In this document: positions 1-64,000 of the stretch, one piece after another | How positions within the stretch are numbered: position 1 is the stretch's first letter | Layout of the letters: each line of letters opens with the position of its first letter | Source: a virus | DNA: 64,000 nt | IMG/VR virus record: IMGVR_UViG_3300046004_001116 | Span: 1-64,000 of that record | Direction: 5' to 3' (one strand) | Program-made: the position numbers and the translations under genes | Notes under the pieces: generated by a model | Told to the model about the DNA's origin: nothing | What the model saw: the letters and a program-made list of their open reading frames with translations, nothing else | The model's database searches: none

Positions 1-93
1 GGAGCAAGTACACAAAGAATCATGTTAAACACGCACACAGAAAGAGTTAATCAGGTAATCAAAAATGTTATTGCTTACCGTAAAACAAAATAG
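1..93 (+). CDS. 3' end of a gene truncated by the window edge
   Basis: Open frame 1 ending ...VIAYRKTK-TAG. Confidence 0.5.
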   Translation, partial: GASTQRIMLNTHTERVNQVIKNVIAYRKTK

Positions 94-142
94 TTGCATA
101 ACTGAAATTCATATGATAGATATATAAAATAAAATCTACTGT

Positions 143-886
143 ATGGATTATCAATGGCATTACAATCGTTTAATTGAAACAAGAAAAGATCGTATACTTG
201 TTATTGGTGAATATTATGAAAAACATCATATTGTACCAAGAAGTATGGGCGGTACTAATTCTAAAGAGAATCTTGTACATTTAACAGCAAGAGAACATTT
301 CTTAGCGCATTGGTTGCTGTGGCGAATATATCGTAATGATCAAATGGCAAGAGCTTTCTATTTAATGTCTGCCGGCATAGGATCAACTAGTGATAGGAAA
401 GTTTTTTCTAGCATTGCATATCAAGAAGCAAAAATAGCAAAAGGAAAAGCTGTATCCGCTCTTAATAGAATAATAAAGAAAGGACATATCAAATCACAAG
501 ACACGTTGAATAAAATGTCAATAGCATTAAAAGATAAACCTAAATCTGATGAACATAGAAAAAACATTGGCTTAGGATTAAAGGATAAACCTAAATCTGA
601 AAAGCATAGAAAAAACATTTCTATTTCGTTAACTGGGTTTGATTGGTCTAATTATTCTGAACGTAATGATAAGATAGCAAAAGCAAATGCCGGGAAAGGA
701 AATGGCCGAGCTAAAAAGGTGTATCAACTTAAAGACGGTGAAGTCATTAATGAATTTGACACATTAAAAGATGCAAATATTTTTGTTAATCAATTAACAC
801 AGAAAATATTATCAAAATCAACGTTTCACAGATATGTTAGCAATAGCAAAATTATTGGTGAATATATTTGGACTTATAACATTTAA
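143..886 (+). CDS. HNH homing endonuclease with NUMOD3-type repeats
   Basis: EKHHIVPRSMGG...NLVHLTAREHFLAH HNH motif; repeated KPKS(D/E)xHRKNI. Confidence 0.85.
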   Translation: MDYQWHYNRLIETRKDRILVIGEYYEKHHIVPRSMGGTNSKENLVHLTAREHFLAHWLLWRIYRNDQMARAFYLMSAGIGSTSDRKVFSSIAYQEAKIAKGKAVSALNRIIKKGHIKSQDTLNKMSIALKDKPKSDEHRKNIGLGLKDKPKSEKHRKNISISLTGFDWSNYSERNDKIAKANAGKGNGRAKKVYQLKDGEVINEFDTLKDANIFVNQLTQKILSKSTFHRYVSNSKIIGEYIWTYNI

Positions 887-906
887 TTAACTAAAATACA
901 TTTATT

Positions 907-1476
907 ATGGATATGATGCAATGGTGCTTAGATAAGCACGCGGAAACAAACCATTACTATGACAAATATCTTCCGTATTCTTTTCATTTAAGAATGGTGG
1001 ACACGGTAGCTCAAGAATACAAATTTTTACTTGATGCTAGTTATGATTATTTTGGAAGAGGAGAACGTAAACCTTTTGCAGCGGAAGATAACTTTATTTC
1101 ATTAAGAACAGCTTGTCTTAGAGCAGTTTATGGGCATGATCTTATTGAAGACTGCCGGGTATCTTATAATGATTGTGCATCTGCTTTAGGACAGGCTGCT
1201 GCAGATATCATTTACGCGGTAACAAACGAAAAAGGAAAAACTCGAAAAGAGCGCGCCAATGATACTTATTATGCTGGAATCGTTGCTACACCTGGAGCAG
1301 TCTTTGTTAAACTATGTGATAGAATTGCAAACGTTCAGTACGGGATCTTGACAAAATCTCGAATGACTGAAATGTACAAAAAAGAAAATGAAAACTTTAT
1401 CACTAAACTTGGCTATACACCAGATCATGCGCTTGCTCCCATGTTTGAAGCACTAATCAAGTTGTTTGAGAACTAA
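907..1476 (+). CDS. HD-domain hydrolase, RelA/SpoT small alarmone hydrolase-like
   Basis: PYSFHL...HDLIED...VKLCDRIANV pattern. Confidence 0.7.
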   Translation: MDMMQWCLDKHAETNHYYDKYLPYSFHLRMVDTVAQEYKFLLDASYDYFGRGERKPFAAEDNFISLRTACLRAVYGHDLIEDCRVSYNDCASALGQAAADIIYAVTNEKGKTRKERANDTYYAGIVATPGAVFVKLCDRIANVQYGILTKSRMTEMYKKENENFITKLGYTPDHALAPMFEALIKLFEN

Positions 1477-1511
1477 TATGTGATAGAAGAATATAATTTC
1501 TAAATCATATT

Positions 1512-2372
1512 ATGAAAACTATAAAAGACTGTGTTAACTGTATAGTTACACCAAATCTTACTGGAACCATAACTTACCTGGACTTTGAGCAATCAGCAAC
1601 AAGTCCAGGTGAGTTGGGTTTAACGGTAAACCAAAAGATTATTCAACTTGAGCCACAAAGTACGTCAGCAACTATATCTGATGAACAAGTCAAAGATCTT
1701 GCTGCTACACATATAGATGCTGTTGGTATGTTAAAATCTTCCTTAGTAAATGAAGATGATCAACGAGTTACAAAACGCATCTTTGAAAAGATGTGGAACA
1801 TGGGACATACTTCATATCTTAAATCTTTCACGCTGTTTCAAAAATGGGCAAATAAGTGGTTTGGTTATATGCCTGTACAACTTGTTAAGTCTGACGAAGA
1901 TCTAATAAGAGTAATCGTTTTACATTCAAATAGAATTGCTGTAAAGTCACGTAGAGGACCTGGTAATTTTATAGTTGTTTCATCAGAGGTTGGTGCTAGG
2001 TTACAAGATTCACCAAACTTTGTTTTTGAACCATTAGAAGGACTTGTGTCAGGTGGTACGTGTGTTAAGATAGGCACATTAAATGGACGAATAGAAATTT
2101 ACGTCAATCCATATATGAAATATGATGAATGTAAATTTATTATAGGTAAGACTACACAATCTAATGATCCTGGACTTTATTACGTAACTCGTGATGTAGT
2201 TGATGAACTAGAAGTTAAACTACAAGATCCTTTAAACTCAACTAAATATGCAAATGTTCGTCATGAATGGCTAGGCAAAATTGGAAGTAATGCGTCTGAC
2301 CATTTTTACACAGTAAGATATTCTGATAAGAAACACAACTTATGGAAACACTTAATCTCTAAATACTTATAA
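1512..2372 (+). CDS. Major capsid protein paralogue (partial gp23/gp24-like)
   Basis: RRGPGNFIVVS...LQDSPNF...GTLNGRIEIYVNPYM matches RRGPGNFVVTN...LQDSAQF...GTLAGLTIYVDPNM of the 21129 capsid protein. Confidence 0.75.
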   Translation: MKTIKDCVNCIVTPNLTGTITYLDFEQSATSPGELGLTVNQKIIQLEPQSTSATISDEQVKDLAATHIDAVGMLKSSLVNEDDQRVTKRIFEKMWNMGHTSYLKSFTLFQKWANKWFGYMPVQLVKSDEDLIRVIVLHSNRIAVKSRRGPGNFIVVSSEVGARLQDSPNFVFEPLEGLVSGGTCVKIGTLNGRIEIYVNPYMKYDECKFIIGKTTQSNDPGLYYVTRDVVDELEVKLQDPLNSTKYANVRHEWLGKIGSNASDHFYTVRYSDKKHNLWKHLISKYL

Positions 2373-2427
2373 GTAAACTACATAAGATCTGTCTGCGGAT
2401 ATATACTAAAAATACGTAGACAGAATT

Positions 2428-4374
<1,947 letters not shown>

Positions 4375-4382
4375 CATTTTAA

Positions 4383-4697
4383 ATGGCAACAACTTGGAAT
4401 AACTTAAAAGTGAAAATCTTAATTGAAGAAAAACTTGCAGGATACTTCATCATTGAAGAATCTGCGTGTAATGTAGAAAGTCTAAATTTCTTTTATAATG
4501 ATATGGCAGATAATATCTTGCCAGCACAAATTGTGCCTGATGGTTTATCAAGATATTCGAATGATTGGACTATAATGACAATTACAAAAGATGAAAATGA
4601 ACCTCTTGTTATTGAACGTGATGATTTTGAAACCGAATTGATTACACAGAATGAAACTTTTGGTGATTACATACTATCAGTTTTACCAAACATATAA
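4383..4697 (+). CDS. Hypothetical protein
   Basis: ORF directly after the fibre gene. Confidence 0.6.
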   Translation: MATTWNNLKVKILIEEKLAGYFIIEESACNVESLNFFYNDMADNILPAQIVPDGLSRYSNDWTIMTITKDENEPLVIERDDFETELITQNETFGDYILSVLPNI

Positions 4698-4704
4698 ATA
4701 AAGT

Positions 4705-4760
4705 TGTTAATAACTTGAGACCCACAAATTTTTATTTGTGGGTTTTTTGTATTATTTTTA
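4705..4760 (+). promoter_or_regulatory. Early-type promoter overlapping a terminator hairpin; near-duplicate at 46486-46541
   Basis: TGTTAA box, TAnnTTTA -7 element, hairpin acccacaaat/atttgtgggt plus T-run. Confidence 0.6.
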
Positions 4761-4966
4761 ACTATCAATTTAAAACTACTACTTATGGAAAGTATAAAAT
4801 TATTAGGCATGTTTTTACTTGCCAACTTGTTTCTTTATGGTCTTGGATCATTTATTGCGTTTGATCCTAACCCACTGCACTGGTGGTTACTTAGTTCATG
4901 GGGTGGTCGAGTACTATTCTTATTCATTGAAATGTATATAATAGGAACTTTAATAAAAGATTAATT

Positions 4967-5260
4967 ATGAAAGAAATCACATTAGGAAAAAGGACTTTAC
5001 AGTTTCAAGTGCTTTGCGAAGCTAACGAAGCTGACAGCTATGAATACACAGAATTTTACGAAGGAACAGAAACCGTGACTCGCAAGAAGTGGTTATTCTT
5101 TGGTGAAACTATAACTGAAGAAAGACCAAAGTTAGTTTTTACAATTTATAGTGACATCACAAGCCCGAGACTTACAAAAGAATATTGGAGGCGTGAAATT
5201 AGTAAACAACTTGAATTACTTGACCGCAGGGACGAAATCCTAAAAGGAGAATACATTTAA
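4967..5260 (+). CDS. Hypothetical protein
   Basis: ORF in packed + strand array. Confidence 0.65.
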   Translation: MKEITLGKRTLQFQVLCEANEADSYEYTEFYEGTETVTRKKWLFFGETITEERPKLVFTIYSDITSPRLTKEYWRREISKQLELLDRRDEILKGEYI

Positions 5261-5275
5261 CTAAACATAAAAAGA

Positions 5276-5545
5276 ATGACAACATTAGAAAAAGTATGGT
5301 GGTACACAGTTATTGCAATTGTAGCAGGATTTGCTAGCGTAGGAATTTATATGATCGCGGCACCTAAACATATTGTAAGATATGAATTAGGAGGAGCATA
5401 TAACAACGGTGTTCCAGAGATTCATGTAGATATTGAAAATGGCACCGATGAAACAATTCGTTTATCCAAAGATGTATCTTGGCCCGCTGCAGTTCAAATG
5501 GTGGATTCATTAAACACTGGATTAGCAAAACATCCAATCAGATAA
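5276..5545 (+). CDS. Hypothetical membrane protein
   Basis: N-terminal hydrophobic helix. Confidence 0.65.
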   Translation: MTTLEKVWWYTVIAIVAGFASVGIYMIAAPKHIVRYELGGAYNNGVPEIHVDIENGTDETIRLSKDVSWPAAVQMVDSLNTGLAKHPIR

Positions 5546-5546
5546 T

Positions 5547-5816
5547 ATGGTTCAATCATCACCAAATTTTATTATTACTCTTACTCGAGAAATCAAAGTT
5601 TATAGCGATGGATCCGGTGACTTAGATGGTTTATCAGTCAATGAACTTAAAGAAATTGTGATTGCTTTAAAACGTAAGGAACTTAATAATTACATTGCAA
5701 AAAATAAGGCAGATGTATTTGTTCAAGCCCTGTACGAAGACATTGATGATTTACCTTTTAAAGATACTCGAGACATTGCCGTACTAAACAAAATAGGTAA
5801 ATACTTTAATTTATGA
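5547..5816 (+). CDS. Hypothetical protein
   Basis: Translationally coupled ORF. Confidence 0.6.
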   Translation: MVQSSPNFIITLTREIKVYSDGSGDLDGLSVNELKEIVIALKRKELNNYIAKNKADVFVQALYEDIDDLPFKDTRDIAVLNKIGKYFNL

Positions 5817-6298
5817 AAGTAATCTTTCTAGACATTGACGGTGTTTTGAATGTAATCCCACAAGGTCATGATGCTTTTGGTGGAATTTTTCATTCAGACT
5901 TTGTAGATAACCTAAAACGTATCATTGATGAAACTGATGCTAAGATCGTTATCAGTTCTTCTTGGAGACATAGCGGTTTACAAAAGATGCTTGATATGTG
6001 GGAGTTTAGAAATCTGCCTGGTGAAGTAATTGGTGTTACGCCAGATCTTTATCGTTTCTTAGATTTTGAAGGTGAAAGAACAATGGTTCGTGGAGATGAG
6101 ATACAAGCAGTTCTCAACATTCATCCAGAAATTACACATTATGTTATACTTGATGATGACACTGATATGTTAAAACATCAATTAGGAAACTTTGTGCAAA
6201 CGTCAAATAACATTAATCACCCAGACTGTATTGATATCGGATACGGGCTAACTAAAGAATGTACTAACAAAGCAATACGAATCTTAAATGCAAAATAA
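5813..6298 (+). CDS. HAD phosphatase (HAD_SAK_2, RNA-repair associated type)
   Basis: FLDIDGVL, IVISSSWR, RGDEI, YVILDDD. Confidence 0.8.
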   Translation: MKVIFLDIDGVLNVIPQGHDAFGGIFHSDFVDNLKRIIDETDAKIVISSSWRHSGLQKMLDMWEFRNLPGEVIGVTPDLYRFLDFEGERTMVRGDEIQAVLNIHPEITHYVILDDDTDMLKHQLGNFVQTSNNINHPDCIDIGYGLTKECTNKAIRILNAK

Positions 6299-6626
6299 AG
6301 AATTTATCCTATGTGCCGCTATATGGTACAAAGACATACCGATTAAAAAAGAAATCCCACAAGTTCTTCCAAAGAATTGCGATAAAGGATTAGTAGTCTT
6401 AGGACATCGTCACGGCCAATGTATGTGGACTATGAGTTCATTAACAGGTTTACGAACATGTGAAATTGGTGAAGACTGTGCTGGTGAATCCGAACAAGGG
6501 TTTCTTACAAGTCTAAATAGGTTTGTTGGACGGGAAGAAGGTTTGGAAATTGCTATGCGTGAAAACCAAGTAAAAGATCTTAGAGAAATTCGAGGTAACA
6601 GATTATTCTCTGAAGACCTCTATTAA
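6288..6626 (+). CDS. Phage hypothetical protein
   Basis: CAAIW...GHRHG...QGFLTS..RFVGR...LFSEDLY. Confidence 0.65.
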   Translation: MQNKEFILCAAIWYKDIPIKKEIPQVLPKNCDKGLVVLGHRHGQCMWTMSSLTGLRTCEIGEDCAGESEQGFLTSLNRFVGREEGLEIAMRENQVKDLREIRGNRLFSEDLY

Positions 6627-6708
6627 TTAATAATGGAATTGCTGTTAAAGTAATTAATGTACTGTAGATGTACATGGTTACATTGTAGCAGTCATAATAT
6701 AAACACAA

Positions 6709-7299
6709 ATGAAAGTAATATTTTTAGATAATGACGGAGTAATCTGCTTAGCAAATAACTGGGGTGGACGAACAAAGAAATTTGAGAAGTACCGCAAACT
6801 ACATCCTGAAGCAACTTCTTGGACTCAAGTTGATGTGTTTCATAGGTTTGATAATTTTGACAAGAAAGCTGTTAAAGTACTTAATGACATCTTAATTAGA
6901 ACCGGAGCGGAAATCGTTGTAAGTTCTGATTGGAAGAAACATGCTACACTTGAAGAACTTGGCGATTATTATGAATCTCAAGGTATTGTTAAACGTCCTA
7001 TTGCTTTTACTCCTTCATATATAGGTTGTGATAAACCTGAAGATTTTTCTTGGAGTTTTTCAATGAGATACGAACAAGAACGTGCTATTGAAATTGCACA
7101 ATACTTAAAAGATCATCCGGAGATCACTCATTGGGTTGCAGTTGATGATCTTGACATGCGTTATGATATCACTTGGACGGACGGAACTGAAGACATACAA
7201 CCTTGGGGTTTGAAAAACTTTGTTTACACTGCTATCATGAGTGAAGGTATAAAACAAGCTGGTAAGAAAGAAAAGATCATAAACTTTTTAATGGACTAA
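6709..7299 (+). CDS. HAD phosphatase (HAD_SAK_2 type), second paralogue
   Basis: FLDNDGVI, IVVSSDWK, WVAVDDLD. Confidence 0.75.
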   Translation: MKVIFLDNDGVICLANNWGGRTKKFEKYRKLHPEATSWTQVDVFHRFDNFDKKAVKVLNDILIRTGAEIVVSSDWKKHATLEELGDYYESQGIVKRPIAFTPSYIGCDKPEDFSWSFSMRYEQERAIEIAQYLKDHPEITHWVAVDDLDMRYDITWTDGTEDIQPWGLKNFVYTAIMSEGIKQAGKKEKIINFLMD

Positions 7300-7300
7300 T

Positions 7301-7508
7301 ATGTTTACATTTTCATTTAAAAGTATTGTCACGGATAAAGTTTATCGTGCTTACATTAACACGGGAAAAGTTCCAAAAGGAATTATAACAGTTTTAGCAA
7401 AAAAAGGCAATGGTTGGAACAGAATTAACTGATAAGGAATTTGCTATCTTCTGTGGATTAACATCAGAAATTAATGATGAAATTAAAAAATTAGCAAGAA
7501 ATGATTAA
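7301..7508 (+). pseudogene. Small gene split by a frameshift in an A7 run
   Basis: Removing one A at ~7400 gives one ORF filling the gap (...LAKKAMVGTELTDKEF...LARND). Confidence 0.45.
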
Positions 7509-7812
7509 TTGGAAAGAAACTGCCATTGGACACGAAATGGGTCTAGTGATAATTGAAGACAACAAGGTACAACATTCATTAGTGATAGTTCTTAAAGAAT
7601 ATGAATGGGCACCTAACCGTGAACCTTACATCGCGGACTTAGAGATTGTTGCTGCGGATAGCCCAACACTACATGTAGGAAACATTATTAAGTTGCCACT
7701 TCTTACTCATGAAGAAGAAGGTTTCTTAGTGTTTGCTCCGTATCCTAAACATCCAAACAATGAAATCCGAATGCATGCAAAACTTGAGTTTTATCAGTTA
7801 GTTGAGCCGTAA
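7501..7812 (+). CDS. Hypothetical protein
   Basis: ORF. Confidence 0.6.
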   Translation: MINWKETAIGHEMGLVIIEDNKVQHSLVIVLKEYEWAPNREPYIADLEIVAADSPTLHVGNIIKLPLLTHEEEGFLVFAPYPKHPNNEIRMHAKLEFYQLVEP

Positions 7813-7815
7813 AGT

Positions 7816-7880
7816 TTAACATAAATTTAACACTTTAAATTTGCTTGGTATGTAATTTTTGGTTAATTTTATACTATAAT
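7816..7880 (+). promoter_or_regulatory. Bacteroidota sigma-A type early promoter with tandem TTAACA boxes
   Basis: TTAACA 7816/7827, TTTG 7840, TAATTTTA 7864 (20-nt spacer). Confidence 0.7.
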
Positions 7881-7906
7881 TAAAAACAATATAAAACTTA
7901 TTCACT

Positions 7907-8431
7907 ATGTTAGACTGTACTCGTTTCAAATCTATTAAAAGCACCAAGCCGGTTGCTACCGTTTCTATTTCTTCAATCCTTGATGAAATCAAATCAGACA
8001 AATATCGTGATGCAATCCTAGAGATTCGTAAAGATGATAATCCGTCTAAATCTCCTCTTAAAGATAAATTACCTTGCTTTACTCCAACTGGTGTTTTTAA
8101 TCACAGGTCAATTGCCGGTATGGAAAACTATAACGGATTAATCTGTTTAGACATTGACCATGTTGAGGACGCCGAGGCTCTTAAGGCACGAGCCTCAAAA
8201 TTATCTTATGTACATGCTGCATTTGTTACTCCATCTGGAAACGGTCTAAAGGTCATGATTAAAACAAATGCTACTCCGGAAACTTACAAGGCTAAAGAAC
8301 TTGAGGTATCTGAAGCATTCGGTCTTGATACAGGCGGTATCCGTGATAACCGTTGCAAGGATATTGCAAGAATCCAATTCGTATCTTACGACCCAACATT
8401 ATACTTTAACCCATCATCAAAATTATTCTAA
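7907..8431 (+). CDS. VirE N-terminal / BT4734-like domain protein
   Basis: KDKLPCFTPTGVF...GLICLDID...FVTPSGNGLK...FVSYDP. Confidence 0.8.
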   Translation: MLDCTRFKSIKSTKPVATVSISSILDEIKSDKYRDAILEIRKDDNPSKSPLKDKLPCFTPTGVFNHRSIAGMENYNGLICLDIDHVEDAEALKARASKLSYVHAAFVTPSGNGLKVMIKTNATPETYKAKELEVSEAFGLDTGGIRDNRCKDIARIQFVSYDPTLYFNPSSKLF

Positions 8432-8432
8432 T

Positions 8433-8765
8433 ATGATAACAGAATTTCAACAATACCAGGTTGCAGCTCTAATCTATAATTTGGTTTTCTTAGGTTATTT
8501 TGGAACAGTATTTAGTTCCAAGGACGGTTTAAACCGTTTTATAAAACTTCTTACGTTGGTAATCTTTGTCGTAGGAACTATCTTTGCAATTGGAATGATT
8601 CGTAATGGTATTCATTTTAATATCATTACACATACTGTTTGTGTTTATGCCGCTGCAGTAGGAACACTGTTTTTATTTGCTAAAGATAGCAACTGGAGAG
8701 CTACTATTACTAAAATGTGTTGCCTTGCCTCGGTGGTTGCAACTATCATTTACTTTTACTTGTAA
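8433..8765 (+). CDS. Membrane protein (4 hydrophobic segments)
   Basis: Start moved to ATG 8433 just after the previous stop. Confidence 0.65.
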   Translation: MITEFQQYQVAALIYNLVFLGYFGTVFSSKDGLNRFIKLLTLVIFVVGTIFAIGMIRNGIHFNIITHTVCVYAAAVGTLFLFAKDSNWRATITKMCCLASVVATIIYFYL

Positions 8766-8783
8766 CAACTAATATGAAATAAT

Positions 8784-9779
8784 ATGAGTATCTTAAAAAA
8801 TCTTTTTGGGCAAAAAAACAAGCCCGCGGAATTGCCTATTGAAGGCGCGCAAGTTGTGGTTGCTGAAATCAGTGAAGACCAACGTTTAATTGATGAAATT
8901 CATAATGAATTTGACACAGCACCGGATAGAATCTTGCAAGAAGCACTTAACATCATCAACAAAGAAAAGGATGTTAAAGTTGTATTGGAAAGTTCAATTA
9001 CAGAAAAAGCGTTAAGACTTAAAACATTAGGTTTTGAAAAGAATGCGCTTGTTCACAATCTTACACACACTGAAAGAGACATTAAGAAGTCAGCTAGTGT
9101 AATTGACATGAATGCTGAAATGGCACATCGTGTTAAGTATTACACAAGCACATATCCATTCTTAAAGTTCTTACCAGAATCTGAACTTGACAGAATCTGT
9201 GACAAGTACGGATTGGTTTATGCACCAGTAAAACATTATAAAATGCCAGTTCCTGAAAAGAACTTACATGAGATTGAAAATGCACAAAGTCTTAAATCAT
9301 CTGATGAACAAAAGAATCTTATTACATATCAGTTTGCTCCTAAGTATGAATCTAGTCGTTCTGATTTTAACAAGTTAGTTAAACTATTTGGAAATGATAC
9401 TTTTACTGAAGATGAATTAAAAGCAATTCATATACAATATTTTGGTGATACTAATCAACACAGGCTATCTGATACTTTTTGGTATTATGGTTATCTTGCA
9501 GAGAAAGGAAAAGTAAAAGATCCTGTAGTCCCTAAAGGTTTTATCGCCGACGCAATAGAGACTACATATAATAGAACAGGGTTATTCATCGCTGCACCAA
9601 AAGAACACTTTGACTTGAGTGGATTAACCTTTGATGAAAAGAAAGGTTATTATCAAGCACAAGTTCGTGTGATTAAAGATCCAATTGTATTCCGTTATGT
9701 AAAAGGTGGAATCCAAGTATTATCTAAATGGGGTTTAGAAGCTGAGGATCCAGCTTTACAACATGAAATTTTAAACTAA
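8784..9779 (+). CDS. Hypothetical protein
   Basis: 331-aa ORF. Confidence 0.75.
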   Translation: MSILKNLFGQKNKPAELPIEGAQVVVAEISEDQRLIDEIHNEFDTAPDRILQEALNIINKEKDVKVVLESSITEKALRLKTLGFEKNALVHNLTHTERDIKKSASVIDMNAEMAHRVKYYTSTYPFLKFLPESELDRICDKYGLVYAPVKHYKMPVPEKNLHEIENAQSLKSSDEQKNLITYQFAPKYESSRSDFNKLVKLFGNDTFTEDELKAIHIQYFGDTNQHRLSDTFWYYGYLAEKGKVKDPVVPKGFIADAIETTYNRTGLFIAAPKEHFDLSGLTFDEKKGYYQAQVRVIKDPIVFRYVKGGIQVLSKWGLEAEDPALQHEILN

Positions 9780-9788
9780 TTATACAAT

Positions 9789-10064
9789 ATGACAGATATA
9801 GAAAAAGTAGACAGCTACAAAATTAAAGTTAAGGAAGCTTTAGCAAATAATCCTCAAATGATTATTGGAGAACTTACAGAAGAAGATGCCGCTCACGTTA
9901 GAGATATTGCGTTTTCAGTAATTATGTCTCGTGAAGGAATCTTTAGTGCAGGTGGATTCGTAAGTGCAATACTTGCCAACGATCTAGAAGATGCTATCGG
10001 TAGAGCTGATACTACTTGCTTACGTGCATTGAAGTTCTTTGTCTACATAAATCGTTACCTTTAA
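9789..10064 (+). CDS. Hypothetical protein
   Basis: ORF with GGFVSAILANDL motif. Confidence 0.65.
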   Translation: MTDIEKVDSYKIKVKEALANNPQMIIGELTEEDAAHVRDIAFSVIMSREGIFSAGGFVSAILANDLEDAIGRADTTCLRALKFFVYINRYL

Positions 10065-10112
10065 GTTTCACCTAAATTCATAAGGGATAAATAATAGAAA
10101 TAACTATCCCTT

Positions 10113-10466
10113 ATGAAAAACTATCAGGAGTTCTTGGTGCAAGAAGGTGAATCTATGACTATTGAAAACTTAGCTAACATATGTAAAGATATTGTTAGAA
10201 AAGTAGTTGAAACTGTAAGTGTTCCTCTTGGGTTAACACAACAAGCTATTGTTCTTATGGACAAGCCGTTTCCGCATATTCATTGTCAAAGAGAAATTTT
10301 TGAAGATAACCTAGATGAAAACAATAAGTTTATAGCAGATGAATGCTGTAAAACTTTTGAAGTTCTTGCTGAAGGTTTTGGTTTAACTGTTAACACTGTT
10401 AAAGATGGTGATGAACACGGAAGACCTGGTGATGTATTAGCAAAAGCTGAAATAGTTCAGCAATAA
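10113..10466 (+). CDS. Putative internal head protein
   Basis: N-terminus MKNYQEFLVQE resembles the T4 capsid-targeting sequence; GATAAATA upstream. Confidence 0.6.
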   Translation: MKNYQEFLVQEGESMTIENLANICKDIVRKVVETVSVPLGLTQQAIVLMDKPFPHIHCQREIFEDNLDENNKFIADECCKTFEVLAEGFGLTVNTVKDGDEHGRPGDVLAKAEIVQQ

Positions 10467-10480
10467 AAATATTAAAGATA

Positions 10481-10957
10481 ATGTCAGCAACTAAAATTTG
10501 GCCTATTAACGGTACTGGAAGTTACGCACCAGAAAGTAACACACAAATAGCATTCGGAGGTGTGGTAGGAACTACAGGCATTGATGGAGTACCAACAGCT
10601 GTAGTGACAGCGATTAATGCGCTTGGCGCAACAAATGTTAAAATAGCCGAACTTGATGTTTGGGTAGCAAGTGCCGCGTCAACAAGTATAGTTTTTGCAA
10701 GTACATATGCTGGCACAACTGGTGCTCGTCAAGTAAAATATTATAATGGAAAACGACCAGCATTTGGTTTAGATGGAGATATTACTGCAATACTTGTTGC
10801 TGCTGCATCACCAAATGATTTAACTATTATTGACAACAGTGGGAAAACTGGCACGTTTCCAGCAGGATCTCTTAAACAAGGTGCTATTTATCCAATCACA
10901 ATTAACTCGGTTGTTTCTGCTACAAGTGGTAACTTCATCGGGTTAAGCGAATACTAA
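10481..10957 (+). CDS. Putative virion structural protein
   Basis: G/T/A-rich beta-type composition in a late unit. Confidence 0.6.
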   Translation: MSATKIWPINGTGSYAPESNTQIAFGGVVGTTGIDGVPTAVVTAINALGATNVKIAELDVWVASAASTSIVFASTYAGTTGARQVKYYNGKRPAFGLDGDITAILVAAASPNDLTIIDNSGKTGTFPAGSLKQGAIYPITINSVVSATSGNFIGLSEY

Positions 10958-10971
10958 AAAGATAACTCAAT

Positions 10972-13773
10972 ATGTCTGTTAGATTAAGCGACATGTGGTC
11001 ATTAAGCACAGATGTATTTAATTACGATAACGTTATTACAGCAGAAGGGCCTTCAGCTAACTGGTTTTACTCAACATGGAACACAAGTAATACATCAACG
11101 GGGTCAAGCACAGCAACTCAAATTAAGTTACCTCTTGTTGCAACAGGTACTTATAACTTTGTGGTTGACTGGGGCGATGGAACTTCACCGGAAACAATAA
11201 CTGCTTGGAATCAAGCAGAAACAACACATACATACGCAACAGCTGCCACTTATATAATTCGTATCACAGGAACTATCACTGGATGGCAATTTAATAATGG
11301 AGGAGATAAACTTAAACTATTAAGTATATCACAATGGGGCACTTTAAGACCTGGGAATAACACTGCTATATTTATGGGTTGTGGTAATTTAAGGCTGGAC
11401 GATGTAAGAGGTGTTCTTGATACAACAGGAATGACAAGTTTCTATCGACTGTTTCATAGCTGTACAAGTCTAGTGCAAGTTAATAGGATTAATGAATGGA
11501 ATACTTTTAATGTTACAAACATGGGGTCAACTTTTGACTCGTCTTACAGGTTTAACGACAACATTGGAAATTGGAATACTTTTAATGTTACTACTTTTGA
11601 ATTAATGTTTGCACACGCAGGTGCGTTTAATAACGGTGGTAGTCCTGATATTGATAATTGGAACACTGCAAATGTCACAACAATGAGATTTATGTTTGGT
11701 ACCGACGGAACTGTACCCGGGGGTACTGCTATGAAATTTAATCAACCTATAGGAACATGGGACACAACAAAAGTTACAAATATGTCGGGAATGTTTGCTA
11801 GAAATAATGCGTTTAATCAAGACATATCAACTAAAGTTGTTACTAAAACTGTTTTTGAGGTTACTCAAAATTTCACTGTGAAATACGGAGTTACATTTTC
11901 CGCATGGGACACTAAAAATGTAACTGACATGGAAAGTATGCTAAGCGCCGCTGTGGTAGGGAACGGGCAATTTAATCAATACATTGGTAATTGGAACACT
12001 TCTAAAGTTACTCTAATGAACTCAATGTTTAACGAACAAACTGAATTTAACCAAGACGTGTCGACTAAAGTTGTTACTGTTGGCAGTGATACATATACTG
12101 CTTGGGATACTAAAGAAGTTACTAATATGTCGTTTATATTTAGTGGAACTACTGCAGTAGGTGGTTTAGGTAAATTTAATCAAAACATAGGTAATTGGAA
12201 CACTTCTAAAGTTACCAACATGGGTAGGATGTTTTTACAGAAGAATAAATTTAACCAAGACATATCAACTAAAGTTGTTACTGTTAATGGAGTTTCATAC
12301 ACTGCTTGGGATACTAAAGAAGTTACTGATATGGCATTTATGCTATACACATCTTCACCTGATGGCACAGCATATGGAGAATTTAATCAGAACATTGGTA
12401 ATTGGAACACTTCTAAAGTAACAACTTTATATGCTACTTTTTATAACCAAAAATCTTTTAATCAGAATATTGGAACAAAGTACACTACTGTTAATGGAGT
12501 TTCATACACTGCTTGGGATACTAAAGAAGTTACTAACATGTCATTTACATGTAGAGTAGGATCATCTATAGGTGGGGGCGTATTCAATAATGGTGAGTCT
12601 AATGACATTAAGGACTGGAACACATCAAAAGTTACTACGATGCAAAGTATGTTCAGCGGGCAACCCTTATTTAATCAAAATATTGGAACAAAGGCTTCTA
12701 CTGTTGGTTTTACTACTTGGACTGCTTGGGACACTTTAAATGTAACAAATATGTCATATATGCTTAATGCGTATGTTGCAACAAATACAAACGGTGGAGT
12801 ATTTAACAACGGTGGTAGTGGAACTTTTGGTAATTGGAATACATCAAAAGTTACAGATATGAGTTATATGTTACAGGATCAAGTTTTGTTTAACCAAACT
12901 ATGAACACCATGTTAGCTACTATTAATAGTGTTACATATACTGCTTGGGATACTTTAAACGTAACAAATATGGCGGGTCTTTTTGCTGTTTTCAACAAAA
13001 CGGGAATTTTTAATCAAAACCTTGGAAGTTGGAATACATCAAAAGTTACTAACATGAATGCTATGTTTATTGCACAAGTTCTTTTTGATAAAAATATAGG
13101 AACAAGGGAAGTAACAGTTGGGGCTTCTACATACACTGCTTGGAACACTTTAAATGTAACAAATATGTCATTTATGTTTAGCGCAAACCCTTTAAACTCA
13201 TCTTCACAAGGAGTATTTAATAATGGTGGTGCCACCGCGCTTACAAGTTGGAATACATCAAAAGTAACAACCTTTCAGGCAATGTTCCAAAATCAACCGC
13301 TGTTTAATCAAAATTTAAGAACAAAGACAGTTACGGTTGGCGCAAGTACTTACACTGCATGGGATACTTTGGACGCTACTAGCATGAGATATATGTTTTT
13401 TAATAAGACAGGAAATACCGCAAGCCAATTTAACCAAAACATAGGGAATTGGAACACTGCTAAAGTTACAGATATGACTGCTATGTTTTGTAACGCTGCT
13501 AGTTTTAATCAAAACATAGATAATTGGAATGTTTCATTAGTAACCGCATTTAATTCACCTACAGCATTAAATGAAACCTTTGCAGACGGAACAGCAATAT
13601 CAACTGCAAATTACGATGATATACTTGAAGGATGGTCATTGAGGCCAGTTCTTGCAAATAAAGTAATTAGTTTTGGAACAACTAAATATAGTGCAGCTGC
13701 AGTATCGGAAAGAGCAATATTAACATCAGCTCCAAATAATTGGACAATAGTTGATGGCGGTTTAGCAGCATAA
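10972..13773 (+). CDS. DUF285/BspA-like repeat surface protein with N-terminal PKD-like domain
   Basis: Many FNQNIGNWNTSKVTxM repeats; VDWGDG motif. Confidence 0.85.
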   Translation: MSVRLSDMWSLSTDVFNYDNVITAEGPSANWFYSTWNTSNTSTGSSTATQIKLPLVATGTYNFVVDWGDGTSPETITAWNQAETTHTYATAATYIIRITGTITGWQFNNGGDKLKLLSISQWGTLRPGNNTAIFMGCGNLRLDDVRGVLDTTGMTSFYRLFHSCTSLVQVNRINEWNTFNVTNMGSTFDSSYRFNDNIGNWNTFNVTTFELMFAHAGAFNNGGSPDIDNWNTANVTTMRFMFGTDGTVPGGTAMKFNQPIGTWDTTKVTNMSGMFARNNAFNQDISTKVVTKTVFEVTQNFTVKYGVTFSAWDTKNVTDMESMLSAAVVGNGQFNQYIGNWNTSKVTLMNSMFNEQTEFNQDVSTKVVTVGSDTYTAWDTKEVTNMSFIFSGTTAVGGLGKFNQNIGNWNTSKVTNMGRMFLQKNKFNQDISTKVVTVNGVSYTAWDTKEVTDMAFMLYTSSPDGTAYGEFNQNIGNWNTSKVTTLYATFYNQKSFNQNIGTKYTTVNGVSYTAWDTKEVTNMSFTCRVGSSIGGGVFNNGESNDIKDWNTSKVTTMQSMFSGQPLFNQNIGTKASTVGFTTWTAWDTLNVTNMSYMLNAYVATNTNGGVFNNGGSGTFGNWNTSKVTDMSYMLQDQVLFNQTMNTMLATINSVTYTAWDTLNVTNMAGLFAVFNKTGIFNQNLGSWNTSKVTNMNAMFIAQVLFDKNIGTREVTVGASTYTAWNTLNVTNMSFMFSANPLNSSSQGVFNNGGATALTSWNTSKVTTFQAMFQNQPLFNQNLRTKTVTVGASTYTAWDTLDATSMRYMFFNKTGNTASQFNQNIGNWNTAKVTDMTAMFCNAASFNQNIDNWNVSLVTAFNSPTALNETFADGTAISTANYDDILEGWSLRPVLANKVISFGTTKYSAAAVSERAILTSAPNNWTIVDGGLAA

Positions 13774-13791
13774 TAAAAATTAGAATTATGA

Positions 13792-14019
13792 ATGAAATAT
13801 TACTTAGCACATAACTCAATAGATGTTTTTCATTACGGTAGTATTCATGAGGATCAAGTTTTAACATCTGGGCAACCTTATGTAGAATACTTTAATACTC
13901 TTGTTGAATTACAAGAAAGATTAATATCTTTAGGACAGGAATACACAGAGACAGAAACGGTAATTAATTTGCCGTCTGAAGAACAATCTGAAGAACCATC
14001 TGAAGATCCAAGTATATAA
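13792..14019 (+). CDS. Hypothetical protein
   Basis: ORF after the DUF285 gene. Confidence 0.55.
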   Translation: MKYYLAHNSIDVFHYGSIHEDQVLTSGQPYVEYFNTLVELQERLISLGQEYTETETVINLPSEEQSEEPSEDPSI

Positions 14020-14033
14020 CAATAAATTAAAAC

Positions 14034-14510
14034 GGGCCATTCTGGAATTGATTGGCGGAACGTTATTCTTTGACATGCAGGCAGAGTTACATGGAAACTC
14101 TATAATAACCTATGGAACTTTTAAATGGCGATAAGTCAACAATGACCTTCGAAGATGCTATGGCATTCGTTGGTGCTTCTGAGTACGCGGTAGCTGCTTA
14201 ATGAAGGCGGGTCTCAATTACCTAGGAACAGAAATTTGAACACGGGAAAAAGGGTTAATAGTACCACATGCCGATGACCAATCAGTAACCCTGAGCGAAA
14301 GCAACAGACCACGGAGAAATCCAAGGAGCGCTGTTAATTGGAAGTCACCACCTTAATGTCAGGTGTATAATATCATTGAGTTGGTTGTTTGTTCGGAACT
14401 GGGTTAACTGAACTCTCTATTTTTGAAGTACTGAATAAACTTCATAAGCCTGTGAATGAATGCATCGGATAATCCGAACAAGATGTGGGGGTCGAGTCCC
14501 ACATGGTCCA
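14034..14510 (+). ncRNA. ssrA: tmRNA
   Basis: Acceptor GGGCCAT/ATGGTCC-A with G3-U pair; tag frame 14127-14201 GDKSTMTFEDAMAFVGASEYAVAA*. Confidence 0.9.
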
Positions 14511-14518
14511 CTACTAAT

Positions 14519-14546
14519 AAAGATCTGCCAAAAGCGGATCTTTTGT
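14519..14546 (+). terminator. Intrinsic terminator after tmRNA
   Basis: aagatctgc-caaaa-gcggatcttttt. Confidence 0.7.
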
Positions 14547-14601
14547 TGTATGTTCAGTTTTCATCATATTTAGGTTGTGATATATACTCAAATACAAATA
14601 T

Positions 14602-15501
14602 ATGAAAACAACTAAAGCACAAAAACTTAGAGACTTACTAAGTAGTGATCAATTAGAATTTATCATGGAGGCCCACAGTGGGTTATCAGCAAAGATAGTT
14701 GAAGAAGCAGGGTTCAAAGGAATTTGGGCAAGCGGTTTATCAATGTCAGCTGTACATGGTGTAAGAGACAATAATGAACTTTCCTGGACTGATGTAGTGA
14801 ATGCACTTAAGTTCATGAGTAATGCAACCACAATTCCAATCCTTCTTGACGCAGATACAGGCTACGGAAGTTTTAATAACTTCGTGCAATTGCTACAGGA
14901 ACTTGTTAAGCATGATATTGGTGGAGTTGTCATTGAGGATAAAATCTTTCCTAAAACCAATTCTTTCATTAACGGAGAAAAACAACAACTTGCAGATATT
15001 GTGGAGTTCTCTAGAAAAATCACAGCAGGTAAAGATTACTTAAAATCTATAGGCCGTGAAGATTTTGTAATCTGTGCAAGATTAGAAGCATACATTACAG
15101 GTTTAGGCCACGAAGAAGCGATGAAACGTGCTATTGCATATGCTGAAGCTGGCGCTGATGCTATTCTTTGTCATAGTAAACTCGCAGATTCTTCAGAGAT
15201 TGATATCTTTATGAATGATTGGAAAAGAACTCTAGTTGGAGAAACTACTCCAATTATTATTGTTCCTACCAAATATTATAAAGTTCCAACTCAACATTTT
15301 GCTGAAACTGGTGTTTCATTAATCATTTGGGCAAATCACAACTTAAGATCTAGCATTAAGTCAATGCAAGAAACTACACAACAAATTTTTGCTGACTCAT
15401 CATTAATTAATGTAGAACAAAATGTAGCAAAACTTGAAGAAGTTTTCCGTTTACAAAATGCTGAAGCATTAGAAATTGCTGAAAAGAAATATCTTCCTTA
15501 A
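14602..15501 (+). CDS. pepM: Phosphoenolpyruvate mutase
   Basis: EDKIFPKTNS (EDKx5NS signature), LDADTGYG, IWANHNLR. Confidence 0.95.
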   Translation: MKTTKAQKLRDLLSSDQLEFIMEAHSGLSAKIVEEAGFKGIWASGLSMSAVHGVRDNNELSWTDVVNALKFMSNATTIPILLDADTGYGSFNNFVQLLQELVKHDIGGVVIEDKIFPKTNSFINGEKQQLADIVEFSRKITAGKDYLKSIGREDFVICARLEAYITGLGHEEAMKRAIAYAEAGADAILCHSKLADSSEIDIFMNDWKRTLVGETTPIIIVPTKYYKVPTQHFAETGVSLIIWANHNLRSSIKSMQETTQQIFADSSLINVEQNVAKLEEVFRLQNAEALEIAEKKYLP

Positions 15502-15510
15502 AACTTTAGA

Positions 15511-16629
15511 ATGAATACAAAACAATTTGGTGATTGGTTGCAAGAATTGGAATTTGATGTCTTTACTGGCGTTCCATGTTCTTATCTTAAGTATTTGATT
15601 AACTATGCTTATTCTGACTGCACTTATATTAATGCACCTAATGAAGGTGATGCAGTAGCAGTTGCAGCGGGTGCCTATCTTGCAGGTAAACGTCCAGTGG
15701 TTCTTTTACAAAACTCTGGATTAGGAAATCTTATTTCTCCGCTTACTTCACTTAATCATATCTTTAAGATTCCTTTTCTTGGATTTGTTTCTTTAAGAGG
15801 TGGGCCTGACGATGAACCTCAGCATGAACTGATGGGTAAGATTACTCGAGAAATGCTTCAAGTAACACAAACACCAATTGCTACATTAAGTAAAGATCTA
15901 GAAGAAGCTAAAATGCAAATCATGGCTGCTCGAGATTTTATTGATGCAAATAAAATTCCATTCTTTTTTATCGTTGAAAAGGACACGTTTGATCCCTACA
16001 AGTTATCGATAGACTCAAAGCCAAAATATTCTAAAGGTACAAGCAAAACTTACGGTAAAGGTAATGAAGAATTATCATCAAGAACCGAAGCATTAGAAGA
16101 AATAGTTAGATCACGCGGTAAAGCTGGTGTTATTGCAACTACGGGAATGACAGGCCGAGAACTATATGAAGTTGAAGATCATGAGCAACATTTATACATT
16201 GTAGGATCTATGGGTTGTACATCAGCAATAGGTTTAGGAACTGCAATGTTTAGTGATAAGCCAGTCATTGTAGTTGATGGAGACGGCGCAGCACTTATGC
16301 GTTTAAGCGGTATGCCAATGTTAGGTCACGAAAAGCCGGATAATCTTTTACATATTCTTTTAGATAATAATGAACACAATTCAACTGGTGGACAGTCTAC
16401 AATATCTGCTATTATGAACTGGCCGCTATTTGCAGAATCTATTGGGTATCAAGCAATTACGGTTAGAACGTTAAAGCAACTTAATCATGCAATTGAAGAA
16501 TGGCATATGAATCCCAGCTTGACGTTTATTTACATGAAGATTAATAACACAGTAAAAGATAACCTTGGTAGACCTAAAGTAAAACCACATCAAGTTGGTT
16601 CACGTTTTAGAAACTACATTACATCATAA
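15511..16629 (+). CDS. ppd: Phosphonopyruvate decarboxylase
   Basis: GVPCSYL, NEGDAVA, QNSGLGN, DEPQH, GSMG, DGDGAALM. Confidence 0.95.
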   Translation: MNTKQFGDWLQELEFDVFTGVPCSYLKYLINYAYSDCTYINAPNEGDAVAVAAGAYLAGKRPVVLLQNSGLGNLISPLTSLNHIFKIPFLGFVSLRGGPDDEPQHELMGKITREMLQVTQTPIATLSKDLEEAKMQIMAARDFIDANKIPFFFIVEKDTFDPYKLSIDSKPKYSKGTSKTYGKGNEELSSRTEALEEIVRSRGKAGVIATTGMTGRELYEVEDHEQHLYIVGSMGCTSAIGLGTAMFSDKPVIVVDGDGAALMRLSGMPMLGHEKPDNLLHILLDNNEHNSTGGQSTISAIMNWPLFAESIGYQAITVRTLKQLNHAIEEWHMNPSLTFIYMKINNTVKDNLGRPKVKPHQVGSRFRNYITS

Positions 16630-16632
16630 GGT

Positions 16633-17310
16633 ATGGAAAATTGGAAAAACATTTGGAACCGTAAACCAGCTAAAGATGTTTATGATCTGCAAGATCTTAT
16701 AAACGCAAATGGGTTTGACACATCAAGTTTGCTAGTCAAAAATCTAACTGACTATATTGAATCTGTAAAAACTAGAATGGGAATGAAGCAAGGTCAGTCA
16801 GTATATGAAGTTGGCTGCGGCTGTGGTTCTATTCTTTATCTTTTACAACAGATGGGTTTACAAGTTGGTGGTTCTGATTATTCTGACTCACTTATAAAGA
16901 TAGCAAAAGACTTGAACATATCTAATGATATTAAAGTAAGTGTTGCGAATGGTATTCCTGTTGAACCTAAGTATGATTATGTTATAGCAAATAGTGTGTT
17001 TCAGTATTTCCCAGATCTTAATTATGTTGAAGAAGTAGCGTGTCTTATGATGAATAAGTCTATAAGTGGTTCTATTGCAATCTTAGACATAAATGATTTA
17101 TCTAAGCAAGAACTTTATTTAAGTATTCGTCGTAAAGCAGAACCTGACTATGATGAAAAGTATAAAGACTTTCAACATCTATTTATTGACAAGCAATTTT
17201 GGATTAAATTGGGTTCTAAATTAAATTGGAAAGTTATCATAGAAGATCAAGACATACCAGAGTACAAAAATTCTAAATTTAGATACAACATATTTATAAC
17301 AAAAGCATGA
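16633..17310 (+). CDS. Class I SAM-dependent methyltransferase
   Basis: VYEVGCGCG, NSVFQYFP. Confidence 0.85.
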   Translation: MENWKNIWNRKPAKDVYDLQDLINANGFDTSSLLVKNLTDYIESVKTRMGMKQGQSVYEVGCGCGSILYLLQQMGLQVGGSDYSDSLIKIAKDLNISNDIKVSVANGIPVEPKYDYVIANSVFQYFPDLNYVEEVACLMMNKSISGSIAILDINDLSKQELYLSIRRKAEPDYDEKYKDFQHLFIDKQFWIKLGSKLNWKVIIEDQDIPEYKNSKFRYNIFITKA

Positions 17311-18035
17311 ACACAGCAATAATTTTAGCGGCAGGTTTAGGAAGCCGTTTTGGTGATATTACAAAGTACGTTCCTAAAGGAATGATTAAAGTAGGGAAGC
17401 AACCTATGATCCAATCCTCAATTGAAGCTATTCTTGAATTAGGATATGATGAGATCATAATTGTAACAGGACACTGTTCTAGTGTTTATGAAGAGTTTTG
17501 TAAAAAGTGGGGCAATGTAAAGATTGTAAAGAATCCTTTCTATTCAACAACTGGAAGTCTATTCTCACTTTACATGGGGCTAATTGAAGCAAAAATGTAT
17601 TACCCACCGGTGAATATTACAATTTTTGAGTCGGATATTATTTATGATAAGAATATCTTAGTAGATATGAAAGCTGAAAACTGTATGGTGGTTTCTGCAC
17701 CAAGAGCTGCAGGTTTAGGTGATGAATGCTGGACTCAAATTGAAGACGGAGTAATTACCAAGATTACTAAAGACAAGAATGATTGTGCAAATCCTGAATA
17801 TGAAATGGTTGGAATTACTAACATTACATTAAGTACAGTGAGCACATTGGCAAATTTAGAAAAAATGATTAAACTTTCTATTGACATGCTATATGAAAAC
17901 AATCAACAGGATTATGAATCCTTATTCACAGAAATGAATATCTTTAAGCCGTATGTAACTACTAAGTTATGGGCAGAGATGGACAACATCAAACATTTAG
18001 AAGATGCAATAACCAAAGTATTACCTAACATATGA
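17307..18035 (+). CDS. Phosphonate/phosphocholine cytidylyltransferase (PntC/LicC-like)
   Basis: ILAAGLGSRF...PKGM; ESDIIY; WAEMD; operon context. Confidence 0.8.
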   Translation: MNTAIILAAGLGSRFGDITKYVPKGMIKVGKQPMIQSSIEAILELGYDEIIIVTGHCSSVYEEFCKKWGNVKIVKNPFYSTTGSLFSLYMGLIEAKMYYPPVNITIFESDIIYDKNILVDMKAENCMVVSAPRAAGLGDECWTQIEDGVITKITKDKNDCANPEYEMVGITNITLSTVSTLANLEKMIKLSIDMLYENNQQDYESLFTEMNIFKPYVTTKLWAEMDNIKHLEDAITKVLPNI

Positions 18036-19111
18036 AAAGAAACATTTTATTAAACCCTGGGCCAGCATGTACATCAGACGCAGTAAAACAAGCTGTACTT
18101 GATATTGGTGATGTTTGTCCTAGAGAAATAGAATTTGGCACTCTTATGAAGAATGCGTCTGAAAAGATTAAAACTCACTTAACATCGGATACTGATGAAT
18201 ATGAAGCTGTTCTTTTTACTACTTCAGGAACTGGCGCAATGGAATCTATTATAAGTTCATTACCTAAAGAAACCGACCGAGTTTTAAACATTGTGAATGG
18301 CGAGTACGGAAAACGTATTGGAGAAATGCTTGAGGTTTACGGAATAAGAAATAGCACATTGGATTTTGGTTATGATGCAATTGATTTAGACGTAATTGAA
18401 AAAGTATTGCAATCTGTGGAGTTTTCTCATATCTGTGTAGTTCATTGCGAAACTACCACTGGTGTAATTAACGATATAGAAAAGCTTGCGCAAATTGCTG
18501 CTAAGAAAAATGTTAAAGTGATTGTTGATGCTATGAGTTCTGCTTTTGCATATCCTATTAACATGAAGAAATGGGGAATTGATTTTCTTGCTTGCAGTTC
18601 AAACAAGTTAGTTCAAGGATTAGCTGGAATTGGAATTGTGGTTGGTTCTAAAAAACAAATCCAACGTTGCCACAAAAGAAACTTGTATCTTTCATTAAAA
18701 GACCAAGCTGATTACTTTAATAAAAGCAATCAAATGAGGTTTACTCCACCTGTTCAAATACTGAATGCTTTAGACGTGGCACTTGATGAATTAGCTGAAG
18801 AAGGATTGGCAAAACGTTACAAAAGATATGAAAAGCTAAATCTTTATATACGTAAGAAAATGGAAGCGTGTGGGTTCACTCCAGTTATTCCATTAAATGA
18901 ATCATCAATTATAATTACTGCATATCATGAGCCAGCTGGTTTTGATTTTGAAAACTTCCATTCTTATATGAAAGAAAGAGGTTTTATTGTTTATCCAGGA
19001 AAACTCACAGATGGCAAAAGTTTTAGAATTGCTAACATTGGCAATATAACATTAGATGATGTATATGAATTTTTAACATTAGTTAAAGATTATATGAAAA
19101 ACACAATCTAA
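18032..19111 (+). CDS. phnW: 2-aminoethylphosphonate aminotransferase (AepZ/PhnW family)
   Basis: LLNPGP, VHCETTTG, DAMSS, SSNKLVQG, RFTPP, VYPGK, FRIANIG. Confidence 0.9.
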   Translation: MKRNILLNPGPACTSDAVKQAVLDIGDVCPREIEFGTLMKNASEKIKTHLTSDTDEYEAVLFTTSGTGAMESIISSLPKETDRVLNIVNGEYGKRIGEMLEVYGIRNSTLDFGYDAIDLDVIEKVLQSVEFSHICVVHCETTTGVINDIEKLAQIAAKKNVKVIVDAMSSAFAYPINMKKWGIDFLACSSNKLVQGLAGIGIVVGSKKQIQRCHKRNLYLSLKDQADYFNKSNQMRFTPPVQILNALDVALDELAEEGLAKRYKRYEKLNLYIRKKMEACGFTPVIPLNESSIIITAYHEPAGFDFENFHSYMKERGFIVYPGKLTDGKSFRIANIGNITLDDVYEFLTLVKDYMKNTI

Positions 19112-19234
19112 GATTGAGTGATATATACTCAAAATAAACCAACTATAACATTTTATCATATTTAAGAATATTAAATTTCTTTAATATGAAAGAGTATATA
19201 TAGATTAGGAAATAATAAAAGTACTTTACCGACA

Positions 19235-21100
19235 ATGAATAATAACAATGTATTAATGATCCTTGAGCGTTCAGGGTCTAATCTTGAGGTTAACAAGTCA
19301 AACAACGAATATGTTCTTGAAGGGATATTCGCTCAGTTTGGTGTTGAGAACAATAATCATCGTATCTACGAAGAAAAGGAATATCTTCCACACTTGGACT
19401 ACTTAAAGAAAAAGATTTCAGAGAACCGCCTTTTGGGTGAACTTGACCACCCAGATAAGTTTGATATTTCATTATCAAAAGTAAGTCACCTTATTGAAGA
19501 TGTTAAGTATGATCCAAAGAAACGTCAGATCATCGGCCGTATTAAATTACTTGATACACCAAGTGGACAAATTGCTAAGAACCTTGTAGATACAGGTGTT
19601 CCAATTTCAATTTCTTCACGTGCTGCTGGAGTAGTTGGAGAAAATAAGAAAGTTCAAATTAAAAGAATCTTTACTTATGATCTTGTAGCTGATCCTGGGT
19701 TTGAAAACGCACAGATGAAAAAAATTAACGAAAGTTTCGGATTCAGCAATGAAGATGATACTGTTGCTATTTACGACATGGGTGCAGAATTTCCTTCTTT
19801 CTTAGAAGCTGTTAATACAGAAGAGATATATACTGAAACCGCAGAAAAAACTGAACCAAAAATGGAAAAAAACGACATAGTTTCTGTAGAAGAAATGAAC
19901 AAGTATTCGGTAGTGATTAAAAATGAAATTGAGAAAATCAATTCACGTTTAGATAAAATTGCTGAATCATCTGATAAAGACGAGAAAATTGCATCTCTTA
20001 CTGAAGAACTTGATAATCTTCGTAAATATACAAACTATCTTGCTGAATCACAAAACAAAGCAATCTCTCATCAAAACTACATTGCAGAGAATTTAGGTAA
20101 TTCAATTGCATATGCTGAGCAAATTGCTGAGAAAGCAGACCAAGGTTTACAATACTTAGAGCATGTTGCTGAAAAGGCTGATCGTGGTATTCAGTATTCT
20201 GAATTAATCGCTGAGAACCAAACAAACTCTAACAAGTATGTAAACGAGCACATTGCTGCTAAACTTGACGAGGCTATCCGTTACGGAGAATATCTTGCAG
20301 GTAAAATTAATGAAACTGTTGCTTATGCACAATACGTTGCTGAACACACAGACAACAGTATCAAATATGGTGAGTATCTTTCAGAGAATGCTACATCTAA
20401 GGAAGACTTCAAAAATCTAACAGAATACGCTGAGTATATGTTTGAAAACTTTGGAGCTAAACCAGACGGTAAATCTCAAGATATTACTGAAGAAACAAAA
20501 ACAAACAAAGGTATCATCGCCAACGCAATCGTTGAAGGTGAATCTATCAAGTCTCGTTATACGTTACTTGATGAAAAAATAGAAGCGGTATTGGAATCTG
20601 TTCAAAAACAAAAAACAGATGATAAATCTAATAACGCTGATTATCCATTCCTAACATTTTTGGGCGAAAGCAAACGCGACGAATTCATCGCCCTAAATGA
20701 GACCGAAAAGAAAAGGGTCGCTAAAGCTCTCGATGCTAAACCATCGTTCAATGAAGCAAATATTGTAGCGGTTTGGGAATCTGCTCTACAAAACGTTGAA
20801 GTAAACGAAGAATGGCTAACTAACATGCCAGCAGAATATTTTCCTTTATGGGAAAATGCATCAGCTGAAGTTAGAGACCGTATCGCTCGTCAATCTCGCG
20901 TATTTAGATTAGACAGCCCTTACCAAATCAAAAACTTTTGGCAAACACGTGGTTTAGGTAAACCAGAGGATTTCGTAGCAGAAAGTTTAAACGAATCAAA
21001 AAGAACTGAAACTGCTGTTGTAAAACAAACAGTATTAGGTTACGATAATGATTATGTAGACGCTATGAAAGCTAAACTAGGTAAATCGTTTAGTCGCTAA
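19235..21100 (+). CDS. Prohead protease (gp21-like) fused to scaffold-like region
   Basis: LGELDHP, ISSRAAG, YDLVADPG; 14-aa YxEYxAE repeats. Confidence 0.9.
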   Translation: MNNNNVLMILERSGSNLEVNKSNNEYVLEGIFAQFGVENNNHRIYEEKEYLPHLDYLKKKISENRLLGELDHPDKFDISLSKVSHLIEDVKYDPKKRQIIGRIKLLDTPSGQIAKNLVDTGVPISISSRAAGVVGENKKVQIKRIFTYDLVADPGFENAQMKKINESFGFSNEDDTVAIYDMGAEFPSFLEAVNTEEIYTETAEKTEPKMEKNDIVSVEEMNKYSVVIKNEIEKINSRLDKIAESSDKDEKIASLTEELDNLRKYTNYLAESQNKAISHQNYIAENLGNSIAYAEQIAEKADQGLQYLEHVAEKADRGIQYSELIAENQTNSNKYVNEHIAAKLDEAIRYGEYLAGKINETVAYAQYVAEHTDNSIKYGEYLSENATSKEDFKNLTEYAEYMFENFGAKPDGKSQDITEETKTNKGIIANAIVEGESIKSRYTLLDEKIEAVLESVQKQKTDDKSNNADYPFLTFLGESKRDEFIALNETEKKRVAKALDAKPSFNEANIVAVWESALQNVEVNEEWLTNMPAEYFPLWENASAEVRDRIARQSRVFRLDSPYQIKNFWQTRGLGKPEDFVAESLNESKRTETAVVKQTVLGYDNDYVDAMKAKLGKSFSR

Positions 21101-21128
21101 TAAACAAAGCAAAAAAAACAAAATTCAA

Positions 21129-23012
21129 ATGAACTTGATTAACGAATCTCAAGTGTTTGAAACTTGGGCTCCAATTCTTGAAGAAAAAACTGGAATCACA
21201 GAATCAAACAAATTAAAGTGGATGTCAACTTACGCACATTACCACTCATTAAATGAAGGATTTTCATATCCTCAAGCATCTTTACTTAATACTCCAGGTA
21301 TGGGTAACGTTGCGCCAGCTTCTACTGTTGCAGGTGGTGCTGCTTCTTTCTACGGTGCAGGTTCTCAAGGGTCTGGTGATAAATTCCCATCTCTTTTACC
21401 TTTAGCAATTCAAGTTGCTGCAAGAACTGTAGGATTTGACATTGTATCAGTTGTACCTATGAACGGACCATCTGGAGTATTAACTTACTTAGATTACGTT
21501 TATGCAGGTGGTAGAGATGTTAAAATGCCAGGTATTCCAAATACTACTGCTAGTAACTTTACAGATAAATTCTCTGTGTTTAAATTAAACACAAGTGGAA
21601 CTACTAATGTAAACGCAACTTTCAAAACTTATCTTGAAACAGCTAATACTGAATCATATGTAGTATTCACTAATGTAGTTCCTGCGGTTGCTCCTAACCA
21701 AGCAAATGCTCTTCTTTGTCAATACGTTGGTAAATCTCGTATCGATGGTTTCCCAATCTTTAGATTAGTTGGAGAATCTTCTAACGTAACTGTTTTAACA
21801 GCTCAAGACTTTACTGCAATTGAAGCTACTACTCAAAGTGTTTCTTACGCTCAAGTACTTGATGGTACAGCTACAGCATATACAACTACTGTAACTAAAG
21901 CTGGTAACACTTACACTACAGGTGCTCTTGCAATCTCTGGTGCTGCTGCAAGTATAACTACATACGCTGAATTAGTTAGAGCTCTTGAAGATCATATCTT
22001 TGGTTTCTCTGGTGCAGGACCACAAGATGCTGATCCTTACCAAGGTGATGGAACTAACGGTTTAACTTCTTACGAACCAATGCGTAGAGGTGTAGGTGAA
22101 ACTACTCAATACAGAACTATGGGTCTTACAGCATTCACGAAATTCGTTGAAGCTGAAACATTCCAAGTTGCTGCTACTGTAACAACTGAGCAAATTCAAG
22201 ATCTTAACCGTCAATACGGTATTGATGTAATCTCTATGATGGAAAATGCATTAGTAAATGAAATCTCTCAATCAATCAACAAACACATCTTATCTAGAGC
22301 GTTTGCATTAGGATGGGAAAATCACGTTACATTCAACAGTGCAGAAGGAGTTAACTTAAACTTATCTCTTGTATCTCAAGTTGGTACTGTAAATGCTCGT
22401 TTCCAAGGTGCTGTTCCAACATCAATTGGTAACTTACAACAACTAGCTTGTCCAGCATTTGCTAACTACGGTGGAACAACTGCTAACTTTGAAAACCAAG
22501 GTACTGTTCAAAGACGTATCCAATCTAAAGTTTTAGCTGCTGCTAACGTAGTTGCTCAAAGAGGTCGTAGAGGACCAGGTAACTTTGTGGTTACTAACCT
22601 TCAAATTGCTACTGCATTACAAGATTCAGCTCAATTCACATTCTACCCATTAGCTAACACAGTAAACCAAAACAATGGTGCTCTTTATCCATTAGGAACT
22701 CTTGCTGGTTTAACTATCTACGTAGACCCTAACATGAAATATGATGATACTCGTATCCTTGTAGGTCGTAAAGGTGCTGATGAAGAGCCAGGTCTTAAAT
22801 TCATGCCTTACTTAATGGCTGAATCAATCCAAACTATTGCTGAAGGAACTATGGCTCCTAAGCTTGCAGTTAAATCTCGTTACGCTCTTGTTGAGGCAGG
22901 TTTCCACCCAGAAACTCAATACTTAACATTACTTGTTAACTTGAAATCTGTTGGTACAGTTTCTACATCACAATACTGGGATTTACTTCCATCTGCTGCT
23001 ACTATTGCATAA
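21129..23012 (+). CDS. Major capsid protein (T4 gp23-like)
   Basis: VVPMNGPSG, TTEQIQDL, EISQSINK, RRGPGNF, FMPY, KSRYAL. Confidence 0.92.
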   Translation: MNLINESQVFETWAPILEEKTGITESNKLKWMSTYAHYHSLNEGFSYPQASLLNTPGMGNVAPASTVAGGAASFYGAGSQGSGDKFPSLLPLAIQVAARTVGFDIVSVVPMNGPSGVLTYLDYVYAGGRDVKMPGIPNTTASNFTDKFSVFKLNTSGTTNVNATFKTYLETANTESYVVFTNVVPAVAPNQANALLCQYVGKSRIDGFPIFRLVGESSNVTVLTAQDFTAIEATTQSVSYAQVLDGTATAYTTTVTKAGNTYTTGALAISGAAASITTYAELVRALEDHIFGFSGAGPQDADPYQGDGTNGLTSYEPMRRGVGETTQYRTMGLTAFTKFVEAETFQVAATVTTEQIQDLNRQYGIDVISMMENALVNEISQSINKHILSRAFALGWENHVTFNSAEGVNLNLSLVSQVGTVNARFQGAVPTSIGNLQQLACPAFANYGGTTANFENQGTVQRRIQSKVLAAANVVAQRGRRGPGNFVVTNLQIATALQDSAQFTFYPLANTVNQNNGALYPLGTLAGLTIYVDPNMKYDDTRILVGRKGADEEPGLKFMPYLMAESIQTIAEGTMAPKLAVKSRYALVEAGFHPETQYLTLLVNLKSVGTVSTSQYWDLLPSAATIA

Positions 23013-23037
23013 TTTTAGTTTAACAGATTAATATCTT

Positions 23038-23065
23038 AAAGAGAGACTTCGGTCTCTCTTTTTTT
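23038..23065 (+). terminator. Intrinsic terminator
   Basis: aaagagagac-ttcg-gtctctcttttttt. Confidence 0.85.
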
Positions 23066-23140
23066 GTCCTTATTTTCTACCACAACTTGTAGTAAAGTAG
23101 AAAGATATATAAAATGGAATAAAAACATAATAAAGATACT

Positions 23141-25513
23141 ATGACTTCATTTAAGAAATTTGTTCATGCTAAGGAAAAGATTACCGAAACTGTCGGTTTT
23201 CCTAAGACTATGAATAAGAACTATATTATACGCAAAGAACTTGAAACTATTAATGAATTTGCTGGAGCTGCTGCTGCAACAAAAGGTGGAGAGATTGATA
23301 GTTTAATGGTTGCCATTGGTGCAGCTGGTGCTTTATTTGCTAAAGCAATGTATAATGGAATAATCTATAAATCTTTAATGGGTGAAATGCCTGGTTACTT
23401 AGAAAAGTATAAGAAATGGAGTGCACCTAGCGCAGATGCTGTGTTTAAAGCTACTACTGGTAAAGCAATAGAAAAACTTAAACAACAAAAAGCAACGTTA
23501 TCAGGAACTGGTGGAGAGCGTGAAGATCGTAGCGGTTCTAAAGAAGAATCAGCAGAAGAAAAGATTACGAAAATGTTTAAAGCTAAAATTGACGCTGCTG
23601 AAGGTGATGCAAAAGACGCAGTTAGACAACAACGTGATGCTGCAATTGAAAAAGTTAAACTTAACATACAAAGTATATCAAAAAAAATTGAAGATCTACA
23701 AAACAAATCAGATGATGTTTTTGCTAAAGGTCAAGAGCAGTTTCGACAAGAGGAAGAAAAATGGACAAAGAAACAAGATGGGTTTGTCGAAGGTGGCGGA
23801 GCGCTTGGTAGTTCATGGAAAACCAAATGGGGTGTTGAATACAGAAATGCTAAAGAAGCAGCTAAATTAGAAGTTCTAGCGCAAGCAAAGAAAATTGCGA
23901 CTGATGCAAAGAATGATAAAGAAGTTGCAGCAATTACTAAAGCAGAAGAACGCGCTAAACAATCTCAAGCTGAAGCTGATAAAAGAATAAAAGAAGTTGA
24001 GGATGATAGTGAAAAAGCAGAACGTGAAATGGCGTCTGCTGGCGAATTTAAAATTCCTCAGTACTTGCAAGCTTTACAATCGTACGACATGGCATGTGCT
24101 ACTGCTTATGGCGAGTGGGATAAAAAATCTCAAGGATTAGACAAAGGCGAAGGCGATGATAAAGAAAGTGCAAATAAAGCTACACAAGCTAAAATTGACA
24201 AGTTAGAAGGTAAGATTACTAAAATAGAAGATATTATTAGTAAACTACGAGATTCTAAAGAAGAAGCTGACATTAAAAAAGTTGAAAAGGGTGATAGAAT
24301 CATAACACAAATTAAAAGTGATATTGATGCTGAAAAAGCAAAACTTGCAGCTGATGAATCTTTTAACGATTTTTACTCAATGCAACTACGTTTAATAGAA
24401 ACTAATGATATGATCAATAACTTGGTAATTGAATTAGGTTTATTTGAAGAAGAAGAATCAAGCTCTATTCCTGGTGACGATCAAGTTCCAAACTTATCTC
24501 AGATTAGAGCTATTATTAAAAAGGTTATTGCTAAAACTCCTGAGGAAGGTCGTCAAAAAGAAGCTGAAAATGGAATTGCTACTTTAACAAAATTAAAGAG
24601 TGCAAAAGAAGATATGAATAAAGCAAGAAACGACATGGCGGCTATATTCAAAGCACAAGCTGAAGAAGAAGATACTTCTAAAAGATTAAAGTTATCTCCT
24701 GAATTACAAAAAGGATTTGGATCTCTTAAAGCTGTTGATGAAACAGACGGTACTAAAACTTTTGATGAATACATAAAAGAGTTTCAAACGGATTATAAAG
24801 TTGATGATGAGGTTGCTAAAGAGGCTAAAGCTAAAGCTGACAAAGAAGCGGCTGAAAAAGCTGCGGCAGCGCAAACAACTCTTAATGCAACCGATAAAGA
24901 TGGTAAGCCCGAAGTTGATGAAGAAGCTGTTAAAGCAACAGAAGGCGAAGTATCAGCCGCTAAAGAAGAATACGACAAGGTAAAAGATGGCGATGATAAA
25001 AAAGCAACTTCTTTGGCAAAGATTAAACATCTTCAAGCGCAACAAAAACTTTCCAAATTAAAAGGTGATGACGCAGAGACTCAAGCAGGATTCCCACAAG
25101 AAATTGAATTGGAAATGAAAAAGATCCAGGATTTAGATAAAACAGCGGCTGCGCCCACTGATAATGATAGTGAAGCGGTTAAAAAACAAAAAGAGTCTAT
25201 TAAGAAAACAATGGATAATTTGGAATCTATGAAACGTGACGGTAAAATTCCACCTGCTTTAATGGAGCCCGGTAAAACAGGTCACAGCCAAACTGATCTT
25301 TTACAAAAACAATTAGATAAACTTAAAGAACTTCAGAATAAAGAAAAACCAACAGAAGAAGTAAAAGATTCTGTTGATCCTGATGATGAACTTGAAGATA
25401 CCGATGATGAACTGGAAAACACTAAGGATGAAACGCCAGATTTAGGAAAACCTAAATCTGCTCCGAAGTTTATGAAGTTTGAGGATTACATTATATCAAA
25501 ACAAAAGAAATAA
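23141..25513 (+). CDS. Large coiled-coil protein, probable internal head protein
   Basis: K/E/A-rich, late promoter, xxE processing-like sites. Confidence 0.7.
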   Translation: MTSFKKFVHAKEKITETVGFPKTMNKNYIIRKELETINEFAGAAAATKGGEIDSLMVAIGAAGALFAKAMYNGIIYKSLMGEMPGYLEKYKKWSAPSADAVFKATTGKAIEKLKQQKATLSGTGGEREDRSGSKEESAEEKITKMFKAKIDAAEGDAKDAVRQQRDAAIEKVKLNIQSISKKIEDLQNKSDDVFAKGQEQFRQEEEKWTKKQDGFVEGGGALGSSWKTKWGVEYRNAKEAAKLEVLAQAKKIATDAKNDKEVAAITKAEERAKQSQAEADKRIKEVEDDSEKAEREMASAGEFKIPQYLQALQSYDMACATAYGEWDKKSQGLDKGEGDDKESANKATQAKIDKLEGKITKIEDIISKLRDSKEEADIKKVEKGDRIITQIKSDIDAEKAKLAADESFNDFYSMQLRLIETNDMINNLVIELGLFEEEESSSIPGDDQVPNLSQIRAIIKKVIAKTPEEGRQKEAENGIATLTKLKSAKEDMNKARNDMAAIFKAQAEEEDTSKRLKLSPELQKGFGSLKAVDETDGTKTFDEYIKEFQTDYKVDDEVAKEAKAKADKEAAEKAAAAQTTLNATDKDGKPEVDEEAVKATEGEVSAAKEEYDKVKDGDDKKATSLAKIKHLQAQQKLSKLKGDDAETQAGFPQEIELEMKKIQDLDKTAAAPTDNDSEAVKKQKESIKKTMDNLESMKRDGKIPPALMEPGKTGHSQTDLLQKQLDKLKELQNKEKPTEEVKDSVDPDDELEDTDDELENTKDETPDLGKPKSAPKFMKFEDYIISKQKK

Positions 25514-25515
25514 GT

Positions 25516-25971
25516 ATGGACTTTAAAATGTTTGAAGAAACCGCTGGTGAAGTAACTACGGTTTACGTAAGAGAACCACAAGGAATGCTAAGAAAATCTG
25601 CAGCTGTAAAAATCTGGGATAAAATTGGCGTTGGTAAATCTGGAGACGGATTTGGTGTCTATGCTATTGCAGATATTGCAGATAATGAGTTAATAGAGGA
25701 ATGCTCGGTTATAGAAATGACCCGAGATGAATTTAATAGCAAGGTATTAATGGATTATATGTTTAAAATTTCCGGTGATCTATATGTACTTGCATTAGGG
25801 AACGGATCTATCTATAACCATAGAAACCAACCAAACGCACGTTGGGAATACGACGGAGAAAAGAAAATACTTAAAATAGTTGCTACTCGTCCTATTGAAA
25901 TGGGTGAAGAACTGTTTATATCATACGGTAGAGATTACTTCAAAACTCGTGAAACAAATATGAAAGCATAA
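25516..25971 (+). CDS. SET-domain protein lysine methyltransferase
   Basis: GFGVYA, YNHRNQPNA, GEELFISYG. Confidence 0.85.
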   Translation: MDFKMFEETAGEVTTVYVREPQGMLRKSAAVKIWDKIGVGKSGDGFGVYAIADIADNELIEECSVIEMTRDEFNSKVLMDYMFKISGDLYVLALGNGSIYNHRNQPNARWEYDGEKKILKIVATRPIEMGEELFISYGRDYFKTRETNMKA

Positions 25972-26270
25972 TGAAAACATTTTTAGAAGCAATTAATGAA
26001 GATAACAAATTTTCATCTTCAGGATTTACATTTAGTATTCGTGGTGTTCAAGATGGTAAAGGTGCTGCTATAGGTTTCATTCCAGATAGCAAAACTGTTG
26101 ATTCTTTTAGTAAAGACGAACAAGCTGCGTTTATTGAAAAATACTTTAATAACATGGAGTTCTTTAGAGACTGCATGATTTGGGATAAAAACCACAATGC
26201 GGCTGGTATAGTTTTTAGGATTAACCCAGACTATTTAGCTGACGCACTTGTAAAAGAATTTAAAAGATAA
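25971..26270 (+). CDS. Hypothetical, putative head protein
   Basis: MKTFLEAINE N-terminus. Confidence 0.6.
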   Translation: MKTFLEAINEDNKFSSSGFTFSIRGVQDGKGAAIGFIPDSKTVDSFSKDEQAAFIEKYFNNMEFFRDCMIWDKNHNAAGIVFRINPDYLADALVKEFKR

Positions 26271-26659
26271 TGAAAACATTTTTTGAAACAACAGCACCGG
26301 TTAAAGAAGTAACTGAGGATACAGTTGAAACACCAACTAATTTCCCTACATTCTCTCAAGTAGTGCATAACGAGGTTGCCGAGGGCTTTACAGGAAAGGA
26401 TGATGTCTCAGCTGCATTTGAGAAACTACATGCTTTACAATTAGAATTACAAAAGTTACAAACTCAAATGTTGGAAACTCGTTCTAAGTTTATGTCTTTT
26501 GCTAAAGAAGCACCACAAAGAAAGGCTATTGCTGCTGATCTTATTGGTTTAAGTAAAAAGAAAAATGATCTTGTGAAAAAGATCTCTGACGCTGAAGTAG
26601 TTGCTCAAAGAGCCCTTGCTTCAGATACTAGTGAATTAGAGGACTTAGATGTGCTATAA
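26270..26659 (+). CDS. Hypothetical coiled-coil protein
   Basis: MKTFFE N-terminus. Confidence 0.6.
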   Translation: MKTFFETTAPVKEVTEDTVETPTNFPTFSQVVHNEVAEGFTGKDDVSAAFEKLHALQLELQKLQTQMLETRSKFMSFAKEAPQRKAIAADLIGLSKKKNDLVKKISDAEVVAQRALASDTSELEDLDVL

Positions 26660-26696
26660 TTCCCAATGATAAATAGAATAACAAATAACAATAAAT

Positions 26697-26882
26697 ATGG
26701 AAACTTACAATTCAATCATTGCCTTAATTGAGGCAGCAAAACCAGATGTTGAAAAATTCTTCGCAGGAGGAAACAAATCTGCAGGAACACGCGTTCGTAA
26801 ACACATGCAAGATCTTAAAGCACTTGCTCAACAGTTAAGAACAGAAGTTCAAGACAACAAAAAAGGTGGAGCTGAAGCTTAA
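26697..26882 (+). CDS. Histone H1-like (Hc1 family) protein
   Basis: EKFFAGGNKSAGTRVRKHMQDLK. Confidence 0.8.
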   Translation: METYNSIIALIEAAKPDVEKFFAGGNKSAGTRVRKHMQDLKALAQQLRTEVQDNKKGGAEA

Positions 26883-26901
26883 TCTAGGACAAACAAGTAA
26901 C

Positions 26902-26935
26902 AAAAAGCAGGGTAGTCAAACATCCTGCTTTTTTT
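26902..26935 (+). terminator. Intrinsic terminator
   Basis: aaaaagcaggg...tcctgcttttttt. Confidence 0.75.
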
Positions 26936-26963
26936 GTGATATATACTAAGAAATTACAATATA

Positions 26964-27395
26964 ATGAAAGTGGAACTCTATATAGAAAAAGAAGAATATG
27001 ATATATTCTACCGCTGGATTAACAGAATTAGCCTTGGCATTTATTCGACGGCACCTGTTAGGTTTTCTCATAGAATAGAGGACATTGGAGACCCTCTAAA
27101 GGTATCTCTAGATTCTCGTGAATATACTCTAATAAAAGATATTCAAACCGATATAGAGGAAATACAGAAAACACACGGTCCAATAGAAATTGATTTTTCT
27201 CCAGTTAACACAGCAACACACCTTTTAGCAATACATGATGTAATTCGCGAAGCTGAAAGAAAAGATTTACTAACTGAAGTGGTTTATTCCGCTTTACAAA
27301 TAGCATTACAAATGCCTGACATAACTCCGACTGAAGCAATGGTTATTGCAGAACACGAGTGGCTGGGTATTCGTGGAGCAGACGATGATCTGTAA
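26964..27395 (+). CDS. Hypothetical protein
   Basis: ORF after GATATATA. Confidence 0.65.
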   Translation: MKVELYIEKEEYDIFYRWINRISLGIYSTAPVRFSHRIEDIGDPLKVSLDSREYTLIKDIQTDIEEIQKTHGPIEIDFSPVNTATHLLAIHDVIREAERKDLLTEVVYSALQIALQMPDITPTEAMVIAEHEWLGIRGADDDL

Positions 27396-27637
27396 CCACT
27401 TAAATTATTCTTTAAAGAACTATTATTCAATTCTGTATAAAAATACTATCTCTTAGTTTGGAAGGTAGAACAGTAAACAACAAAGTAAAGTTGATCTTTC
27501 TATGGATAAGATCCGAGATCCTTTGGAGGTTTCTACCTTGTTTAACAATGCAAAAGAAAAGAAAGGATCGTGAATGTATATTCAGTTCTTCTTTTATTAA
27601 AAGCAAGAGATATGAAAAACAACTATTTCCTAACGGC

Positions 27638-28315
27638 ATGTCAAAACTTAAAACATCAATAGTTTTATTTATAGCTGTACTTGTTGCTTCGGCCATGATG
27701 TCGGTTAACAAGAATAATCTTATAGTAGTAAAACACAAGTATTACAAATCAACATTTGATACTAACTTAAATTATCCAGTGAAAGTAGAATATTGGCTTA
27801 CTCGCAATATGCACTTATGTAATAAACATATTCCTCGTCCTGGAGATTTTAAAGAAGACCCACAAATTGGCAAATCCAATAACCTGGATATATCATATGT
27901 TAAAAGCGGTTACGATCGCGGTCATAACTTTCCAGCATACGATGGTTCTTGTGACCAAACTGGAATGTACGAATCATTCTATTATACAAACATGACACCA
28001 CAAGCACCTGGATTAAACAGAGGCGGTTGGAAATCACTTGAAGAGAACATAAGAAAAGAATCTGAGCTTAACGATAGTATATATGTAGCAACAGGTTCAA
28101 TCCAAGGAATCTCAACAAAAACTGTAGGTGGCAACGGTTGTCCTAAAGTAGCAATTCCAGCATCTTGTTGGAAAGCATATTGGGTAAAACGCACTGGTAA
28201 GAAAGTAGCTTATCTTTTTCCTAATTCTAAAGTTGACGTAAAAGACATTGATAAATACTTAATCAGTGTTAAACAACTCGAAAAAAGCGTTGGAAAACTA
28301 TTTCCAACCAATTAA
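27638..28315 (+). CDS. DNA/RNA non-specific endonuclease with N-terminal signal/TM segment
   Basis: YDRGHNFP, NMTPQ..LNRGGW..LEE; ATG 27638 preferred over upstream TTG. Confidence 0.85.
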   Translation: MSKLKTSIVLFIAVLVASAMMSVNKNNLIVVKHKYYKSTFDTNLNYPVKVEYWLTRNMHLCNKHIPRPGDFKEDPQIGKSNNLDISYVKSGYDRGHNFPAYDGSCDQTGMYESFYYTNMTPQAPGLNRGGWKSLEENIRKESELNDSIYVATGSIQGISTKTVGGNGCPKVAIPASCWKAYWVKRTGKKVAYLFPNSKVDVKDIDKYLISVKQLEKSVGKLFPTN

Positions 28316-28336
28316 TATAATAACTATAAACTTAAT

Positions 28337-28618
28337 ATGAAACATATTCATAACTTTACAGAATTTATTAATGAAGCTACATCTGCTTATACCGAAATGA
28401 TTTTGTCTAAAGACCAAGATTTCGATCAAGTTAAAAAGTTACTTATAACCGATAAGAAAGCAAATCATCTAAATTTTACTCATTGGTCTCATGGTCAACC
28501 TTTAGGTTCAATCCGAGGACATTTAATTACTATGTTCTTCAATAATCCAAAATCCGAAGTTTCCGATTTCATTCAAAGGAATGACATCAAAATAGCAAAT
28601 AAATCCTATTTCGAATAA
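28337..28618 (+). CDS. Putative internal head protein
   Basis: MKHIHNFTEFINEA. Confidence 0.65.
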   Translation: MKHIHNFTEFINEATSAYTEMILSKDQDFDQVKKLLITDKKANHLNFTHWSHGQPLGSIRGHLITMFFNNPKSEVSDFIQRNDIKIANKSYFE

Positions 28619-28635
28619 ATAACTATAAACTCAAT

Positions 28636-29061
28636 ATGAAACACGTACAACAATTTGATGAATTTATTAATGAAGCTGCAAATGCAATAGTTAAACCTAA
28701 TGCAAAACTAAAAAGTGGTACAGGGTTTCCATACGCTTCTTTTTACTTGTCAACTCAAGCATTAGACATAATGATAAATTTTGACGACCCAAAACATATT
28801 GCTGTTATTAAACTGCTAGCCGACCAAGAAAAAGAAATGAAAGACAACGGCTTTTTAAGTAAAAGTTCAATGGATAAAGCAAGAACAGCATATAAAAACG
28901 CACTTGGGACTTATGTAGTGCAGGCAAAGTACGACGGCCCGGATATAACTTTCCGTTTGTCTAGTACGCCAGACGCTAACTTAGATGACGGTAGTAAAAA
29001 GCAATGGTTACCTGGATCAGAGAGCAGCGGCGGTGGAATTACAATGGCAAAGTACATTTAA
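28636..29061 (+). CDS. Putative internal head protein
   Basis: MKHVQQFDEFINEA; 5' region duplicated from the previous gene. Confidence 0.65.
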   Translation: MKHVQQFDEFINEAANAIVKPNAKLKSGTGFPYASFYLSTQALDIMINFDDPKHIAVIKLLADQEKEMKDNGFLSKSSMDKARTAYKNALGTYVVQAKYDGPDITFRLSSTPDANLDDGSKKQWLPGSESSGGGITMAKYI

Positions 29062-29115
29062 AACTTTTCTATTAAAAACAATATTTGCTGGTATAAAAAA
29101 ACAAAATAAGTAATA

Positions 29116-29811
29116 ATGAACAAAACACAATTTACTAATCGTTGGTCAAATATGAATTTGTCCCAACAGGAGTTAGACCGCAAATGGCGTTTACAATTAG
29201 AAGCGCAAGAACAAGAACTTATGATGGCTGAACAAGCTGTTTATTTGGCAAGTATTAATCCTATGAATGCACTGCATGTTGGTGCTTTTGGCGGAGGAAC
29301 TTTAACACCTCCTGAACCACCTGCACCGTCTTCACCATTAACAGTTTTACGGTATGCTACTTCACAAGGTGAAGAAGTTGTGTGGCCTGAAGATTTTCCA
29401 TTAACTTTTACGTTAGATCCAACTTTACCTGATTTTTCTTATACTCTTGATGTATCCTATATCCCACCATCTCAAGTCCCAACTCCTGCTGCTTTAATAG
29501 GTGTTACAATTGGAAATACAGTTACAAGTATTGGTGACCTTGCTTTTACTAATTGTTTTAATTTGGCATCTGTTACATTTGCGCCAATTTCAACAGTTAC
29601 AAGTATTGGTTCTAACGCGTTTTCAACTTGCCCCTCATTAACATCTATTGAAATTCCAGATTCAGTTACAAGTGTGGGTGGTAATGCATTTGCTAGTTCA
29701 GGATTACAAACTGTAACTATATCTTCAGCAACCGCAATTGCTATTGGTATAACATCACCTACTGTTGGGGTTAACTTTTTTGGAGTGACTGTTGATACTA
29801 TTCTTCCTTAA
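29116..29811 (+). CDS. BspA-type LRR_5 protein with QQELDRKWR N-terminal module
   Basis: VTSIGxxAFxxC...IPDSVTSVGGNAF repeats. Confidence 0.75.
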   Translation: MNKTQFTNRWSNMNLSQQELDRKWRLQLEAQEQELMMAEQAVYLASINPMNALHVGAFGGGTLTPPEPPAPSSPLTVLRYATSQGEEVVWPEDFPLTFTLDPTLPDFSYTLDVSYIPPSQVPTPAALIGVTIGNTVTSIGDLAFTNCFNLASVTFAPISTVTSIGSNAFSTCPSLTSIEIPDSVTSVGGNAFASSGLQTVTISSATAIAIGITSPTVGVNFFGVTVDTILP

Positions 29812-29861
29812 TAACGTAAAAGTACATTTAAAACTTTTTTCAACTTTTTTCACTAAATGTA

Positions 29862-29890
29862 AAACTAAGTAAAAAGGCAAGTATATATAA
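29862..29890 (+). promoter_or_regulatory. RAACT-N17-TATATAA promoter driving leader 1
   Basis: Same geometry at 34546, 38315, 43745, 61728. Confidence 0.65.
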
Positions 29891-29919
29891 TAAACAAAAC
29901 AATTAATAAATCAAAAACA

Positions 29920-30021
29920 ATGAAATCTCAAGTAATAAATATGGTCCCTGCGTATATTGCCAATCAGCCGATTGAGCAAAAGGAATCTTATTCTAAATCT
30001 GGAGATATTATATTTGAGTAA
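29920..30021 (+). CDS. Leader peptide of tRNA operon 1 (MKSQVINMVPAYIANQPIEQKESYSKSGDIIFE)
   Basis: A-rich start; contains TCTGGAG (29998-30004) complementary to the terminator arm. Confidence 0.8.
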   Translation: MKSQVINMVPAYIANQPIEQKESYSKSGDIIFE

Positions 30022-30046
30022 ATACACAACTATAACCAACATATCT

Positions 30047-30079
30047 AAGCTCCAGAATTAATTTTCTGGAGCTTTTTTT
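30047..30079 (+). terminator. Attenuator terminator 1
   Basis: aagctccagaa-ttaatt-ttctggagcttttttt. Confidence 0.85.
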
Positions 30080-30091
30080 ATTGCGATTAAT

Positions 30092-30147
30092 TTAACAAAA
30101 CTTTAACATATAGAATTTGCTTGGTATGAAATTATTGGTTAATTTTG
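30092..30147 (+). promoter_or_regulatory. Bacteroidota sigma-A type promoter with TTAACA boxes
   Basis: TTTG 30116, TAATTTTG 30140. Confidence 0.75.
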
Positions 30148-30172
30148 CTCTATAATTAAAAACAACATTATT

Positions 30173-30325
30173 ATGGCAACAATTACAACATACAAGATTA
30201 AAGAAAAGTACAAATCACTTTTAGCTACATATGCTTGGACTAAACTTGATTTAAACGGATCTTATTCTAAAGAAGATTGGAATAAAGCTGGTTTTAAAGA
30301 TTCTGTCTTAGATATTAATTGTTAA
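30173..30325 (+). CDS. Small hypothetical protein (50 aa)
   Basis: ORF MATITTYKIKEKY... behind the promoter. Confidence 0.5.
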   Translation: MATITTYKIKEKYKSLLATYAWTKLDLNGSYSKEDWNKAGFKDSVLDINC

Positions 30326-30690
30326 TAACTTTATGAATAAAAGTTTGCATTAGTCAATTTAATTGGTTAATTTTAACTAACAATAAAAATTTAATTATCA
30401 TGTCTATACAAAATCGAAAGTTAATCAGAAGCATATACGGAATCCACGGTCTAATCAATATTTTAAGTGGGTTTGACGTAAACGGAAATAATTGTTAAAA
30501 TTTCATTTAGCTTCGGCTAAGTATTATTCGTGGTACCAGGCGGGCAGTAGGGGTTACCGAATTAAAACAAACAAGAATGGTGAAATATGGGCTGGCCAGG
30601 CAACATAAAGTAACAACGACGCTCAGCGGTATCAATTCAAAACCTCCTCGTGGTGATACTGGAAACTTGATTCGTCAAGGCTAATTTGAA

Positions 30691-30703
30691 GTTCATTGAC
30701 ATA
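30691..30703 (+). promoter_or_regulatory. boxA-like antitermination signal (second copy 34860-34872)
   Basis: gttcattgacata / attctttgacata just before the first tRNA of each operon. Confidence 0.55.
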
Positions 30704-30715
30704 GTGATAACATTT

Positions 30716-30790
30716 ACGAGATTAGCTCAGTTGGTTCAGAGCAACTCTTTTACACGGAGAAGGTCACAGGTTCGAATCCTGTATCTCGTA
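30716..30790 (+). tRNA. trnV: tRNA-Val(TAC)
   Basis: Cloverleaf, loop TTTACAC. Confidence 0.9.
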
Positions 30791-30993
30791 CTAATGAATT
30801 AAACGGTCTAAGGATTAGGACGCTGGCGTAAGGCACCGGCTGAAACGCCGACCATCGTTGGAGAGATTCTACTCTCTAATTCATAACACACTGCAGTGAT
30901 TGCCGGCCACACGCATCGGTTCTTAACGGGAAATCGTTCTCGTCGTTAGGTGAACAGACCGGACAAATTCCTTAGGTGGTGCTAGGGTCAACT

Positions 30994-31067
30994 GCTGCTA
31001 TAGACGAATTGGTTAAGTCGTCGCCCTTTCAAGGCGGAGGTTGCGGGTTCAAGTCCCGTTGGCAGTA
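30994..31067 (+). tRNA. trnE: tRNA-Glu(TTC)
   Basis: Cloverleaf, loop CTTTCAA. Confidence 0.9.
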
Positions 31068-31073
31068 CAACAT

Positions 31074-31148
31074 GAGCGCTGAAGCACAATCGGACGTGCA
31101 CCTGGCATACGGCCAGTAGGATATAGGTTCGAATCCTATCTTTGCTCC
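31074..31148 (+). tRNA. Atypical/pseudo tRNA, loop CATACGG (A33)
   Basis: D and T arms intact, weak acceptor, no U33. Confidence 0.5.
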
Positions 31149-31156
31149 AAATACTT

Positions 31157-31230
31157 TCTCCTGTCGTCTAGTCGGCTCAGGACGCTGCCCTTTCACGGCG
31201 GTAACGCGGGTTCGAATCCCGTCGGGAGAA
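31157..31230 (+). tRNA. trnE: tRNA-Glu(TTC)
   Basis: Cloverleaf, loop CTTTCAC. Confidence 0.9.
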
Positions 31231-31332
31231 CAACACTACCGAATGGTGTAATCTATGTGTTAAAAGAACAGCGCTGGCTGAGACCAGAGTTCCACCGTAA
31301 TTGTAGTAATCGGTGATTCGGTAAACAATATT

Positions 31333-31404
31333 GGTTTCGTAGCTCAGAGGCAGAGCGGCACCCTGTTAAGGTGAGGGTCGGGATTTCGATATTCCCCGAG
31401 ACCG
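31333..31404 (+). tRNA. trnN: tRNA-Asn(GTT)
   Basis: Cloverleaf, loop CTGTTAA. Confidence 0.88.
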
Positions 31405-31415
31405 CAATTAAAAAA

Positions 31416-31586
31416 TAGCTTTCAGCCAAAGGTGGCGGGCAATACTTTTACTCAGTTATGTATGGACTGTCTTAGACGTAAGGTGGAAAATCATAAAGGT
31501 TTAAATAGGATATGACTCTGATTGTCGACGAGATGAGAGTATCTGATAAGTATCGCTGGGTGGGTTCGATTCCCATTGTGAGCTCA
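31416..31586 (+). ncRNA. tRNA-like RNA with ~100-nt extended arm replacing the anticodon arm
   Basis: AGCTTTCA/TGTGAGCT stem, D-like arm, T arm gtgggTTCGATTcccat. Confidence 0.55.
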
Positions 31587-31590
31587 AGAT

Positions 31591-31664
31591 TCCTCAGTAG
31601 CTCAGTTGGTTAGAGCGTCGGACTGTTAATCCGTAGGTCCTAGGTTCGAGTCCTAGCTGGGGAG
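31591..31664 (+). tRNA. trnN: tRNA-Asn(GTT)
   Basis: Cloverleaf. Confidence 0.92.
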
Positions 31665-31822
31665 CAAAAGTTGATTACTTTAGGTTACAGGAATTACCAG
31701 AAACCTGTCGACATACTCTTGGGCGTAAGGCAAGAGCAGATTTTGAACCAGGTTTAATCTGTAATGTAAACCTACTCGTATTTAACAATTATACGTTAAG
31801 TCTAATCAACTAAATTGTAACT

Positions 31823-31908
31823 GGCCTTGTAGCTCAATTGGATTGCATTACGCTTAGAGCCACCGACTTTTAATCGGTAGGTTGGGGGTTCGAGTCCCTC
31901 CAGGGTCA
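31823..31908 (+). tRNA. trnK: tRNA-Lys(TTT) with enlarged D loop
   Basis: Loop CTTTTAA; ~12 extra nt in the D loop. Confidence 0.8.
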
Positions 31909-32006
31909 CAAAGGAATAATTACTCTGGCGGTGGTGCGGGTAAGCGCCGGGAAGTAACGCCCGGTTGGCAAAGTAAATTATTCAGAGGTAAGGAAAAGAC
32001 TAAACT

Positions 32007-32079
32007 GGGGCTATGGTATAGATGGCTAACACACTTGCCTTGCACGCAGGAATCCCGAGTTCGAGGCTCGGTAGCTCCA
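32007..32079 (+). tRNA. trnA: tRNA-Ala(TGC)
   Basis: G3-U70, loop CTTGCAC. Confidence 0.92.
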
Positions 32080-32336
32080 CGGGAGTTTTTGAAACGGCCT
32101 ACTCTTTGAGGCACGTGATATTTGTACTTTAACAAAATTCACAGTATGGCAAGAGGGTTTTTGGAAGCGGCTTTAAGGTATAAGCAATGTATTTGACCAG
32201 AACAAAATCATAGTATAACTATCTTCTGTCACGTTAGCAGACCGGGTATGGCTACGCACAGTTTGGAAGTAATATGTGTATTAAACAAAACTTTCACCGC
32301 GGCGAAACGTTTCCCAAAACAAAGTAGTCGCAAGAA

Positions 32337-32421
32337 GGGAGTACGCCGGAGTTGGAGAGCCGGAGCGGTCTGTAACACCGTTGGCATTACGCCTGAGTAG
32401 GTTCGAATCCTACTACTTTCA
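32337..32421 (+). tRNA. trnY: tRNA-Tyr(GTA)
   Basis: Long variable arm, loop CTGTAAC. Confidence 0.9.
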
Positions 32422-32424
32422 CAA

Positions 32425-32503
32425 AAATTGAAGCGGAGGTAAGAGTTACATCAACTTTTTATTGGAAAAAACAAACAAACACTCTTCCTAATATTCTCAA
32501 TTT
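32425..32503 (+). ncRNA. Minimal Y-RNA-like gene
   Basis: GAAGCGG...GAGTTACATC / CTC...TAATATTCTC stem shared with the RNAs upstream of Ro60. Confidence 0.7.
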
Positions 32504-32506
32504 CAT

Positions 32507-32577
32507 TGTCCGATGGTGTAACGGTAACACTACTGTTTTTGGTGCAGTCATTCAAGGTTCGAATCCTTGTCGGATAA
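32507..32577 (+). tRNA. trnQ: tRNA-Gln(TTG)
   Basis: Cloverleaf. Confidence 0.9.
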
Positions 32578-32586
32578 CTATTATAT

Positions 32587-32659
32587 TGGAATATGGTATA
32601 ATGGCTCATTACACGTGGTTTTGGTCCACGCAATCAAGGTTCGATTCCTTGTATTCCAA
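32587..32659 (+). tRNA. trnQ: tRNA-Gln(TTG)
   Basis: Cloverleaf. Confidence 0.9.
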
Positions 32660-32664
32660 CAATT

Positions 32665-32739
32665 CGCGTAGCGATCCACAGAGAGAGGTTACCCGCCTTG
32701 GACGCGGGGTTATTGCAGGTTCGAGTCCTGTCTACGCGA
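32665..32739 (+). tRNA. trnP: tRNA-Pro(TGG), divergent D arm
   Basis: Loop CTTGGAC; perfect acceptor and T arm. Confidence 0.8.
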
Positions 32740-32750
32740 CAAATTTTTAA

Positions 32751-32823
32751 CGGGGTGTAGATCAGTTGGTAGATCGCGTGCTTTGGGAGCATGAGGCCGC
32801 AGGTTCGAGTCCTGTCACCCCGA
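32751..32823 (+). tRNA. trnP: tRNA-Pro(TGG)
   Basis: Cloverleaf. Confidence 0.92.
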
Positions 32824-32889
32824 CGAGACGAGACTGTTACTAATTCATAGGGGCCCATTCACGCAAGTGTCTGCATAGAATTAGAATTT

Positions 32890-32963
32890 AGGTGGTTAGC
32901 TCAACTGGTTAGAGCACTCGCCTGATACGCGAGAGGTTATGAGTTCGACTCTCATATCACCTA
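32890..32963 (+). tRNA. trnI: tRNA-Ile(GAT)
   Basis: Cloverleaf. Confidence 0.92.
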
Positions 32964-33031
32964 CTAAAAAATATAAAAGTCAAATGAAACAAATTTTAGT
33001 CAACTCCTCATAGGTTAGCATTGCTAAACTT

Positions 33032-33262
33032 ATGACTCAGAAATTGAGAATTTGGAGAGTAGTTCCCGTTCGTAACGGCGTTCAGGCTCCCACTTTTTTT
33101 GTAGAAACTACAGAAGAAGGACGCGACAAGGCAGAAGTATCTGCTTTAAAACAAGCAAGACAAAGGTCAGGCTTGAGTAAATTTGATTGTTGGAATTTCA
33201 ATCTTATCAAAACAGAATTAAGGTTAGATAAGTTTGGAAGATATGTAAAGTATCACCAATAA
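33032..33262 (+). CDS. Small hypothetical protein within the tRNA array
   Basis: 76-aa ORF filling an inter-tRNA gap. Confidence 0.6.
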   Translation: MTQKLRIWRVVPVRNGVQAPTFFVETTEEGRDKAEVSALKQARQRSGLSKFDCWNFNLIKTELRLDKFGRYVKYHQ

Positions 33263-33308
33263 TAAACTGGGCAGTTTTCGGTCTGCGTAATAATTAAAAC
33301 CGAAATTT

Positions 33309-33380
33309 GGTGATGTAGCTCAGCGGCAGAGCACCCGGCTCATATCCGGAAGGTCGAGGTCTCGGAATCCTCCATCGCTA
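33309..33380 (+). tRNA. trnM: tRNA-Met(CAT), atypical T loop
   Basis: Loop CTCATAT; T loop CTCGGAA. Confidence 0.75.
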
Positions 33381-33384
33381 CAAA

Positions 33385-33443
33385 TGTATACTTTAATATA
33401 CAATATGGTCTAAAACGGCTATAATTGTATATTAAAGTATACA
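33385..33443. repeat. 20-bp perfect inverted repeat
   Basis: tgtatactttaatatacaat / attgtatattaaagtataca. Confidence 0.85.
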
Positions 33444-33452
33444 AACAATAAA

Positions 33453-33594
33453 TTCCAGAAGCGGCAAAGAGAGTTACTTCGTCTGTTAAACGAGAGGTCG
33501 TAGGTTCGAGTCCTACTGCGTGTACCTTGATGGGAAACGTATAGCTCAGTTGGTTAGAGCGCTAAAAATCTCTCTCTTAATTATTCTCTGGCAA
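33453..33594 (+). ncRNA. YrlA-like Y RNA with permuted tRNA-like domain
   Basis: Shared terminal stem enclosing GTT hairpin, T arm, loop-closed acceptor, then D arm. Confidence 0.8.
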
Positions 33595-33597
33595 TTT

Positions 33598-33671
33598 GAC
33601 TCGGTAGCTCAGTTGGTAGTAGCACCTCACTTTTAATGAGGGGGTCGTGGGTTCGAGTCCCACCCGGGTCA
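33598..33671 (+). tRNA. trnK: tRNA-Lys(TTT)
   Basis: Cloverleaf. Confidence 0.92.
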
Positions 33672-33685
33672 CAAATATTAATCAT

Positions 33686-33763
33686 GGGAGCAGCTGGGAT
33701 AGCGCGGGTGGTGTCGAGCCACCTTTCACCGGTAGCTTGAGGTTCGAGTCCTCTTTGTTCCCC
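33686..33763 (+). tRNA. Atypical tRNA-like gene, 8-bp acceptor, loop TGTCGAG (G33)
   Basis: T arm tgaggTTCGAGTcctct; reduced D arm. Confidence 0.5.
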
Positions 33764-33777
33764 TAAATGTTATCAGT

Positions 33778-34029
33778 ATGACACGAGAACAGAAAATAGC
33801 AAAAAGGAAACTTCGTGCTTCTATCCACAGAGAAAAAAGAAACGAAAAGTACTTTAAAAAAATACGAGCGGCAAATGATATAGGCGGGTGGGTTCCACTT
33901 TATGCCGTTGATAGCCGTGGATACGTTTCAGGTTCATGGCCTGACTCAAGTAGCCCTACAGGATATTCACAAAGATGTTCTTATGATGCCTGGGGAACTT
34001 GTCAAAGTCCATGCAACGGAGACTGTTAA
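33778..34029 (+). CDS. Small basic/Cys-containing hypothetical protein
   Basis: 83-aa ORF ending CQSPCNGDC. Confidence 0.6.
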   Translation: MTREQKIAKRKLRASIHREKRNEKYFKKIRAANDIGGWVPLYAVDSRGYVSGSWPDSSSPTGYSQRCSYDAWGTCQSPCNGDC

Positions 34030-34033
34030 AAAT

Positions 34034-34092
34034 TGGGAGGTCGCATAGTTGGTTAGTGCTCATCTTCGGTGGTTCGAGTCCACCCCTCCCCA
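34034..34092 (+). ncRNA. tRNA-like RNA lacking the anticodon arm
   Basis: Acceptor, D and T arms intact; 8-nt linker tcatcttc. Confidence 0.7.
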
Positions 34093-34281
34093 CTAAGATT
34101 TAATCTGCTAAACGCAAAATGGTATGTTGCCGCCGATAACTACGGAAACACAAGCAAGGAAGGAGGTCACTTGCCGCATACAGGAAACACAGATCCGTTC
34201 ATTTTGTTAGTAAGGTATCGGGTACATTCGGTTGTACTTGGGTATTCACCAATCTGTGCCGGTGACAGATTAAATTTTTAT

Positions 34282-34355
34282 GGCCATGTAACTCAGTTGG
34301 TTAGAGTGCCCGCCTCATAAGCGGAGAGTCCTTGGTTCGAGTCCAAGCTTGGCCA
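34282..34355 (+). tRNA. tRNA-CAT (elongator Met or Ile2)
   Basis: Loop CTCATAA. Confidence 0.85.
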
Positions 34356-34545
34356 CATGAAAACGCAAGTAACGGTATTATTCCGAAGCGATGATAAGAA
34401 TTACAATTGGTCATCAGTATTATCTAAAGAAGTAGGATATGAATTTGTTAAACTACAGAAAATAGAGAACACGGATAATCCAAGATGGCCAAAATGGTCT
34501 TTTATCATTACTTACAAAAAAAGTAAATAAAAATGCAAAAGTGTA

Positions 34546-34574
34546 AAACTAACCGTTTTCACGTGTATATATAA
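34546..34574 (+). promoter_or_regulatory. RAACT-N17-TATATAA promoter driving leader 2
   Basis: Matches the 29862 element. Confidence 0.65.
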
Positions 34575-34596
34575 TAAACAACAAATAAATTAAACA

Positions 34597-34704
34597 ATGC
34601 AAACACAATCATTACATACAAGATCGTTTACGTCAAGCTGGAACTTATGTTTCGGACTAGGGCGCGATTGTGACATAGATCTGGAGGATCTGACTACTAT
34701 CTAA
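34597..34704 (+). CDS. Leader peptide of tRNA operon 2 (MQTQSLHTRSFTSSWNLCFGLGRDCDIDLEDLTTI)
   Basis: A-rich start; TCTGGAG at 34680-34686. Confidence 0.8.
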   Translation: MQTQSLHTRSFTSSWNLCFGLGRDCDIDLEDLTTI

Positions 34705-34729
34705 TGTAATTTGCATACAAGATATTTTC

Positions 34730-34762
34730 AAAGCTCCAGAATTAATTTTCTGGAGCTTTTTT
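34730..34762 (+). terminator. Attenuator terminator 2 (identical hairpin to terminator 1)
   Basis: aaagctccagaa-ttaatt-ttctggagctttttt. Confidence 0.85.
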
Positions 34763-34774
34763 ATTGCGATTAAT

Positions 34775-34830
34775 TTAACAAAACTTTAACATATTAAATT
34801 TGCTTTACATCTTTTAATTGGTTAATTTTA
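34775..34830 (+). promoter_or_regulatory. Bacteroidota sigma-A type promoter with TTAACA boxes
   Basis: TTTG 34799, TAATTTTA 34823. Confidence 0.7.
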
Positions 34831-34887
34831 TACTGTAATTAAAAACAACCATTAATTGCATTCTTTGACATACTGAAAACTAAAATT

Positions 34888-34960
34888 GGTGCTGTGGCAG
34901 ATCAGGTGATTGCGGCGGACTGAAAATCCGTAGGAGTGGGTTCGATACCCACCGGCACCA
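34888..34960 (+). tRNA. trnF: tRNA-Phe(GAA)
   Basis: Cloverleaf. Confidence 0.9.
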
Positions 34961-35075
34961 CACAAACTTATTTAAGGTTCGACCCTCACCCATTTTGCGC
35001 TCAATTCGCATTTACTTTGGAAGACTGGTTCTAGAGGGAGCTACCGACTGATAAGTGGCCGCACACGCGGCAAAT

Positions 35076-35150
35076 GCCTGAGTGGGTAAACTGGTAAAGC
35101 CGCTTGACTTAGGATCAAGAGTTCTGTGGGTTCGACTCCCACCTCGGGTA
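35076..35150 (+). tRNA. trnL: tRNA-Leu(TAG), short variable arm
   Basis: Loop CTTAGGA; A73. Confidence 0.85.
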
Positions 35151-35234
35151 CAAATTATTTAGTTCCATGCATAAGCTCAAACAGCTCCCTGAAATTACAT
35201 GGTTTAAAGGAGCTTAAACTAAATAATAAATTTT

Positions 35235-35311
35235 GGTGCCGCAGCATATCGGCGTATGATGCTCGCCTGTCACGTGGGAGATTGCGGGTTCGAATCCCGT
35301 CGGTACCGCCA
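35235..35311 (+). tRNA. trnD: tRNA-Asp(GTC), CCA encoded
   Basis: Cloverleaf, weak D arm. Confidence 0.88.
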
Positions 35312-35351
35312 TCTGGTTAAGATTCCAGAGAACAATCAAAAATCTACAAAC

Positions 35352-35425
35352 ACCCTCATGGTCCAGTTGGAGTGGATGTCGCCCTGTCACGGCGAAGATC
35401 GCGGGTTCGAGTCCCGCTGGGGGTG
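35352..35425 (+). tRNA. trnD: tRNA-Asp(GTC)
   Basis: Cloverleaf. Confidence 0.9.
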
Positions 35426-35531
35426 CAAAAAACTGGGGTAGAAAAATCTTAGGACGGCAATCCGTAGATGTAATACGATGGTTACTGCACAAAGAGAAAA
35501 GTAATTTGCCGATGAAATTCACTTAGCAGTT

Positions 35532-35619
35532 TTCCTTTTGATGAAATTGGCAAACATGGCTCGCGCGAAGCGAGTGCTCAGGGTTTACTCTGATAAAGGT
35601 TCGAGTCCTTTAAGGGAAA
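35532..35619 (+). tRNA. Atypical class II tRNA, loop CGCGAAG (CGA anticodon, G33, Leu-like body)
   Basis: Full cloverleaf with long variable arm, A73. Confidence 0.6.
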
Positions 35620-35644
35620 CAAATTTCAGGAGTAATTAACCTGA

Positions 35645-35781
35645 AGCTGAATGGTTCGAAACATTCGATTGGTCATGGTGTATTGGGCACGGTAGAACGG
35701 AGTAATCGTACGCAGAGCGTTAGGCTCTCAACGGCGGTGAAAGGGAAAACAGGTTAAAGGTTCGAATCCTTAGGATCAGCT
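35645..35781 (+). ncRNA. tRNA-like RNA with two T-loop hairpins
   Basis: AGCTGA/TCAGCT closure; gttcgaa motifs at ~35654 and ~35760; D-like arm. Confidence 0.45.
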
Positions 35782-35852
35782 TGCGTTAAAGTGTAAAGGT
35801 TGCATGGGACTCTCATAAGGTCTACGGGGTGGTTCGAGTCCACGCTACGCTA
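35782..35852 (+). tRNA. Degenerate tRNA-CAT
   Basis: Loop CTCATAA, mismatched acceptor stem. Confidence 0.5.
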
Positions 35853-35939
35853 CAAAATTCTAAGTGTGTCTTGGTACGCTCTGACAACCGTCAACGACAA
35901 GGTCTCGGTAGGCAAAACGCGTTTGATCCTACCCATTCT

Positions 35940-36013
35940 GCAGTAGTAGCTCAGTTGGTAGAGCGCTGCCTTGCCAAGGCAGAGGTTCGCGGGTTCGAAT
36001 CCCGTCTACTGCT
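35940..36013 (+). tRNA. trnG: tRNA-Gly(GCC)
   Basis: Cloverleaf. Confidence 0.92.
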
Positions 36014-36020
36014 CAAATAT

Positions 36021-36094
36021 GCGGGTATGGTGTTTAACGGTTAGCACGTGAGCCTTCCAAGTTTGAAGTTTCGGTTCGAATCCGAATATCCGCT
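36021..36094 (+). tRNA. trnG: tRNA-Gly(TCC)
   Basis: Cloverleaf. Confidence 0.9.
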
Positions 36095-36099
36095 CAACT

Positions 36100-36173
36100 G
36101 GTCTTGTAGCTCAACTGGATAGAGCATTGGTTTTCTAAACCAACGGTTATGGGTTCGATTCCCGTCAAGATCA
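36100..36173 (+). tRNA. trnR: tRNA-Arg(TCT)
   Basis: Cloverleaf. Confidence 0.92.
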
Positions 36174-36180
36174 CAAACAT

Positions 36181-36251
36181 ACGCCTATGGTGCAACGGTA
36201 GCATGACGGTCTCCAAAACCGTTGATAAAGGTTCGAATCCTTTTGGGCGTG
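36181..36251 (+). tRNA. trnW: tRNA-Trp(CCA)
   Basis: Cloverleaf. Confidence 0.92.
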
Positions 36252-36260
36252 CAAATATAA

Positions 36261-36347
36261 GGAGAGGTGCCAGAGTGGTCGATTGGACCGGTCTTGAAAA
36301 CCGGAGAGCGTGAAAGCGCTCCGTGGGTTCGAATCCCACCCTCTCTT
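36261..36347 (+). tRNA. trnS: tRNA-Ser(TGA)
   Basis: Class II cloverleaf. Confidence 0.92.
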
Positions 36348-36350
36348 CAA

Positions 36351-36498
36351 AATTAGAAGCGGTACATTGAGATACTTCAATATCCAAAACTGCCATTTGT
36401 TGGTTCGAGTCCAACCTGAGGTGTTAATAGCACCTCGGTGGTGAAATGGTAAACACAGCAGTCCCAAAACAAGACGCTCATGTAAACATTCTCTAATT
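36351..36498 (+). ncRNA. Second YrlA-like Y RNA with permuted tRNA-like domain
   Basis: TTAGAAGCGG-TACATTGAG / CTCATGTA-AACATTCTCTAA stem; T arm, loop-closed acceptor, D arm. Confidence 0.8.
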
Positions 36499-36503
36499 GA
36501 ATT

Positions 36504-36577
36504 GCTGGCGACGCATGAATGGTGGTGCACCGGATTTGTAACCCGGACTAGAGTCGGTTCGATCCCGACCGTCAGCT
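36504..36577 (+). tRNA. trnT: tRNA-Thr(TGT)
   Basis: Cloverleaf. Confidence 0.85.
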
Positions 36578-36583
36578 CAAAAT

Positions 36584-36654
36584 GGCCCTATGACCGAGCG
36601 GTTAGGTGCAGGTCTGCAAAATCTGTTAGGTTGGTTCGACTCCAACTGGTGCCT
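36584..36654 (+). tRNA. trnC: tRNA-Cys(GCA)
   Basis: Cloverleaf, U73. Confidence 0.9.
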
Positions 36655-36657
36655 CGA

Positions 36658-36852
36658 GAATAATCAGAGGACTCATCGCTGGAAACAGAGGAAGTTCGCG
36701 ACAACTAAACCTAACATGGGAGATGTAAAAATCGTTCGTACCACGGAAGTTGCAAGTTAAACAGTTTGAGGGTGTCGGTTTCCCTATGAGAACGGGTTAA
36801 TGCAAAGTCAAATGATGGGATAAAACAGAAACGCGGCTACGCTCAATTATTC
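36658..36852 (+). ncRNA. rnpB: Minimal RNase P RNA
   Basis: GAGGAAGTTCGCG (CR-I) and AACAGAAACGCGGCTA (CR-V) forming P4; P1 GAATAAT/ATTATTC. Confidence 0.8.
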
Positions 36853-36857
36853 AAATT

Positions 36858-36939
36858 GCCCAGGTGGAGAAATTGGTAGACTCGCCAGCCTAAGGAGCTG
36901 GTGCCGCAAGGCGTGAGGGTTCGAGTCCCTCCTTGGGTA
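36858..36939 (+). tRNA. trnL: tRNA-Leu(AAG)
   Basis: Class II cloverleaf, loop CTAAGGA. Confidence 0.88.
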
Positions 36940-36951
36940 CAAAATTAAAAT

Positions 36952-37041
36952 GGGCCGATTGGTGTAACTGGGAATGAATACCAGCTTGGGTTAACACGAA
37001 CCTGTAGGTTCGGCTGAGAGTTCGAATCTCTCATCGGTCCC
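36952..37041 (+). ncRNA. Atypical tRNA-like gene with 8-bp acceptor and no clear anticodon
   Basis: GGGCCGAT/ATCGGTCC; T arm gagagTTCGAATctctc. Confidence 0.55.
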
Positions 37042-37157
37042 GGTATCTCCCAAGGGAGAAAACTCTGGTTGGTGGTCTGACCTTATAGACCGCAATAAGA
37101 CTGTCAAGGTAGGACGTCAGTTATAGAGAGGTGAGCCATACCTATTCCTCTCAACAT

Positions 37158-37232
37158 GGTGATTGTAGCTCAGTTGGTTAGAGCGCTGGTTTGTGGTACC
37201 AGAGGTCGCGGGTTCGACCCCCGTCATTCACC
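37158..37232 (+). tRNA. trnH: tRNA-His(GTG)
   Basis: G-1/C73, loop TTGTGGT. Confidence 0.92.
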
Positions 37233-37247
37233 CTAAAAAGAATACTT

Positions 37248-37397
37248 ATGAAAGGCATTGAATTAATTCCAATTGGGCCTGTTTCTGAAGAAGCAAAGGC
37301 TAGGTTAAAGAAACGATCTGAAAGGGATAAAGCAAGATTAGACCAAATGGTTAAAGACGCTAAAGAAGGCAAGTATGATCATATAATAAACAAATAG
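37248..37397 (+). CDS. Small hypothetical protein
   Basis: ATG 37248, MKGIELIPIG... Confidence 0.5.
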   Translation: MKGIELIPIGPVSEEAKARLKKRSERDKARLDQMVKDAKEGKYDHIINK

Positions 37398-37402
37398 AAA
37401 GC

Positions 37403-37624
37403 ATGAAAGCGGGAGCTAAAACAACAGACAAAGATTTTAATAACTTAATTACATACTTGGAAAGATTCAAAGGTGCTAATATTACAATCACTGTTGATAA
37501 AAATCCTTCGCCTGAAAAGATTGCTTATATAAAAGAAAGAATAAAGATAAGTGAGCAACGTGCTCAAAACGGCCGGGTGGTGGAACTGGTAGACACGCTG
37601 GGTTTAAGCCCCAGTGGGCAGTAA
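37403..37624 (+). CDS. Small hypothetical protein whose 3' end overlaps tRNA-Leu
   Basis: ORF reads into the tRNA at 37571. Confidence 0.45.
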   Translation: MKAGAKTTDKDFNNLITYLERFKGANITITVDKNPSPEKIAYIKERIKISEQRAQNGRVVELVDTLGLSPSGQ

Positions 37625-37656
37625 TGCCCGTGCGGGTTCGAATCCCGCTCTGGTCA
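37571..37656 (+). tRNA. trnL: tRNA-Leu(TAA)
   Basis: Class II cloverleaf. Confidence 0.92.
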
Positions 37657-37660
37657 CAAA

Positions 37661-37746
37661 GGAGAGGTAAGCATAGTGGTACTGCAGCGGATTGCTAATC
37701 CGTTCGGCGTTTATTCGTCGCGTGGGTTCGATCCCCACTCTCTCCG
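37661..37746 (+). tRNA. trnS: tRNA-Ser(GCT)
   Basis: Class II cloverleaf. Confidence 0.9.
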
Positions 37747-37765
37747 CAATATATAATAAAACAAT

Positions 37766-37837
37766 GGCCTGTTAGTTTAACGGATAGAACTCTGGTTTAC
37801 GGCATCAGCGATGGGGGTTCGAGTCCCTCACGGGTCA
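37766..37837 (+). tRNA. trnR: tRNA-Arg(ACG)
   Basis: Loop TTACGGC. Confidence 0.88.
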
Positions 37838-37861
37838 CTAATCAAATAAAAAACAAATGTC

Positions 37862-38314
37862 ATGGTATTTAGAAAGCTCGCAGATAGGCAGGAAGTTGAC
37901 TTATTACCATACGCACATGATTTCCTAACGGAACATCCAGAGCATAAACTCTACGTGGGTACGGATAGTCAAAACATCGGAAAAACTACAGTTTATGCAA
38001 CAGTTATTGTGTTTCATAATAACAACGGTGGTGGTCACGTTTTATATTCTAAGGTAACAGTACCTAGAATCGCGGACAGATGGACCAGATTGTGGAAAGA
38101 AGTAGAAATGTCAGTTCAAGCAGCTGACCTTTTAAAAGAAGGAGATTTTCATCCGGTAGATTTTATTGACTTGGATTTAAACCCAGACCCAAGATACAAA
38201 TCGAATATGGTCTTAAGATCAGCTGTTGGTTATGTTGAGAGTTTTGGTTACAAAGCAAGAGTAAAACCGAATGCGACTATTGCATCTTGTGTTGCAGATA
38301 GTATCTTCCGTTAA
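37862..38314 (+). CDS. RNase H-like YkuK (DUF458) family protein
   Basis: YVGTDSQ, RLWKEV..S, KPNA.IAS.VAD. Confidence 0.8.
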   Translation: MVFRKLADRQEVDLLPYAHDFLTEHPEHKLYVGTDSQNIGKTTVYATVIVFHNNNGGGHVLYSKVTVPRIADRWTRLWKEVEMSVQAADLLKEGDFHPVDFIDLDLNPDPRYKSNMVLRSAVGYVESFGYKARVKPNATIASCVADSIFR

Positions 38315-38407
38315 GAACTATTATATAAGAAGTGAATATATAATCTATAATACTTTGGGGTGTAAAAGCCCCAAATATTTTTACTAACTAAAATAAAACA
38401 AAAAAAC

Positions 38408-38764
38408 ATGAAGTAGGTACAAACAAAATTCTCCGAAACAAAATTAATCGTTGTCACTAGATCTGATATTTCTCCGGGCTATCAAGTAGTCCAATCAACA
38501 CACTCAATCGCTGATTTCTCATATCAGCATCCTGAAGCTTTCCAACAGTGGAAGAATGATTCAAACTCAATCATTTGCCTTTCAGTGCCTTCAGAAGAGA
38601 AACTTCTCAAACTATTTAATAAATTCGAAAACCGTATACCGGCTACAGCGTTCTATGAACCAGACGTATCCGAATGGACTTCCGTGTGCTTACTTGGCAC
38701 CCCAGAGATTCGTAAAGCACTTTCGCATTTACCGCTATCATTAAAAAACTCCGATGTATTATGA
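38408..38764 (+). CDS. Peptidyl-tRNA hydrolase Pth2-like protein with in-frame TAG at codon 3 (not in ORF track)
   Basis: ATG AAG TAG then open frame ...KLIVVTRSDISPGYQVVQSTHS...IICLSV...FYEPD...TSVCL...LSHLPL. Confidence 0.7.
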
Positions 38765-39186
38765 AAGGAATCTTAAAAGTTAGAAGCTTTGATGCGCTTA
38801 AAAAATTAAGTACAAAAAGAGCTTACGGTAAACACAAAAGATTACATGAAAGAATGAGACATATTCATACGTCTATTCTATTTCTTGAAGAACACAAATT
38901 ACTTACTGTGGATATGCTATGGGATATGTTATGTGTTTACATTAGCTATCAAAGAGAAGCAGGTAAACTTTATTATGTTTACGCTTACGCTAGACCAGAT
39001 AGTTGGTATAAGACAAACAATCGAATATTTACCGAATTTACACCAGAACATGTTGATTCGTATATTAATCATATACTTACAAATGCTTATAGCCATGTAA
39101 TGAATCTGCCGTATGAACTACATAAAAAATACAGAGACATTATCATCGGGAGAGAAAAAGAACTAAAATTAAAAAACAACAATTAA
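38761..39186 (+). CDS. Hypothetical protein
   Basis: ATGA overlap with the Pth2-like gene. Confidence 0.6.
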   Translation: MKGILKVRSFDALKKLSTKRAYGKHKRLHERMRHIHTSILFLEEHKLLTVDMLWDMLCVYISYQREAGKLYYVYAYARPDSWYKTNNRIFTEFTPEHVDSYINHILTNAYSHVMNLPYELHKKYRDIIIGREKELKLKNNN

Positions 39187-39196
39187 AACAAACATT

Positions 39197-39490
39197 ATGA
39201 AAACACAAGCACAACACAGACAAGACGTAGTTAATTATTTAAGATTAACAGCACAACACAAATTCCTAAAAGGGGAAAGTAATTTATTAGGATTAATAGA
39301 AACTGCAGATGGAAGTTTCTTTCGAGTAGACAATGGAACTCCAGTAACATCACAAATTAACATCGATTGGTTTGTAGAGCATTATAAAGGTGATGCTAAA
39401 AACGTAATCAAAAACCAAATCTTTTTTCATGGCCATGGTTACACTAGTATTAAAAGAAAATATTATGAAAAGTTGTTAGCCGCTAAATAA
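39197..39490 (+). CDS. Hypothetical protein
   Basis: ORF. Confidence 0.6.
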   Translation: MKTQAQHRQDVVNYLRLTAQHKFLKGESNLLGLIETADGSFFRVDNGTPVTSQINIDWFVEHYKGDAKNVIKNQIFFHGHGYTSIKRKYYEKLLAAK

Positions 39491-39541
39491 AACTAAAGAT
39501 AACTCCTGAATATAAATACTCAATAAAATAAAACACAGACT

Positions 39542-39820
39542 ATGAACAAAGTAATTAAATTCTCAGCAGATTGGTGTGGACCATGCAAAGTATACAAACC
39601 AAACTATATAAAATTTGCTGAACAAGTTAGTGGAGATGGAAAGGACATTGATGTGCTTGATCTTGATGTAGATAAAAATTCAGATGAGGCAAGTAAATAC
39701 GGAGTAAGATCTATCCCACTTACACTTTTTATTAAAGATGGTGAAGTTGTTGATAAAATCAGCGGTGTAATACCAACAAGTGCATTACTTGACAAATATG
39801 CAGCAGTTTATCAGAATTAA
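39542..39820 (+). CDS. Thioredoxin
   Basis: WCGPC. Confidence 0.92.
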   Translation: MNKVIKFSADWCGPCKVYKPNYIKFAEQVSGDGKDIDVLDLDVDKNSDEASKYGVRSIPLTLFIKDGEVVDKISGVIPTSALLDKYAAVYQN

Positions 39821-39844
39821 AATACTTTTAAAGAATTAGAAATC

Positions 39845-39868
39845 AGGGACCAAAAGGTCCCTTTTTTT
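39845..39868 (+). terminator. Intrinsic terminator
   Basis: agggacc-aaaa-ggtcccttttttt. Confidence 0.8.
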
Positions 39869-39915
39869 GACATCTCAAATGATAAATACTGTAACTAAAA
39901 TAACTCAGTATTCAT

Positions 39916-40203
39916 ATGGGACAAAAAGAAAACGTGTTTAAAAGAATATTCACCTGGTTAGGTGGTGTCTTACAAGACGAAACGGGAACTCCGTCATCAA
40001 AAAGAGTAGTAGGGCTTTTATGTGGTGTTACTCTATGTATTACTTTATATGCAAACAGCTTCTCACATGGAGATATTAAACCATCAGACATATTGGTTGA
40101 AGCAGTTACTGCTTTAGCTTTTGGTTGTTTAGGATTATCTTCAATTGACAAAATTTGGGGTAAAAAGAAAACAGAACCTGCTGCTGAAGAACCTGCTGAA
40201 TAA
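39916..40203 (+). CDS. Two-TM membrane protein (holin-like)
   Basis: SSKRV followed by two hydrophobic helices; late promoter. Confidence 0.55.
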   Translation: MGQKENVFKRIFTWLGGVLQDETGTPSSKRVVGLLCGVTLCITLYANSFSHGDIKPSDILVEAVTALAFGCLGLSSIDKIWGKKKTEPAAEEPAE

Positions 40204-40460
40204 GTAAACTTAAAATTATCCTTAAAACAATGTCAGACCAACTACGAATAGAGTTGGACATAATCATAGTTTTAATGAAAGCAGGTATTCCTGCAGACAT
40301 AGCAAGAATTATGGCCAGACAGATAATGATTGATAGCACTACAGCATAGTTTTTAACAATTAGAAAAAAAGTTTAAAAAAATGTAAAAATGCAAAAACTA
40401 TCTGAAATGATATGTATAAATATACTATAAATTAATTACAATAATACGTTCTTACAATAC

Positions 40461-40700
40461 TTTGTCATCTCGAAGCGGTCATCAGAGTTACATCAAACTA
40501 TAACTATGACAGCCAATTCTTTAAAAACGCAGTAGGTGTAAAAGCCTAACCGTTTTAGAGATCCTACCGTCTTTTACCTCTACAGGCCAGGCGGCTATCG
40601 CAAGATAGGAAATCAGTAGATCGGTGATCCACTTAATATCGGATCGACTCGCGCACGTAAGGCGCAATCCTTTGAGGAGAAATTCTCGGGCACTGACAAA
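40461..40700 (+). ncRNA. Large (~240 nt) Y-RNA-like gene upstream of Ro60
   Basis: TTTGTCA/TGACAAA closure; CGAAGCGG..GAGTTACATC / AATTCTCG; several internal hairpins. Confidence 0.7.
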
Positions 40701-40713
40701 TTGCATACAAAAC

Positions 40714-40793
40714 ATAACCGACGCGGAGATAGGAGTTACATCAAACTTTAAGCAAAATTCGAACAAACGCTCCTTTCTAATATTCTCGGTCAT
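40714..40793 (+). ncRNA. Minimal Y-RNA-like gene upstream of Ro60
   Basis: ACCGACGCGG..GGAGTTACATC / CTCC..TAATATTCTCGGT. Confidence 0.7.
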
Positions 40794-40827
40794 TTTGAAA
40801 TTTCTTGCCACATTGGCATTTCTATAA

Positions 40828-40865
40828 TGACGAGTATCGCTTCACAGCTTTACTCGTCTTTTTTT
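40828..40865 (+). terminator. Terminator between the Y RNAs and the Ro60 gene
   Basis: gacgagta...tactcgtcttttttt. Confidence 0.65.
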
Positions 40866-40889
40866 GTTTAATAACTAAAACCAATTATA

Positions 40890-42512
40890 ATGAGCAGATT
40901 AACACCTTATTCAGACAAAAGAACAGCTACATCTAATGAAGCTTATTCTACCGTAGTGGAAAACTACATGGGCGGAAACTCTTTTAACGTTTCTCCGCTT
41001 GCAACTCTTAAAATTGTAACCGCAAGTTCAATCTTTGGAGAACCAAGATATTACCAAGACGGTATAGGATCTTCTAAAACTATTAAGAATCATTCAACTC
41101 TTATGGAGTATGATATCTTTAGTGATGGGGTGAAAGATAACCGAAGTGTAGTGGATGTATTTACTTCTGCAATTGACAATGCATTAGACTTTGACTTCAA
41201 AGCAACATTGGATTTTGCATTAGAACTACGTACAGAATACTTCATGCGTCTTAACCCAGCGGTTATCTTTGTTCGTGCTTCACAGCATCCAAACAGAGTT
41301 GCGTTTAATGAAGCTAATCCAGGCTACATGAAATCTATCGGAAAAGCAATCGCTTTAAGACCTGATGACGTAACAAACCAATTGGATTACTACATGTTCT
41401 TAAACGGTTCTAAGAAAGGTTTGCCTTCTTTACTTAAAAGAACTTGGGCTGATACTCTTGAGTCATTCTCTAGATATCAATTAAACAAATATAAAGGTAA
41501 AAGTCTTATTGACCTTGTAAGAATCTCACACGCAAGTAACGATGATATTACTGAGTTAATGAAGACAGGAACAATTAAAGTTACATCATCTGAACAAACT
41601 TGGGAAAGTTTAAAGAGTGCTGGAAAAACTTGGGTTGAGATTCTTGACACAATTAAAGTTCCTCACATGGCTCTTTTAAGAAACCTTCGTGGAATCTTTA
41701 CAGAAATCAATGATGCGGCTATTGCGGCTAAAGTTCTTGAGCAATTGGAATCTGGTGTTTTATACGGAAAGCAATTTCCTTTTAGATACTGGAGTGCTTT
41801 TAAAGCAATTCAATCCGCGGACGTTAATCACTCTGGATTAATTAAAGACAGTCTTGAAAAATGTATGGACCTTGCGGTTGCTAACATGCCAAAACTTGAC
41901 GGTCGAGTAATGTCTCTTTGTGATAACTCAGGTTCTGCTTGGGGATCTCTTAATTCAGAATACGGTTCTGTTACAGTGGCAGAGATTGCCAACTTGTCAG
42001 CAATCATTACTGCACAACAATCTGCGGAAGGTTATGTAGGAGTATTTGGTGACAGACTTAAAACTCGTTCTATCTCTAAAAGAAATGGTCTTTTAACTCA
42101 GTTAAATGAATCAAACACTGAAGGAAGAGGAATTGGTGGAGGAACTGAAAACGGAATTTGGTTATTCTGGGATAAAGCAATCAAGGATAAACAACACTGG
42201 GACACCGTGTTTATCTATTCTGATATGCAAGCAGGTCACGGAAACCTTTACGGCACAAACGAAAGAGACTATGCAGAGTTTGCGCACAAACGTTCTAACC
42301 GATACATTGATGTACTTGCATTAGTGGAAAAATATAGAAAAACTGTTAATCCAAAAGTTAACGTTTTCTCAGTACAAGTTGCTGGGTACGATAATACAGT
42401 ACTTCCTGAAAACTTATACCGTGGTGCAATCTTAGCAGGGTGGACGGGTAAAGAATGTCACTATGCCGACGCTGTTATAAAAGCTTGGAATGAAATAGAG
42501 AATCAAAAATAA
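40890..42512 (+). CDS. rsr: Ro60/TROVE-domain RNA-binding protein with vWA domain
   Basis: MALLRNLR, QFPFRY, DNSGSA (MIDAS), IYSDMQ. Confidence 0.9.
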   Translation: MSRLTPYSDKRTATSNEAYSTVVENYMGGNSFNVSPLATLKIVTASSIFGEPRYYQDGIGSSKTIKNHSTLMEYDIFSDGVKDNRSVVDVFTSAIDNALDFDFKATLDFALELRTEYFMRLNPAVIFVRASQHPNRVAFNEANPGYMKSIGKAIALRPDDVTNQLDYYMFLNGSKKGLPSLLKRTWADTLESFSRYQLNKYKGKSLIDLVRISHASNDDITELMKTGTIKVTSSEQTWESLKSAGKTWVEILDTIKVPHMALLRNLRGIFTEINDAAIAAKVLEQLESGVLYGKQFPFRYWSAFKAIQSADVNHSGLIKDSLEKCMDLAVANMPKLDGRVMSLCDNSGSAWGSLNSEYGSVTVAEIANLSAIITAQQSAEGYVGVFGDRLKTRSISKRNGLLTQLNESNTEGRGIGGGTENGIWLFWDKAIKDKQHWDTVFIYSDMQAGHGNLYGTNERDYAEFAHKRSNRYIDVLALVEKYRKTVNPKVNVFSVQVAGYDNTVLPENLYRGAILAGWTGKECHYADAVIKAWNEIENQK

Positions 42513-42516
42513 ATTA

Positions 42517-42540
42517 AAGGAGCTTCGGCTCCTTTCTTTT
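42517..42540 (+). terminator. Intrinsic terminator
   Basis: aaaggagc-ttcg-gctcctttctttt. Confidence 0.8.
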
Positions 42541-42586
42541 GCATATATAAGTACTTAACCTAATGATATATAAAATAAACAAAATT

Positions 42587-43480
42587 ATGTATCATTACGT
42601 CTATAAAGTAAAAGATCCTATTACTAAAGAATATTACATAGGTAGTAGAAGTTGCAACTGTTTACCGTCTGAAGACACTAGTTATAAAGGGTCTATGAAA
42701 ACTTGGATTCCTAATAATTATGTTTTTTTAGAAAAAGAAATCTTACAAGAAGATTTTGAAAGCAGAGAAGATGCGCTTATCTTTGAAAGCAGCTTGATAG
42801 GAAAACATATTAAAGATGCATTAAATAGAAATTACGCTCAACCTGGACCAAAATTTCATACAGTGGGTAAAGACTGTTCTGGTGAACTTAATGGCTTTCA
42901 TAATAAAAATCATGATGAGGCTACAAAAATAAAAATTGGGCGCTCAGGTAATCTTAATGCTGCATTTGGAAAAAAGTGGATTCATAAAGACGGCCAACGA
43001 AAATTTATTAAGAAAGAAGATTTAAACACTTACATTAATGCTGGTTGGTCTTTAGGTAATCTTATTTTAAATAATCCACTTAAAGAGACAAGAATTTGGA
43101 TAACTGATGGATCTGCTAACAAATATGTTAAAGAAAATGAATTAAATTTGCCTGATGGTTGGAGAATAGGAAAGACTTATTCAAATGAGGCTAAAGAAAA
43201 ATTTGGTAACCAGCTTTCTAAAAGTAGAACTAAAGCTATACAGAATACAAAAGAAGTAACATCTAATACTGTTTGGATGAATGATGGCTTAAAGAATCAT
43301 CGAATAAAACTATTTAATGTTGAAGAATATAAAACTAAAGGATTTAATATGGGAAGACTAAATTATGAACCGTGGAATAAAGGCTTACCGCGAGTATCTG
43401 GCGCTGGTAGACAACCAAAAGAACCAGTGTATGCTAAAGCTATTATCGATGCTTGGGACTCTATTGAAAACAAACAATAA
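42587..43480 (+). mobile_element. GIY-YIG (Seg-like) homing endonuclease inserted in the 3' end of the Ro60 gene
   Basis: HYVYKV...YYIGSR...YKGS; WITDG/WMNDG repeats; C-terminus duplicates the Ro60 tail. Confidence 0.8.
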
Positions 43481-43707
43481 TGATTAGACAGCAACTCTAC
43501 AGAAATGGGGAGGACTTATATCTTATCCTACGCGAGGTAGAAATATCTCGCTTGTTGGATAAAGCTGGTCAGATTAGAGGTGACGCCTTTAATGCTCTCA
43601 AAGATTACTTAGGATCTGATAAGGTTCTTAAGAATCAATCCCACTTTTTGTTTTGTGAAACAGTGCAAGAAGCTAATTGGGAAGACATTACAGATACAAA
43701 TGATTAA
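43480..43707 (+). CDS. Hypothetical protein
   Basis: ORF followed by terminator aagagcc-ttcg-ggctctttt. Confidence 0.65.
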   Translation: MIRQQLYRNGEDLYLILREVEISRLLDKAGQIRGDAFNALKDYLGSDKVLKNQSHFLFCETVQEANWEDITDTND

Positions 43708-43882
43708 AAAAAGAGCCTTCGGGCTCTTTTTTTAGCTTACCATGAAACTTTATTCTTAAGCATGTATATATAATTAAATTCTGGGGAGCCAAACTTAGGC
43801 TTGCTTCGGGTGTCACAGCCTTGGAATATTCATACGTGGATATAAAGAAGTAAGAGTAATCAAAAACAACCAGACAACTATT

Positions 43883-44644
43883 ATGACAATAACAACTACT
43901 GCCACTAGTGGCACATGTGGTCTTAGCATCACAACCAACAGAAACCGTGTGAAAGAATACGGTTCTAATGTGTATTTAAGAGACGGACAAAAGTTCGAAA
44001 TTGAATTACACAACCCTCACACTTACAAAGTATTAGCAAAAATTAAACTTAATGGCTATTACATTTCTACAAGTGGGTTAGTCCTTAACCCAGGCCAACG
44101 AGTATTCTTGGAAAGATTCATTGACAAAGATGAAAGTTTTATCTTCTCAACTTATGATGTTGATGGCACTCCTGAATCTAAAGCGGCAATTGCTTACAAT
44201 GGTGATGTTGAAGTAGAGTACTATGCTCAATACATACCAAGCAATTTGAGTTTAGGTAATTGGAACACAGGACAAACTTACACTTACTTTAACGGTAAAA
44301 CTACAACTGACCTTAACAACACTTTTTATTGTTCATCAAATATCTCTAACACAGCAGGGATTTCAAGTGTAACACAGGATAGTTTTTCTTTTAATGCTTC
44401 AAACACATTATCAGAACCTGTAGAAACTGGAAGAATTGATGGCGGTAAGAAAACAGGACAAAAATTTGGAACATCAAATGATTCATTTAATTCTTGGGTG
44501 TTTGAGACTAAGAAAATGAAAATCATGCCTATTTCAGCTAAACCTGTTGAAGTAAGTGAACTTCGTAACTACTGCACTAACTGCGGAACAAGAGCGAAAA
44601 AAGCATCATGGAAATTCTGTCCATCTTGCGGAACTAAAATGTAA
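43883..44644 (+). CDS. Hypothetical protein with C-terminal zinc ribbon
   Basis: CTNCG...FCPSCG. Confidence 0.75.
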   Translation: MTITTTATSGTCGLSITTNRNRVKEYGSNVYLRDGQKFEIELHNPHTYKVLAKIKLNGYYISTSGLVLNPGQRVFLERFIDKDESFIFSTYDVDGTPESKAAIAYNGDVEVEYYAQYIPSNLSLGNWNTGQTYTYFNGKTTTDLNNTFYCSSNISNTAGISSVTQDSFSFNASNTLSEPVETGRIDGGKKTGQKFGTSNDSFNSWVFETKKMKIMPISAKPVEVSELRNYCTNCGTRAKKASWKFCPSCGTKM

Positions 44645-44716
44645 AAAACTGGGTTGGCTCCCTTAATTTTTTATCTTAAAAGTCTAAGAATATATACCAA
44701 AAATATAATGTAAAAG

Positions 44717-45460
44717 ATGAATAAGAATCAATTCTTTAACAAACATAAATTCCAGCAAATACCTCAACAAGAACTTGACAGAAAATGGCGAGTTTTTAAT
44801 GAGCAAGAAATGTTTAATAACATGAGTGCTCCTGCAACTGCTTTTGGCGGCGGCGGTATTAGTGATACTGAACCACCAGTACCTTCTTGTATTGATGGCT
44901 GGATGACTACAAATCTAGATGTAATTGCTTTTAGAGACGGCTATCCAATATTACAAGCATTAGATGCTTTAGAATGGACAGACGCTAATAACAGCCTTAT
45001 TCCAGTATGGTGTTACTATAATTTCGATTCTAATACAGGTCCAACTTACGGAAAACTTTATAATTACTATGTTGTTGAAGAATCATTAATAAGAGGAATT
45101 GGGCCTGCTGGGTATGCTGTTCCGTCAGAAGAGGATTGGACTATCTTAGAGAATTGTTTAGGAGGTAATGAAATTGCTGGTGGTAAATTAAAAACAACAG
45201 GAACTTCTGACGATACTGGATTATGGTTACCTCCAAATTCAGGAGCAACTGATGAAGTTGGATTCTCCGGTATACCTAGCGGATATATGTCAGATGGCGG
45301 AGTTGCTGGGAATCTGAAATCTCGAGGAAGTTTTTGGACAACTACTGAAGTTTCTGAAACCATAGCAATGGTTATGAACTTAAATTATAATAGTACTGCT
45401 GTTTATCACGGTCCAGATACTAAAAGTAAAGGATATTCTATTAGATTGAAAACTATTTAA
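44717..45460 (+). CDS. Fibrobacter succinogenes major domain (FISUMP) protein with QQELDRKWR module
   Basis: WMTTNL, YGKLYNY, VPSEEDW, GYSIRL. Confidence 0.8.
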   Translation: MNKNQFFNKHKFQQIPQQELDRKWRVFNEQEMFNNMSAPATAFGGGGISDTEPPVPSCIDGWMTTNLDVIAFRDGYPILQALDALEWTDANNSLIPVWCYYNFDSNTGPTYGKLYNYYVVEESLIRGIGPAGYAVPSEEDWTILENCLGGNEIAGGKLKTTGTSDDTGLWLPPNSGATDEVGFSGIPSGYMSDGGVAGNLKSRGSFWTTTEVSETIAMVMNLNYNSTAVYHGPDTKSKGYSIRLKTI

Positions 45461-45723
45461 TTTGTATTGAATATAACTATCAAATAAAAATAATACCACA
45501 GAAATTCTTTTGAGAGGTTACTCCGTTGCTAAACCCTGACGGACTTAATCGTTAAACTTAAATAAACATATCGGAAATCGCTAATGTGCAAGTTCTTGCA
45601 ATACTGCCAGTCCTTTCCCTGTTTAAATTTGTGTTTACTCATCACAGCAACATGATGCTGGAAATAGTCAAGAGTAAAGGGATATGAGACTATTGGGAAT
45701 TTCTTTTTTAACATATACATACC

Positions 45724-46071
45724 ATGATACAAGAAGAAAGAGTTATACTTACACTTGCTGATATTGCTGAAGAATTTGATGTAGTAGAAAATGAAGAAAT
45801 AGTTTTTGCTGAAGAGCTTGAACATATTGGTGCAAAAAATGCATCTGAAGTATTTTTTATTGGTATAATGGAAGATGACATCAATGAAGGTGAATTCATA
45901 TCTGAAACTGAGACAGAAACTATAAAAGGTTCAGACATTTACGGATTAATTGGATTAAATGATTGTTTTGTAACTAAAGGCAAAATTAAAGGATATCCAG
46001 CATTTAAAGTATATGATGGAATAAGCGAATTTGTTTTCGCAGGTCCAGATTTTAAATTGAATCTTCTATAA
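45724..46071 (+). CDS. Acidic hypothetical protein
   Basis: ORF. Confidence 0.6.
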   Translation: MIQEERVILTLADIAEEFDVVENEEIVFAEELEHIGAKNASEVFFIGIMEDDINEGEFISETETETIKGSDIYGLIGLNDCFVTKGKIKGYPAFKVYDGISEFVFAGPDFKLNLL

Positions 46072-46078
46072 AATATAT

Positions 46079-46151
46079 TGCGGGGTAGAGCAGTTGGTAG
46101 CTCAGTGGGCTCATAACCCAAAGGTCGCAGGTTCGAGTCCTGCCCCCGCTA
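46079..46151 (+). tRNA. trnfM: Initiator tRNA-fMet(CAT)
   Basis: 1-72 mismatch, three G-C pairs in the anticodon stem. Confidence 0.92.
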
Positions 46152-46170
46152 CTAACTTAAATTATTAAAA

Positions 46171-46341
46171 ATGGCGACAGCAGCTAAAAGATCGAGACAG
46201 GCAAGGGTTTTAGAAGTCTTAGAGAAGCAACTCAAAAGCGGTGTAAAAACTGAAAAGAAAACCACTGATGTGAAAGTTCCCTTAACCGAACATGACATCA
46301 AAAGAATTAAGAAAGAAATTGAAATACTACAAGGTAAGTAA
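46171..46341 (+). CDS. Small basic protein (56 aa)
   Basis: MATAAKRSRQARVLEVLEKQL... Confidence 0.55.
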   Translation: MATAAKRSRQARVLEVLEKQLKSGVKTEKKTTDVKVPLTEHDIKRIKKEIEILQGK

Positions 46342-46355
46342 TTTCTTGGATATAT

Positions 46356-46486
46356 AATTTAAGAGAGAGTAGCTCAGGTAGTAGAGCAAATCCTAGTAGT
46401 GCAACATTAGATAAGTTCTCGAGATTAGTCTATACGCAACAAACCCGATCGTGCCGCCGATGCAAGTCCGGCCTCTCTCTTAAATT
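46356..46486 (+). ncRNA. tRNA-like RNA with 14-bp closing stem and expanded middle domain
   Basis: aatttaagagagag/ctctctcttaaatt; D arm gctc..gagc; T-like arm gccga-tgcaagt-ccggc. Confidence 0.6.
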
Positions 46487-46547
46487 GTTAATAACTTAAG
46501 ACCTGCAAATTTTTATTTGTAGGTTTTTTTGTTTAATTTTATATACT

Positions 46548-47363
46548 ATGAAAACAATAAAAACATACAGCATTGGTGATATCCACGGTAGAAACGATTG
46601 GATGTACTTTACACACGGATCTCCTGTAGATTTTGAAACCTGGAGAACTCACGTAGAAGCTAGCGGCGGGCCAGATGGATATGCTGACTTTGACCAACCT
46701 GACTGGCATAACTATACAATGTATGACAAGATCATATTCGTTGGTGATTATGTAGATTCTTTTACTGTCTCTAACTTGGAGATTAAAAAGAATCTTGAGG
46801 ATATCATTTTCTTTAAGAAGACTTGTCCTGACAAAGTAGTTCTTCTTTTAGGAAATCATGACATATCTTACATTGTGCCTAATCAAGAATGTTCTGGGTT
46901 TAGATCTACTATGAAATGGGATTTAGCTGACATCTTTACTAAAAACGCTAATCTTTTTAAACTTGCTCATCAGATTGGTAATGTTCTTTGGACACATGCA
47001 GGTGTAACTGTTGGTTGGTGGAAAGAATTTGAAAAAGAGATGTATGATCCAAAGAATAGATTCATTGACGTTGCTAGAGATAACATGGGTGCAAACTTTG
47101 CGGACTTACTTAATCTTGGATGGGATATGAAACTCGAAAGCATTTATAACGTAGATCATATCTCTGGCGGGTTTCAAATGTGGGCAGGGCCTCTTTGGGT
47201 TAGACCTCATGTTTTAAATAAAAATGCTATGGGCGGTATCAAGCAAATTGTAGGTCATACACCACAAGCGGCTATTTGGGAATGTGAAAACGTAGTTTAC
47301 ATTGACTGCTTAGAGCACGGTGGTGATTCTGGTGATTGCTATGCACTTGATGTAGTAGTATAA
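46548..47363 (+). CDS. Calcineurin-like metallophosphoesterase
   Basis: GDIHG, GDYVD, GNHD, HAG, GPLWVR, VGHT. Confidence 0.88.
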   Translation: MKTIKTYSIGDIHGRNDWMYFTHGSPVDFETWRTHVEASGGPDGYADFDQPDWHNYTMYDKIIFVGDYVDSFTVSNLEIKKNLEDIIFFKKTCPDKVVLLLGNHDISYIVPNQECSGFRSTMKWDLADIFTKNANLFKLAHQIGNVLWTHAGVTVGWWKEFEKEMYDPKNRFIDVARDNMGANFADLLNLGWDMKLESIYNVDHISGGFQMWAGPLWVRPHVLNKNAMGGIKQIVGHTPQAAIWECENVVYIDCLEHGGDSGDCYALDVVV

Positions 47364-47410
47364 GAACTTTCGGGTTGCTCATGTATATAAGTTTAATAAA
47401 CTAACGATAC

Positions 47411-47935
47411 ATGAGCAAAACGTATATCATTACTGATACACACTTTAATGGGAATGTTTACAGCAATCCCAACTACACACAAACTATTTTTAACTATTGG
47501 TCTACTATCGTTGGTCCAGATGATACTATCATTCATGGCGGTGATGTTTGCTCGGGTTCTTGGAATAAGGTATCTGAACAAATTGCTTCAATGCCTGGAA
47601 AGAAAATCCTTGTCCGAGGAAATCATGACGGTGCTAAAGATGAAAAGTATCTTGAAGCATTTGATGAAGTCTATTCAACATATGTTGACACAGAGAATGA
47701 TGTAGTTTATTCTCACTACCCAGTAGATGCAGAGATATATAATTGTAAATATAACATCTTTGGACACTTCCATAAGTACCCCCAGAATATGAAAGACAGT
47801 CTTGTACGCAGGTACAAAGGTTTCTTTGATTTTAATCGTAACTTTACTTACTGTATTGTGGATTGGGAATACAAACCTGTAGAAGTTCAGGTGTTTCTTA
47901 AAAAATGTATAGATCATGCCAAATTTTGTGTTTAG
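47411..47935 (+). CDS. Metallophosphoesterase
   Basis: TDTH, GGD, GNHD, SHYP, GHFH. Confidence 0.85.
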   Translation: MSKTYIITDTHFNGNVYSNPNYTQTIFNYWSTIVGPDDTIIHGGDVCSGSWNKVSEQIASMPGKKILVRGNHDGAKDEKYLEAFDEVYSTYVDTENDVVYSHYPVDAEIYNCKYNIFGHFHKYPQNMKDSLVRRYKGFFDFNRNFTYCIVDWEYKPVEVQVFLKKCIDHAKFCV

Positions 47936-48683
47936 CTTTCAAGAGTTCTTAACAGAGAACGAAGTATTTGAAGGAACCAATAGAGTAGATAAAAGACTAT
48001 CTGACGAAGTACAAGAAGAGTACAACAAATTAAAAATCGAATCTTTAAAGAAACAAATTGACTTGTGTAAAAAACATAAAGTTAAGTGCTTTATAGATTA
48101 TGGTTCACTATTAGGTTTATACCGAGACAAAAAACTTATCAAGCACGATAACGATACTGATGTTGCTATCTTTGGTGAAACAGTAACAAAAGAATTTCTT
48201 GAAGATGTAGAGAAAGAATTTGTTTTACAACGTCCAACAAAAATGAGTGCTTTAATTAATAAGTTATTTGTAAGTGATGAAAATGCTGATGATTATCACC
48301 AGATTCCTTACGTAGGTCTTGCGCTTAAAGGTAAAGATGGTAAAGAAATTCAGGTTACCGCAATGTCTAAAAAGAAAATTGGCGTTCCTGGAGATTTCTT
48401 TTTCTATTATCCATACGGTGATGGGAAACGTATTACAAGATATCCAGGATGGGAAGTTCAATTAACTGATGCAAAGCATTTTGATAAACTTGGAACTTTA
48501 AAACATGATGGGTATGATTTTCCAATTCCTGGAGATCCTGAAGTCTATTTAGAATATCTTTATGGTAAAGATTGGAAAACACCAAAGTCAAATTCAGGTC
48601 TAAACGATGATTGCGAATTTATATCCAGAGCAAAAGGTAAAGCATACTGCTATTCCCATAAAGAAGGTAAGTACAAGAAGTAA
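47916..48683 (+). CDS. LicD-family phospho-transferase
   Basis: YGSLLGLYRD..LIKHDNDTDV; PEVYLEYLYGKDWKTP. Confidence 0.85.
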   Translation: MPNFVFSFQEFLTENEVFEGTNRVDKRLSDEVQEEYNKLKIESLKKQIDLCKKHKVKCFIDYGSLLGLYRDKKLIKHDNDTDVAIFGETVTKEFLEDVEKEFVLQRPTKMSALINKLFVSDENADDYHQIPYVGLALKGKDGKEIQVTAMSKKKIGVPGDFFFYYPYGDGKRITRYPGWEVQLTDAKHFDKLGTLKHDGYDFPIPGDPEVYLEYLYGKDWKTPKSNSGLNDDCEFISRAKGKAYCYSHKEGKYKK

Positions 48684-48810
48684 TATAATGTTGATATAGA
48701 TAATATCAATAATTTTTTTTTCACACATTGGAGGTCTTTATAGGTCCTCCATTGTTTTGCCCAGAAAACTATTAACTATTTAAAGTATATAATTTCAATA
48801 AAACTTATTT

Positions 48811-49203
48811 ATGATACATACATTTATTATTGATGTTGACGATACCATTTTAACCACGCCTCTCAAAGAAGATGGAAAGTATGATTATGATAATTCTCAG
48901 CCTATTCCACTAACCATTGAGAGGATTCGTAGTCTTAAAAAGGATGGTCATAGCATCATATTGTTTACAGCTCGCGGTATGAAAACATTTGCCGGAGATG
49001 TTAAAAAGATTAAGAAAGAACATGAAGATCGTTTACTTAATTGGCTTAAAGTCAATGACTGTCCTTACGATTCTATTATCTTTGGTAAACCTTGGGGTCC
49101 TAATCCTGTTTACGTAGATAATCGTAATTTATCTTTACATGCATTTGCTACAAGTGCTCCAGAATTTTTTGAACCAATCATCCTAGTCGAAAATAAACTA
49201 TGA
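48811..49203 (+). CDS. HAD phosphatase (capsule-biosynthesis EcbF/BcbF type)
   Basis: DVDDTI, FTARGM, FGKP, YVDNR. Confidence 0.8.
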   Translation: MIHTFIIDVDDTILTTPLKEDGKYDYDNSQPIPLTIERIRSLKKDGHSIILFTARGMKTFAGDVKKIKKEHEDRLLNWLKVNDCPYDSIIFGKPWGPNPVYVDNRNLSLHAFATSAPEFFEPIILVENKL

Positions 49204-50792
49204 CATCAGTAATTATTCCAGCCGCTGGTTTAGCCAGTAGAATGAAACCTCTTTCACGAGGTGTAAGTAAAGCAATGATCCCAGTTAACGGTCGTCCGTT
49301 AATTTCATATATCATTGAAACCCTACTTAAAGATTATCCAACTAGAGAAATCGTAATCGTTGAGAATGAACTTGGCGATATTAAAGAATTTGTTAACCGA
49401 GTCTATAATACTTCCAATATTAAAACTGTTGTTCAAGAGGAAAAACTTGGACCGCTGCATGCAATATCTTTAGGTCATAATGCCTTGGAGAATAAAGAAT
49501 CTGGTGTAACAGTTTGGTTAGGTGATACTATCTGTCTTGATGAATTTCCCTTTCATAAAGATTTCTTAGCAGTTCAATCTGTTGAAGATCCTCATCGTTG
49601 GTGTCTTGTAGACCAAGACGGTAAACTGTATGATAAACCTGATACTGCAGTTCCTACAGATTTAGCATTAATTGGTGTGTATAACTTTGCTAATCGTAAA
49701 GCATTTGATACTTCTATGAAAGTAGGCATGAAAAAACCAACACATAAAGGTGAGTACCAAATTGCTGCTCTATTAGAAAACTATATCTTAAGCTATAAAA
49801 TGCAACTTGTAGGTACTAATGAATGGTATGATTGTGGCGAACTTAATACTTATTACGAATCTAAAGCAAAATTGCTTCAAAGAACTGCCAGATCATTTAA
49901 CAAGATCAAGGTAGATACATTCTATAATATCATTTCTAAATCTAGTGATTCTCCGGAAAAGCAAAGAAAGATACAAGATGAAAAAGAATGGTTCTTAGCT
50001 CTAGATCCTTGGGCATCACAATTCATTCCAAGAATACTTCCGTCTGAGGTTGGTGAGTTATCAATGTCATTGGAACCGGGTATTGCTTTAAACGAAATTA
50101 TTGTGTATGATAATTTAAGAACAGATATTTGGCATGATATTATACGTAAGATTGTAAACATTCATCATGGTGTCTTTAAAAGACCTTCTAAAATATCAGA
50201 AGATCGCATGAAAGAAGAATGCTTCCGTGCTTATGTTCTAAAAAATGTAAACCGTCTTGACGGCATGAAGGATACTATTATTACTTCTCAAGATAAGTTT
50301 CAGATGGTTAGAGATTTCGTTGAGCAAACTGGCTACATGTTATGTTCAGATCCTCATCCATACTGGTCACAAATCATGCATGGTGATTCTCATTTAGGAA
50401 ATCTTATTTATGATCCACACTCAGGTTCTATTAAATTTGTTGATCCTCGAGGTTCATTTGGTAATCTTAAAGGTACTGAAGGCGACATGCGATATGATAT
50501 GGCAAAATTAATGCAAGATTTTTACTGCGGGTACAGTATGATTATGGCAGATCGTTATATCTTATTTGGAGAAACTTGTTCTATTGACTGGGTTCCTGGA
50601 ACGGAAAACTTATCAGCTATGCTTGAAGAGCAACTTGTAGAAAACTTTTACGATGTAAACTTACTTAAACGATTGGCAATTGTTTTATTAATCACAGCAA
50701 TTCCTTTTCATACTGATGATAAAAATCGACAAGAAGCATTTTGGTTAAGAGGTATTGAACTAATCGAGGCTATAAAAGACGGAGATAAATAA
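49200..50792 (+). CDS. Sugar nucleotidyltransferase fused to APH/choline-kinase-like domain
   Basis: IPAAGLASRM..SKAM; WYDCG; HGDSHLGN..FVDPRG..YDMAKL. Confidence 0.85.
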   Translation: MTSVIIPAAGLASRMKPLSRGVSKAMIPVNGRPLISYIIETLLKDYPTREIVIVENELGDIKEFVNRVYNTSNIKTVVQEEKLGPLHAISLGHNALENKESGVTVWLGDTICLDEFPFHKDFLAVQSVEDPHRWCLVDQDGKLYDKPDTAVPTDLALIGVYNFANRKAFDTSMKVGMKKPTHKGEYQIAALLENYILSYKMQLVGTNEWYDCGELNTYYESKAKLLQRTARSFNKIKVDTFYNIISKSSDSPEKQRKIQDEKEWFLALDPWASQFIPRILPSEVGELSMSLEPGIALNEIIVYDNLRTDIWHDIIRKIVNIHHGVFKRPSKISEDRMKEECFRAYVLKNVNRLDGMKDTIITSQDKFQMVRDFVEQTGYMLCSDPHPYWSQIMHGDSHLGNLIYDPHSGSIKFVDPRGSFGNLKGTEGDMRYDMAKLMQDFYCGYSMIMADRYILFGETCSIDWVPGTENLSAMLEEQLVENFYDVNLLKRLAIVLLITAIPFHTDDKNRQEAFWLRGIELIEAIKDGDK

Positions 50793-50806
50793 TCTATACA
50801 AAACAA

Positions 50807-52222
50807 ATGGCGCTATTTATAAAAACGCATGATCGTCCTTTAACAGGAAAACCTAAAGCAATGTTATTCTTTCCTCGTGACTTCGAGAAAATGGAATACA
50901 TTATGGGATTCGGTATTCCTGTTTTAGAATACCTAAGCGAACACTACGATCCAATCATAATCACGGGTTCTAACAGTGACACTACACACTTTAAAAAGTA
51001 CGGACAAGTTTGGGGTTTCTCAATTGCACATCTTTTAAAGCTGAAAGAGTTCTCAATGAAACGCGCTGATGAAATGGAAGGCGATGACACAAACTGGGAA
51101 TACAACCGAGACATTGTCACAGCTGAACTTGAACTATCATTTGGTAAAGAATTCTTTCAAGATCTTACCAAAATCTTTATGATAGATCCTATTGATTTTA
51201 TCTTACCACAAACTTCATACGTTCCTAAGAAATCTAGTGAACTTCTTTGTGAAAGAAAAAATGAATTTCATGATACGGTAAACGCAGATCTTCATGAACT
51301 TGCTACAATTACTGACTATAATAAAAAGACTGCTGAAAAGTATTATTCTCGTGCTTCGGTCTTAGCTTTTGGTAGTCACAACAAAAACATCAGTATGTCA
51401 TTAATTGACTGGAGTGTTAAACAAGCAAGTAATTTTGAGTGTGCTTATGGATTTATTAATGATCCTGCTTTTTACTATCCTATCTTTGAGCTTTGGGGTA
51501 TTCCGTTTAAAGCACTTTACTTTGCTGATGATAATCGAGGTACTCGTGATTTCCATGAATTTCCAATTGGCGAACTTCAACATATAGTATGGGACAGCCG
51601 CAAAAAAGTAAAAGATCTTCTTTCTTTTGATGAACCAGTGAAACAAGATAAAGATTTCTTTTTTGCTGGAACTATCTTTCAAGAAAAAGGTGGCCGAGTT
51701 GAGCTATATGAAAGATACTTAAAAGATTTAAGACTTCCTAACTCGGATCTGTTTATTCCACAAAGAGCAAACGGTATTGTTTACTCTAAAGATAACAATG
51801 ACAGATTTGTAAATAAACTTACAGATAAGTTTGCTGAACTGCATGCAAATGTTTTAGCTCATCCTATGTATGCTAATCATATTGTTCCTGCTGAATATGA
51901 AGATACTGTTAAGCACTACAAGTACGGAATGTTATTACGTTGTGTATCTTATTATGATTCTTTAAACTTCAGACCTATACTATATGCAAGATTAGGAATA
52001 CTTCCTTTCATAGATCCTCAATATGATCCGCTTGGATTACAAATTCCACTAGACATACAAGAGCACTTGGTTGTTCAAGATGCTGCGGATATTGAGAAAA
52101 AAGTTGCATATTTTAATGCAAATCCTGCACACAGACAAGAACTATTAAGTAAACTTGAATATAAATTTAAGGTTAAAACATTCAACAAGGAATGGAAAAC
52201 CATCTTATCTCAATACATATAA
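50807..52222 (+). CDS. Putative GT-B glycosyltransferase (phage DNA glucosyltransferase-like)
   Basis: FFFAGTI...R, NFRP...LPFIDPQYD; similar C-terminal layout to the next gene. Confidence 0.55.
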   Translation: MALFIKTHDRPLTGKPKAMLFFPRDFEKMEYIMGFGIPVLEYLSEHYDPIIITGSNSDTTHFKKYGQVWGFSIAHLLKLKEFSMKRADEMEGDDTNWEYNRDIVTAELELSFGKEFFQDLTKIFMIDPIDFILPQTSYVPKKSSELLCERKNEFHDTVNADLHELATITDYNKKTAEKYYSRASVLAFGSHNKNISMSLIDWSVKQASNFECAYGFINDPAFYYPIFELWGIPFKALYFADDNRGTRDFHEFPIGELQHIVWDSRKKVKDLLSFDEPVKQDKDFFFAGTIFQEKGGRVELYERYLKDLRLPNSDLFIPQRANGIVYSKDNNDRFVNKLTDKFAELHANVLAHPMYANHIVPAEYEDTVKHYKYGMLLRCVSYYDSLNFRPILYARLGILPFIDPQYDPLGLQIPLDIQEHLVVQDAADIEKKVAYFNANPAHRQELLSKLEYKFKVKTFNKEWKTILSQYI

Positions 52223-52225
52223 TTA

Positions 52226-53620
52226 ATGAAAACAGAAAATTTAACAGTTGCAGTTTATCCTATTGGATCTTCAATGAAGTTCAGTAAGGAAAAACTTAAA
52301 AGATCTGATGGATCATCTGAGTATTTTAAATTAATCTGGGCGCTTGTTCGTAACGAATCCATTAGTTCAGTTTGGTTAGTTCAGCGTAGTGATTGGAAAC
52401 GTTTATCTTTTGAAGAAAAGGCAGAAATTGACCCAAGAGGTGTTCTGCGTGATATTCATTCAGAATTTGCCGTTGAACTACCACCTGGTAGACGTCAAGG
52501 TCCTGATGGAAATCTTATTCCTCATACAAAAGAAGAACAAGAAAAATACATGGATCTTTGGAACAAAGTAAAAGATCTTCCACAACCTGACTTTGGGTTT
52601 GGATTTGCTTCACAAGGATTAACTATGGTAAATATTCCTGGAATAGTGCCAAGTATTAAAGATCCTTCAAGAATGACAGGTGCATTGGATATGACTCTTA
52701 TTTATGGAGCTCCACTTGTACACTACTTAAATATGTCAAACATCCCTTGGTTTATGATTATGACGGATCCTCGTTACATCAAGAAAAACCAAAAATGGCG
52801 TGATATGGTTAACGGTCCTAGAGAATGTATTGCACAATACAATTCTGACATTAACTTTACTCACTTTGACACTTACCCTGATTTAACAAGTGGAAACGAA
52901 ATCACTGAGAAACTTATTCTTACGTACTCCGGTATTGAGAAAATGAATCTTATTGGTGAAACTGTTGTACCACCTGATACTGAGCGTGATGTTAAATTCT
53001 CAATCGTTGCAATGCAATCTGCTTATGGTAAAACTACAACTGTAGATTATCGTTTAGAAGCATTAAAGAAATGGATCTTAACTCAACCTAATTCTAAAGA
53101 TTGTGAAATCTTTGGTAAATGGGACGAGCGCTTCATTAAACAATACCCACAGTTTAAAGGTTATAAGGCTCCCGAGGAAATTGATGAAATCTTTAAAAGA
53201 ACTCGATACACACTTATCATACCTATTCGTCCTGACTGGGTTACAAGTAAATATGCAGAAATGCTTCGCGTAGGTGTACTTCCTTTTTATCACCCTGATT
53301 ACGATACACAATTTTCAACTATTCCTAAAGATCATTATCTTAGAGTAAAAACTCCTAAAGAAATGTTTGATAAGATTGAAGATCTTGAAGCAAATCCAGA
53401 GAAACGAATTGCTTTGGTTAAACAATTACAATTAATGTTCTTACGGGGTGTTCGTCAAGGTTCGTTTATTGCTGATGTGGTTAATCCTTTCTTAGAGCGT
53501 GCAGGTGTTCCTGTCGTTGTAGGTAAAGGCTATTCTGATGAATTACTTCGTACACCACAAATGTCAGATTATAATAAACCAACTAAAGCACCGGTGATTA
53601 ATTCTGCAGCATTATTTTAG
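52226..53620 (+). CDS. Putative GT-B glycosyltransferase (beta-glucosyltransferase-like)
   Basis: MTDPRY, IFGKW, TSKYAEM..GVLPFYHPDYD. Confidence 0.6.
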   Translation: MKTENLTVAVYPIGSSMKFSKEKLKRSDGSSEYFKLIWALVRNESISSVWLVQRSDWKRLSFEEKAEIDPRGVLRDIHSEFAVELPPGRRQGPDGNLIPHTKEEQEKYMDLWNKVKDLPQPDFGFGFASQGLTMVNIPGIVPSIKDPSRMTGALDMTLIYGAPLVHYLNMSNIPWFMIMTDPRYIKKNQKWRDMVNGPRECIAQYNSDINFTHFDTYPDLTSGNEITEKLILTYSGIEKMNLIGETVVPPDTERDVKFSIVAMQSAYGKTTTVDYRLEALKKWILTQPNSKDCEIFGKWDERFIKQYPQFKGYKAPEEIDEIFKRTRYTLIIPIRPDWVTSKYAEMLRVGVLPFYHPDYDTQFSTIPKDHYLRVKTPKEMFDKIEDLEANPEKRIALVKQLQLMFLRGVRQGSFIADVVNPFLERAGVPVVVGKGYSDELLRTPQMSDYNKPTKAPVINSAALF

Positions 53621-53621
53621 T

Positions 53622-54359
53622 ATGAAAGATTATTCAAAATTTTGGGATGCGGTCTACGTAATCAATCTTGATTTTAGACAAGACCGCTGGGAAAGCATAC
53701 AGGCAAAAGCAGCGGTCATAGGATTACCTATAGAACGCTGGAATGCTGTTAAAGCAACTGATGTTAATTTAGAAAAGGACCGAGTTGGAATCCGAGTGAA
53801 AAAGACTTCATGTGTTGCTTGCGCTTTATCACATTATGGAATTTATCGTGATGCACTATCTAAAGGATATGATAACATACTTGTTCTTGAAGACGACGCT
53901 GATCTTCCTCTTGACTTATATGAACAAGTGGATAATATGTTTAACACAAATGAATATTACTTAAAGAATTATGATCTTATCTATTTAGGATGTGCTGACA
54001 AATATCCAAATGTTTCTTTAACAGAAAATTTAGCATTATCACAATTTACATTACTTACGCATGCACTTCTATTTTCTAAAAGAGGTATGGAAAAAGTAAT
54101 AGAAATCATTGATACTCAAGATGACGGTAAATGTCGTATGAGTGTTGATGTATTCCTTGCAGAAAGATTACAACCGCTAAATAAAACTTTTCAAGCGGTT
54201 CCTTCAATTATAACAACTATTACAAGCACATCAGATATCGCAGGTTGGAAAAGAACTTGGAGCTCTATGCTATCTGACTGCAAACATCAAGGATTAAAGA
54301 ATCCGAAAAAATGGGAATCTTTTGAGAAAAGAGCCAAATCAATAAAACAATACTTATAA
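53622..54359 (+). CDS. Glycosyltransferase family 25
   Basis: YVINLDFRQDR, CALSH, LVLEDDA. Confidence 0.85.
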   Translation: MKDYSKFWDAVYVINLDFRQDRWESIQAKAAVIGLPIERWNAVKATDVNLEKDRVGIRVKKTSCVACALSHYGIYRDALSKGYDNILVLEDDADLPLDLYEQVDNMFNTNEYYLKNYDLIYLGCADKYPNVSLTENLALSQFTLLTHALLFSKRGMEKVIEIIDTQDDGKCRMSVDVFLAERLQPLNKTFQAVPSIITTITSTSDIAGWKRTWSSMLSDCKHQGLKNPKKWESFEKRAKSIKQYL

Positions 54360-54368
54360 AAATTAATT

Positions 54369-55583
54369 ATGACAAAAGACGGAAAAATAAAGTACGGTGT
54401 CGCAGTTCCATTAATTGGTGGAATGGCCGTTGCCAATAAAAATTCTACTGGGGAAGATCCAAGTTTCATTGTGTCTTTTCCTGCGTTTGCTGGTAACGAT
54501 GCCCACTGTGTGAACAGATTTAAAGACGTGCCATATTTGCTAGCAGATGAAGAAACTAATGAGTTAGGAGATTATGAAAGTGCACTTTTTGATGATGTAG
54601 ATTTTGTATCTGCCGTTTGTCCTTGTGCAGGTTTATCAATGCTTAACTCAAGTACAACAGGTTCAGCAAAAGCAAGAGGTGGAGACGCCGCTCAAAATGA
54701 CTGGATGTACAAAAGTGCTCGTCTTGTTCTTGGTACTGTTAAACCAAAAGTATTCTGGGGCGAAAACGCGCCAGGACTATACAGTGCTATGGGTGAAAAG
54801 GTTGTTGAGAATTTAAAAGTAATTGGTAAAGAATTTGGTTATTCTTTCTCACTTGTTAAAACTGATACATTCTTACATGGTATTCCTCAACACAGAATGA
54901 GATCGTTTTACTTTTTCTGGAAAGACAGTGAAGCACCAATCTTAGGTTACACAAAACGTGAGGCTCCAATGTTAAAAGATTACCTTGATATGATTCCTGA
55001 AGGTGTTACAGAAATGGACAGACCGTTTGGACTTGGTGATATTTCTGAAAATGGATGGTTCTTGTTTGCAAAAACTCAAGGATGGGATACGCAAAAATTA
55101 CTAGAGAGTCATTATAAAACTATGTTCCACTTTGTTTCTGGTGAAGGTTTAGTTCAGGAAGCACTTGATTGGGCAGAAGCTAATGAAAATCTACAAATGA
55201 AAAAGTTTATTGCACACACGCAAAAGAAACTCGCAGATAATAAAGGTTGGTGGGACGGAACTCCACTTATCTTTAATGAAGCAACCAATGCTATCATTGC
55301 AAAGAACTCAGCAATTATACGACCTGGGCATGAAAGAGGTATTACAATTCGTGAAGCAATGTGGTTAATGGGTCTTCCTCATGATTTTGAATTGGTAGGT
55401 GGTTCTTTTAATCATATCTGTCAGAATGTTCCTGTAACAACTGCAACCGATTGGACAAATGAAATCGTAAGATTCATTAAAGGAGAGATAACAGAATTTG
55501 GTGGTGATTTTGTAAAACAGAATAACATTAACCAAAGAATTGACTATGCTGCTAAAACTATGACCTCAAAAAAATTATTCTAA
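54369..55583 (+). CDS. C5 cytosine DNA methyltransferase-like protein
   Basis: PCAGLS (IV), ENAP (VI), PQHRMR (VIII), QNVP (X); divergent motif I PLIGG. Confidence 0.75.
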   Translation: MTKDGKIKYGVAVPLIGGMAVANKNSTGEDPSFIVSFPAFAGNDAHCVNRFKDVPYLLADEETNELGDYESALFDDVDFVSAVCPCAGLSMLNSSTTGSAKARGGDAAQNDWMYKSARLVLGTVKPKVFWGENAPGLYSAMGEKVVENLKVIGKEFGYSFSLVKTDTFLHGIPQHRMRSFYFFWKDSEAPILGYTKREAPMLKDYLDMIPEGVTEMDRPFGLGDISENGWFLFAKTQGWDTQKLLESHYKTMFHFVSGEGLVQEALDWAEANENLQMKKFIAHTQKKLADNKGWWDGTPLIFNEATNAIIAKNSAIIRPGHERGITIREAMWLMGLPHDFELVGGSFNHICQNVPVTTATDWTNEIVRFIKGEITEFGGDFVKQNNINQRIDYAAKTMTSKKLF

Positions 55584-56290
55584 TGCTTGGAGATTGTTTT
55601 TTAGCCACTATTGCATACGAGAATCACGAGTACTTGCCTCTACTTGTAGAACAGTTTCCTGATTTGATAATATATGATGCCTCTGTAAAAAACATTTATA
55701 GAGGTCCTGGTAAGATTGTAAAAATTCCTAATGAAGGTTTCACTGGTAATTGGAATCTTATCTTTGAAGATTTTGAACATTCAGACAAAAAGTTTATTTG
55801 GATGACAAATAACGATATCACAATTGAGACTTCGACTGTTGAGAGAATGAGAGAAGTGCTATGGAGTGAACCTAAAGCAGCTTGTGTGGTTGCTTCTTAT
55901 AATTCTCATCATCAACCATTAAGATGTCAGGAAAAGGGAATTCGTCCTGTGCCTTTCATGGAACAAACTTCACCTTTATACCGTAAAGAAGCACTGCTAT
56001 CACTTTTTAATTCTAAAGGATATTTCTTATATCCAGGTATTAAAATGGGTTGGGGCGTTGATGTAATCTCATCATTTCAATTAAGAGAATTAGGCTGGGA
56101 TTTACTTGTTATTGATGACGTAGAATTTAAACATCATATTGCTGAAAATGCAAAAGCAGAATATGGTTCTAAAAAGGAATACTCTAAGATTGCTGCTGCT
56201 GACCGAGGCAGACATATTGTTGAAGTATTAGGAACAGGTTACAAAAAGAAATTACTTAAAGGTCTTGAAGAATACAAATACAAAATTTAA
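55583..56290 (+). CDS. GT2-like glycosyltransferase
   Basis: NEGFTGNWN, NNDI, GWGVD. Confidence 0.7.
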   Translation: MLGDCFLATIAYENHEYLPLLVEQFPDLIIYDASVKNIYRGPGKIVKIPNEGFTGNWNLIFEDFEHSDKKFIWMTNNDITIETSTVERMREVLWSEPKAACVVASYNSHHQPLRCQEKGIRPVPFMEQTSPLYRKEALLSLFNSKGYFLYPGIKMGWGVDVISSFQLRELGWDLLVIDDVEFKHHIAENAKAEYGSKKEYSKIAAADRGRHIVEVLGTGYKKKLLKGLEEYKYKI

Positions 56291-56291
56291 C

Positions 56292-56903
56292 ATGAGAAAA
56301 TTAAACATTACACGAGAAGAATTTATTACGCTCTGGCCTAAAGGACTTAAAGTAGCAGAGATTGGTGTGTTTAAAGGAGTTCATTCAAAAGAACTAATAA
56401 AATCTAACCCATCACAATTAACATTAATTGATATCTGGCGTCATATTGAAGACGATGGAGTTTACAGCACACTTGATGCATGTAATTTATCAAACCGCGG
56501 TCATATCCGTATTTGGAATAAAGTAATTAAAGCGTTTGCCGATAATCCTGAAGTAGAAATTGTCAGAGAATTTGGTGATGTTCATGCTCAGACTGTTGCT
56601 GATGAACACTACGACGTAGTTTATATTGATGGCGACCATTCATATGAAGGTTGCTTGAGAGATATGGAAGCTTGGAAAACTAAAGTTGCTAAAGGTGGAT
56701 TTATGTATGGCCATGATTACACAGATTCATACGCTTGGATTGAGGTAATCAAATCAGTAACACAATTTTTACAAGATAACCTAGATTGGCATTTAGTAGC
56801 AATCACAGGAGAAAGACCAAGAAAATCACCAAGCTGGATCATAGCTCGTAAAGAATCTTTTGTGTGGGATCTGTTAACATTATCACCAGAAACCGAGAAT
56901 TAA
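56292..56903 (+). CDS. Class I methyltransferase (Methyltransf_24)
   Basis: EIGVFKG, YIDGDHSY, GHDY. Confidence 0.85.
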   Translation: MRKLNITREEFITLWPKGLKVAEIGVFKGVHSKELIKSNPSQLTLIDIWRHIEDDGVYSTLDACNLSNRGHIRIWNKVIKAFADNPEVEIVREFGDVHAQTVADEHYDVVYIDGDHSYEGCLRDMEAWKTKVAKGGFMYGHDYTDSYAWIEVIKSVTQFLQDNLDWHLVAITGERPRKSPSWIIARKESFVWDLLTLSPETEN

Positions 56904-56942
56904 TAGTTCTTGGATGTATATAAAATTTAACTAACTTATTAT

Positions 56943-57512
56943 ATGAAACTATTAATCATAGAAGGCACAGATCGTTGTGGCAAAGATACTCTTATAGAAT
57001 CTATAGCTCGCGAATATAAGCATGTCATCAAACGTCATTGGGGCTATCCTTTAGGTGAAACCAATGAAGATAAAACAGCGTATCAAAAAGATTCTTTTAA
57101 CTGGGAATTTAAGTTGCACAACATCTTACAAACTGCAAGTAATGAAGTTGATAAAAACTCCATCATAATTTGGAATCGTTCTCACATTGGAGAATTGGTT
57201 TACGGAACTATTTACAGAGATAGCCAGCCTGAAACGTGGGTAATGGATCTTGAAAGAAAATACTGTTTTGATCAAGCTGATAACATTTACTTGGTTTATT
57301 TACACGCAGATCCAGAGTTTGTTGTAAAACAAGATGATGGCAAATCATATTCAGCAAATCTTAAAGATAAACAGACTGAACTATCAAAATTCAATAGTGC
57401 TTGTAACCGATCTACTATCCGTAAAAAACTTTTTGTAAAAGTAAATGAAAACGGAGAATATAAAAGTCAACAAGATATCCTTAACTCAGTATTTACATTT
57501 ATTAACGACTAA
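56943..57512 (+). CDS. dNMP (thymidylate-like) kinase
   Basis: IEGTDRCGKDT P-loop; NRSHIGELVYG. Confidence 0.8.
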   Translation: MKLLIIEGTDRCGKDTLIESIAREYKHVIKRHWGYPLGETNEDKTAYQKDSFNWEFKLHNILQTASNEVDKNSIIIWNRSHIGELVYGTIYRDSQPETWVMDLERKYCFDQADNIYLVYLHADPEFVVKQDDGKSYSANLKDKQTELSKFNSACNRSTIRKKLFVKVNENGEYKSQQDILNSVFTFIND

Positions 57513-57514
57513 AC

Positions 57515-58363
57515 ATGCAGCATTCTTTAAATTCAGAATTTCACAAACTAATTAACAAGATAGAAAATCAAGGTTTCTTATCACAGCCTAGAGGATTAAA
57601 AGTTAAAGAATTAGAAATGGAAAGGTTAACGATTAACCCAACCATGCCTTTAGCTGATTTTGATGCTCGTCCTTTTAACTGGAAGTATTTCATGGGTGAG
57701 ATGGCTTGGTATTTAAAACAAGATAGAAATGTTGATTACATTAATAACTTTTCATCTTTTTGGAAAAACATTGCTGATGAAGAAGGCAACATACATTCAA
57801 ACTACGGGCATTTACTTTTTGGAAAACAAATTCAATGGGCACTTGACTCATTAAAGAAAGACATTAACACAAGACAAGGAATTGCTTTTATCAGTAACCC
57901 AGGCGTGCAATATCCTGGTAATAAAGATTTTGTTTGCACAATTTATCTTAACTTTTGGGTAAGAAACAATAAGTTAAATATGAAAGTTCAGATGCGCTCA
58001 AATGATATCTTTTACGGATTAACTTTTGATGCACCATTCTTTGCGTTTGTGCAACAAACAATGCATCAGTGGTTATTAGAATCGTATCCTGACTTAACAT
58101 TAGGTACTTATTATCATTGTGCAGATAACATTCACTTTTATGAAAGACACTTTGAGCTTGCTCAAGAAATCATAAAAGAACCAATTAAAAATCCAAACTT
58201 CTTTTTACTTAAAACTCCGTTATTTGTTATGAAAGATAACATTATGGTATTAACTGTAGCAGGTATTAAGTTCTTAAATGAAGTTGAAGAACTAATTCAA
58301 AACAAACCTATAACACAAGAACAATCTAAAGCTGTTCTAAACAATTATTTTTACATTCAATAA
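57515..58363 (+). CDS. dCMP hydroxymethylase-like thymidylate synthase homologue
   Basis: DFVCT catalytic Cys; MRSNDIFYGLTFD with Asp at the Asn177 specificity position; HFYERH. Confidence 0.8.
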   Translation: MQHSLNSEFHKLINKIENQGFLSQPRGLKVKELEMERLTINPTMPLADFDARPFNWKYFMGEMAWYLKQDRNVDYINNFSSFWKNIADEEGNIHSNYGHLLFGKQIQWALDSLKKDINTRQGIAFISNPGVQYPGNKDFVCTIYLNFWVRNNKLNMKVQMRSNDIFYGLTFDAPFFAFVQQTMHQWLLESYPDLTLGTYYHCADNIHFYERHFELAQEIIKEPIKNPNFFLLKTPLFVMKDNIMVLTVAGIKFLNEVEELIQNKPITQEQSKAVLNNYFYIQ

Positions 58364-58375
58364 ACACAATCAATC

Positions 58376-58810
58376 ATGGAAGAAATTATCGACAAGAGAA
58401 TTAAAATAGCAAGAACAAGAACTGGTGTACCATGTCTTTGGGAAAGCACAATGAAATTTGCTGACTTAAGAAGAGCTACTGCAATTCTTGATAAAAATGG
58501 AAAATCAAAAGCAGCTGTATTTTTAAACGCTGATAAAGAAAAGCAAGCCTTAGTGCCTATTCAACAAAATGACTACATAGCAAAAGCATTTGAAGATAAA
58601 CACGGAGTTGCTTTATCAGTATTTAAAGTTACTGAAATTTCATCAATGGAAAACACGGCAACAATAGTTCCGGTGTACCGCAAATCATCTTTAATTGCTG
58701 AGTATGAAGTTCCTACTGAATATAAGCATATGATAGAATCTGTTATTAGTAAATTAGGAAACACAAAACACGTAGTTTCTTATATGTCAGAATTTGAAAC
58801 TGCTAAATAA
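58376..58810 (+). CDS. Hypothetical protein
   Basis: ORF. Confidence 0.65.
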   Translation: MEEIIDKRIKIARTRTGVPCLWESTMKFADLRRATAILDKNGKSKAAVFLNADKEKQALVPIQQNDYIAKAFEDKHGVALSVFKVTEISSMENTATIVPVYRKSSLIAEYEVPTEYKHMIESVISKLGNTKHVVSYMSEFETAK

Positions 58811-58812
58811 GT

Positions 58813-58868
58813 TGTTAAAAACTTTAAGGTAAAACTATTGCTTATTCAGATTATTTAGATTAAATTTA
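58813..58868 (+). promoter_or_regulatory. Early-type promoter
   Basis: TGTTAA 58813, ATTG 58837, TAAATTTA 58861. Confidence 0.55.
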
Positions 58869-58884
58869 TACAAATAATAAAACT

Positions 58885-59247
58885 ATGACACAATACTTAA
58901 TCTATGTAAGAGGTGAAAAGGTGGAAAGCCTTTCTTCTTGGTTTAGACATCAATTTGGTCCTCATTCAAAATTACTTAGGTTAAACAAATCTGATGTTGC
59001 TTTTGACGTAGAGGCTAGAAAATCAGGCTTTGTCTCTATGATGATAGGACATGAAGAATTTACTAGACTGCAAGATTTTCTCGATGACCCTGAAAATATA
59101 AAGAAACCTATTAATAGAGAAGCTGTGTTAGTAGAATACTTAACAAGAATGGGTGATTCTCCTAGAAATAGATTTTCACCCGCTGCACAAAGTGTTGAAG
59201 ACATCATTACCATAGTTGCTGATATAATTGAAGAAAAATACTTTTAA
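58885..59247 (+). CDS. Hypothetical protein
   Basis: ORF. Confidence 0.6.
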   Translation: MTQYLIYVRGEKVESLSSWFRHQFGPHSKLLRLNKSDVAFDVEARKSGFVSMMIGHEEFTRLQDFLDDPENIKKPINREAVLVEYLTRMGDSPRNRFSPAAQSVEDIITIVADIIEEKYF

Positions 59248-59249
59248 TC

Positions 59250-59693
59250 ATGAGTTACAAATTATACCTTGACGATATCCGAATGCCACATGTAAGTGCA
59301 AAGAAATTTCCTTACTTGGCTGAACTATACAATGATCCGACTTGGATTATAGTTAGAAGTTACGATGAATTTACAAGTCAAATTAAAAATAGTTGGGAAA
59401 CTACAAAAGAAGCACCAAGTATTATATCTTTTGACCATGATCTTGGCCCAGAACATACAAAATACTTTTTTGATAATGGTGGGCGAGAAAACCCACCTAA
59501 TCCAGACGATGCTACTTTTACTGAAAAGACAGGAAAAGACTGCGCAAATTGGTTAGTTGATTTTTGTGAGACCAAAGGAATGCCGTTACCCGATTTTTAT
59601 ATTCATAGCGCAAATCCTGTAGGTGGTAAAAACATTGAGTCATTATTAACACAATACAAAAAATTCTTAAGACAAGTCAATGAGCTGGAATAA
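59250..59693 (+). CDS. Cyclic-phosphate-processing receiver-domain protein
   Basis: YLDDIR, SFDHDLG, TGKDCANWL, HSANPVG. Confidence 0.8.
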   Translation: MSYKLYLDDIRMPHVSAKKFPYLAELYNDPTWIIVRSYDEFTSQIKNSWETTKEAPSIISFDHDLGPEHTKYFFDNGGRENPPNPDDATFTEKTGKDCANWLVDFCETKGMPLPDFYIHSANPVGGKNIESLLTQYKKFLRQVNELE

Positions 59694-59946
59694 ATATGAT
59701 GAAGAAGAAGAAAAAATGTATCTTGAAGATGCAAAAGTTCTACACCGTATGACTAGACCAAGAAGTCCACTTATACGTGAATACATACAAGATCCTAAAG
59801 ACCACGAACTTATTCACGTTATCATCAAAAGACGTGTAGGTAATGTATGGACAAATTCTTCAATGATTGTTGATACACATTTATGTACTTGGCTAAACCA
59901 TGATTTATCACAAGGCTGGATTGATGAACTAGCCGTACCAAAATAA
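59680..59946 (+). CDS. Hypothetical protein
   Basis: ORF. Confidence 0.55.
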   Translation: MSWNKYDEEEEKMYLEDAKVLHRMTRPRSPLIREYIQDPKDHELIHVIIKRRVGNVWTNSSMIVDTHLCTWLNHDLSQGWIDELAVPK

Positions 59947-59952
59947 TTAACT

Positions 59953-60651
59953 ATGATATACTTTACATCAGATTCCCATTATAACCACAAGAATATTGTA
60001 AGTGGTGTTACCCGTTGGGAAGACAAAAGCGGATGTCGTGATTTCGCAACAAAAGAAGAAATGGACGAGGCAATTATTGCTAACATAAACAAAGTTGTCA
60101 AAACTGACGATACACTGTTTCATTTAGGTGATGTTGCTTTTCAAGGTCCTGACAAAGTAAAAGAATTTAGAGCTAGAATAAAATGTAAGACTGTTCATTT
60201 AATCTTGGGTAATCATGATGTGGATATTCATACATTAAAAGAACTACAAGAATTATTCACTACTGTTGATTTCTATCGTGAGATTAACATTAACGGACAA
60301 AAGATTATTCTTTGTCATTATCCGCTAAGAACTTGGAATAAATGGCACCACGGAAGTTGGATGTTACACGGACACTGTCACGGTAAACTTCAACACCAAA
60401 TTCCTGCAAGTTTACTTAAACGTTTACTTGAAGAAAAAGAAATGGATGTTCTATGGGCTCTTGCTAATAATGAAGATGTTGAAGGCTACTGTCCTAACGG
60501 TAGATCTCTTGATGTTGGACTTGATACACACCCGCAATTCCGTCCGTATAGCATGTCTGAATTACATGATATTATGGCAAAGAAAACCTTTACTGCTACT
60601 GATGCACATAATGAAGATTCCGCAAGGAAAACTAATATGGGAGCAAGATAA
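59953..60651 (+). CDS. Metallophosphoesterase
   Basis: FTSDSH, HLGD, GNHD, CHYP, HGHCH, DVGLD. Confidence 0.88.
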   Translation: MIYFTSDSHYNHKNIVSGVTRWEDKSGCRDFATKEEMDEAIIANINKVVKTDDTLFHLGDVAFQGPDKVKEFRARIKCKTVHLILGNHDVDIHTLKELQELFTTVDFYREININGQKIILCHYPLRTWNKWHHGSWMLHGHCHGKLQHQIPASLLKRLLEEKEMDVLWALANNEDVEGYCPNGRSLDVGLDTHPQFRPYSMSELHDIMAKKTFTATDAHNEDSARKTNMGAR

Positions 60652-60671
60652 ATACTAAAAATCTAGTTACG

Positions 60672-61727
60672 ATGCTATCATATACAGAATGGATATTAAA
60701 TGAAGGAGGATGGTCTTCTATTAAAACTCAAGGAATAAAAATCACACCAGCAATACTAAAAGTTGCTGATGATTATGTTAAGCAATTATTTGCTGACTTT
60801 GAGAAATGGATGTCTAAGACTTATCCTGATACATTACCTTTAAAAGGAATCCGTCCTGTAGGCTCAGGAATCTATTACGAAGAAGATTTAAAGAATGAAC
60901 CGGAGAAAATATACGGAGATATAGATTATCTTGTAGAATATCCTGTCTATGGTGATTCTTCAGATCCTCGTAAAACTGAAACTGACGCTATTCGTTTTTA
61001 CAATAAAGCAATGTTTCAATTCTTCAATGAAACAAAATACAAAGGTGTAGATTTAAAAGATTCTCGAGGTGCAGACGGTACCGGAGCAGTTCTTATTGCT
61101 GAAGTACAACCCAATGTATACATTCAAGTAGATTTTGTCTCTACACACGCAAAATATGTAGAATGGGCGCTTGACCGTTTTACACCTATTCACAATATTA
61201 AAGGATTCGTCTCAGGAAACCTTTACTCTTCACTTGCTGATGCACTTTCTATTTCTATGGGAGATAGAGGTGCACGAGCAAAACTTCAAGCAGGAGCACT
61301 TGTTCCGTTTCGTATGAGAAAAGATGTTGAAGAACTTGCAATCTCTATGAATTTCAAAACGCTTTTCACAGACATTGTCAGTTTCTTCATGTCTTTAAAA
61401 GATAACACTACATCACCAGAATTTCAGCAGTCAGATATTGCAGGTATTGATTCTAAGAATCTTACATTAGCAGGAATTGCTAAAGGAATCTCTTCACTTG
61501 CAGATGTTCTTGAAAGAAACGGTATTCTTGATGGAAAAACTGTTCAGTTTAAAAATGCAGCAGATATGAAAAGAGCCGTTGCACAAAATTACTCTGCTAA
61601 GATGGCTGAATTACGTGGAGATTCTAAATTTAACAAAGCCGCTGACCCAATGGCAATAGCCACACGAGATAAGATATTTAAAGTTTCTAAAGATTCAGAG
61701 GATGAAGTTGCCTCTATCTTAAAATAA
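60672..61727 (+). CDS. Putative nucleotidyltransferase-fold head protein
   Basis: VGSG...GDIDYLV...IQVDFV; N-terminus SYTEWILNEGG. Confidence 0.6.
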   Translation: MLSYTEWILNEGGWSSIKTQGIKITPAILKVADDYVKQLFADFEKWMSKTYPDTLPLKGIRPVGSGIYYEEDLKNEPEKIYGDIDYLVEYPVYGDSSDPRKTETDAIRFYNKAMFQFFNETKYKGVDLKDSRGADGTGAVLIAEVQPNVYIQVDFVSTHAKYVEWALDRFTPIHNIKGFVSGNLYSSLADALSISMGDRGARAKLQAGALVPFRMRKDVEELAISMNFKTLFTDIVSFFMSLKDNTTSPEFQQSDIAGIDSKNLTLAGIAKGISSLADVLERNGILDGKTVQFKNAADMKRAVAQNYSAKMAELRGDSKFNKAADPMAIATRDKIFKVSKDSEDEVASILK

Positions 61728-61796
61728 GAACTATTGTATTACTTGTGAATATATAATCTATAACCATGTGATCTTTAATCACGCAAAACTACATTT

Positions 61797-62123
61797 ATGT
61801 TAAAAAGAATTTGGAACTTCTTCTTTGGAAGAAAAGAGGTCCCTACTATTGCCGTTGAAATAAACACAATAGAAGTTACTGAAGCTAAAACAGTAAAACC
61901 TTTAAAAGACGTTCACTTCCCAGTTACTGCATTAGCGGAAACTTTAGCTCCTGCTGAAGTGAAAAAAGCTCGTAAACCGAGAAAACCAAAACCAGCTGTT
62001 GCTAAAGAAGAAGTTGTTACTGACTCTGCTGATGCTCCAGTAAAAAAGAAACGCAGATACTACAAACCGCGTAAAAAGAAAACTGACGATGGCTCAGCTA
62101 AACCTACAGAAAAGAGCCTTTAA
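61797..62123 (+). CDS. Lys/Arg/Pro-rich basic protein
   Basis: KKARKPRKPK, KKKRRYYKPRKKK. Confidence 0.65.
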   Translation: MLKRIWNFFFGRKEVPTIAVEINTIEVTEAKTVKPLKDVHFPVTALAETLAPAEVKKARKPRKPKPAVAKEEVVTDSADAPVKKKRRYYKPRKKKTDDGSAKPTEKSL

Positions 62124-62166
62124 TCCGGCTCTTTTCAATGTAAGAAATCAATTGTAAATATATTAT

Positions 62167-63318
62167 ATGAAAAAAGACAAATCTCCTACTATATGTCTTA
62201 ACATGATCGTCAAGAATGAATCTCGAATCATGAAAAGATGTTTGGAATCTGTACTACCTTTTATAGATACATGGTGTATTGTTGACACAGGTTCTACTGA
62301 TGGCACACAAGATATCATAAAAGAAATCTTAAAAGATAAACCTGGAATACTTCATGAAAAACCTTGGGTTAACTTTGGCCACAACCGTAATGAAGCATTA
62401 GCACTCGCAAGATCATGGGGTGATTTTACTTTATTAACTGATGCTGACATGGTATTAGTTGATAAAGGATTTAAGAAAGACAAACTTGATATTAACATCG
62501 ATGTTTATGATATTGCTCAAGATAACTTAGGAACATATTATCATAACATGCGAGTTCTTAATAATAAAAAGACTTGGAGATGTATTGGCGTAACACATGA
62601 ATATTATGACTGTGTTGAAGGTGTTCAATCAAGAGCGGTTCTTGATACATTGTTTTTTGATGATGTATCTGACGGCGGATCTAAAGGTGATAAGTTTCCT
62701 CGTGATATTGCTTTACTAGAGCAAGGACTTATTGACGAACCTGAGAATGGCCGTTATATGTTTTATCTTGCTCAATCCTACCGAGATTTTGGCAATCTTG
62801 ACAAAGCTATTGAATGGTACACAAAACGTGTTGAGTTTGGTGGATGGGAAGAAGAGCAATGGTTTGCGCAGTATATGATAGGTTGGTGCATGATACAAAA
62901 AGACTTACCATTTGATGAAGTATATCCAGTGACAATGAAAGCTTGGATGATGAGACCTTGGAGATCTGAACCAATTTCAGTGTTAGCAGCGCATGCTAAA
63001 AAATTAGGAATGTGGCAACACGCGTATCAATTATCAAAAATATGTGCTACTACACCTTGGCCTGCTAATGATGTTCTATTTATAGTAAAATCTATTTATG
63101 GACCGTTTAGTGTTGATGAATTTGCAGTTGCTGCATTTTGGGCTGGCCAGTATGCTGAAGCAGAACAAGCCAATCTTTCATTGCTAAATAACCCAGAACT
63201 TGATAAACATCAAATACCAAGAATTAAGAAAAATCTTTGGTTCTCACGAAAAAACTTAGGTGTATACAACGAAGAATCTTTAAATAATTACTTCGAAGAA
63301 AAACGAAAAACAATATGA
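62167..63318 (+). CDS. GT2 glycosyltransferase with TPR repeats
   Basis: LNMIVKNE, VDTGSTDGT, DAD, THE, FYLAQSY. Confidence 0.88.
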   Translation: MKKDKSPTICLNMIVKNESRIMKRCLESVLPFIDTWCIVDTGSTDGTQDIIKEILKDKPGILHEKPWVNFGHNRNEALALARSWGDFTLLTDADMVLVDKGFKKDKLDINIDVYDIAQDNLGTYYHNMRVLNNKKTWRCIGVTHEYYDCVEGVQSRAVLDTLFFDDVSDGGSKGDKFPRDIALLEQGLIDEPENGRYMFYLAQSYRDFGNLDKAIEWYTKRVEFGGWEEEQWFAQYMIGWCMIQKDLPFDEVYPVTMKAWMMRPWRSEPISVLAAHAKKLGMWQHAYQLSKICATTPWPANDVLFIVKSIYGPFSVDEFAVAAFWAGQYAEAEQANLSLLNNPELDKHQIPRIKKNLWFSRKNLGVYNEESLNNYFEEKRKTI

Positions 63319-64000
63319 ACATAGGAATACTCGCATCTGTCTATGGATATGGTCCTGAACAGATTAAACCTTGGGTTGAAAGTTTAAAAGCAACAAAATT
63401 TGGTGGTAAAGTTTTTGTGGTAGTTTACAACCCACAAGATTCTATTTTATTAGATTACCTAAAAGAAAACGGAATCTTTACTTTTACTAGTGAATTAAAC
63501 GGTGATACCAACATGGCTACTCAAAGATTTTTGGAATATTCAGAAATCTTAAAATCTGAATACACAAGTGATGTTGATGCATTTATCGCAACAGACATAC
63601 GTGATGTAATCTTTCAGTCAGACCCAGGTGTTTGGTTAAAAAATAACATTCAAGATTATGATTTAGTTGCAACATCAGAAGGTGTTACATTTAGACACGA
63701 AGATTGGAATGGGGATAACTTAGAATTACATTTAGGTAAGAACTTGTTCCTAAAACTTGCAGACAAAGAAACTTTATGTTCTGGAATCATTGCAGGCAAA
63801 AAGGAAATGTTAATTAAATTGTTTCAAACAGTTTATGAATTAGCATTCTTTTCAGCTGACCCAGGTGCTTTTGTTGACCAAATCTTTTACGCTGCCGCAA
63901 TATACGAAGTATTTGCTGAAAGAACAAAAATAGTTCCTGCTAGTGATAACTGGTGCGCAAACTTAGGAACAATTAAAGCAATTCCTGAAAGTTCACAAGA
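63315..64000 (+). CDS. GT-A fold glycosyltransferase-like protein (truncated)
   Basis: TDIRDVIFQSDP, CSGIIAG, DQ motifs; runs off the window. Confidence 0.7.
   Translation, partial: MNIGILASVYGYGPEQIKPWVESLKATKFGGKVFVVVYNPQDSILLDYLKENGIFTFTSELNGDTNMATQRFLEYSEILKSEYTSDVDAFIATDIRDVIFQSDPGVWLKNNIQDYDLVATSEGVTFRHEDWNGDNLELHLGKNLFLKLADKETLCSGIIAGKKEMLIKLFQTVYELAFFSADPGAFVDQIFYAAAIYEVFAERTKIVPASDNWCANLGTIKAIPESSQ

Follow-up and report, generated by a model that had tools for sequence, protein, structure and literature searches.

A phosphonate biosynthesis and activation cassette with a candidate LicD-family transferase in a Lak-related lake megaphage

The window, the 64,000-nt stretch of DNA analysed here (positions 1 to 64,000 of IMG/VR record IMGVR_UViG_3300046004_001116), comes from a large uncultured lake bacteriophage, a Lak-related megaphage. 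Between 14602 and 19111 (ORF coordinates), the + strand carries an intact five-gene set in the order pepM, ppd, class-I SAM methyltransferase, PntC-type cytidylyltransferase and 2-aminoethylphosphonate (AEP) transaminase, the first three genes being spaced by 9 nt and 3 nt and the last three overlapping by 4 nt at each junction, with no internal stops. The PEP mutase (PepM/Ppm; 14602..15501) scores 344.2 bits with TIGR02320 (cut-off 319.55), has 1m1b as its closest solved structure (E 9e-106) and carries the EDKX5NS motif as I-E-D-K-I-F-P-K-T-N-S, in which E112, D113, K114, N120 and S121 are invariant across 22 sequences. Phosphonopyruvate decarboxylase (Ppd; 15511..16629), whose gene begins 9 nt past pepM, has both TPP domains and scores 355.5 bits with TIGR03297 (cut-off 312.5). 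For the third product (16633..17310), a candidate AEP N-methyltransferase, the domain search returned class-I SAM methyltransferase domains only. The PntC-type phosphonate cytidylyltransferase (17307..18035) has as its closest solved structure the PntC domain of Treponema denticola Tde1415 (6pd1, E 9.4e-30, residues 3-242, full length) and also matches LicC (1jyk, E 2.7e-13); a G-L-G-S-R-X8-P-K stretch visible in the alignment fits the nucleotidyltransferase signature GXG(T/S)RX4-8PK, as given for PntC in PMC6697681. The class V AEP transaminase (AEPT; 18032..19111) scores 348.7 bits with TIGR03301, 12 bits below the equivalog cut-off of 360.8; its top structural matches are AEP transaminases throughout (6pd1, 9kk8, 1m32), the closest being the AEPT domain of Tde1415 (6pd1, E 1.1e-75; 1m32, E 8.6e-57), and the SNK lysine is aligned. 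Directly after the cassette come a Peptidase_S77 protease gene (PHROG head maturation protease; 19235-21100) and, next, a gp23-type major capsid gene (21129-23012). An earlier sequence-only reading of this DNA had described five tightly coupled phosphonate genes directly before protease and capsid genes, and both the gene families and this placement were confirmed.

Every family assignment also agrees with the PepM-Ppd-AEPT-PntC pathway to CMP-AEP put forward in that reading. PepM would convert PEP to phosphonopyruvate, which Ppd would decarboxylate to phosphonoacetaldehyde, drawing the PepM reaction forward; AEPT would aminate phosphonoacetaldehyde to AEP, and PntC would couple AEP to CMP, giving CMP-AEP. 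A LicD-family phosphotransferase may then move the phosphonyl head group from CMP to a sugar hydroxyl of a phage-built glycan. We consider it likely that the five genes and LicD amount to a functional phage version of the bacterial route for phosphonyl tailoring, with the chemistry of the enzymes predicted from their families. Phosphonates are seen as cellular products; if a phage lineage assembles an activated phosphonate, viruses would take part in the C-P chemistry of lakes, and phages would have some use for a C-P head group during their life cycle.

The closest known counterpart is the bacterial Pnt pathway (Treponema denticola Tde1413-1415, Atopobium rimae PntC), which, as described by Rice et al. 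2019 (PMC6697681), uses the same Ppm, Ppd, AEPT and PntC, makes CMP-AEP with PntC and has a LicD-like transferase nearby, the same logic as in the window. The two domains of Tde1415 are the closest to the window PntC and AEPT, but they are fused in that protein, whereas the window encodes them as separate genes with a 4-nt overlap. The window cassette further differs from the bacterial one in lying in a tailed megaphage, in having a methyltransferase as a fixed member, and in having phage DNA-modification-like and structural genes rather than cell-wall loci as neighbours. In the Lic-1 phosphocholine pathway (LicA, LicC, LicD; Streptococcus pneumoniae, Haemophilus influenzae), LicD likewise moves an activated zwitterionic head group to a sugar, and the likeness extends to CMP/CDP activation, the window PntC being a relative of LicC. 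However, Lic-1 takes up choline, whereas the window route would build a C-P head group from PEP, and its methyl groups, if present, would come from a soluble methyltransferase. A PepM-Ppd-AEPT core beside sugar genes is also described on a viral contig of a giant-virus (NCLDV) metagenome bin by Li and Horsman 2022 (PMC8942020), but in that eukaryotic giant virus Ppm and Ppd are fused, unlike the separate genes of the window. According to the same paper (PMC8942020), Ppm was reported in none of 364 huge-phage genomes scanned. Our literature search found no paper on this pathway in a tailed phage, and PHROGs has no family for PepM, Ppd or the cassette methyltransferase.

Of ten close loci examined, eight (L005, L006, L007, L009, L010, L011, L012 and L013) show pepM-ppd-MT-pntC-aepT in this order over whatever part of the cassette they span; in L001 and L008, the sequence ends inside or just after pepM-ppd. 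The L006 locus, an independent contig from a close relative of this phage, keeps the upstream ORFs, protease and capsid genes of the window, with the same junctions on both sides, and dN/dS between the window and L006 (0.06-0.29 across the five cassette genes) indicates purifying selection. The 22 PepM sequences (the window and 21 others) group in a single clade (SH-aLRT 100, stem 0.5), separate from giant-virus PepMs; the NCLDV PepM (L003/L004) is 51% identical and falls outside it. Contigs from all four metatranscriptome libraries examined (four studies) span pepM, ppd, pntC and aepT, and they bridge the pepM/ppd and pntC/aepT junctions, though they do not show strand or transcript ends and may include carried-over DNA. 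The cassette lineage is conserved, selected and apparently expressed.

These data also bear on whether the genes act in breaking down phosphonates or scavenging phosphorus, or are a misassembled host fragment joined to phage DNA, either of which we regard as extremely improbable. AEPT (PhnW) is active in catabolism too, but PepM and Ppd are biosynthetic, and phosphonatase and C-P lyase genes were absent in domain searches. The rarity of PepM in deposited phages (matches in 4 of 50,697 records, none close) would be in keeping with a host fragment; against this, the GC content of the cassette (0.33-0.37) equals that of the remainder of the window, and L006 independently shows the same junctions on both flanks. 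At least 11 of the 24 runs listed contain half or more of the stretch's words, which argues against misassembly. The misassembled host fragment that the sequence-only reading had raised against itself is therefore contradicted by the eight related loci and the L006 junctions. As far as sequence data can do so, the gene order in eight related metagenome loci and the phage flanks on both sides in L006 refute a host-fragment origin.

The position of the cassette is less constant than its order. It lies beside head genes only in the window and L006; in other relatives, it is found between topoisomerase II subunit genes, after a tail sheath gene or among nucleotide-metabolism genes. The placement in a 'late head region' therefore holds for this phage and its close relative but not for the others and, because cassette position varies between phages, the neighbours of the cassette are weak evidence for its target.

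As the earlier reading had noted, a motif stands ahead of the operon: the promoter-like GATATATA at 14579..14586 (+ strand), beginning 23 nt ahead of the ATG of pepM. The window has 10 copies of GATATATA, all on the + strand, compared with 3.35 expected, and none of 100 shuffles reached 10. Copies lie 23-37 nt ahead of the ORF starts at 143, 2428, 14602, 23141 and 26964, and the motif is thus placed ahead of a collagen-like fibre gene (2428) and a 790-aa gene past the capsid gene; it also occurs in the region that precedes the protease. The motif is also found ahead of the first cassette gene in seven of the eight related loci with upstream sequence, and it precedes LicD in five of the six loci where LicD adjoins pepM (where the upstream sequence is known). 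The late expression that the 'late-type' label of the earlier reading would imply is putative. Copies of GATATATA were found before homing-endonuclease genes as well.

The candidate AEP transferase, a LicD-family phosphotransferase (47916..48683, + strand), scores 37 bits with Pfam LicD (cut-off 22.6) in a match that spans only 35 residues. Six LicD sequences were aligned; five score above the Pfam cut-off, and in all six the motif G-x-L-L-G-x-x-R ... D-x-D-x-D has invariant G63, L66, G67, R70, D78, D80 and D82. The LicD profile matches the catalytic motif of FKRP (6kaj, E 2.5e-6), and the best NCBIfam match of the window protein is a Mycoplasma cholinephosphotransferase acting on glycolipid. 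The window gene is not adjacent to the operon but lies 29 kb from it, inside a glycosyltransferase array. In contrast, a LicD homologue is directly upstream of pepM in L001, L007, L008, L010, L011 and L012, and because of this adjacency in six related loci, the proposal of the product at 47916 as transferase is supported. Two of the checks suggested with that proposal, a PepM phylogeny and co-occurrence with LicD, gave the single 22-sequence clade and the six adjoining LicD genes. The position of LicD as first operon gene in these loci also argues against a soluble phosphonate (antimetabolite) or phosphonolipid, instead of a glycan decoration, as the operon product. PepM-Ppd cores open many small-molecule pathways, some with nucleotidyl activation, as Li and Horsman 2022 (PMC8942020) describe, but no CDP-alcohol phosphatidyltransferase or antibiotic-pathway tailoring enzyme was found in the window and the annotated related loci, and we consider such a product very unlikely.

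The array that contains LicD (46548-58810) is tight and co-directional, in the order LicD, HAD, NTase/kinase-like, GT-B, BGT-fold GT, GT25, C5-methylase-like, GT-A-like, MT, dNMP-kinase-like and dCMP-hydroxymethylase-like. The region 48811..50792 (+ strand, as are the other array features given here) encodes a HAD-like phosphatase and an NTP-transferase/kinase-like protein, putatively for sugar activation, with a PHROG phosphoheptose isomerase/PNK-like match, an NTP_transferase match, a weak ABC1 kinase-like match and an rmlA_long match of 83 bits. A GT-B-like protein (50807..52222; weak Glyco_trans_1_2 match, E 0.003) is a distant paralogue of the product of 52226-53620 (BLASTP E 2e-8 over the C-terminal part). 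The latter glycosyltransferase (52226..53620; AF2 model, pLDDT 87.5) has the fold of T4 DNA beta-glucosyltransferase (BGT): the top six Foldseek matches in PDB are all T4 BGT (E 4e-9 to 3e-8; next match 8e-7), and VIA-align gives Z 19.5-20.5 for BGT compared with 17.3 for the next chain or family. The resemblance is by fold only, with 312 residues aligned at rmsd 4.8 and 14% identity and no PF09198 sequence match. Downstream are a GT25-family glycosyltransferase (53622..54359; Pfam Glyco_transf_25, 43 bits), a dNMP (thymidylate) kinase-like protein (56943..57512; PHROG_761 thymidylate kinase, E 1.3e-11, with a weak Pfam match) and a thymidylate-synthase homologue (57515..58363) whose closest solved structure is the T4 deoxycytidylate hydroxymethylase gp42 (1b49, E 1.1e-16). 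The homologue keeps the catalytic Cys, and an Asp aligns with the gp42 Asp where entry 6l18 and thymidylate synthase have Asn; neither this Asp nor the Cys varies in the homologues from L011 and L012. We take an Asp at the position of the uracil-specifying Asn to be the cytosine-type (dCMP hydroxymethylase) residue of the thymidylate-synthase fold. The product thus resembles a dCMP hydroxymethylase, a likeness that at the level of sequence would fit hydroxymethylation or methylation.

A related gene set adjoins the cassette itself in L011 and L012, where dCMP-hydroxymethylase-like, unknown, dNMP-kinase-like, sugar epimerase/dehydratase and BGT-homologue genes are followed by GATATATA and then by LicD, PepM, Ppd, MT, PntC and AEPT. 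The 28-sequence profile of this BGT homologue matches T4 BGT alone in PDB (E 3.4e-8). The window and L011/L012 represent two phage groups with next to nothing else in common, and both have LicD among DNA-modification-like genes. The gene for the BGT-fold protein belongs to the core of the lineage and is widespread, with 159 relatives, while just 21 other sequences make up the PepM clade; this would suit a cassette added to a DNA-glycan system already in place.

Of the three acceptors named in the sequence-only reading (virion glycoproteins, glycosylated DNA and the host surface), gene context favours glycosylated DNA as the candidate. Our leading, if tentative, reading from the neighbouring genes is that the acceptor may be a sugar on hydroxymethylcytosine DNA. 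Hydroxymethylcytosine, replacing cytosine or formed from it, would receive sugars from BGT-type transferases, and LicD would place (N-methyl)aminoethylphosphonate on the DNA-bound sugar, probably as an accessory step in an arms race with host nucleases able to recognise DNA that carries sugars. The window resembles T4-type hmC glucosylation in its dCMP-hydroxymethylase-like enzyme with the cytosine-type Asp, dNMP-kinase-like gene, BGT-like transferases and further glycosyltransferases. We know of no DNA modification that bears a phosphonate or a LicD-transferred head group; if DNA is the target, the phage would have the first nucleic acid known to carry a phosphonate and a new layer or class of DNA hypermodification, which would matter for restriction, CRISPR evasion and sequencing bias. 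Phage DNA-glycan clusters with a HAD-APH, cytidylyltransferase and GT-B set resembling that of the window are described in a preprint (bioRxiv 2023, 10.1101/2023.12.21.572611), the text of which does not contain 'LicD', 'phosphon' or 'phosphocholine'.

From the same neighbouring genes, a virion glycoprotein or fibre ranks next as acceptor, ahead of some other target and then of the host envelope. Virion-protein glycans (capsid decoration; collagen-like, PARCEL-repeat or BspA-like fibres), on which the head group would form a zwitterionic, hydrolysis-resistant coat, are a possible though doubtful target. The operon directly precedes protease and capsid genes in the window and L006, shares GATATATA with the virion genes listed above, and lies near collagen-like genes again in L011, L012 and L013; the window also encodes GT25 and GT2 enzymes and several surface-repeat proteins. 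However, the location beside head genes is not conserved, no glycosyltransferase adjoins the structural genes, LicD sits away from them in the array with BGT-like and dCMP-hydroxymethylase-like genes, and the motif is not confined to virion genes, given its copies before homing-endonuclease genes. A virion target, if true, would represent a new kind of particle coat. Because the enzymes are small and soluble, the DNA and virion readings are both testable without phage culture. Less probable still are host envelope glycans (LPS, capsule, teichoic-acid-like polymers), whose decoration might, for example, block adsorption of other phages or of progeny to debris. To our knowledge, every characterised LicD enzyme acts on cell-surface glycans, and the glycolipid substrate of the Mycoplasma enzyme points the same way, as do the bacterial Pnt clusters, which act on cell-surface glycans according to Rice et al. 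2019 (PMC6697681). Yet no membrane transferase, flippase or polyprenyl-linked step was found near the cassette in the annotated loci, and the motif is common to virion genes; late expression, if that is what it directs, would leave little time for envelope remodelling.

Whichever glycan is modified, the head group may be methylated. N-methylated AEP would be a C-P analogue of phosphocholine, and we lean towards the conserved class-I methyltransferase N-methylating the AEP amino group as the most likely activity, judging from gene context. The methyltransferase is kept at the same operon position in all seven related loci that reach it, and its AF2 model (pLDDT 94.9) confirms the class-I fold. 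The fold search is not discriminating for substrate: ChlM ranks first, Plasmodium phosphoethanolamine methyltransferase (PfPMT) comes in at ranks 13-15, and O-methyltransferases and C-methyltransferases, a keto-acid C-methyltransferase among them, fall in the same range. This leaves some room, at distinctly lower probability, for a plain AEP head group with an enzyme that O-methylates the phosphonate, C-methylates phosphonopyruvate or methylates the acceptor, as O- and C-methyltransferases are level with phosphoethanolamine N-methyltransferases and the match to plant PEAMT is confined to the SAM motif region (E 2.5e-5). In addition, the Tde1415 PntC pocket is too small for a trimethylammonium group, according to Rice et al. 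2019 (PMC6697681). Against plain AEP are the retention of the methyltransferase inside the operon in every related locus reaching it and the occurrence of full-length bacterial relatives in operons whose other members are predicted to supply an aminoethyl phosphate head group in activated form. The N-methylated AEP of the sequence-only reading is thus backed by the gene context of these relatives but not by the fold search, which does not tell the substrate.

Among 79 loci examined, 26 contain bacterial relatives of the methyltransferase; a PntC/LicC-like NTase lies within 8 kb in 17 of the 26, and PepM is nearby in only two. One (L089) has the order NTase::CobD-like, MT, serine-kinase-like and LicD, in another (L094), two LicC-LicA fusions and EutH lie beside the MT, and a third (L109) has it beside PepM, PntC, Ppd and AEPT. 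N-methylation of AEP is plausible because these relatives sit in phosphocholine-like head-group operons. They also hint at an undescribed de novo bacterial route to a phosphocholine-type head group, which would comprise a serine kinase, a CobD-like decarboxylase, the methyltransferase, an NTase and LicD.

Open reading frames called in the window with translation table 11 run nearly all in the same direction, on the + strand, and five of them, at 14602-19111 (+), are separated by 9 nt, by 3 nt and then by two overlaps of 4 nt. The first two encode PepM (PF13714, 181 bits; TIGR02320, 344.2 bits, where the cut-off is 319.55) and Ppd (TIGR03297, 355.5 bits against 312.5), the third a class-I SAM methyltransferase, the fourth (pntC) a MobA-like/NTP transferase and the fifth (aepT) a class-V aminotransferase. 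The top models for the aminotransferase are without exception transaminases of 2-aminoethylphosphonate (AEP), with scores slightly below cut-off for TIGR03301 (348.7 bits; cut-off 360.8) and NF010006 (293 bits; cut-off 296). The solved structure nearest to PepM is mussel PEP mutase (1m1b, E 9e-106), and the Ppm-specific EDKX5NS residues show no variation across 22 aligned sequences. For the nucleotidyltransferase, the nearest structure is the PntC domain of Treponema denticola Tde1415 (6pd1, E 9.4e-30, residues 3-242 on 4-238), and for the aminotransferase it is the AEPT domain of the same protein (E 1.1e-75). Since Tde1415 is closest for both, the two phage genes represent a split form of the Tde1415 fusion. 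The alignment to 6pd1 also revealed, in the window nucleotidyltransferase, the motif GXG(T/S)RX4-8PK, named as the PntC signature in the excerpted text of Rice et al. (PMC6697681). The five genes are a real and intact cassette for activated AEP that is conserved in phage: a bacterial pathway already known, here on a new carrier and enlarged by one new fixed member.

We examined how this cassette is distributed among its relatives. At E ≤ 0.001 PepM has 4,897 relatives, of which the 21 nearest are 66-97% identical; from rank 22 on, the matches are bacterial or fused forms at no more than 66% identity. In a tree of 60 sequences, with rows chosen by hand (34 of 99 further matches, plus four outgroup sequences), the window PepM and its 21 nearest relatives form a single clade (SH-aLRT 100) on a stem of 0.5 changes per site. 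The position of the clade next to Bacillota-type PepMs is weakly supported (80), and two giant-virus PepMs lie apart from it. A scan of metagenome contigs returned 433 relatives, from which the nine closest and one further locus, L001, were examined. The order pepM-ppd-MT-pntC-aepT, where MT is the methyltransferase gene, is kept in all eight loci that reach past ppd (L005, L006, L007, L009, L010, L011, L012 and L013), and stop codons are absent from all the cassette genes compared. One of these loci, L006, whose PepM is 89% identical, retains nine upstream ORFs of the window as well as the protease, capsid and following genes. With the window flanks thus present on both sides in L006, the possibility raised in the sequence-only reading that the operon is a misassembled host fragment is excluded. 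Between the window and L006, dN/dS for the five genes in order is 0.165, 0.072, 0.205, 0.063 and 0.291. The AEPT proteins (window 18032-19111, L006 13423-14499) are only 62% identical, compared with 89-92% for PepM, Ppd and PntC and 76% for the methyltransferase, and this disparity suggests that aepT may have been exchanged inside the cassette.

The surrounding genome is that of a phage whose parent IMG/VR record comprises 85,919 bases (CheckV completeness 30%), of which the window represents the first 64 kb. The capsid protein (21129-23012), a member of the gp23 family with a head protease gene directly 5´ of its own, is closest to that of an uncultured 462-kb phage (42.6%) and then to those of the Prevotella Lak megaphages (38-39%). 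A 2025 paper on moraphages (PMC12619734) describes, in the sections available, a freshwater phage lineage of 200-307 kb that is sister to the Lak phages, and those sections make no mention of phosphonates, LicD, tmRNA or collagen. In GC content (0.33-0.37) the operon matches the remaining window. The stretch 14000-21200 is present in many lake-water metagenomes, with at least half of its words found in 11 of the 24 runs listed; three of the 24 were flagged as possible sources. ARAGORN detected an array of 31 tRNA genes at 30716-37838 (+) and a tRNA-Met at 46079-46152 (+), bringing the total to 32; Rfam also gave 32 matches, including three candidates of its own (31075-31147, 31823-31908 and 36504-36577).

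A promoter-like motif, GATATATA, occurs 10 times in the window, on the + strand only, against an expectation of 3.35 and a highest count of 8 in shuffled sequence. Five copies lie 23-37 nt 5´ of the ORF starts at 143, 2428 (a collagen-like fibre), 14602, 23141 and 26964, one is 115 nt 5´ of the protease gene, one is just within the called start of the gene at 42563, with an ATG ~20 nt downstream, and one is 182 nt 5´ of the gene for LicD, a LicD-family phosphotransferase, within the preceding gene. Among the eight related loci with upstream sequence, seven carry the motif upstream of the first cassette gene, at a distance of 23-35 nt (L001, L005, L006, L008, L010, L011 and L012), and it is absent from that position in L007. 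It is credible that GATATATA is a phage promoter element common to the cassette and the structural genes. The motif had earlier been described as late-type; its presence before the operon and its sharing with structural genes hold, while "late" would be an analogy drawn from the T4 late promoter. Homing-endonuclease genes (HNH and GIY-YIG types) follow GATATATA at 143-886 and 42563-43480, and another lies directly 3´ of the cassette in L011 (14655-14984); such enzymes might contribute to the shifting position of the cassette.

Metatranscriptome contigs with at least 90% identity to the stretch were found in four libraries from four studies. They fall on pepM (X19, X23), ppd (X20), pntC (X20) and aepT (X20, X23), and span the pepM/ppd (X23, X24) and pntC/aepT (X20) junctions. 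Neither starts nor levels can be read from the contigs, and the lack of contig cover over a part of the operon in a single run is uninformative. The contigs are consistent with transcription of the cassette, though they give neither strand nor ends and could derive from DNA in the libraries.

The methyltransferase has 108 relatives. With its AF2 model (pLDDT 94.9), Foldseek returned at least 500 class-I methyltransferases, among which none stands out as the nearest family. Species genomes were scanned with an alignment of bacterial-type relatives, giving 79 loci, 26 of which have a tblastn match to the window methyltransferase; a PntC/LicC-like nucleotidyltransferase lies within 8 kb of the relative in 17 of the 26, and PepM in 2. 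In three bacterial loci (L089, L092 and L101) the methyltransferase gene is immediately preceded by a gene for such a PntC/LicC-like nucleotidyltransferase fused to a CobD-like PLP enzyme (TIGR01140, 169-180 bits, under cut-off). In L089 the methyltransferase gene is in turn followed by a homologue of serine kinases of the SbnI/SerK-like kind and by LicD. In L094 the neighbours of the methyltransferase gene are EutH, the ethanolamine carrier, and two LicC-LicA fusions, with a PepM fusion also in the locus, and in L109 it adjoins PepM, PntC, Ppd and AEPT. The simplest reading that these contexts have in common is that the enzyme would methylate an aminoethyl phosphate or aminoethylphosphonate head group at its amine, and the AEP of the cassette is probably methylated. 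The N-methylated AEP proposed from the sequence thus fits the bacterial gene contexts, but the fold search provided no distinct nearest family. We found no description of such aminoethyl head-group methylation in the literature as far as its text was accessible, including PMC10434233. As a separate observation, the bacterial operon type (L089 6188-10097; L092 6136-8714; L101 6150-8558), with the LicC-like nucleotidyltransferase::CobD-like fusion followed by the methyltransferase relative and, in L089, by the serine-kinase-like gene and LicD, reads as a putative de novo serine-to-phosphocholine-type head-group route; a literature search found no description of this operon type.

LicD, encoded at 47916-48683 (+), matches the Pfam LicD family with 37 bits (cut-off 22.6) over a span of only 35 residues. 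Among NCBIfam models it scores best against Mf1, a cholinephosphotransferase of Mycoplasma, with 67 bits, well under cut-off. Homologues (tblastn E 1e-12 to 5e-19) are encoded directly upstream of pepM in L001, L007, L008, L010, L011 and L012, and the unit in most relatives is therefore a six-gene operon beginning with LicD. In an alignment of six LicD sequences, a motif of G, L, G and R residues plus D-x-D-x-D does not vary, and the profile of these sequences matches the same motif in fukutin-related protein (E 2.5e-6). The earlier proposal of LicD as candidate transferase is supported by the adjacency to pepM; we consider LicD the putative transferase of the cassette.

Three acceptors had been proposed for the phosphonate, namely virion glycoproteins, glycosylated DNA and the host surface, and gene context in two phage groups supports the second as a candidate. 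In the window, LicD occupies the third position in a tightly packed array of genes that share one direction (46548-58810). It is preceded by two metallophosphoesterases and followed, in order, by a HAD-like phosphatase, a nucleotidyltransferase of 530 aa that bears a kinase-like tail, two GT-B-like proteins, a GT25 enzyme, a C5-cytosine-methylase-like protein, a 235-aa protein that a language model places near small viral glycosyltransferases (no more than a lead), a methyltransferase, a dNMP-kinase-like protein and a thymidylate-synthase homologue. The last is nearest to the T4 deoxycytidylate hydroxymethylase gp42 (1b49, E 1.1e-16) and keeps the catalytic Cys. At the Asn position of thymidylate synthase it has Asp, corresponding to the gp42 Asp that reads Asn in 6l18; the residue at this position sets cytosine specificity. 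For the glycosyltransferase at 52226-53620, 159 relatives were found, on contigs as long as 320 kb, which makes it a core gene of the lineage. For its model (pLDDT 87.5), the six best Foldseek matches are all T4 DNA beta-glucosyltransferase (BGT; E 4e-9 to 3e-8; next 8e-7), and BGT also fills the four best rows in VIA-align (Z 19.5-20.5, 307-315 residues, rmsd 4.8-5.4, 14% identity), followed by a chain at Z 17.3 and the remainder near 16. At the sequence level, PF09198 (T4 glucosyltransferase) has no match in the whole 85.9-kb record, even at E 10, and when the profile of the window family was compared with the PDB, only chance matches to histones came up.

A second instance was found in L011 and L012, whose genome background differs, LicD and a weak thymidylate-synthase-like match being all that they share with the window proteins. 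There, a thymidylate-synthase homologue (Asp and Cys kept) is followed by an unknown gene, a dNMP-kinase-like gene, an NAD-dependent sugar epimerase/dehydratase, a 429-aa protein, GATATATA, LicD and the five cassette genes. A profile of 28 homologues of the L011 429-aa protein, which has a homologue in L012, gave two PDB matches at E ≤ 10, both BGT (E 3.4e-8), a sequence comparison that confirms the predicted BGT kinship first suggested by a language-model lead. LicD thus appears, twice independently, among genes that look like those of T-even-type hydroxymethylcytosine glycosylation. Several observations speak against DNA as the target: hhalign of the window BGT-fold family with the L011 BGT homologue family was not significant (E 0.14), the cassette in L010 and L001 has other neighbours, namely genes for topoisomerase II subunits and for a tail sheath protein, GATATATA is common to the cassette and structural genes, and DNA modification of this kind has no known precedent. 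No relation to BGT was seen for the 279-aa gene that lies 5´ of LicD in L010. Glycosylated phage DNA, to which the gene context of both phage groups points, is a possible target. Similar sugar-activating gene sets are reported in a preprint of 2023 that deals with the DNA glycans of phages (10.1101/2023.12.21.572611), the available portion of which leaves LicD, phosphonate and phosphocholine unmentioned.

We also searched for the cassette in other viruses. With tblastn, PepM matched four of 50,697 deposited phage records: two unannotated fragments of 6.6 and 8.2 kb, at 32-36% identity, and two prpB genes, none of them informative on gene context. In a comparison with PHROGs at E 1e-6, PepM, Ppd and the methyltransferase fell into no family. 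A PepM scan of IMG/VR gave 12 loci, of which the other 11 are 33-54% identical to the window PepM and two are giant-virus contigs. Ppd lies beside PepM in nine of these 11 and AEPT beside Ppd in two, with a weak AEPT-like match in one more; the MT-PntC-LicD layout is found in none of them, their viral origin being taken from the collection. According to the accessible text of Li and Horsman (PMC8942020), who scanned 364 huge-phage genomes, viral Ppm occurs in one giant-virus bin only, and PMC10987575 lists phnW solely as a phosphorus-acquisition gene. No description of phosphonate biosynthesis in a tailed phage was found in the literature, where supplementary tables may list such genes.

Directly 5´ of the operon we noted a tmRNA-like gene (14034-14511, +). 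Its 5´ GGGCCAT pairs with its 3´ ATGGTCC, with a G-U at the third pair, a T-arm is present, a reading frame ends in ...Y-A-V-A-A-stop near 14166-14201, and a terminator hairpin follows at 14519-14543. Neither Rfam (13900-14700, E up to 1) nor default ARAGORN reported a tmRNA; ARAGORN with a lowered threshold detected the gene, but with a different tag call. L005 and L006 keep the 3´ end of the gene, and it is over this region that the RNA-library contigs are deepest, some of which come from relatives.

Several other genes in the window encode probable virion surface or adhesin proteins: a short second gp23-like protein (1512-2372), a 648-aa collagen-repeat tail-fibre-like protein (2428-4374), a 933-aa DUF285/PARCEL-repeat protein (10972-13773), a BspA-type LRR protein (29116-29811) and a Fib_succ_major-domain protein (44717-45460). 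The phage also has an RNA-repair-like gene set, encoded at 5813-7299, 40890-42512, 59250-59693 and 25516-25971, which consists of two RNA-repair domains of the HAD_SAK_2 "Swiss army knife" type, an RNA-binding protein resembling Ro/TROVE, a cyclic-phosphate-processing receiver domain and a SET-domain protein.

What the first reader, a model, noticed from the sequence alone, without database searches (positions are those of the whole stretch)
29862..37837. Two tRNA operons split the 20 amino acids 10/10, each behind a leader-peptide attenuator matched to its own ten amino acids
Seen: operon 1 (30716-34355) has canonical tRNAs only for V,E,N,K,A,Y,Q,P,I,M and operon 2 (34888-37837) only for F,L,D,G,R,W,S,T,C,H. 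Each is preceded by the same architecture: RAACT-N17-TATATAA promoter, a 33-35 codon ORF, then an identical hairpin aagctccagaa/ttctggagctt plus T-run. In leader 1, 20 of codons 2-22 belong to set 1; in leader 2, 21 of codons 5-26 belong to set 2; each leader contains all ten amino acids of its set. The otherwise unrelated ORFs both keep TCTGGAG, in different reading frames, just after the sensing stretch, and it is complementary to the terminator 5' arm CTCCAGA. Established: trp/his/ilv-type attenuation works this way but for biosynthetic operons. Inference: the phage senses loss of any charged tRNA (starvation or host anticodon nucleases such as PrrC, RloC, VapC, PARIS) by ribosome stalling and then transcribes the half of its tRNA set containing the replacement. 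I know of no description of such a pan-amino-acid attenuator on phage tRNA arrays. Caveats: host-type promoters lie downstream of both terminators, so only the upstream promoter is gated; a degenerate CAT tRNA in operon 2 and an atypical TCG-loop gene in operon 1 do not fit the split.
Basis: partly seen in the sequence, partly recalled or inferred. Interest (0 to 1): 0.97.

Follow-up and report, generated by a model that had tools for sequence, protein, structure and literature searches.

The report
Leader-peptide attenuators gating phage tRNA operons
A lake-water giant phage puts a tiny test gene, written in the amino acids of the tRNAs that follow, plus a switchable transcription stop in front of each of its two tRNA gene blocks, so it probably makes a block only when ribosomes run short of those tRNAs.

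Summary
Two tRNA operons (18 and 17 Rfam-supported genes) split the 20 amino acids 10/10. Each follows the same promoter motif, a 33- or 35-aa ORF and an identical terminator. Of 184,756 possible 10/10 partitions, the real one is the single best fit to the two peptides.

Relatives decide the reading. I collected 27 leader/terminator/tRNA units from 10 phage records. The tRNA set behind a leader was the best match to that leader in 20 of 27 units (permutation z 14.7, 0 of 5000). The match is frame-specific, and 156 of 163 tRNA species have a cognate codon in their own leader.

Each leader carries, near its 3' end, a segment complementary to its own terminator's 5' arm. In strain variants of this phage, 9 of 9 substitutions in the sensing stretches stay within the operon's own amino-acid set.

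Best reading: trp/ilv-type ribosome-mediated attenuation, applied to tRNA genes. Function is inferred; there is no bench or clean transcript evidence.

Caveats: second promoter-like motifs lie behind both terminators, no protector hairpin was found, and some relatives lack the system.

My literature searches found no paper describing it. This scan has reported the same system on other phage DNA.

The parts
29862..29890 (+). Promoter-like motif P1 of unit 1 (AAACT-N17-TATATAA; longer shared form AAAACTA-N13-GTATATATAAT)
   Evidence: The same motif heads the leader in relative L034 and in strain L146.
29920..30021 (+). Leader ORF 1, 33 aa, MKSQVINMVPAYIANQPIEQKESYSKSGDIIFE
   Evidence: Four strain variants all cover 10 of 10 set-1 residues.
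29923..29985 (+). Sensing stretch 1 (codons 2-22): 20 of 21 residues in set V,E,N,K,A,Y,Q,P,I,M
   Evidence: All 10 tRNA species of operon 1 have a cognate codon here.
29998..30004 (+). Antiterminator strand (region 2) of unit 1: TCTGGAG, complementary to CTCCAGA in the terminator 5' arm
   Evidence: Duplex -11.9 kcal/mol, z -3.15 against shuffles. In the MFE of the nascent transcript, the 5' arm pairs with nt 79-85 of the ORF.
30047..30081 (+). Intrinsic terminator 1: 11-bp stem, 6-nt loop, T-run
   Evidence: Hairpin energy -17.0 kcal/mol.
30116..30147 (+). Second promoter-like motif P2 (TTTG...ATTGGTTAATTTTG) behind terminator 1; not gated by the attenuator
   Evidence: It lies in a ~125-nt block that is near-identical between the two units.
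30716..34356 (+). tRNA operon 1: V,E,(V),E,N,N,K,A,Y,Q,Q,P,P,I,M,K, an anticodon-arm-less tRNA-like gene, M
34546..34574 (+). Promoter-like motif P1 of unit 2
34597..34704 (+). Leader ORF 2, 35 aa, MQTQSLHTRSFTSSWNLCFGLGRDCDIDLEDLTTI
   Evidence: Seven strain variants all cover 10 of 10 set-2 residues.
34609..34674 (+). Sensing stretch 2 (codons 5-26): 21 of 22 residues in set F,L,D,G,R,W,S,T,C,H
   Evidence: Of 15 tRNA species found by ARAGORN in operon 2, 14 have a cognate codon; Gly(gcc) is missing.
34680..34686 (+). Antiterminator strand (region 2) of unit 2: TCTGGAG, in a different reading frame from unit 1
   Evidence: Duplex -12.0 kcal/mol, z -2.15. Pairs with the 5' arm in the nascent-transcript MFE.
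34730..34765 (+). Intrinsic terminator 2: 12-bp stem, 6-nt loop, T-run
   Evidence: Hairpin energy -17.9 kcal/mol.
34799..34829 (+). Second promoter-like motif P2 behind terminator 2
34888..37838 (+). tRNA operon 2: F,L,D,D,S,G,G,R,W,S,T,C,L,H,L,S,R

Best explanation
Each tRNA operon is gated by a ribosome-mediated (leader-peptide) transcription attenuator.

Proposed sequence of events. Transcripts from the upstream phage-type promoter P1 first encode a short ORF. Its central stretch is written in codons read by the tRNAs of the operon behind it. If those codons are decoded quickly, the ribosome runs to the end of the ORF and covers the TCTGGAG segment (region 2). Region 2 ends about 14 nt before the stop codon. 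The terminator hairpin, about 26 nt after the stop, then forms, and transcription ends before the tRNA genes. If any cognate charged tRNA is scarce, the ribosome stalls upstream. Region 2 stays free and pairs with the terminator's 5' arm (CTCCAGA) as soon as that arm is made. RNA polymerase then reads through into the tRNA genes.

Net effect. This is demand-driven negative feedback on the supply of each tRNA set.

Shown: the anatomy; covariation of leaders with tRNA content and with terminator sequence; the frame and codon specificity of the match; and set-preserving evolution of the leaders.

Inferred: that the leaders are translated, the polarity of the switch, and its physiological triggers.

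In this phage a second promoter-like motif behind each terminator probably gives an ungated basal supply.
For: (1) Window. The real 10/10 split is the single best of 184,756 partitions for both leaders.

(2) Covariation across relatives. In 27 units from 10 records, the unit's own tRNA set ranks first of 27 in 20 units. The summed score is 332 against 94 +/- 16 for shuffled assignments; 0 of 5000 shuffles reach it. The partitions differ between phages: 20 aa behind one leader in L034; S,T,L,R,C in G007; N,Y,Q / F,P,V / W,H / I,R / D,A,C,E / S,L / K,M,G,T in G019 and G021. In each of those two, the seven leader-gated sets jointly cover all 20 amino acids.

(3) Frame-specific. Mean score is 12.3 in the ORF frame against 2.6 in each other frame; the ORF frame is best in 25 of 27 units.

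(4) Codon level. 156 of 163 tRNA species have a cognate codon in their own leader, against 146.6 +/- 3.2 after synonymous reshuffling; 4 of 2000 reshuffles reach it.

(5) Antiterminator. The leader pairs with its own terminator's 5' arm at a mean of -9.6 kcal/mol. The two controls give -6.5 (pairing with the 3' arm, Wilcoxon 7e-5) and -6.6 (other units' leaders against that terminator's 5' arm, Wilcoxon 3e-5). Mean z is -2.0 and 13 of 27 units have z < -2. In the MFE of the nascent transcript the 5' arm pairs upstream in 21 of 27 units, and exactly with TCTGGAG in both window units.

(6) Geometry. Region 2 ends a median 13 nt before the stop codon. The stop-to-hairpin spacer has a median of 26 nt (IQR 24-28).

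(7) Strain variants at about 89% nt identity. 9 of 9 amino-acid changes inside the sensing stretches stay in the operon's own set, against 3 of 9 in the tails (Fisher 0.009). All 11 variants cover 10 of 10.

(8) In 11 of 17 megaphage units the first tRNA starts 10-32 nt after the hairpin. That leaves no room for a second promoter.
Against: There is no functional or clean transcript evidence.

The terminator hairpins (-17.0 and -17.9 kcal/mol) are far more stable than the 7-bp antiterminator. Full-length MFE folds keep the terminator and pair TCTGGAG elsewhere.

I found no conserved protector (1:2) hairpin: mean z 0.04. An untranslated leader should therefore read through by default.

Promoter-like motifs behind both terminators could bypass the gate in this phage.

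The antiterminator signal is weak (z > -1) in 6 of 27 units.

Exact Watson-Crick codons are not enriched: 113 against 116.

Exceptions to the match:
- L034's all-20 leader precedes an array in which ARAGORN finds 14 amino acids, and its own set ranks 17 of 27.
- Strain L149 has a Leu(tag) gene inside operon 1.
- The window holds three sub-threshold misfit tRNA-like genes.

I found no leaders in G001/G002, G011, Lak-C1 or part of G022.

The units are not all independent: G019 and G021 share homologous operons.
Confidence: 0.78

Rival explanations
1. Same parts, inverted logic. Efficient translation of the leader promotes readthrough, so tRNA genes are transcribed more when their tRNAs are already plentiful. 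This would be feed-forward or a check on translational capacity.
For: No protector hairpin was found, so the default state of naked RNA is not obvious. The polarity was not measured.
Against: The stop codon lies a median 26 nt before the hairpin, so a terminating ribosome cannot melt the terminator. The segment complementary to the 5' arm lies inside the ORF, downstream of the sensing codons. A stalled ribosome leaves it free; a finishing ribosome covers it.
Confidence: 0.1
2. The terminators merely insulate the tRNA operons from upstream late genes. The operons are driven by the downstream promoter-like motifs, and the short ORFs are independent micro-genes or remnants.
For: P2-like motifs lie behind both window terminators and in L034 and L085.
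Against: This does not explain the composition match, its frame and codon specificity, the set-preserving substitutions or the terminator-matched segment in each ORF. In 11 of 17 megaphage units there is no room for a second promoter.
Confidence: 0.05
3. Leader translation acts after transcription, on processing or stability of the tRNA precursor or through Rho, rather than through the intrinsic terminator.
For: In many megaphage units the T-run abuts the first tRNA, so the leader must be cut off the precursor.
Against: Canonical hairpin-plus-T-run terminators are present in all 27 units. This was a selection criterion, so it carries little weight by itself. The antiterminator complementarity follows the terminator sequence.
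Confidence: 0.05
4. Coincidence of composition in two short ORFs.
For: Short AT-rich ORFs are common. One other 17-aa run in the window covers all ten set-1 residues.
Against: 1 of 184,756 partitions; 0 of 5000 permutations across 27 units; 9 of 9 set-preserving substitutions.
Confidence: 0.01

Closest known systems
Multivalent leader-peptide attenuators of enterobacterial amino-acid operons (ilvGMEDA leader: Ile/Leu/Val; thr leader: Thr/Ile; also trp, his, leu, phe). Recalled textbook knowledge, not looked up here.
   Same: A short ORF rich in regulatory codons, an intrinsic terminator, an alternative pairing that involves the terminator's 5' arm, and ribosome position as the signal. The ORF senses several amino acids at once.
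   Different: The regulated genes are tRNA genes, not biosynthetic enzymes. Up to 10 or 20 amino acids are sensed, mostly by single or few codons rather than runs. I detected no 1:2 protector or pause hairpin. The system is phage-borne. No Rfam leader family matched at E <= 1.
pheST attenuator (leader peptide pheM) of E. coli. Recalled.
   Same: Leader-peptide attenuation that controls a component of the translation apparatus according to charged-tRNA supply.
   Different: It controls a synthetase and senses one amino acid. I looked upstream of E. coli pheV and saw no Phe-rich leader there.
T-box riboswitches. Recalled.
   Same: Terminator/antiterminator switches that report tRNA charging and control translation-related genes.
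   Different: T-boxes bind uncharged tRNA directly, without a ribosome or an ORF. No T-box match in 29500-38500.
Anabaena sp. PCC 7120 trn operon: 26 tRNA genes, silent, induced under translational stress. Sources: PMC8421152 and PMC10272220. I saw the search listings and abstract starts, and ran term searches of the main texts.
   Same: An accessory tRNA array that is expressed on demand when translation is impaired.
   Different: By the paper's title, control is by a protein repressor (TrcR). The words 'leader' and 'attenuat' occur 0 times in either text. The array is bacterial and plasmid-borne, not phage-borne.
The same system as noted earlier by this scan on other phage DNA; not in print as far as those notes or my searches show.
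   Same: Leader ORF spelled in the operon's amino acids, a terminator, and a tRNA block in giant and crAss-like phages.
   Different: Here the 20 amino acids are split into exactly two halves, and the two units are a recent duplication sharing promoter, terminator and downstream block. Strain variants allowed a substitution test.

Membership tests
Ribosome-mediated (leader-peptide) transcription attenuator | Short ORF upstream of the regulated genes, enriched in codons for the regulated function | tested here: met
   Best of 184,756 partitions; own set ranks first in 20 of 27 units; frame-specific.
Ribosome-mediated (leader-peptide) transcription attenuator | Intrinsic terminator between the leader ORF and the regulated genes | tested here: met
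   Stems of 11-12 bp with a T-run; -17.0 and -17.9 kcal/mol.
Ribosome-mediated (leader-peptide) transcription attenuator | Alternative antiterminator pairing whose upstream strand is under ribosome control | tested here: met
   Region 2 lies inside the ORF, downstream of the sensing codons, and is complementary to the unit's own 5' arm. Controls are weaker (Wilcoxon 3e-5 to 7e-5).
Ribosome-mediated (leader-peptide) transcription attenuator | Protector or pause hairpin (1:2) that gives termination without translation (present in trp-type attenuators; not in every attenuator) | tested here: not met
   mean z 0.04 over 27 units.
Ribosome-mediated (leader-peptide) transcription attenuator | The leader is translated, and readthrough responds to charged-tRNA supply | not testable with these tools
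   Only contigs from RNA libraries were available. They cannot show transcript ends or levels.
Ribosome-mediated (leader-peptide) transcription attenuator | Regulated genes are amino-acid biosynthesis or aminoacyl-tRNA synthetase genes (the classical targets) | tested here: not met
   The regulated genes are 18 and 17 tRNA genes.
T-box riboswitch | Specifier loop and T-box sequence recognised by the Rfam model | tested here: not met
   No T-box match at E <= 1 in 29500-38500.

The most novel reading that the evidence does not exclude
Giant phages of Bacteroidota-type hosts run their whole accessory tRNA supply under codon-resolved, demand-driven feedback. The 20 amino acids are divided among 1, 2 or 7 independently gated operons, and each leader probes nearly every isoacceptor that it controls. 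This would let the phage replace exactly those tRNAs that infection, codon mismatch or host tRNA-cleaving defences deplete. It would be an inducible counter-defence and a natural single-transcript sensor for all 20 charged-tRNA pools.
Probability: 0.35. Interest if true: 0.95.

Novelty: new variant of a known kind. Interest (0 to 1): 0.88.

Why it matters
How phage tRNA genes are regulated is largely unknown; they are usually treated as constitutive codon-usage supplements. An attenuator that reads the tRNA pool itself would show that phages meter tRNA supply against demand. It would also extend leader-peptide attenuation from amino-acid metabolism to tRNA genes, and from one to three sensed amino acids to ten or twenty.

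It gives directly testable predictions: set-specific readthrough, heptamer and compensatory mutants, and codon swaps. It offers compact natural sensors of charged-tRNA pools for synthetic biology. It also links to current work on host tRNA depletion and anticodon-nuclease defences.

Tried and rejected
Searches that found nothing useful:
- A megablast of 29800-34900 against GenBank phages gave only short tRNA matches.
- The search for related loci with the two flanking proteins (RNase H-like 37862-38314, nuclease 27458-28315) found no relatives.
- Most of the 22 viral hits to the hairpin-core pattern were chance palindromes. L009 is an ordinary gene terminator.
- The promoter-pattern scan of viral contigs gave only L034's record as a true leader.
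- The search of earlier findings by place found no look-alike windows.

Records where I found no leaders:
- G001/G002 (MCP 73% identical) have a small array with a promoter-like motif but no leader.
- I found no leaders in Lak-C1, G011 or the first part of G022's array.
- Tenacibaculum phage PTm1 has no tRNA match.
- My detector needs near-perfect stems and an ATG start, so a miss is not evidence of absence.

Mechanistic checks that did not support the model:
- A protector 1:2 hairpin is not supported.
- Exact Watson-Crick codon enrichment is not supported.
- The cognate share of Leu/Ser/Arg codons is only weakly above expectation: 80 of 100 against 71, p 0.027.
- The strict Bacteroidota consensus TTTG-N17-23-TAnnTTTG is only weakly enriched: 9 against 4.8.

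RNA evidence was inconclusive. Four metatranscriptome runs are held only as contigs. Two contigs bridge terminator 2: X22 record 25 (34427-35311) and X19 record 4 (34221-34792). The libraries may contain DNA, and contigs show no ends, so I draw nothing from depth or gaps.

A recalled idea that E. coli tRNA-Phe genes have a Phe-rich leader was not borne out upstream of pheV. The old paper was not held.

Literature searches found no account of leader-peptide control of tRNA genes. I did not open any supplementary files. The papers on huge phages and Lak phages were not read, so a mention there or in their supplements cannot be excluded.

Full report
WHAT THE WINDOW IS

The window is the first 64 kb of an 85.9-kb IMG/VR virus record, estimated about 30% complete. 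All long ORFs lie on the + strand. The phage has a T4-type major capsid protein (Pfam Gp23, 6.8e-41) and a prohead protease.

The nearest GenBank capsids are an uncultured phage (LR756500.1, 43% identity) and the Prevotella Lak megaphages (39%). Tenacibaculum, Flavobacterium and Chryseobacterium phages come next. A Bacteroidota host is therefore likely but not shown.

Leaving out two runs that may be the source of this DNA, 9 further DNA runs from 9 studies hold half or more of the sampled words. All 9 are labelled lake water.

THE OBSERVATION

ARAGORN finds 31 tRNA genes between 30716 and 37838. Rfam adds two:
- a tRNA-Lys(UUU) with a 15-nt D-loop insert at 31823-31908 (58 bits; alignment);
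- a tRNA-Thr(UGU) at 36504-36577 (38.8 bits).

In the whole record, 36 Rfam matches pass the cut-off: 18 in operon 1, 17 in operon 2, and a lone tRNA(CAT) at 46079. Operon 1 carries only V,E,N,K,A,Y,Q,P,I,M. Operon 2 carries only F,L,D,G,R,W,S,T,C,H.

The only misfits are sub-threshold tRNA-like genes:
- 33687-33763, TCG loop, no Rfam tRNA match;
- 35780-35854, CAT, 24 bits against a cut-off of 29;
- 36953-37041, CTT.

Both operons are preceded by the same architecture:
- the promoter-like motif;
- ORFs of 33 and 35 aa at 29920-30021 and 34597-34704;
- an identical hairpin plus T-run.

The two units are a duplication. The promoter, the end of the 5' UTR, ATCTGGAG, and a ~125-nt block from the terminator through a second promoter-like motif are near-identical. 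The ORFs between them have diverged.

IS IT MORE THAN CHANCE?

In leader 1, 20 of 21 residues at codons 2-22 are in set 1. In leader 2, 21 of 22 residues at codons 5-26 are in set 2. Each leader has all ten residues of its set.

Given the window's amino-acid frequencies, such a stretch with full coverage has probability 4.4e-6 for leader 1 and 6.9e-8 for leader 2.

A second test does not depend on choosing a stretch. Among all 184,756 ways of splitting 20 amino acids 10/10, the split made by the tRNA operons is the only one that reaches the observed fit. This holds for the stretches (41 of 43) and for the whole peptides (53 of 66).

In a six-frame scan, one other set-1 run (17 aa at 9816) also covers ten of ten. 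No other top set-2 run does.

RELATIVES

The capsid protein has thousands of metagenomic relatives. An alignment of 20 of them brought in 54 viral loci. Through these, through pattern scans and through two GenBank records, I read tRNA regions in the relatives listed below.

The same architecture recurs, with different partitions of the amino acids:
- L034 (capsid 68% identical) has one leader of 48 aa containing all 20 amino acids. It follows the same promoter motif and precedes one mixed array.
- L085 has MKQLFSSMLEQPQPQRCESPLCNIRSLKNEG before Cys, Gln, Gln, Pro, Glu, Glu, Leu, Met.
- G007 has MKTQINITTSYSLRSLCTSLRLYETGYLC before Ser, Thr, Leu, Arg, Cys genes.
- The complete megaphages G019 (374 kb) and G021 (482 kb) each have seven leader-gated blocks: N,Y,Q / F,P,V / W,H / I,R / D,A,C,E / S,L / K,M,G,T. 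In each genome these jointly cover all 20 amino acids.
- G022 and GenBank LR756500.1 have still other partitions.

FORMAL TESTS ON THE UNITS

From 19 stretches my detector returned 28 units. I dropped one because no tRNA lay behind it. In the remaining 27:
- The unit's own tRNA set ranks first of 27 in 20 units. The summed score is 332 against 94 +/- 16 for shuffled assignments (maximum 166; 0 of 5000 reach it).
- The signal is confined to the ORF frame: mean 12.3 against 2.6 and 2.6, with the ORF frame best in 25 of 27.
- 156 of 163 tRNA species have a cognate codon by wobble in their own leader, against 146.6 +/- 3.2 when synonymous codons are redrawn (4 of 2000).
- Exact Watson-Crick codons are not enriched.

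Caveats on these tests. Arrays where I found no leader are not part of them: G001/G002, G011, Lak-C1 and part of G022. G019 and G021 share homologous operons, so the 27 units are not all independent.

THE SWITCH

Each leader holds, just after its sensing stretch, a segment that repeats its own terminator's 3' arm, and the terminators differ between units. Examples are AGACAGGGT in G007, TTAGAAG in L085 and CCGGGATTT in L105.

Duplex energy between a leader and its own 5' arm averages -9.6 kcal/mol. Pairing with the 3' arm gives -6.5. Other units' leaders against that 5' arm give -6.6. Wilcoxon p values are 7e-5 and 3e-5. Mean z against shuffles is -2.0, and 13 of 27 units are below -2.

In the MFE of the nascent transcript (ORF start to the end of the 5' arm), the arm pairs upstream in 21 of 27 units. 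In both window units it pairs exactly with TCTGGAG.

Region 2 ends a median 13 nt before the stop codon. From recalled footprint sizes, that is about the trailing edge of a terminating ribosome. The spacer from stop to hairpin is tightly kept: median 26 nt, IQR 24-28.

I found no conserved protector hairpin. The design is therefore two-state: region 2 is either covered by a finishing ribosome, or it is free to block the terminator.

The terminator is the more stable structure (-17 to -18 kcal/mol) and wins in full-length MFE folds. I recall that this is also true of the trp attenuator. It means the switch must be kinetic.

STRAIN VARIANTS

One metagenome scan with the hairpin pattern found lake-water relatives at about 89% nucleotide identity. 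They carry the same two operons.

Across 4 copies of leader 1 and 7 copies of leader 2:
- All 9 distinct amino-acid substitutions inside the sensing stretches give a residue of the operon's own set: V9I, P10A, I13N, N15I and I18N in leader 1; W15T, N16D, C18G and C18W in leader 2.
- N16D removes the single exception in leader 2.
- W15T comes together with C18W, so Trp is kept.
- Only 3 of 9 substitutions in the tails stay in set (Fisher 0.009).
- All 11 variants still cover ten of ten.
- CTGGAG is kept although the tail changes around it.

One variant (L149) has a Leu(tag) gene inside operon 1. Its leader 1 lies off the contig.

WHAT WEAKENS THE GATING STORY HERE

Behind both terminators lies a second promoter-like motif, TTTG...ATTGGTTAATTTT. 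It recurs at 7859 and 30363, and with one mismatch at 46529. L034 and L085 have similar motifs. In this clade, therefore, only transcription from P1 is gated.

In 11 of 17 megaphage units the first tRNA begins 10-32 nt after the hairpin, so there the attenuator is the only gate.

Contigs from RNA libraries bridge terminator 2. They cannot show transcript ends, and the libraries may contain DNA.

COMPARISON WITH WHAT IS KNOWN

The parts and the logic are those of leader-peptide attenuation. The closest cases are the multivalent ilv and thr leaders, and the pheST leader for a translation gene; these are recalled, not looked up.

The differences are the target (tRNA genes), the breadth (10 to 20 amino acids, with nearly every isoacceptor probed), the missing protector hairpin, and the phage setting. 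No Rfam leader or T-box family matched.

Eight full-text searches found no paper on such control of tRNA genes. The nearest in print is the Anabaena trn operon, which is induced under translational stress and is under a protein repressor (TrcR). Neither paper contains 'leader' or 'attenuat'.

Earlier notes of this scan describe the same system on other phage DNA. I treated them as leads only. One of them gave me the Anabaena reference, which I then checked.

VERDICT

The proposed triggers (defence nucleases, starvation) remain untested. I class this as a new variant of a known kind, of high interest.

Noticed in passing
window 33455-33594 and 40890-42512: A Y-RNA-like (YrlA) match of 34.3 bits, below the 69-bit cut-off, lies inside tRNA operon 1. 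It contains a permuted tRNA-like module. About 7 kb downstream is a TROVE/Ro60-like protein (Pfam TROVE 4.6e-8; PHROG 850 'RNA-binding protein' 5e-43). Together they could be a phage Ro60/Y-RNA pair.
   Followed up: partly
window 34034-34092: A tRNA-like gene lacking the anticodon arm: 4 nt where the Rfam model has 18. Score 30.8 bits against a cut-off of 29.
   Followed up: partly
window 31823-31908: tRNA-Lys(UUU) with a 15-nt insertion in the D-loop. ARAGORN misses it at default settings and misreads it at relaxed settings.
   Followed up: yes
window 30629-30691: A weak HDV-like ribozyme match (33.1 bits, cut-off 44) lies just upstream of the first tRNA. It sits within a ~550-nt insert (two small ORFs at 30174-30326 and 30401-30499, plus structured RNA) that strain L146 lacks.
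   Followed up: no
window 31540-31590, 35740-35780, 36385-36420, 36990-37040, 36659-36851: Many spacers between the tRNA genes end in T-arm-like GGTTCGA hairpins or look structured. One gives a weak archaeal RNase P match of 26 bits.
   Followed up: no
L101 2378, L102 1688, L109 1779 (G019, G021); L120 reverse strand 10281 (LR756500.1): Suppressor-type tRNA(CTA) genes are present in the megaphages that carry the leaders. This hints at TAG recoding.
   Followed up: no
leaders of L102, L110, L111, L112, L113, L120, L121 and window leader 1: Many leaders share an N-terminal M-K-x-x-(V/I)-N-I pattern and a Ser-Gly just after the sensing stretch. The Ser-Gly coincides with region 2 (TCNGG). In window leader 2 the same RNA motif is read in another frame, which points to an RNA-level constraint.
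   Followed up: partly
window 38315-38375: Another copy of the P1-type motif is followed within 12 nt by a terminator-like hairpin and T-run, with no ORF between them.
   Followed up: no
L149 656: A strain relative carries tRNA-Leu(tag) inside the otherwise set-1 operon. Its leader 1 lies off the contig.
   Followed up: no
window 37862-38314: An RNase H-like protein (PF04308, 1.9e-24) lies directly after the tRNA array.
   Followed up: no

What the first reader, a model, noticed from the sequence alone, without database searches (positions are those of the whole stretch)
29920..30079. Leader 1 samples both synonymous codons of most of its amino acids
Seen: AAA/AAG, CAA/CAG, GTA/GTC, ATA/ATT, CCT/CCG, GCG/GCC and GAG/GAA all occur in 21 codons, with many G/C-ending codons in an AT-rich genome. 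The antiterminator can extend: TCTGGAG-ATAT (29998-30008) with ATAT-ctaag-CTCCAGA (30041-30056). Inference: the leader surveys individual isoacceptors rather than amino-acid pools, which favours tRNA-damage sensing over simple starvation sensing.
Basis: partly seen in the sequence, partly recalled or inferred. Interest (0 to 1): 0.82.

Follow-up and report, generated by a model that had tools for sequence, protein, structure and literature searches.

The report
Codon choice in phage tRNA-operon leader
A tiny gene that seems to let a lake phage gauge its tRNA supply does spell most amino acids two ways, but this mix looks like relaxed codon choice plus an RNA hairpin, not a probe of each tRNA.

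Summary
The codon pairs are really there: 7 amino acids use two synonymous codons within codons 2-22 of the 33-codon ORF 29920-30021. This is not more than chance. For the whole ORF it is 7 of 10 repeated amino acids against 6.0 expected from gene codon usage (P=0.38), and 6.8 expected from intergenic base composition (P=0.61). Three alleles from lake metagenomes differ at synonymous sites, including highlighted ones, about as often as neighbouring genes do (3 of 19 against 29%). Three of the rare G/C-ending codons have their third base paired in a conserved mid-ORF hairpin, which shows one compensatory change.

The underlying object is well supported. Leader 1 belongs to a leader-peptide attenuator in front of a phage tRNA operon. 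Its amino acids match the tRNAs downstream. An antiterminator strand sits just before the stop codon. The same design recurs in leader 2 and in 13 leader clusters of related phages. Across that clade, Leu/Ser/Arg/Ile codons match the codon box of the downstream tRNAs (59 of 71 against 36 expected). So codon-level matching exists, but not through leader 1's synonymous pairs. Sequence cannot separate damage sensing from supply sensing.

This scan has noted such attenuators before on other DNA. Four searches found no paper on them.

The parts
29858..29897 (+). Promoter-like element ahead of leader 1. The same two boxes precede leader 2.
   Evidence: The 16-nt box at 29882-29897 recurs exactly at 34566-34581. 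Alleles keep it. Promoter activity is inferred, not shown.
29920..30021 (+). Leader 1 ORF: 33 codons plus stop.
   Evidence: In total 25 of 32 codons encode amino acids of operon-1 tRNAs (binomial P=0.004). That is 20 of 21 in codons 2-22 and 5 of 11 in the tail. The length is kept at 33 codons in three alleles, with 18 substitutions and no indel, while indels lie just beyond the stop.
29923..29985 (+). Control region, codons 2-22. A ribosome stalled here leaves 29998-30004 free.
   Evidence: The composition changes at codon 22/23. Folds with masked ribosome positions were computed. The ribosome footprint size used is recalled, not computed.
29925..29932 (+). Region 1. It can pair with 29999-30006 and so acts as a candidate anti-antiterminator.
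   Evidence: RNAalifold consensus of the three alleles. All seven pairs are invariant, so there is no covariation evidence.
29957..29979 (+). Mid-ORF hairpin over codons 13-20, a candidate pause or timing hairpin.
   Evidence: Seen in the minimum-energy fold and the consensus fold. The pair 29963-29972 changes on both sides in L077 and stays paired. All alleles keep the hairpin at -8.6 to -9.5 kcal/mol. The third bases of codons 14, 17 and 19 are paired in it.
29998..30004 (+). Region 2, the antiterminator strand. It copies part of the terminator's 3' arm.
   Evidence: Duplex with the terminator 5' arm: -11.9 kcal/mol, z -4.5 against shuffles. It is in the nascent minimum-energy fold. The same 7 nt occur in leader 2 in a different reading frame.
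30047..30079 (+). Intrinsic terminator: 11-bp stem with a 6-nt loop (30047-30074), then a T-run.
   Evidence: An identical hairpin lies at 34730-34759. Only 3 strict terminators lie on the + strand in 28000-39000.
30086..30166 (+). Repeated promoter-like element between the terminator and the tRNAs.
   Evidence: Copies lie around 7812-7903, at 30314-30375 and at 34769-34849. Related contigs hold up to 20 matches each, nearly all on one strand. Promoter function is inferred. If it is a promoter, part of tRNA transcription bypasses the attenuator.
30716..34356 (+). tRNA operon 1: Val, Glu, Asn, Ile, Lys, Ala, Tyr, Gln, Pro, Met.
   Evidence: ARAGORN and Rfam.
34597..34704 (+). Leader 2 ORF: 35 codons plus stop.
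   Evidence: In total 28 of 34 codons encode amino acids of operon-2 tRNAs (P=0.0006). Its region 2 ends 15 nt before the stop.
34730..34764 (+). Terminator of leader 2.
34888..37838 (+). tRNA operon 2: Phe, Leu, Asp, Ser, Gly, Arg, Trp, Thr, Cys, His.
   Evidence: The next strict terminator is at 38354.

Best explanation
Leader 1 is the translated sensor of a trp/his-style transcription attenuator placed in front of a phage tRNA operon.

Mechanism. A ribosome that moves slowly through codons 2-22 leaves 29998-30004 free to pair with 30050-30056. These codons are almost all for the ten amino acids whose tRNAs lie downstream. The pairing stops the terminator from forming, so transcription from the upstream promoter runs on towards the tRNA genes. 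A ribosome that reaches the tail or the stop codon covers that strand, and the terminator forms.

The two-synonym pattern is not a designed survey of isoacceptors. It comes from (a) codon choice without the bias of the phage's long genes, close to what base composition gives, and (b) an RNA hairpin inside the ORF (29957-29979) that fixes the third bases of three rare G/C-ending codons.

Status of the steps. Shown here: the sequence features, their statistics and their conservation. Inferred: translation of the ORF, regulated read-through, and the roles of the hairpin and the two promoter-like elements.
For: THE ATTENUATOR
- Amino-acid match: leader 1 has 25 of 32 and leader 2 has 28 of 34. Ten hand-picked modules give a Fisher combined P of 1e-24. 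Own-block enrichment is 1.98 against 1.00 for leaders set against other blocks.
- In 29 of 31 distinct modules, the ORF end pairs with its own terminator's 5' arm better than shuffled sequence does (p<=0.05). The mean is -13.7 kcal/mol, against -6.6 for 732 cross pairs.
- The antiterminator is in the nascent minimum-energy fold at every stall position tested. The terminator alone forms when the RNA is masked up to a ribosome at the stop.
- Alleles keep the ORF length. In codons 2-22 all five replacements between the window and L077 stay within the operon-1 amino acids. In leader 2 of L079 the Trp codon is lost at codon 15 and gained at codon 18.
- The leader peptide is 21 of 33 identical between the window and L077, against 585 of 705 for five neighbouring proteins. 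This argues against a functional peptide.

THE CODON PATTERN IS NOT DESIGNED
- Whole ORF: 7 of 10 against 6.0 expected (P=0.38).
- Composition null: 7 against 6.8 (P=0.61). Rare codons: 7 against 5.2 (P=0.24).
- Clade: 52 of 66 against 51.1 (P=0.45).
- Synonymous changes occur at codons 11, 16, 22 and 30 among three alleles. The rate is 3 of 19 against 0.289 in neighbouring genes (P=0.16).
- The hairpin has a compensatory pair.
- The three rare codons with a paired third base (14, 17, 19) are invariant. The four rare codons without one (9, 11, 16, 33) all vary. My own Fisher arithmetic gives 1/35.
Against: - Leader 1 is depleted in the Watson-Crick cognates of its operon's anticodons: 6 of 24 against 12.2 (P=0.004), and against 10.9 under the composition null (P=0.023). 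The depletion persists in L077: 7 of 23 against 11.1 (P=0.039). Relaxed bias does not explain this.
- Against gene usage, rare codons are enriched in leader 1, leader 2 and several relatives. One leader cluster has 12 against 2.9 expected. Codon choice fell on the less likely side of its gene-usage expectation in 29 of 30 distinct leaders. Tuning for sensitivity therefore stays possible.
- In four lake runs from four studies the ORF is unchanged, while 2 substitutions and 1 insertion lie in the 120 nt upstream.
- Only three distinct leader-1 alleles were available, so the synonymous-rate test has little power.
- Leader 2 is more conserved at synonymous sites than its neighbours (2 of 31, P=0.002), but its whole module is 95.6% identical.
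- Mechanism caveats. Region 2 lies 14 nt before the stop, further upstream than in relatives, where it spans -13 to +1. A promoter-like element sits between the terminator and the tRNAs.
- No RNA or bench data exist.
Confidence: 0.6

Rival explanations
1. Sensitivity tuning. The leader prefers rare or wobble-read codons because slowly read, little-used codons make the ribosome-polymerase race respond more steeply to the level of the cognate tRNA. The mix of synonyms is a side effect of mixing sensitive codons with ordinary ones.
For: Rare codons are 7 against 2.6 expected in leader 1 and 9 against 3.6 in leader 2. Enrichment is strong in one relative cluster, 12 against 2.9. Watson-Crick cognates are depleted: 6 against 12.2 and 7 against 11.1 in L077. 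Passages of PMC1183508 state that high sensitivity needs a particular choice among synonymous codons and that low codon usage amplifies sensitivity.
Against: Rare-codon enrichment vanishes against a composition null (P=0.24 and 0.35). Watson-Crick depletion is not general: summed over the 11 modules it is 83 observed against about 92 expected (my own sum). Unpaired rare codons change freely among alleles.
Confidence: 0.2
2. Each synonym probes a different, mostly host, isoacceptor, so the leader detects loss of single tRNA species, as after anticodon-nuclease attack, rather than amino-acid shortage.
For: Box-level matching of Leu/Ser/Arg/Ile codons to downstream tRNAs across the clade. Leader 2 covers 15 of 17 anticodons. 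Lys, Ile, Ala and Pro keep two or more codons in all three alleles when the tail is counted. A Ro60-type protein with a TROVE domain lies 3 kb away, which fits an RNA-quality context.
Against: The synonym pairs are not above chance. They are not conserved for Gln, Glu and Val. Operon 1 has one anticodon per amino acid. The host and its tRNA set are unknown. No RtcB was found in the 85.9-kb record, which is only about 30% complete.
Confidence: 0.13
3. There is no attenuator. The hairpin at 30047-30079 simply ends the upstream transcription unit, the repeated element after it starts the tRNA operon, and the small ORF is incidental or encodes a small protein.
For: A promoter-like repeat follows each terminator in this lineage. 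A 33-codon open frame is not rare in AT-rich DNA.
Against: The amino-acid match to the downstream tRNAs holds here and in relatives. Complementarity of the ORF end to its own terminator holds in 29 of 31 modules with unrelated sequences. In more distant relatives the first tRNA starts 21-43 nt after the terminator in most modules, leaving no room for a promoter. Substitutions preserve amino-acid content, and the peptide is poorly conserved.
Confidence: 0.07

Closest known systems
Multivalent leader-peptide attenuators of enterobacterial amino-acid operons (thr and ilvGMEDA leaders; also trp, his, leu, phe). Named from memory.
   Same: A short translated ORF rich in the relevant codons. An intrinsic terminator. 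An alternative antiterminator helix that shares the terminator's 5' arm. A sensing strand placed so that a ribosome near the stop masks it. A further upstream pairing partner.
   Different: The controlled genes are tRNAs, not biosynthetic enzymes. One leader lists ten amino acids, mostly once to three times each, rather than runs of one to three amino acids. It lies in a phage. No Rfam leader family matches.
Codon-choice rules for attenuator leaders: Elf and Ehrenberg 2005, PMC1183508 (passages read). The rare leucine codons of the leu leader are recalled, not read.
   Same: Little-used codons, and a particular synonym, are expected to raise sensitivity. Leaders here are enriched in codons rare in phage genes.
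   Different: That theory concerns charging of isoacceptors under amino-acid limitation. Here the supply of the tRNA itself is presumably sensed, and the enrichment is not separable from relaxed codon bias.
Stress-induced tRNA operon of Anabaena under the repressor TrcR: PMC10272220 (abstract read) and PMC8421152 (search listing only).
   Same: An extra tRNA gene array is switched on when translation is impaired.
   Different: Control there is by a ribbon-helix-helix repressor protein, not by a leader ORF and terminator. It is cellular, not phage.
T-box riboswitches
   Same: A cis-acting RNA ahead of translation-related genes chooses between terminator and antiterminator according to tRNA status.
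   Different: T-boxes bind uncharged tRNA directly and need no ORF. No T-box match appeared at E<=1 in 29800-38400.

Membership tests
Ribosome-mediated (leader-peptide) transcription attenuator | A short ORF lies just upstream of the controlled genes on the same strand. | tested here: met
   The ORF 29920-30021 is kept at 33 codons in three alleles despite 18 substitutions. Translation itself was not tested.
Ribosome-mediated (leader-peptide) transcription attenuator | The ORF is enriched in codons tied to the product of the controlled genes. | tested here: met
   25 of 32 codons (P=0.004). All 10 operon-1 amino acids are present. The clade-wide combined P is 1e-24 on 10 hand-picked modules.
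Ribosome-mediated (leader-peptide) transcription attenuator | An intrinsic terminator lies between the ORF and the controlled genes. | tested here: met
   An 11-bp stem plus T-run at 30047-30079.
Ribosome-mediated (leader-peptide) transcription attenuator | An alternative antiterminator helix uses the terminator's 5' arm. | tested here: met
   29998-30004 pairs with 30050-30056 at z -4.5. It is in the nascent minimum-energy fold. 29 of 31 modules pass against shuffles.
Ribosome-mediated (leader-peptide) transcription attenuator | The sensing strand is placed so that a ribosome at the end of the ORF masks it and an earlier stall does not. | tested here: inconclusive
   The strand ends 14 nt before the stop. 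With a recalled footprint of about 15 nt on either side of the P site, 4 of 7 nt would be covered. Relatives place it at -13 to +1.
Ribosome-mediated (leader-peptide) transcription attenuator | Read-through rises when decoding of the regulatory codons slows. | not testable with these tools
   No RNA data could be used.
Ribosome-mediated (leader-peptide) transcription attenuator | The controlled genes make the amino acid being sensed (the classical family). | tested here: not met
   The downstream genes are tRNAs. This is the respect in which it is a new variant.
Rfam leader families and T-box | A match to a curated covariance model. | tested here: not met
   No leader or T-box family at gathering score in the window, or at E<=1 in 29800-38400.

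The most novel reading that the evidence does not exclude
Leader 1 deliberately avoids the codons that its own operon's tRNAs read by Watson-Crick pairing. It uses wobble-read or host-only codons instead. The attenuator would then gauge the weakest link of decoding for each amino acid, and would report loss of single host isoacceptors (for instance after anticodon-nuclease defence). The phage would answer by making U34/G34 tRNAs that can cover the whole box.
Probability: 0.15. Interest if true: 0.85.

Novelty: new variant of a known kind. Interest (0 to 1): 0.5.

Why it matters
If the attenuator works as read, a phage measures by translation whether the cell can decode a set of codons, and it makes the matching tRNAs only when needed. 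That is trp-operon logic applied to tRNA genes. I found no paper describing this.

For this finding the useful result is a limit. The amino-acid content, and for six-fold and Ile codons the codon box, are under selection. The third-base 'two of each' pattern is not. It should not be used as evidence for damage sensing.

The allele series gives ready-made natural variants for a reporter test:
- amino-acid changes that preserve the leader's content;
- a Trp codon that moved;
- a compensatory hairpin change.

Tried and rejected
SEARCHES FOR RELATIVES THAT LED NOWHERE
- The exact terminator had 0 hits in viral contigs.
- Two flanking proteins had no relatives.
- Cultured-phage records matched only single tRNAs.
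- Five contigs sharing the repeated promoter-like element hold no tRNA genes. They are fragments, so this says nothing about their phages.
- Relatives cannot be drawn for a virus record.

LIMITS OF THE MODULE COUNT
- Among the 45 loci found through the Ro60-type protein, my strict criteria listed 49 terminator-block pairs. Of these, 11 had no ORF, and several of those 'terminators' lie inside tRNAs.
- tRNA-rich relatives with about 50% Ro identity (L056, L059, L069) showed no matching module. The design is therefore not universal, or my criteria miss it there.
- L055 is a weak case (P=0.22).

OTHER DEAD ENDS
- I could not tell whether a CAT-anticodon tRNA of operon 1 reads the Ile ATA codon. 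Similarity to Ile tRNAs was 0.71-0.73, which does not decide it.
- RtcB was not found in the record, which is 30% complete.
- In one search the contigs break at 30076. A 'skips 149' joint (29897 to 30047) in two runs probably comes from another module sharing the promoter box and terminator. I draw nothing from it, nor from parts without cover.
- I rejected GC3 as a signal.
- No structure prediction, complex prediction, protein database search or supplement was used. Supplements were not opened.

Full report
WHAT THE WINDOW IS. The window is the first 64 kb of an 85.9-kb uncultured virus record with 35.5% G+C and about 30% estimated completeness. Fourteen DNA runs labelled lake water or freshwater metagenome hold at least half of the sampled words. 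All long ORFs run on the + strand. From 30716 to 37838 lies an array of more than 32 tRNA genes.

On the + strand of 28000-39000 only three strict intrinsic terminators occur, at 30047, 34731 and 38354. The first two are identical hairpins. Each follows a small ORF and the same promoter-like box, and each is followed by a repeated promoter-like element. They split the array in two. Operon 1 carries tRNAs for Val, Glu, Asn, Ile, Lys, Ala, Tyr, Gln, Pro and Met. Operon 2 carries tRNAs for Phe, Leu, Asp, Ser, Gly, Arg, Trp, Thr, Cys and His.

THE OBSERVATION. Leader 1 is 29920-30021, 33 codons.

I compared this with codons drawn for the same peptide from the usage of the record's long ORFs.
- Whole ORF: 7 of 10 repeated amino acids use two or more codons, against 6.04 expected (P=0.38).
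- Codons 2-22 only, a stretch chosen after looking: 7 of 8 against 4.14 expected (P=0.034).
- G/C-ending codons: 8 against 6.5 expected (P=0.30).
- Rare codons (relative use under 0.17): 7 against 2.6 expected (P=0.009). Leader 2 has 9 against 3.6 (P=0.005).

I then used a second null in which synonyms follow the intergenic base composition. Intergenic G+C is 31%, against 23% at the third positions of genes.
- Rare codons: 7 against 5.2 (P=0.24).
- G/C endings: 8 against 9.0.
- Amino acids with two codons: 7 against 6.8 (P=0.61). For codons 2-22: 7 against 4.9 (P=0.10).

Over 13 leader clusters of this phage group, 52 of 66 repeated amino acids use two or more codons. Gene usage predicts 44.7 (P=0.018) and composition predicts 51.1 (P=0.45). 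So leaders lack the codon bias of long genes, but they do not sample synonyms beyond that.

THE HELIX. The 7-nt strand 29998-30004 pairs with the terminator's 5' arm, 30050-30056. The helix is in the minimum-energy fold of the RNA made before the 3' arm exists, at every ribosome stall position I masked (codons 8-22). The terminator alone forms when the RNA is masked up to a ribosome at the stop. A different register has 0.67-0.76.

IS IT AN ATTENUATOR? Of the 32 codons after the start, 25 encode operon-1 amino acids: 20 of 21 in codons 2-22 and 5 of 11 in the tail. For leader 2 the count is 28 of 34.

Through the Ro60-type protein at 40890-42512 I fetched 45 related viral loci. Many of them show tRNA blocks that each follow a small ORF and a strict terminator.
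- Ten hand-picked modules give a Fisher combined P of 1e-24. Leaders match their own block 1.98-fold and other blocks 1.00-fold.
- In 29 of 31 distinct modules, the end of the ORF pairs with its own terminator's 5' arm better than shuffled sequence does. The mean is -13.7 kcal/mol, against -6.6 for 732 cross pairs between unrelated modules.
- In most of those relatives the first tRNA starts 21-43 nt after the terminator.
- Counter-cases: 11 of 49 listed terminator-block pairs had no ORF. Three tRNA-rich relatives showed no module. One module is weak.

ALLELES. One metagenome scan for the strand-terminator pattern gave nine loci. It could only find loci that keep that pattern, so its hits say nothing about how well the helix is conserved. 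The more diverged leader-1 allele of L077 and L081 lay on loci fetched through their leader-2 match. The loci hold three leader-1 alleles: the window's, equal to L076; L073; and L077, equal to L081. They hold four leader-2 alleles. In four lake runs from four studies the leader-1 ORF is unchanged, while two substitutions and one insertion lie upstream.

L073 differs from the window at three codons. One is a Val to Ile change. Two are synonymous changes that remove the rare Ala and Gln codons.

L077 differs at 18 of 99 nucleotides without any indel.
- All five replacements in codons 2-22 stay within the operon-1 amino acids.
- There are synonymous changes at codons 11, 22 and 30.
- The two-codon property falls from 7 of 8 in the window to 5 of 7 in L073 and 4 of 6 in L077.
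- Synonymous differences are 3 of 19 conserved codons, against 163 of 564 in five neighbouring genes (P=0.16).
- The leader-1 module is as diverged as the neighbouring coding DNA: 84.5% identity against 83.5%.

In leader 2 of L079 the only Trp codon is lost at codon 15 and a new one appears at codon 18. This points to selection on content, not on the peptide.

THE HAIRPIN. A hairpin at 29957-29979 spans codons 13-20. In the three-allele consensus fold, one of its eight pairs (29963 with 29972) changed on both sides in L077 and stayed paired. That double change is the Ile/Asn swap at codons 15 and 18. All alleles keep the hairpin, and leader 2 has a counterpart that all its alleles keep.

The third bases of the rare codons 14, 17 and 19 are paired in this hairpin and never vary. 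The rare codons 9, 11, 16 and 33 are not so paired, and each varies in some allele. By my own arithmetic, Fisher's test gives 1/35. So part of the G/C-ending codon set is explained by RNA structure.

The consensus fold also pairs 29925-29932 with 29999-30006, a candidate anti-antiterminator. All of those pairs are invariant.

WHAT REMAINS OF THE INTERPRETATION. Codon-level matching is real in the clade. Of 95 Leu, Ser, Arg and Ile codons in the 13 clusters, 83 lie in a box read by a tRNA of the block downstream, against 65.5 expected from gene usage and 60.3 from composition. In the informative modules the count is 59 of 71 against 36.3. None of 5000 simulations reached either value.

For leader 1 this test is nearly silent, because operon 1 has one anticodon per amino acid. 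One oddity remains. Only 6 of 24 codons are Watson-Crick cognates of the operon's anticodons, against 12.2 expected (P=0.004). Under composition it is 10.9 expected (P=0.023), and in L077 it is 7 of 23 against 11.1 (P=0.039). It is not general: summed over the 11 modules it is 83 observed against about 92 expected (my own sum). I tested many statistics, so I hold this as unexplained rather than as a finding.

Passages of PMC1183508 say that attenuator sensitivity depends on which synonym is used and rises for little-used codons. That is the nearest known rule, and it is a live rival.

CAVEATS ON THE MECHANISM HERE. Region 2 ends 14 nt before the stop. With a recalled ribosome footprint of about 15 nt on either side of the P site, a terminating ribosome would cover 4 of its 7 nt. 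In this lineage a promoter-like repeat lies between the terminator and the tRNAs, so part of tRNA transcription may bypass the switch. Nothing here is experimental.

NOVELTY. No Rfam leader or T-box family matches. Four full-text searches found no account of leader-peptide control of phage tRNA genes. The nearest in print is the stress-induced tRNA operon of Anabaena under the repressor TrcR (abstract read). Supplements were not opened.

VERDICT. The inference drawn from it is unsupported for leader 1. The idea of codon-level matching holds for the clade at the level of codon boxes. The underlying attenuator is a well-supported new variant of a known kind.

Noticed in passing
window 30629-30691: A weak match to an HDV-like ribozyme family (33.1 bits against a gathering score of 44) lies 25 nt upstream of the first tRNA of operon 1.
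   Followed up: no
window 33455-33594 and 40890-42512: A weak Y-RNA-like (YrlA) match (34.3 bits against 69) lies inside the tRNA array. A 540-aa protein with a TROVE domain, of Ro60 type, lies 3 kb after the array. It has 45 relatives in viral contigs, many beside tRNA arrays.
   Followed up: partly
window 36659-36851: A weak match to archaeal RNase P RNA (26.4 bits against 84) lies between two tRNAs.
   Followed up: no
window around 7812-7903, 30086-30166, 30314-30375, 34769-34849: A repeat of about 80 nt looks like a promoter. Five related viral contigs hold up to 20 matches each, nearly all on one strand.
   Followed up: partly
window 30173-30690: Two small ORFs (50 and 32 aa), a second copy of the repeat and a G+C-richer stretch lie between leader 1's terminator and the first tRNA. 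In allele L077 this whole stretch is absent and the tRNA follows about 120 nt after the terminator. In L073 only the first ORF is absent.
   Followed up: partly
window 37862-38314: A 150-aa protein of the RNaseH_like family PF04308 (E 1.9e-24) sits between the last tRNA of operon 2 and the terminator at 38354, so it is probably co-transcribed with the tRNAs.
   Followed up: no
L079 2387-2494 (leader 2 allele): The single Trp codon moves from codon 15 to codon 18. An Asn to Asp change lies beside it, and the mid-ORF hairpin is kept in a shifted register.
   Followed up: partly
window 33309-33381, 34282-34356, 46079-46152: There are three tRNAs with anticodon CAT. The one at 46079 is 96% identical to a relative's CAT tRNA. 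The one at 34282 resembles Ile tRNAs (0.71-0.73) and might read ATA if modified.
   Followed up: partly
window 42567-42582: The box that precedes both leaders recurs with one mismatch just ahead of a homing-endonuclease-like gene.
   Followed up: no
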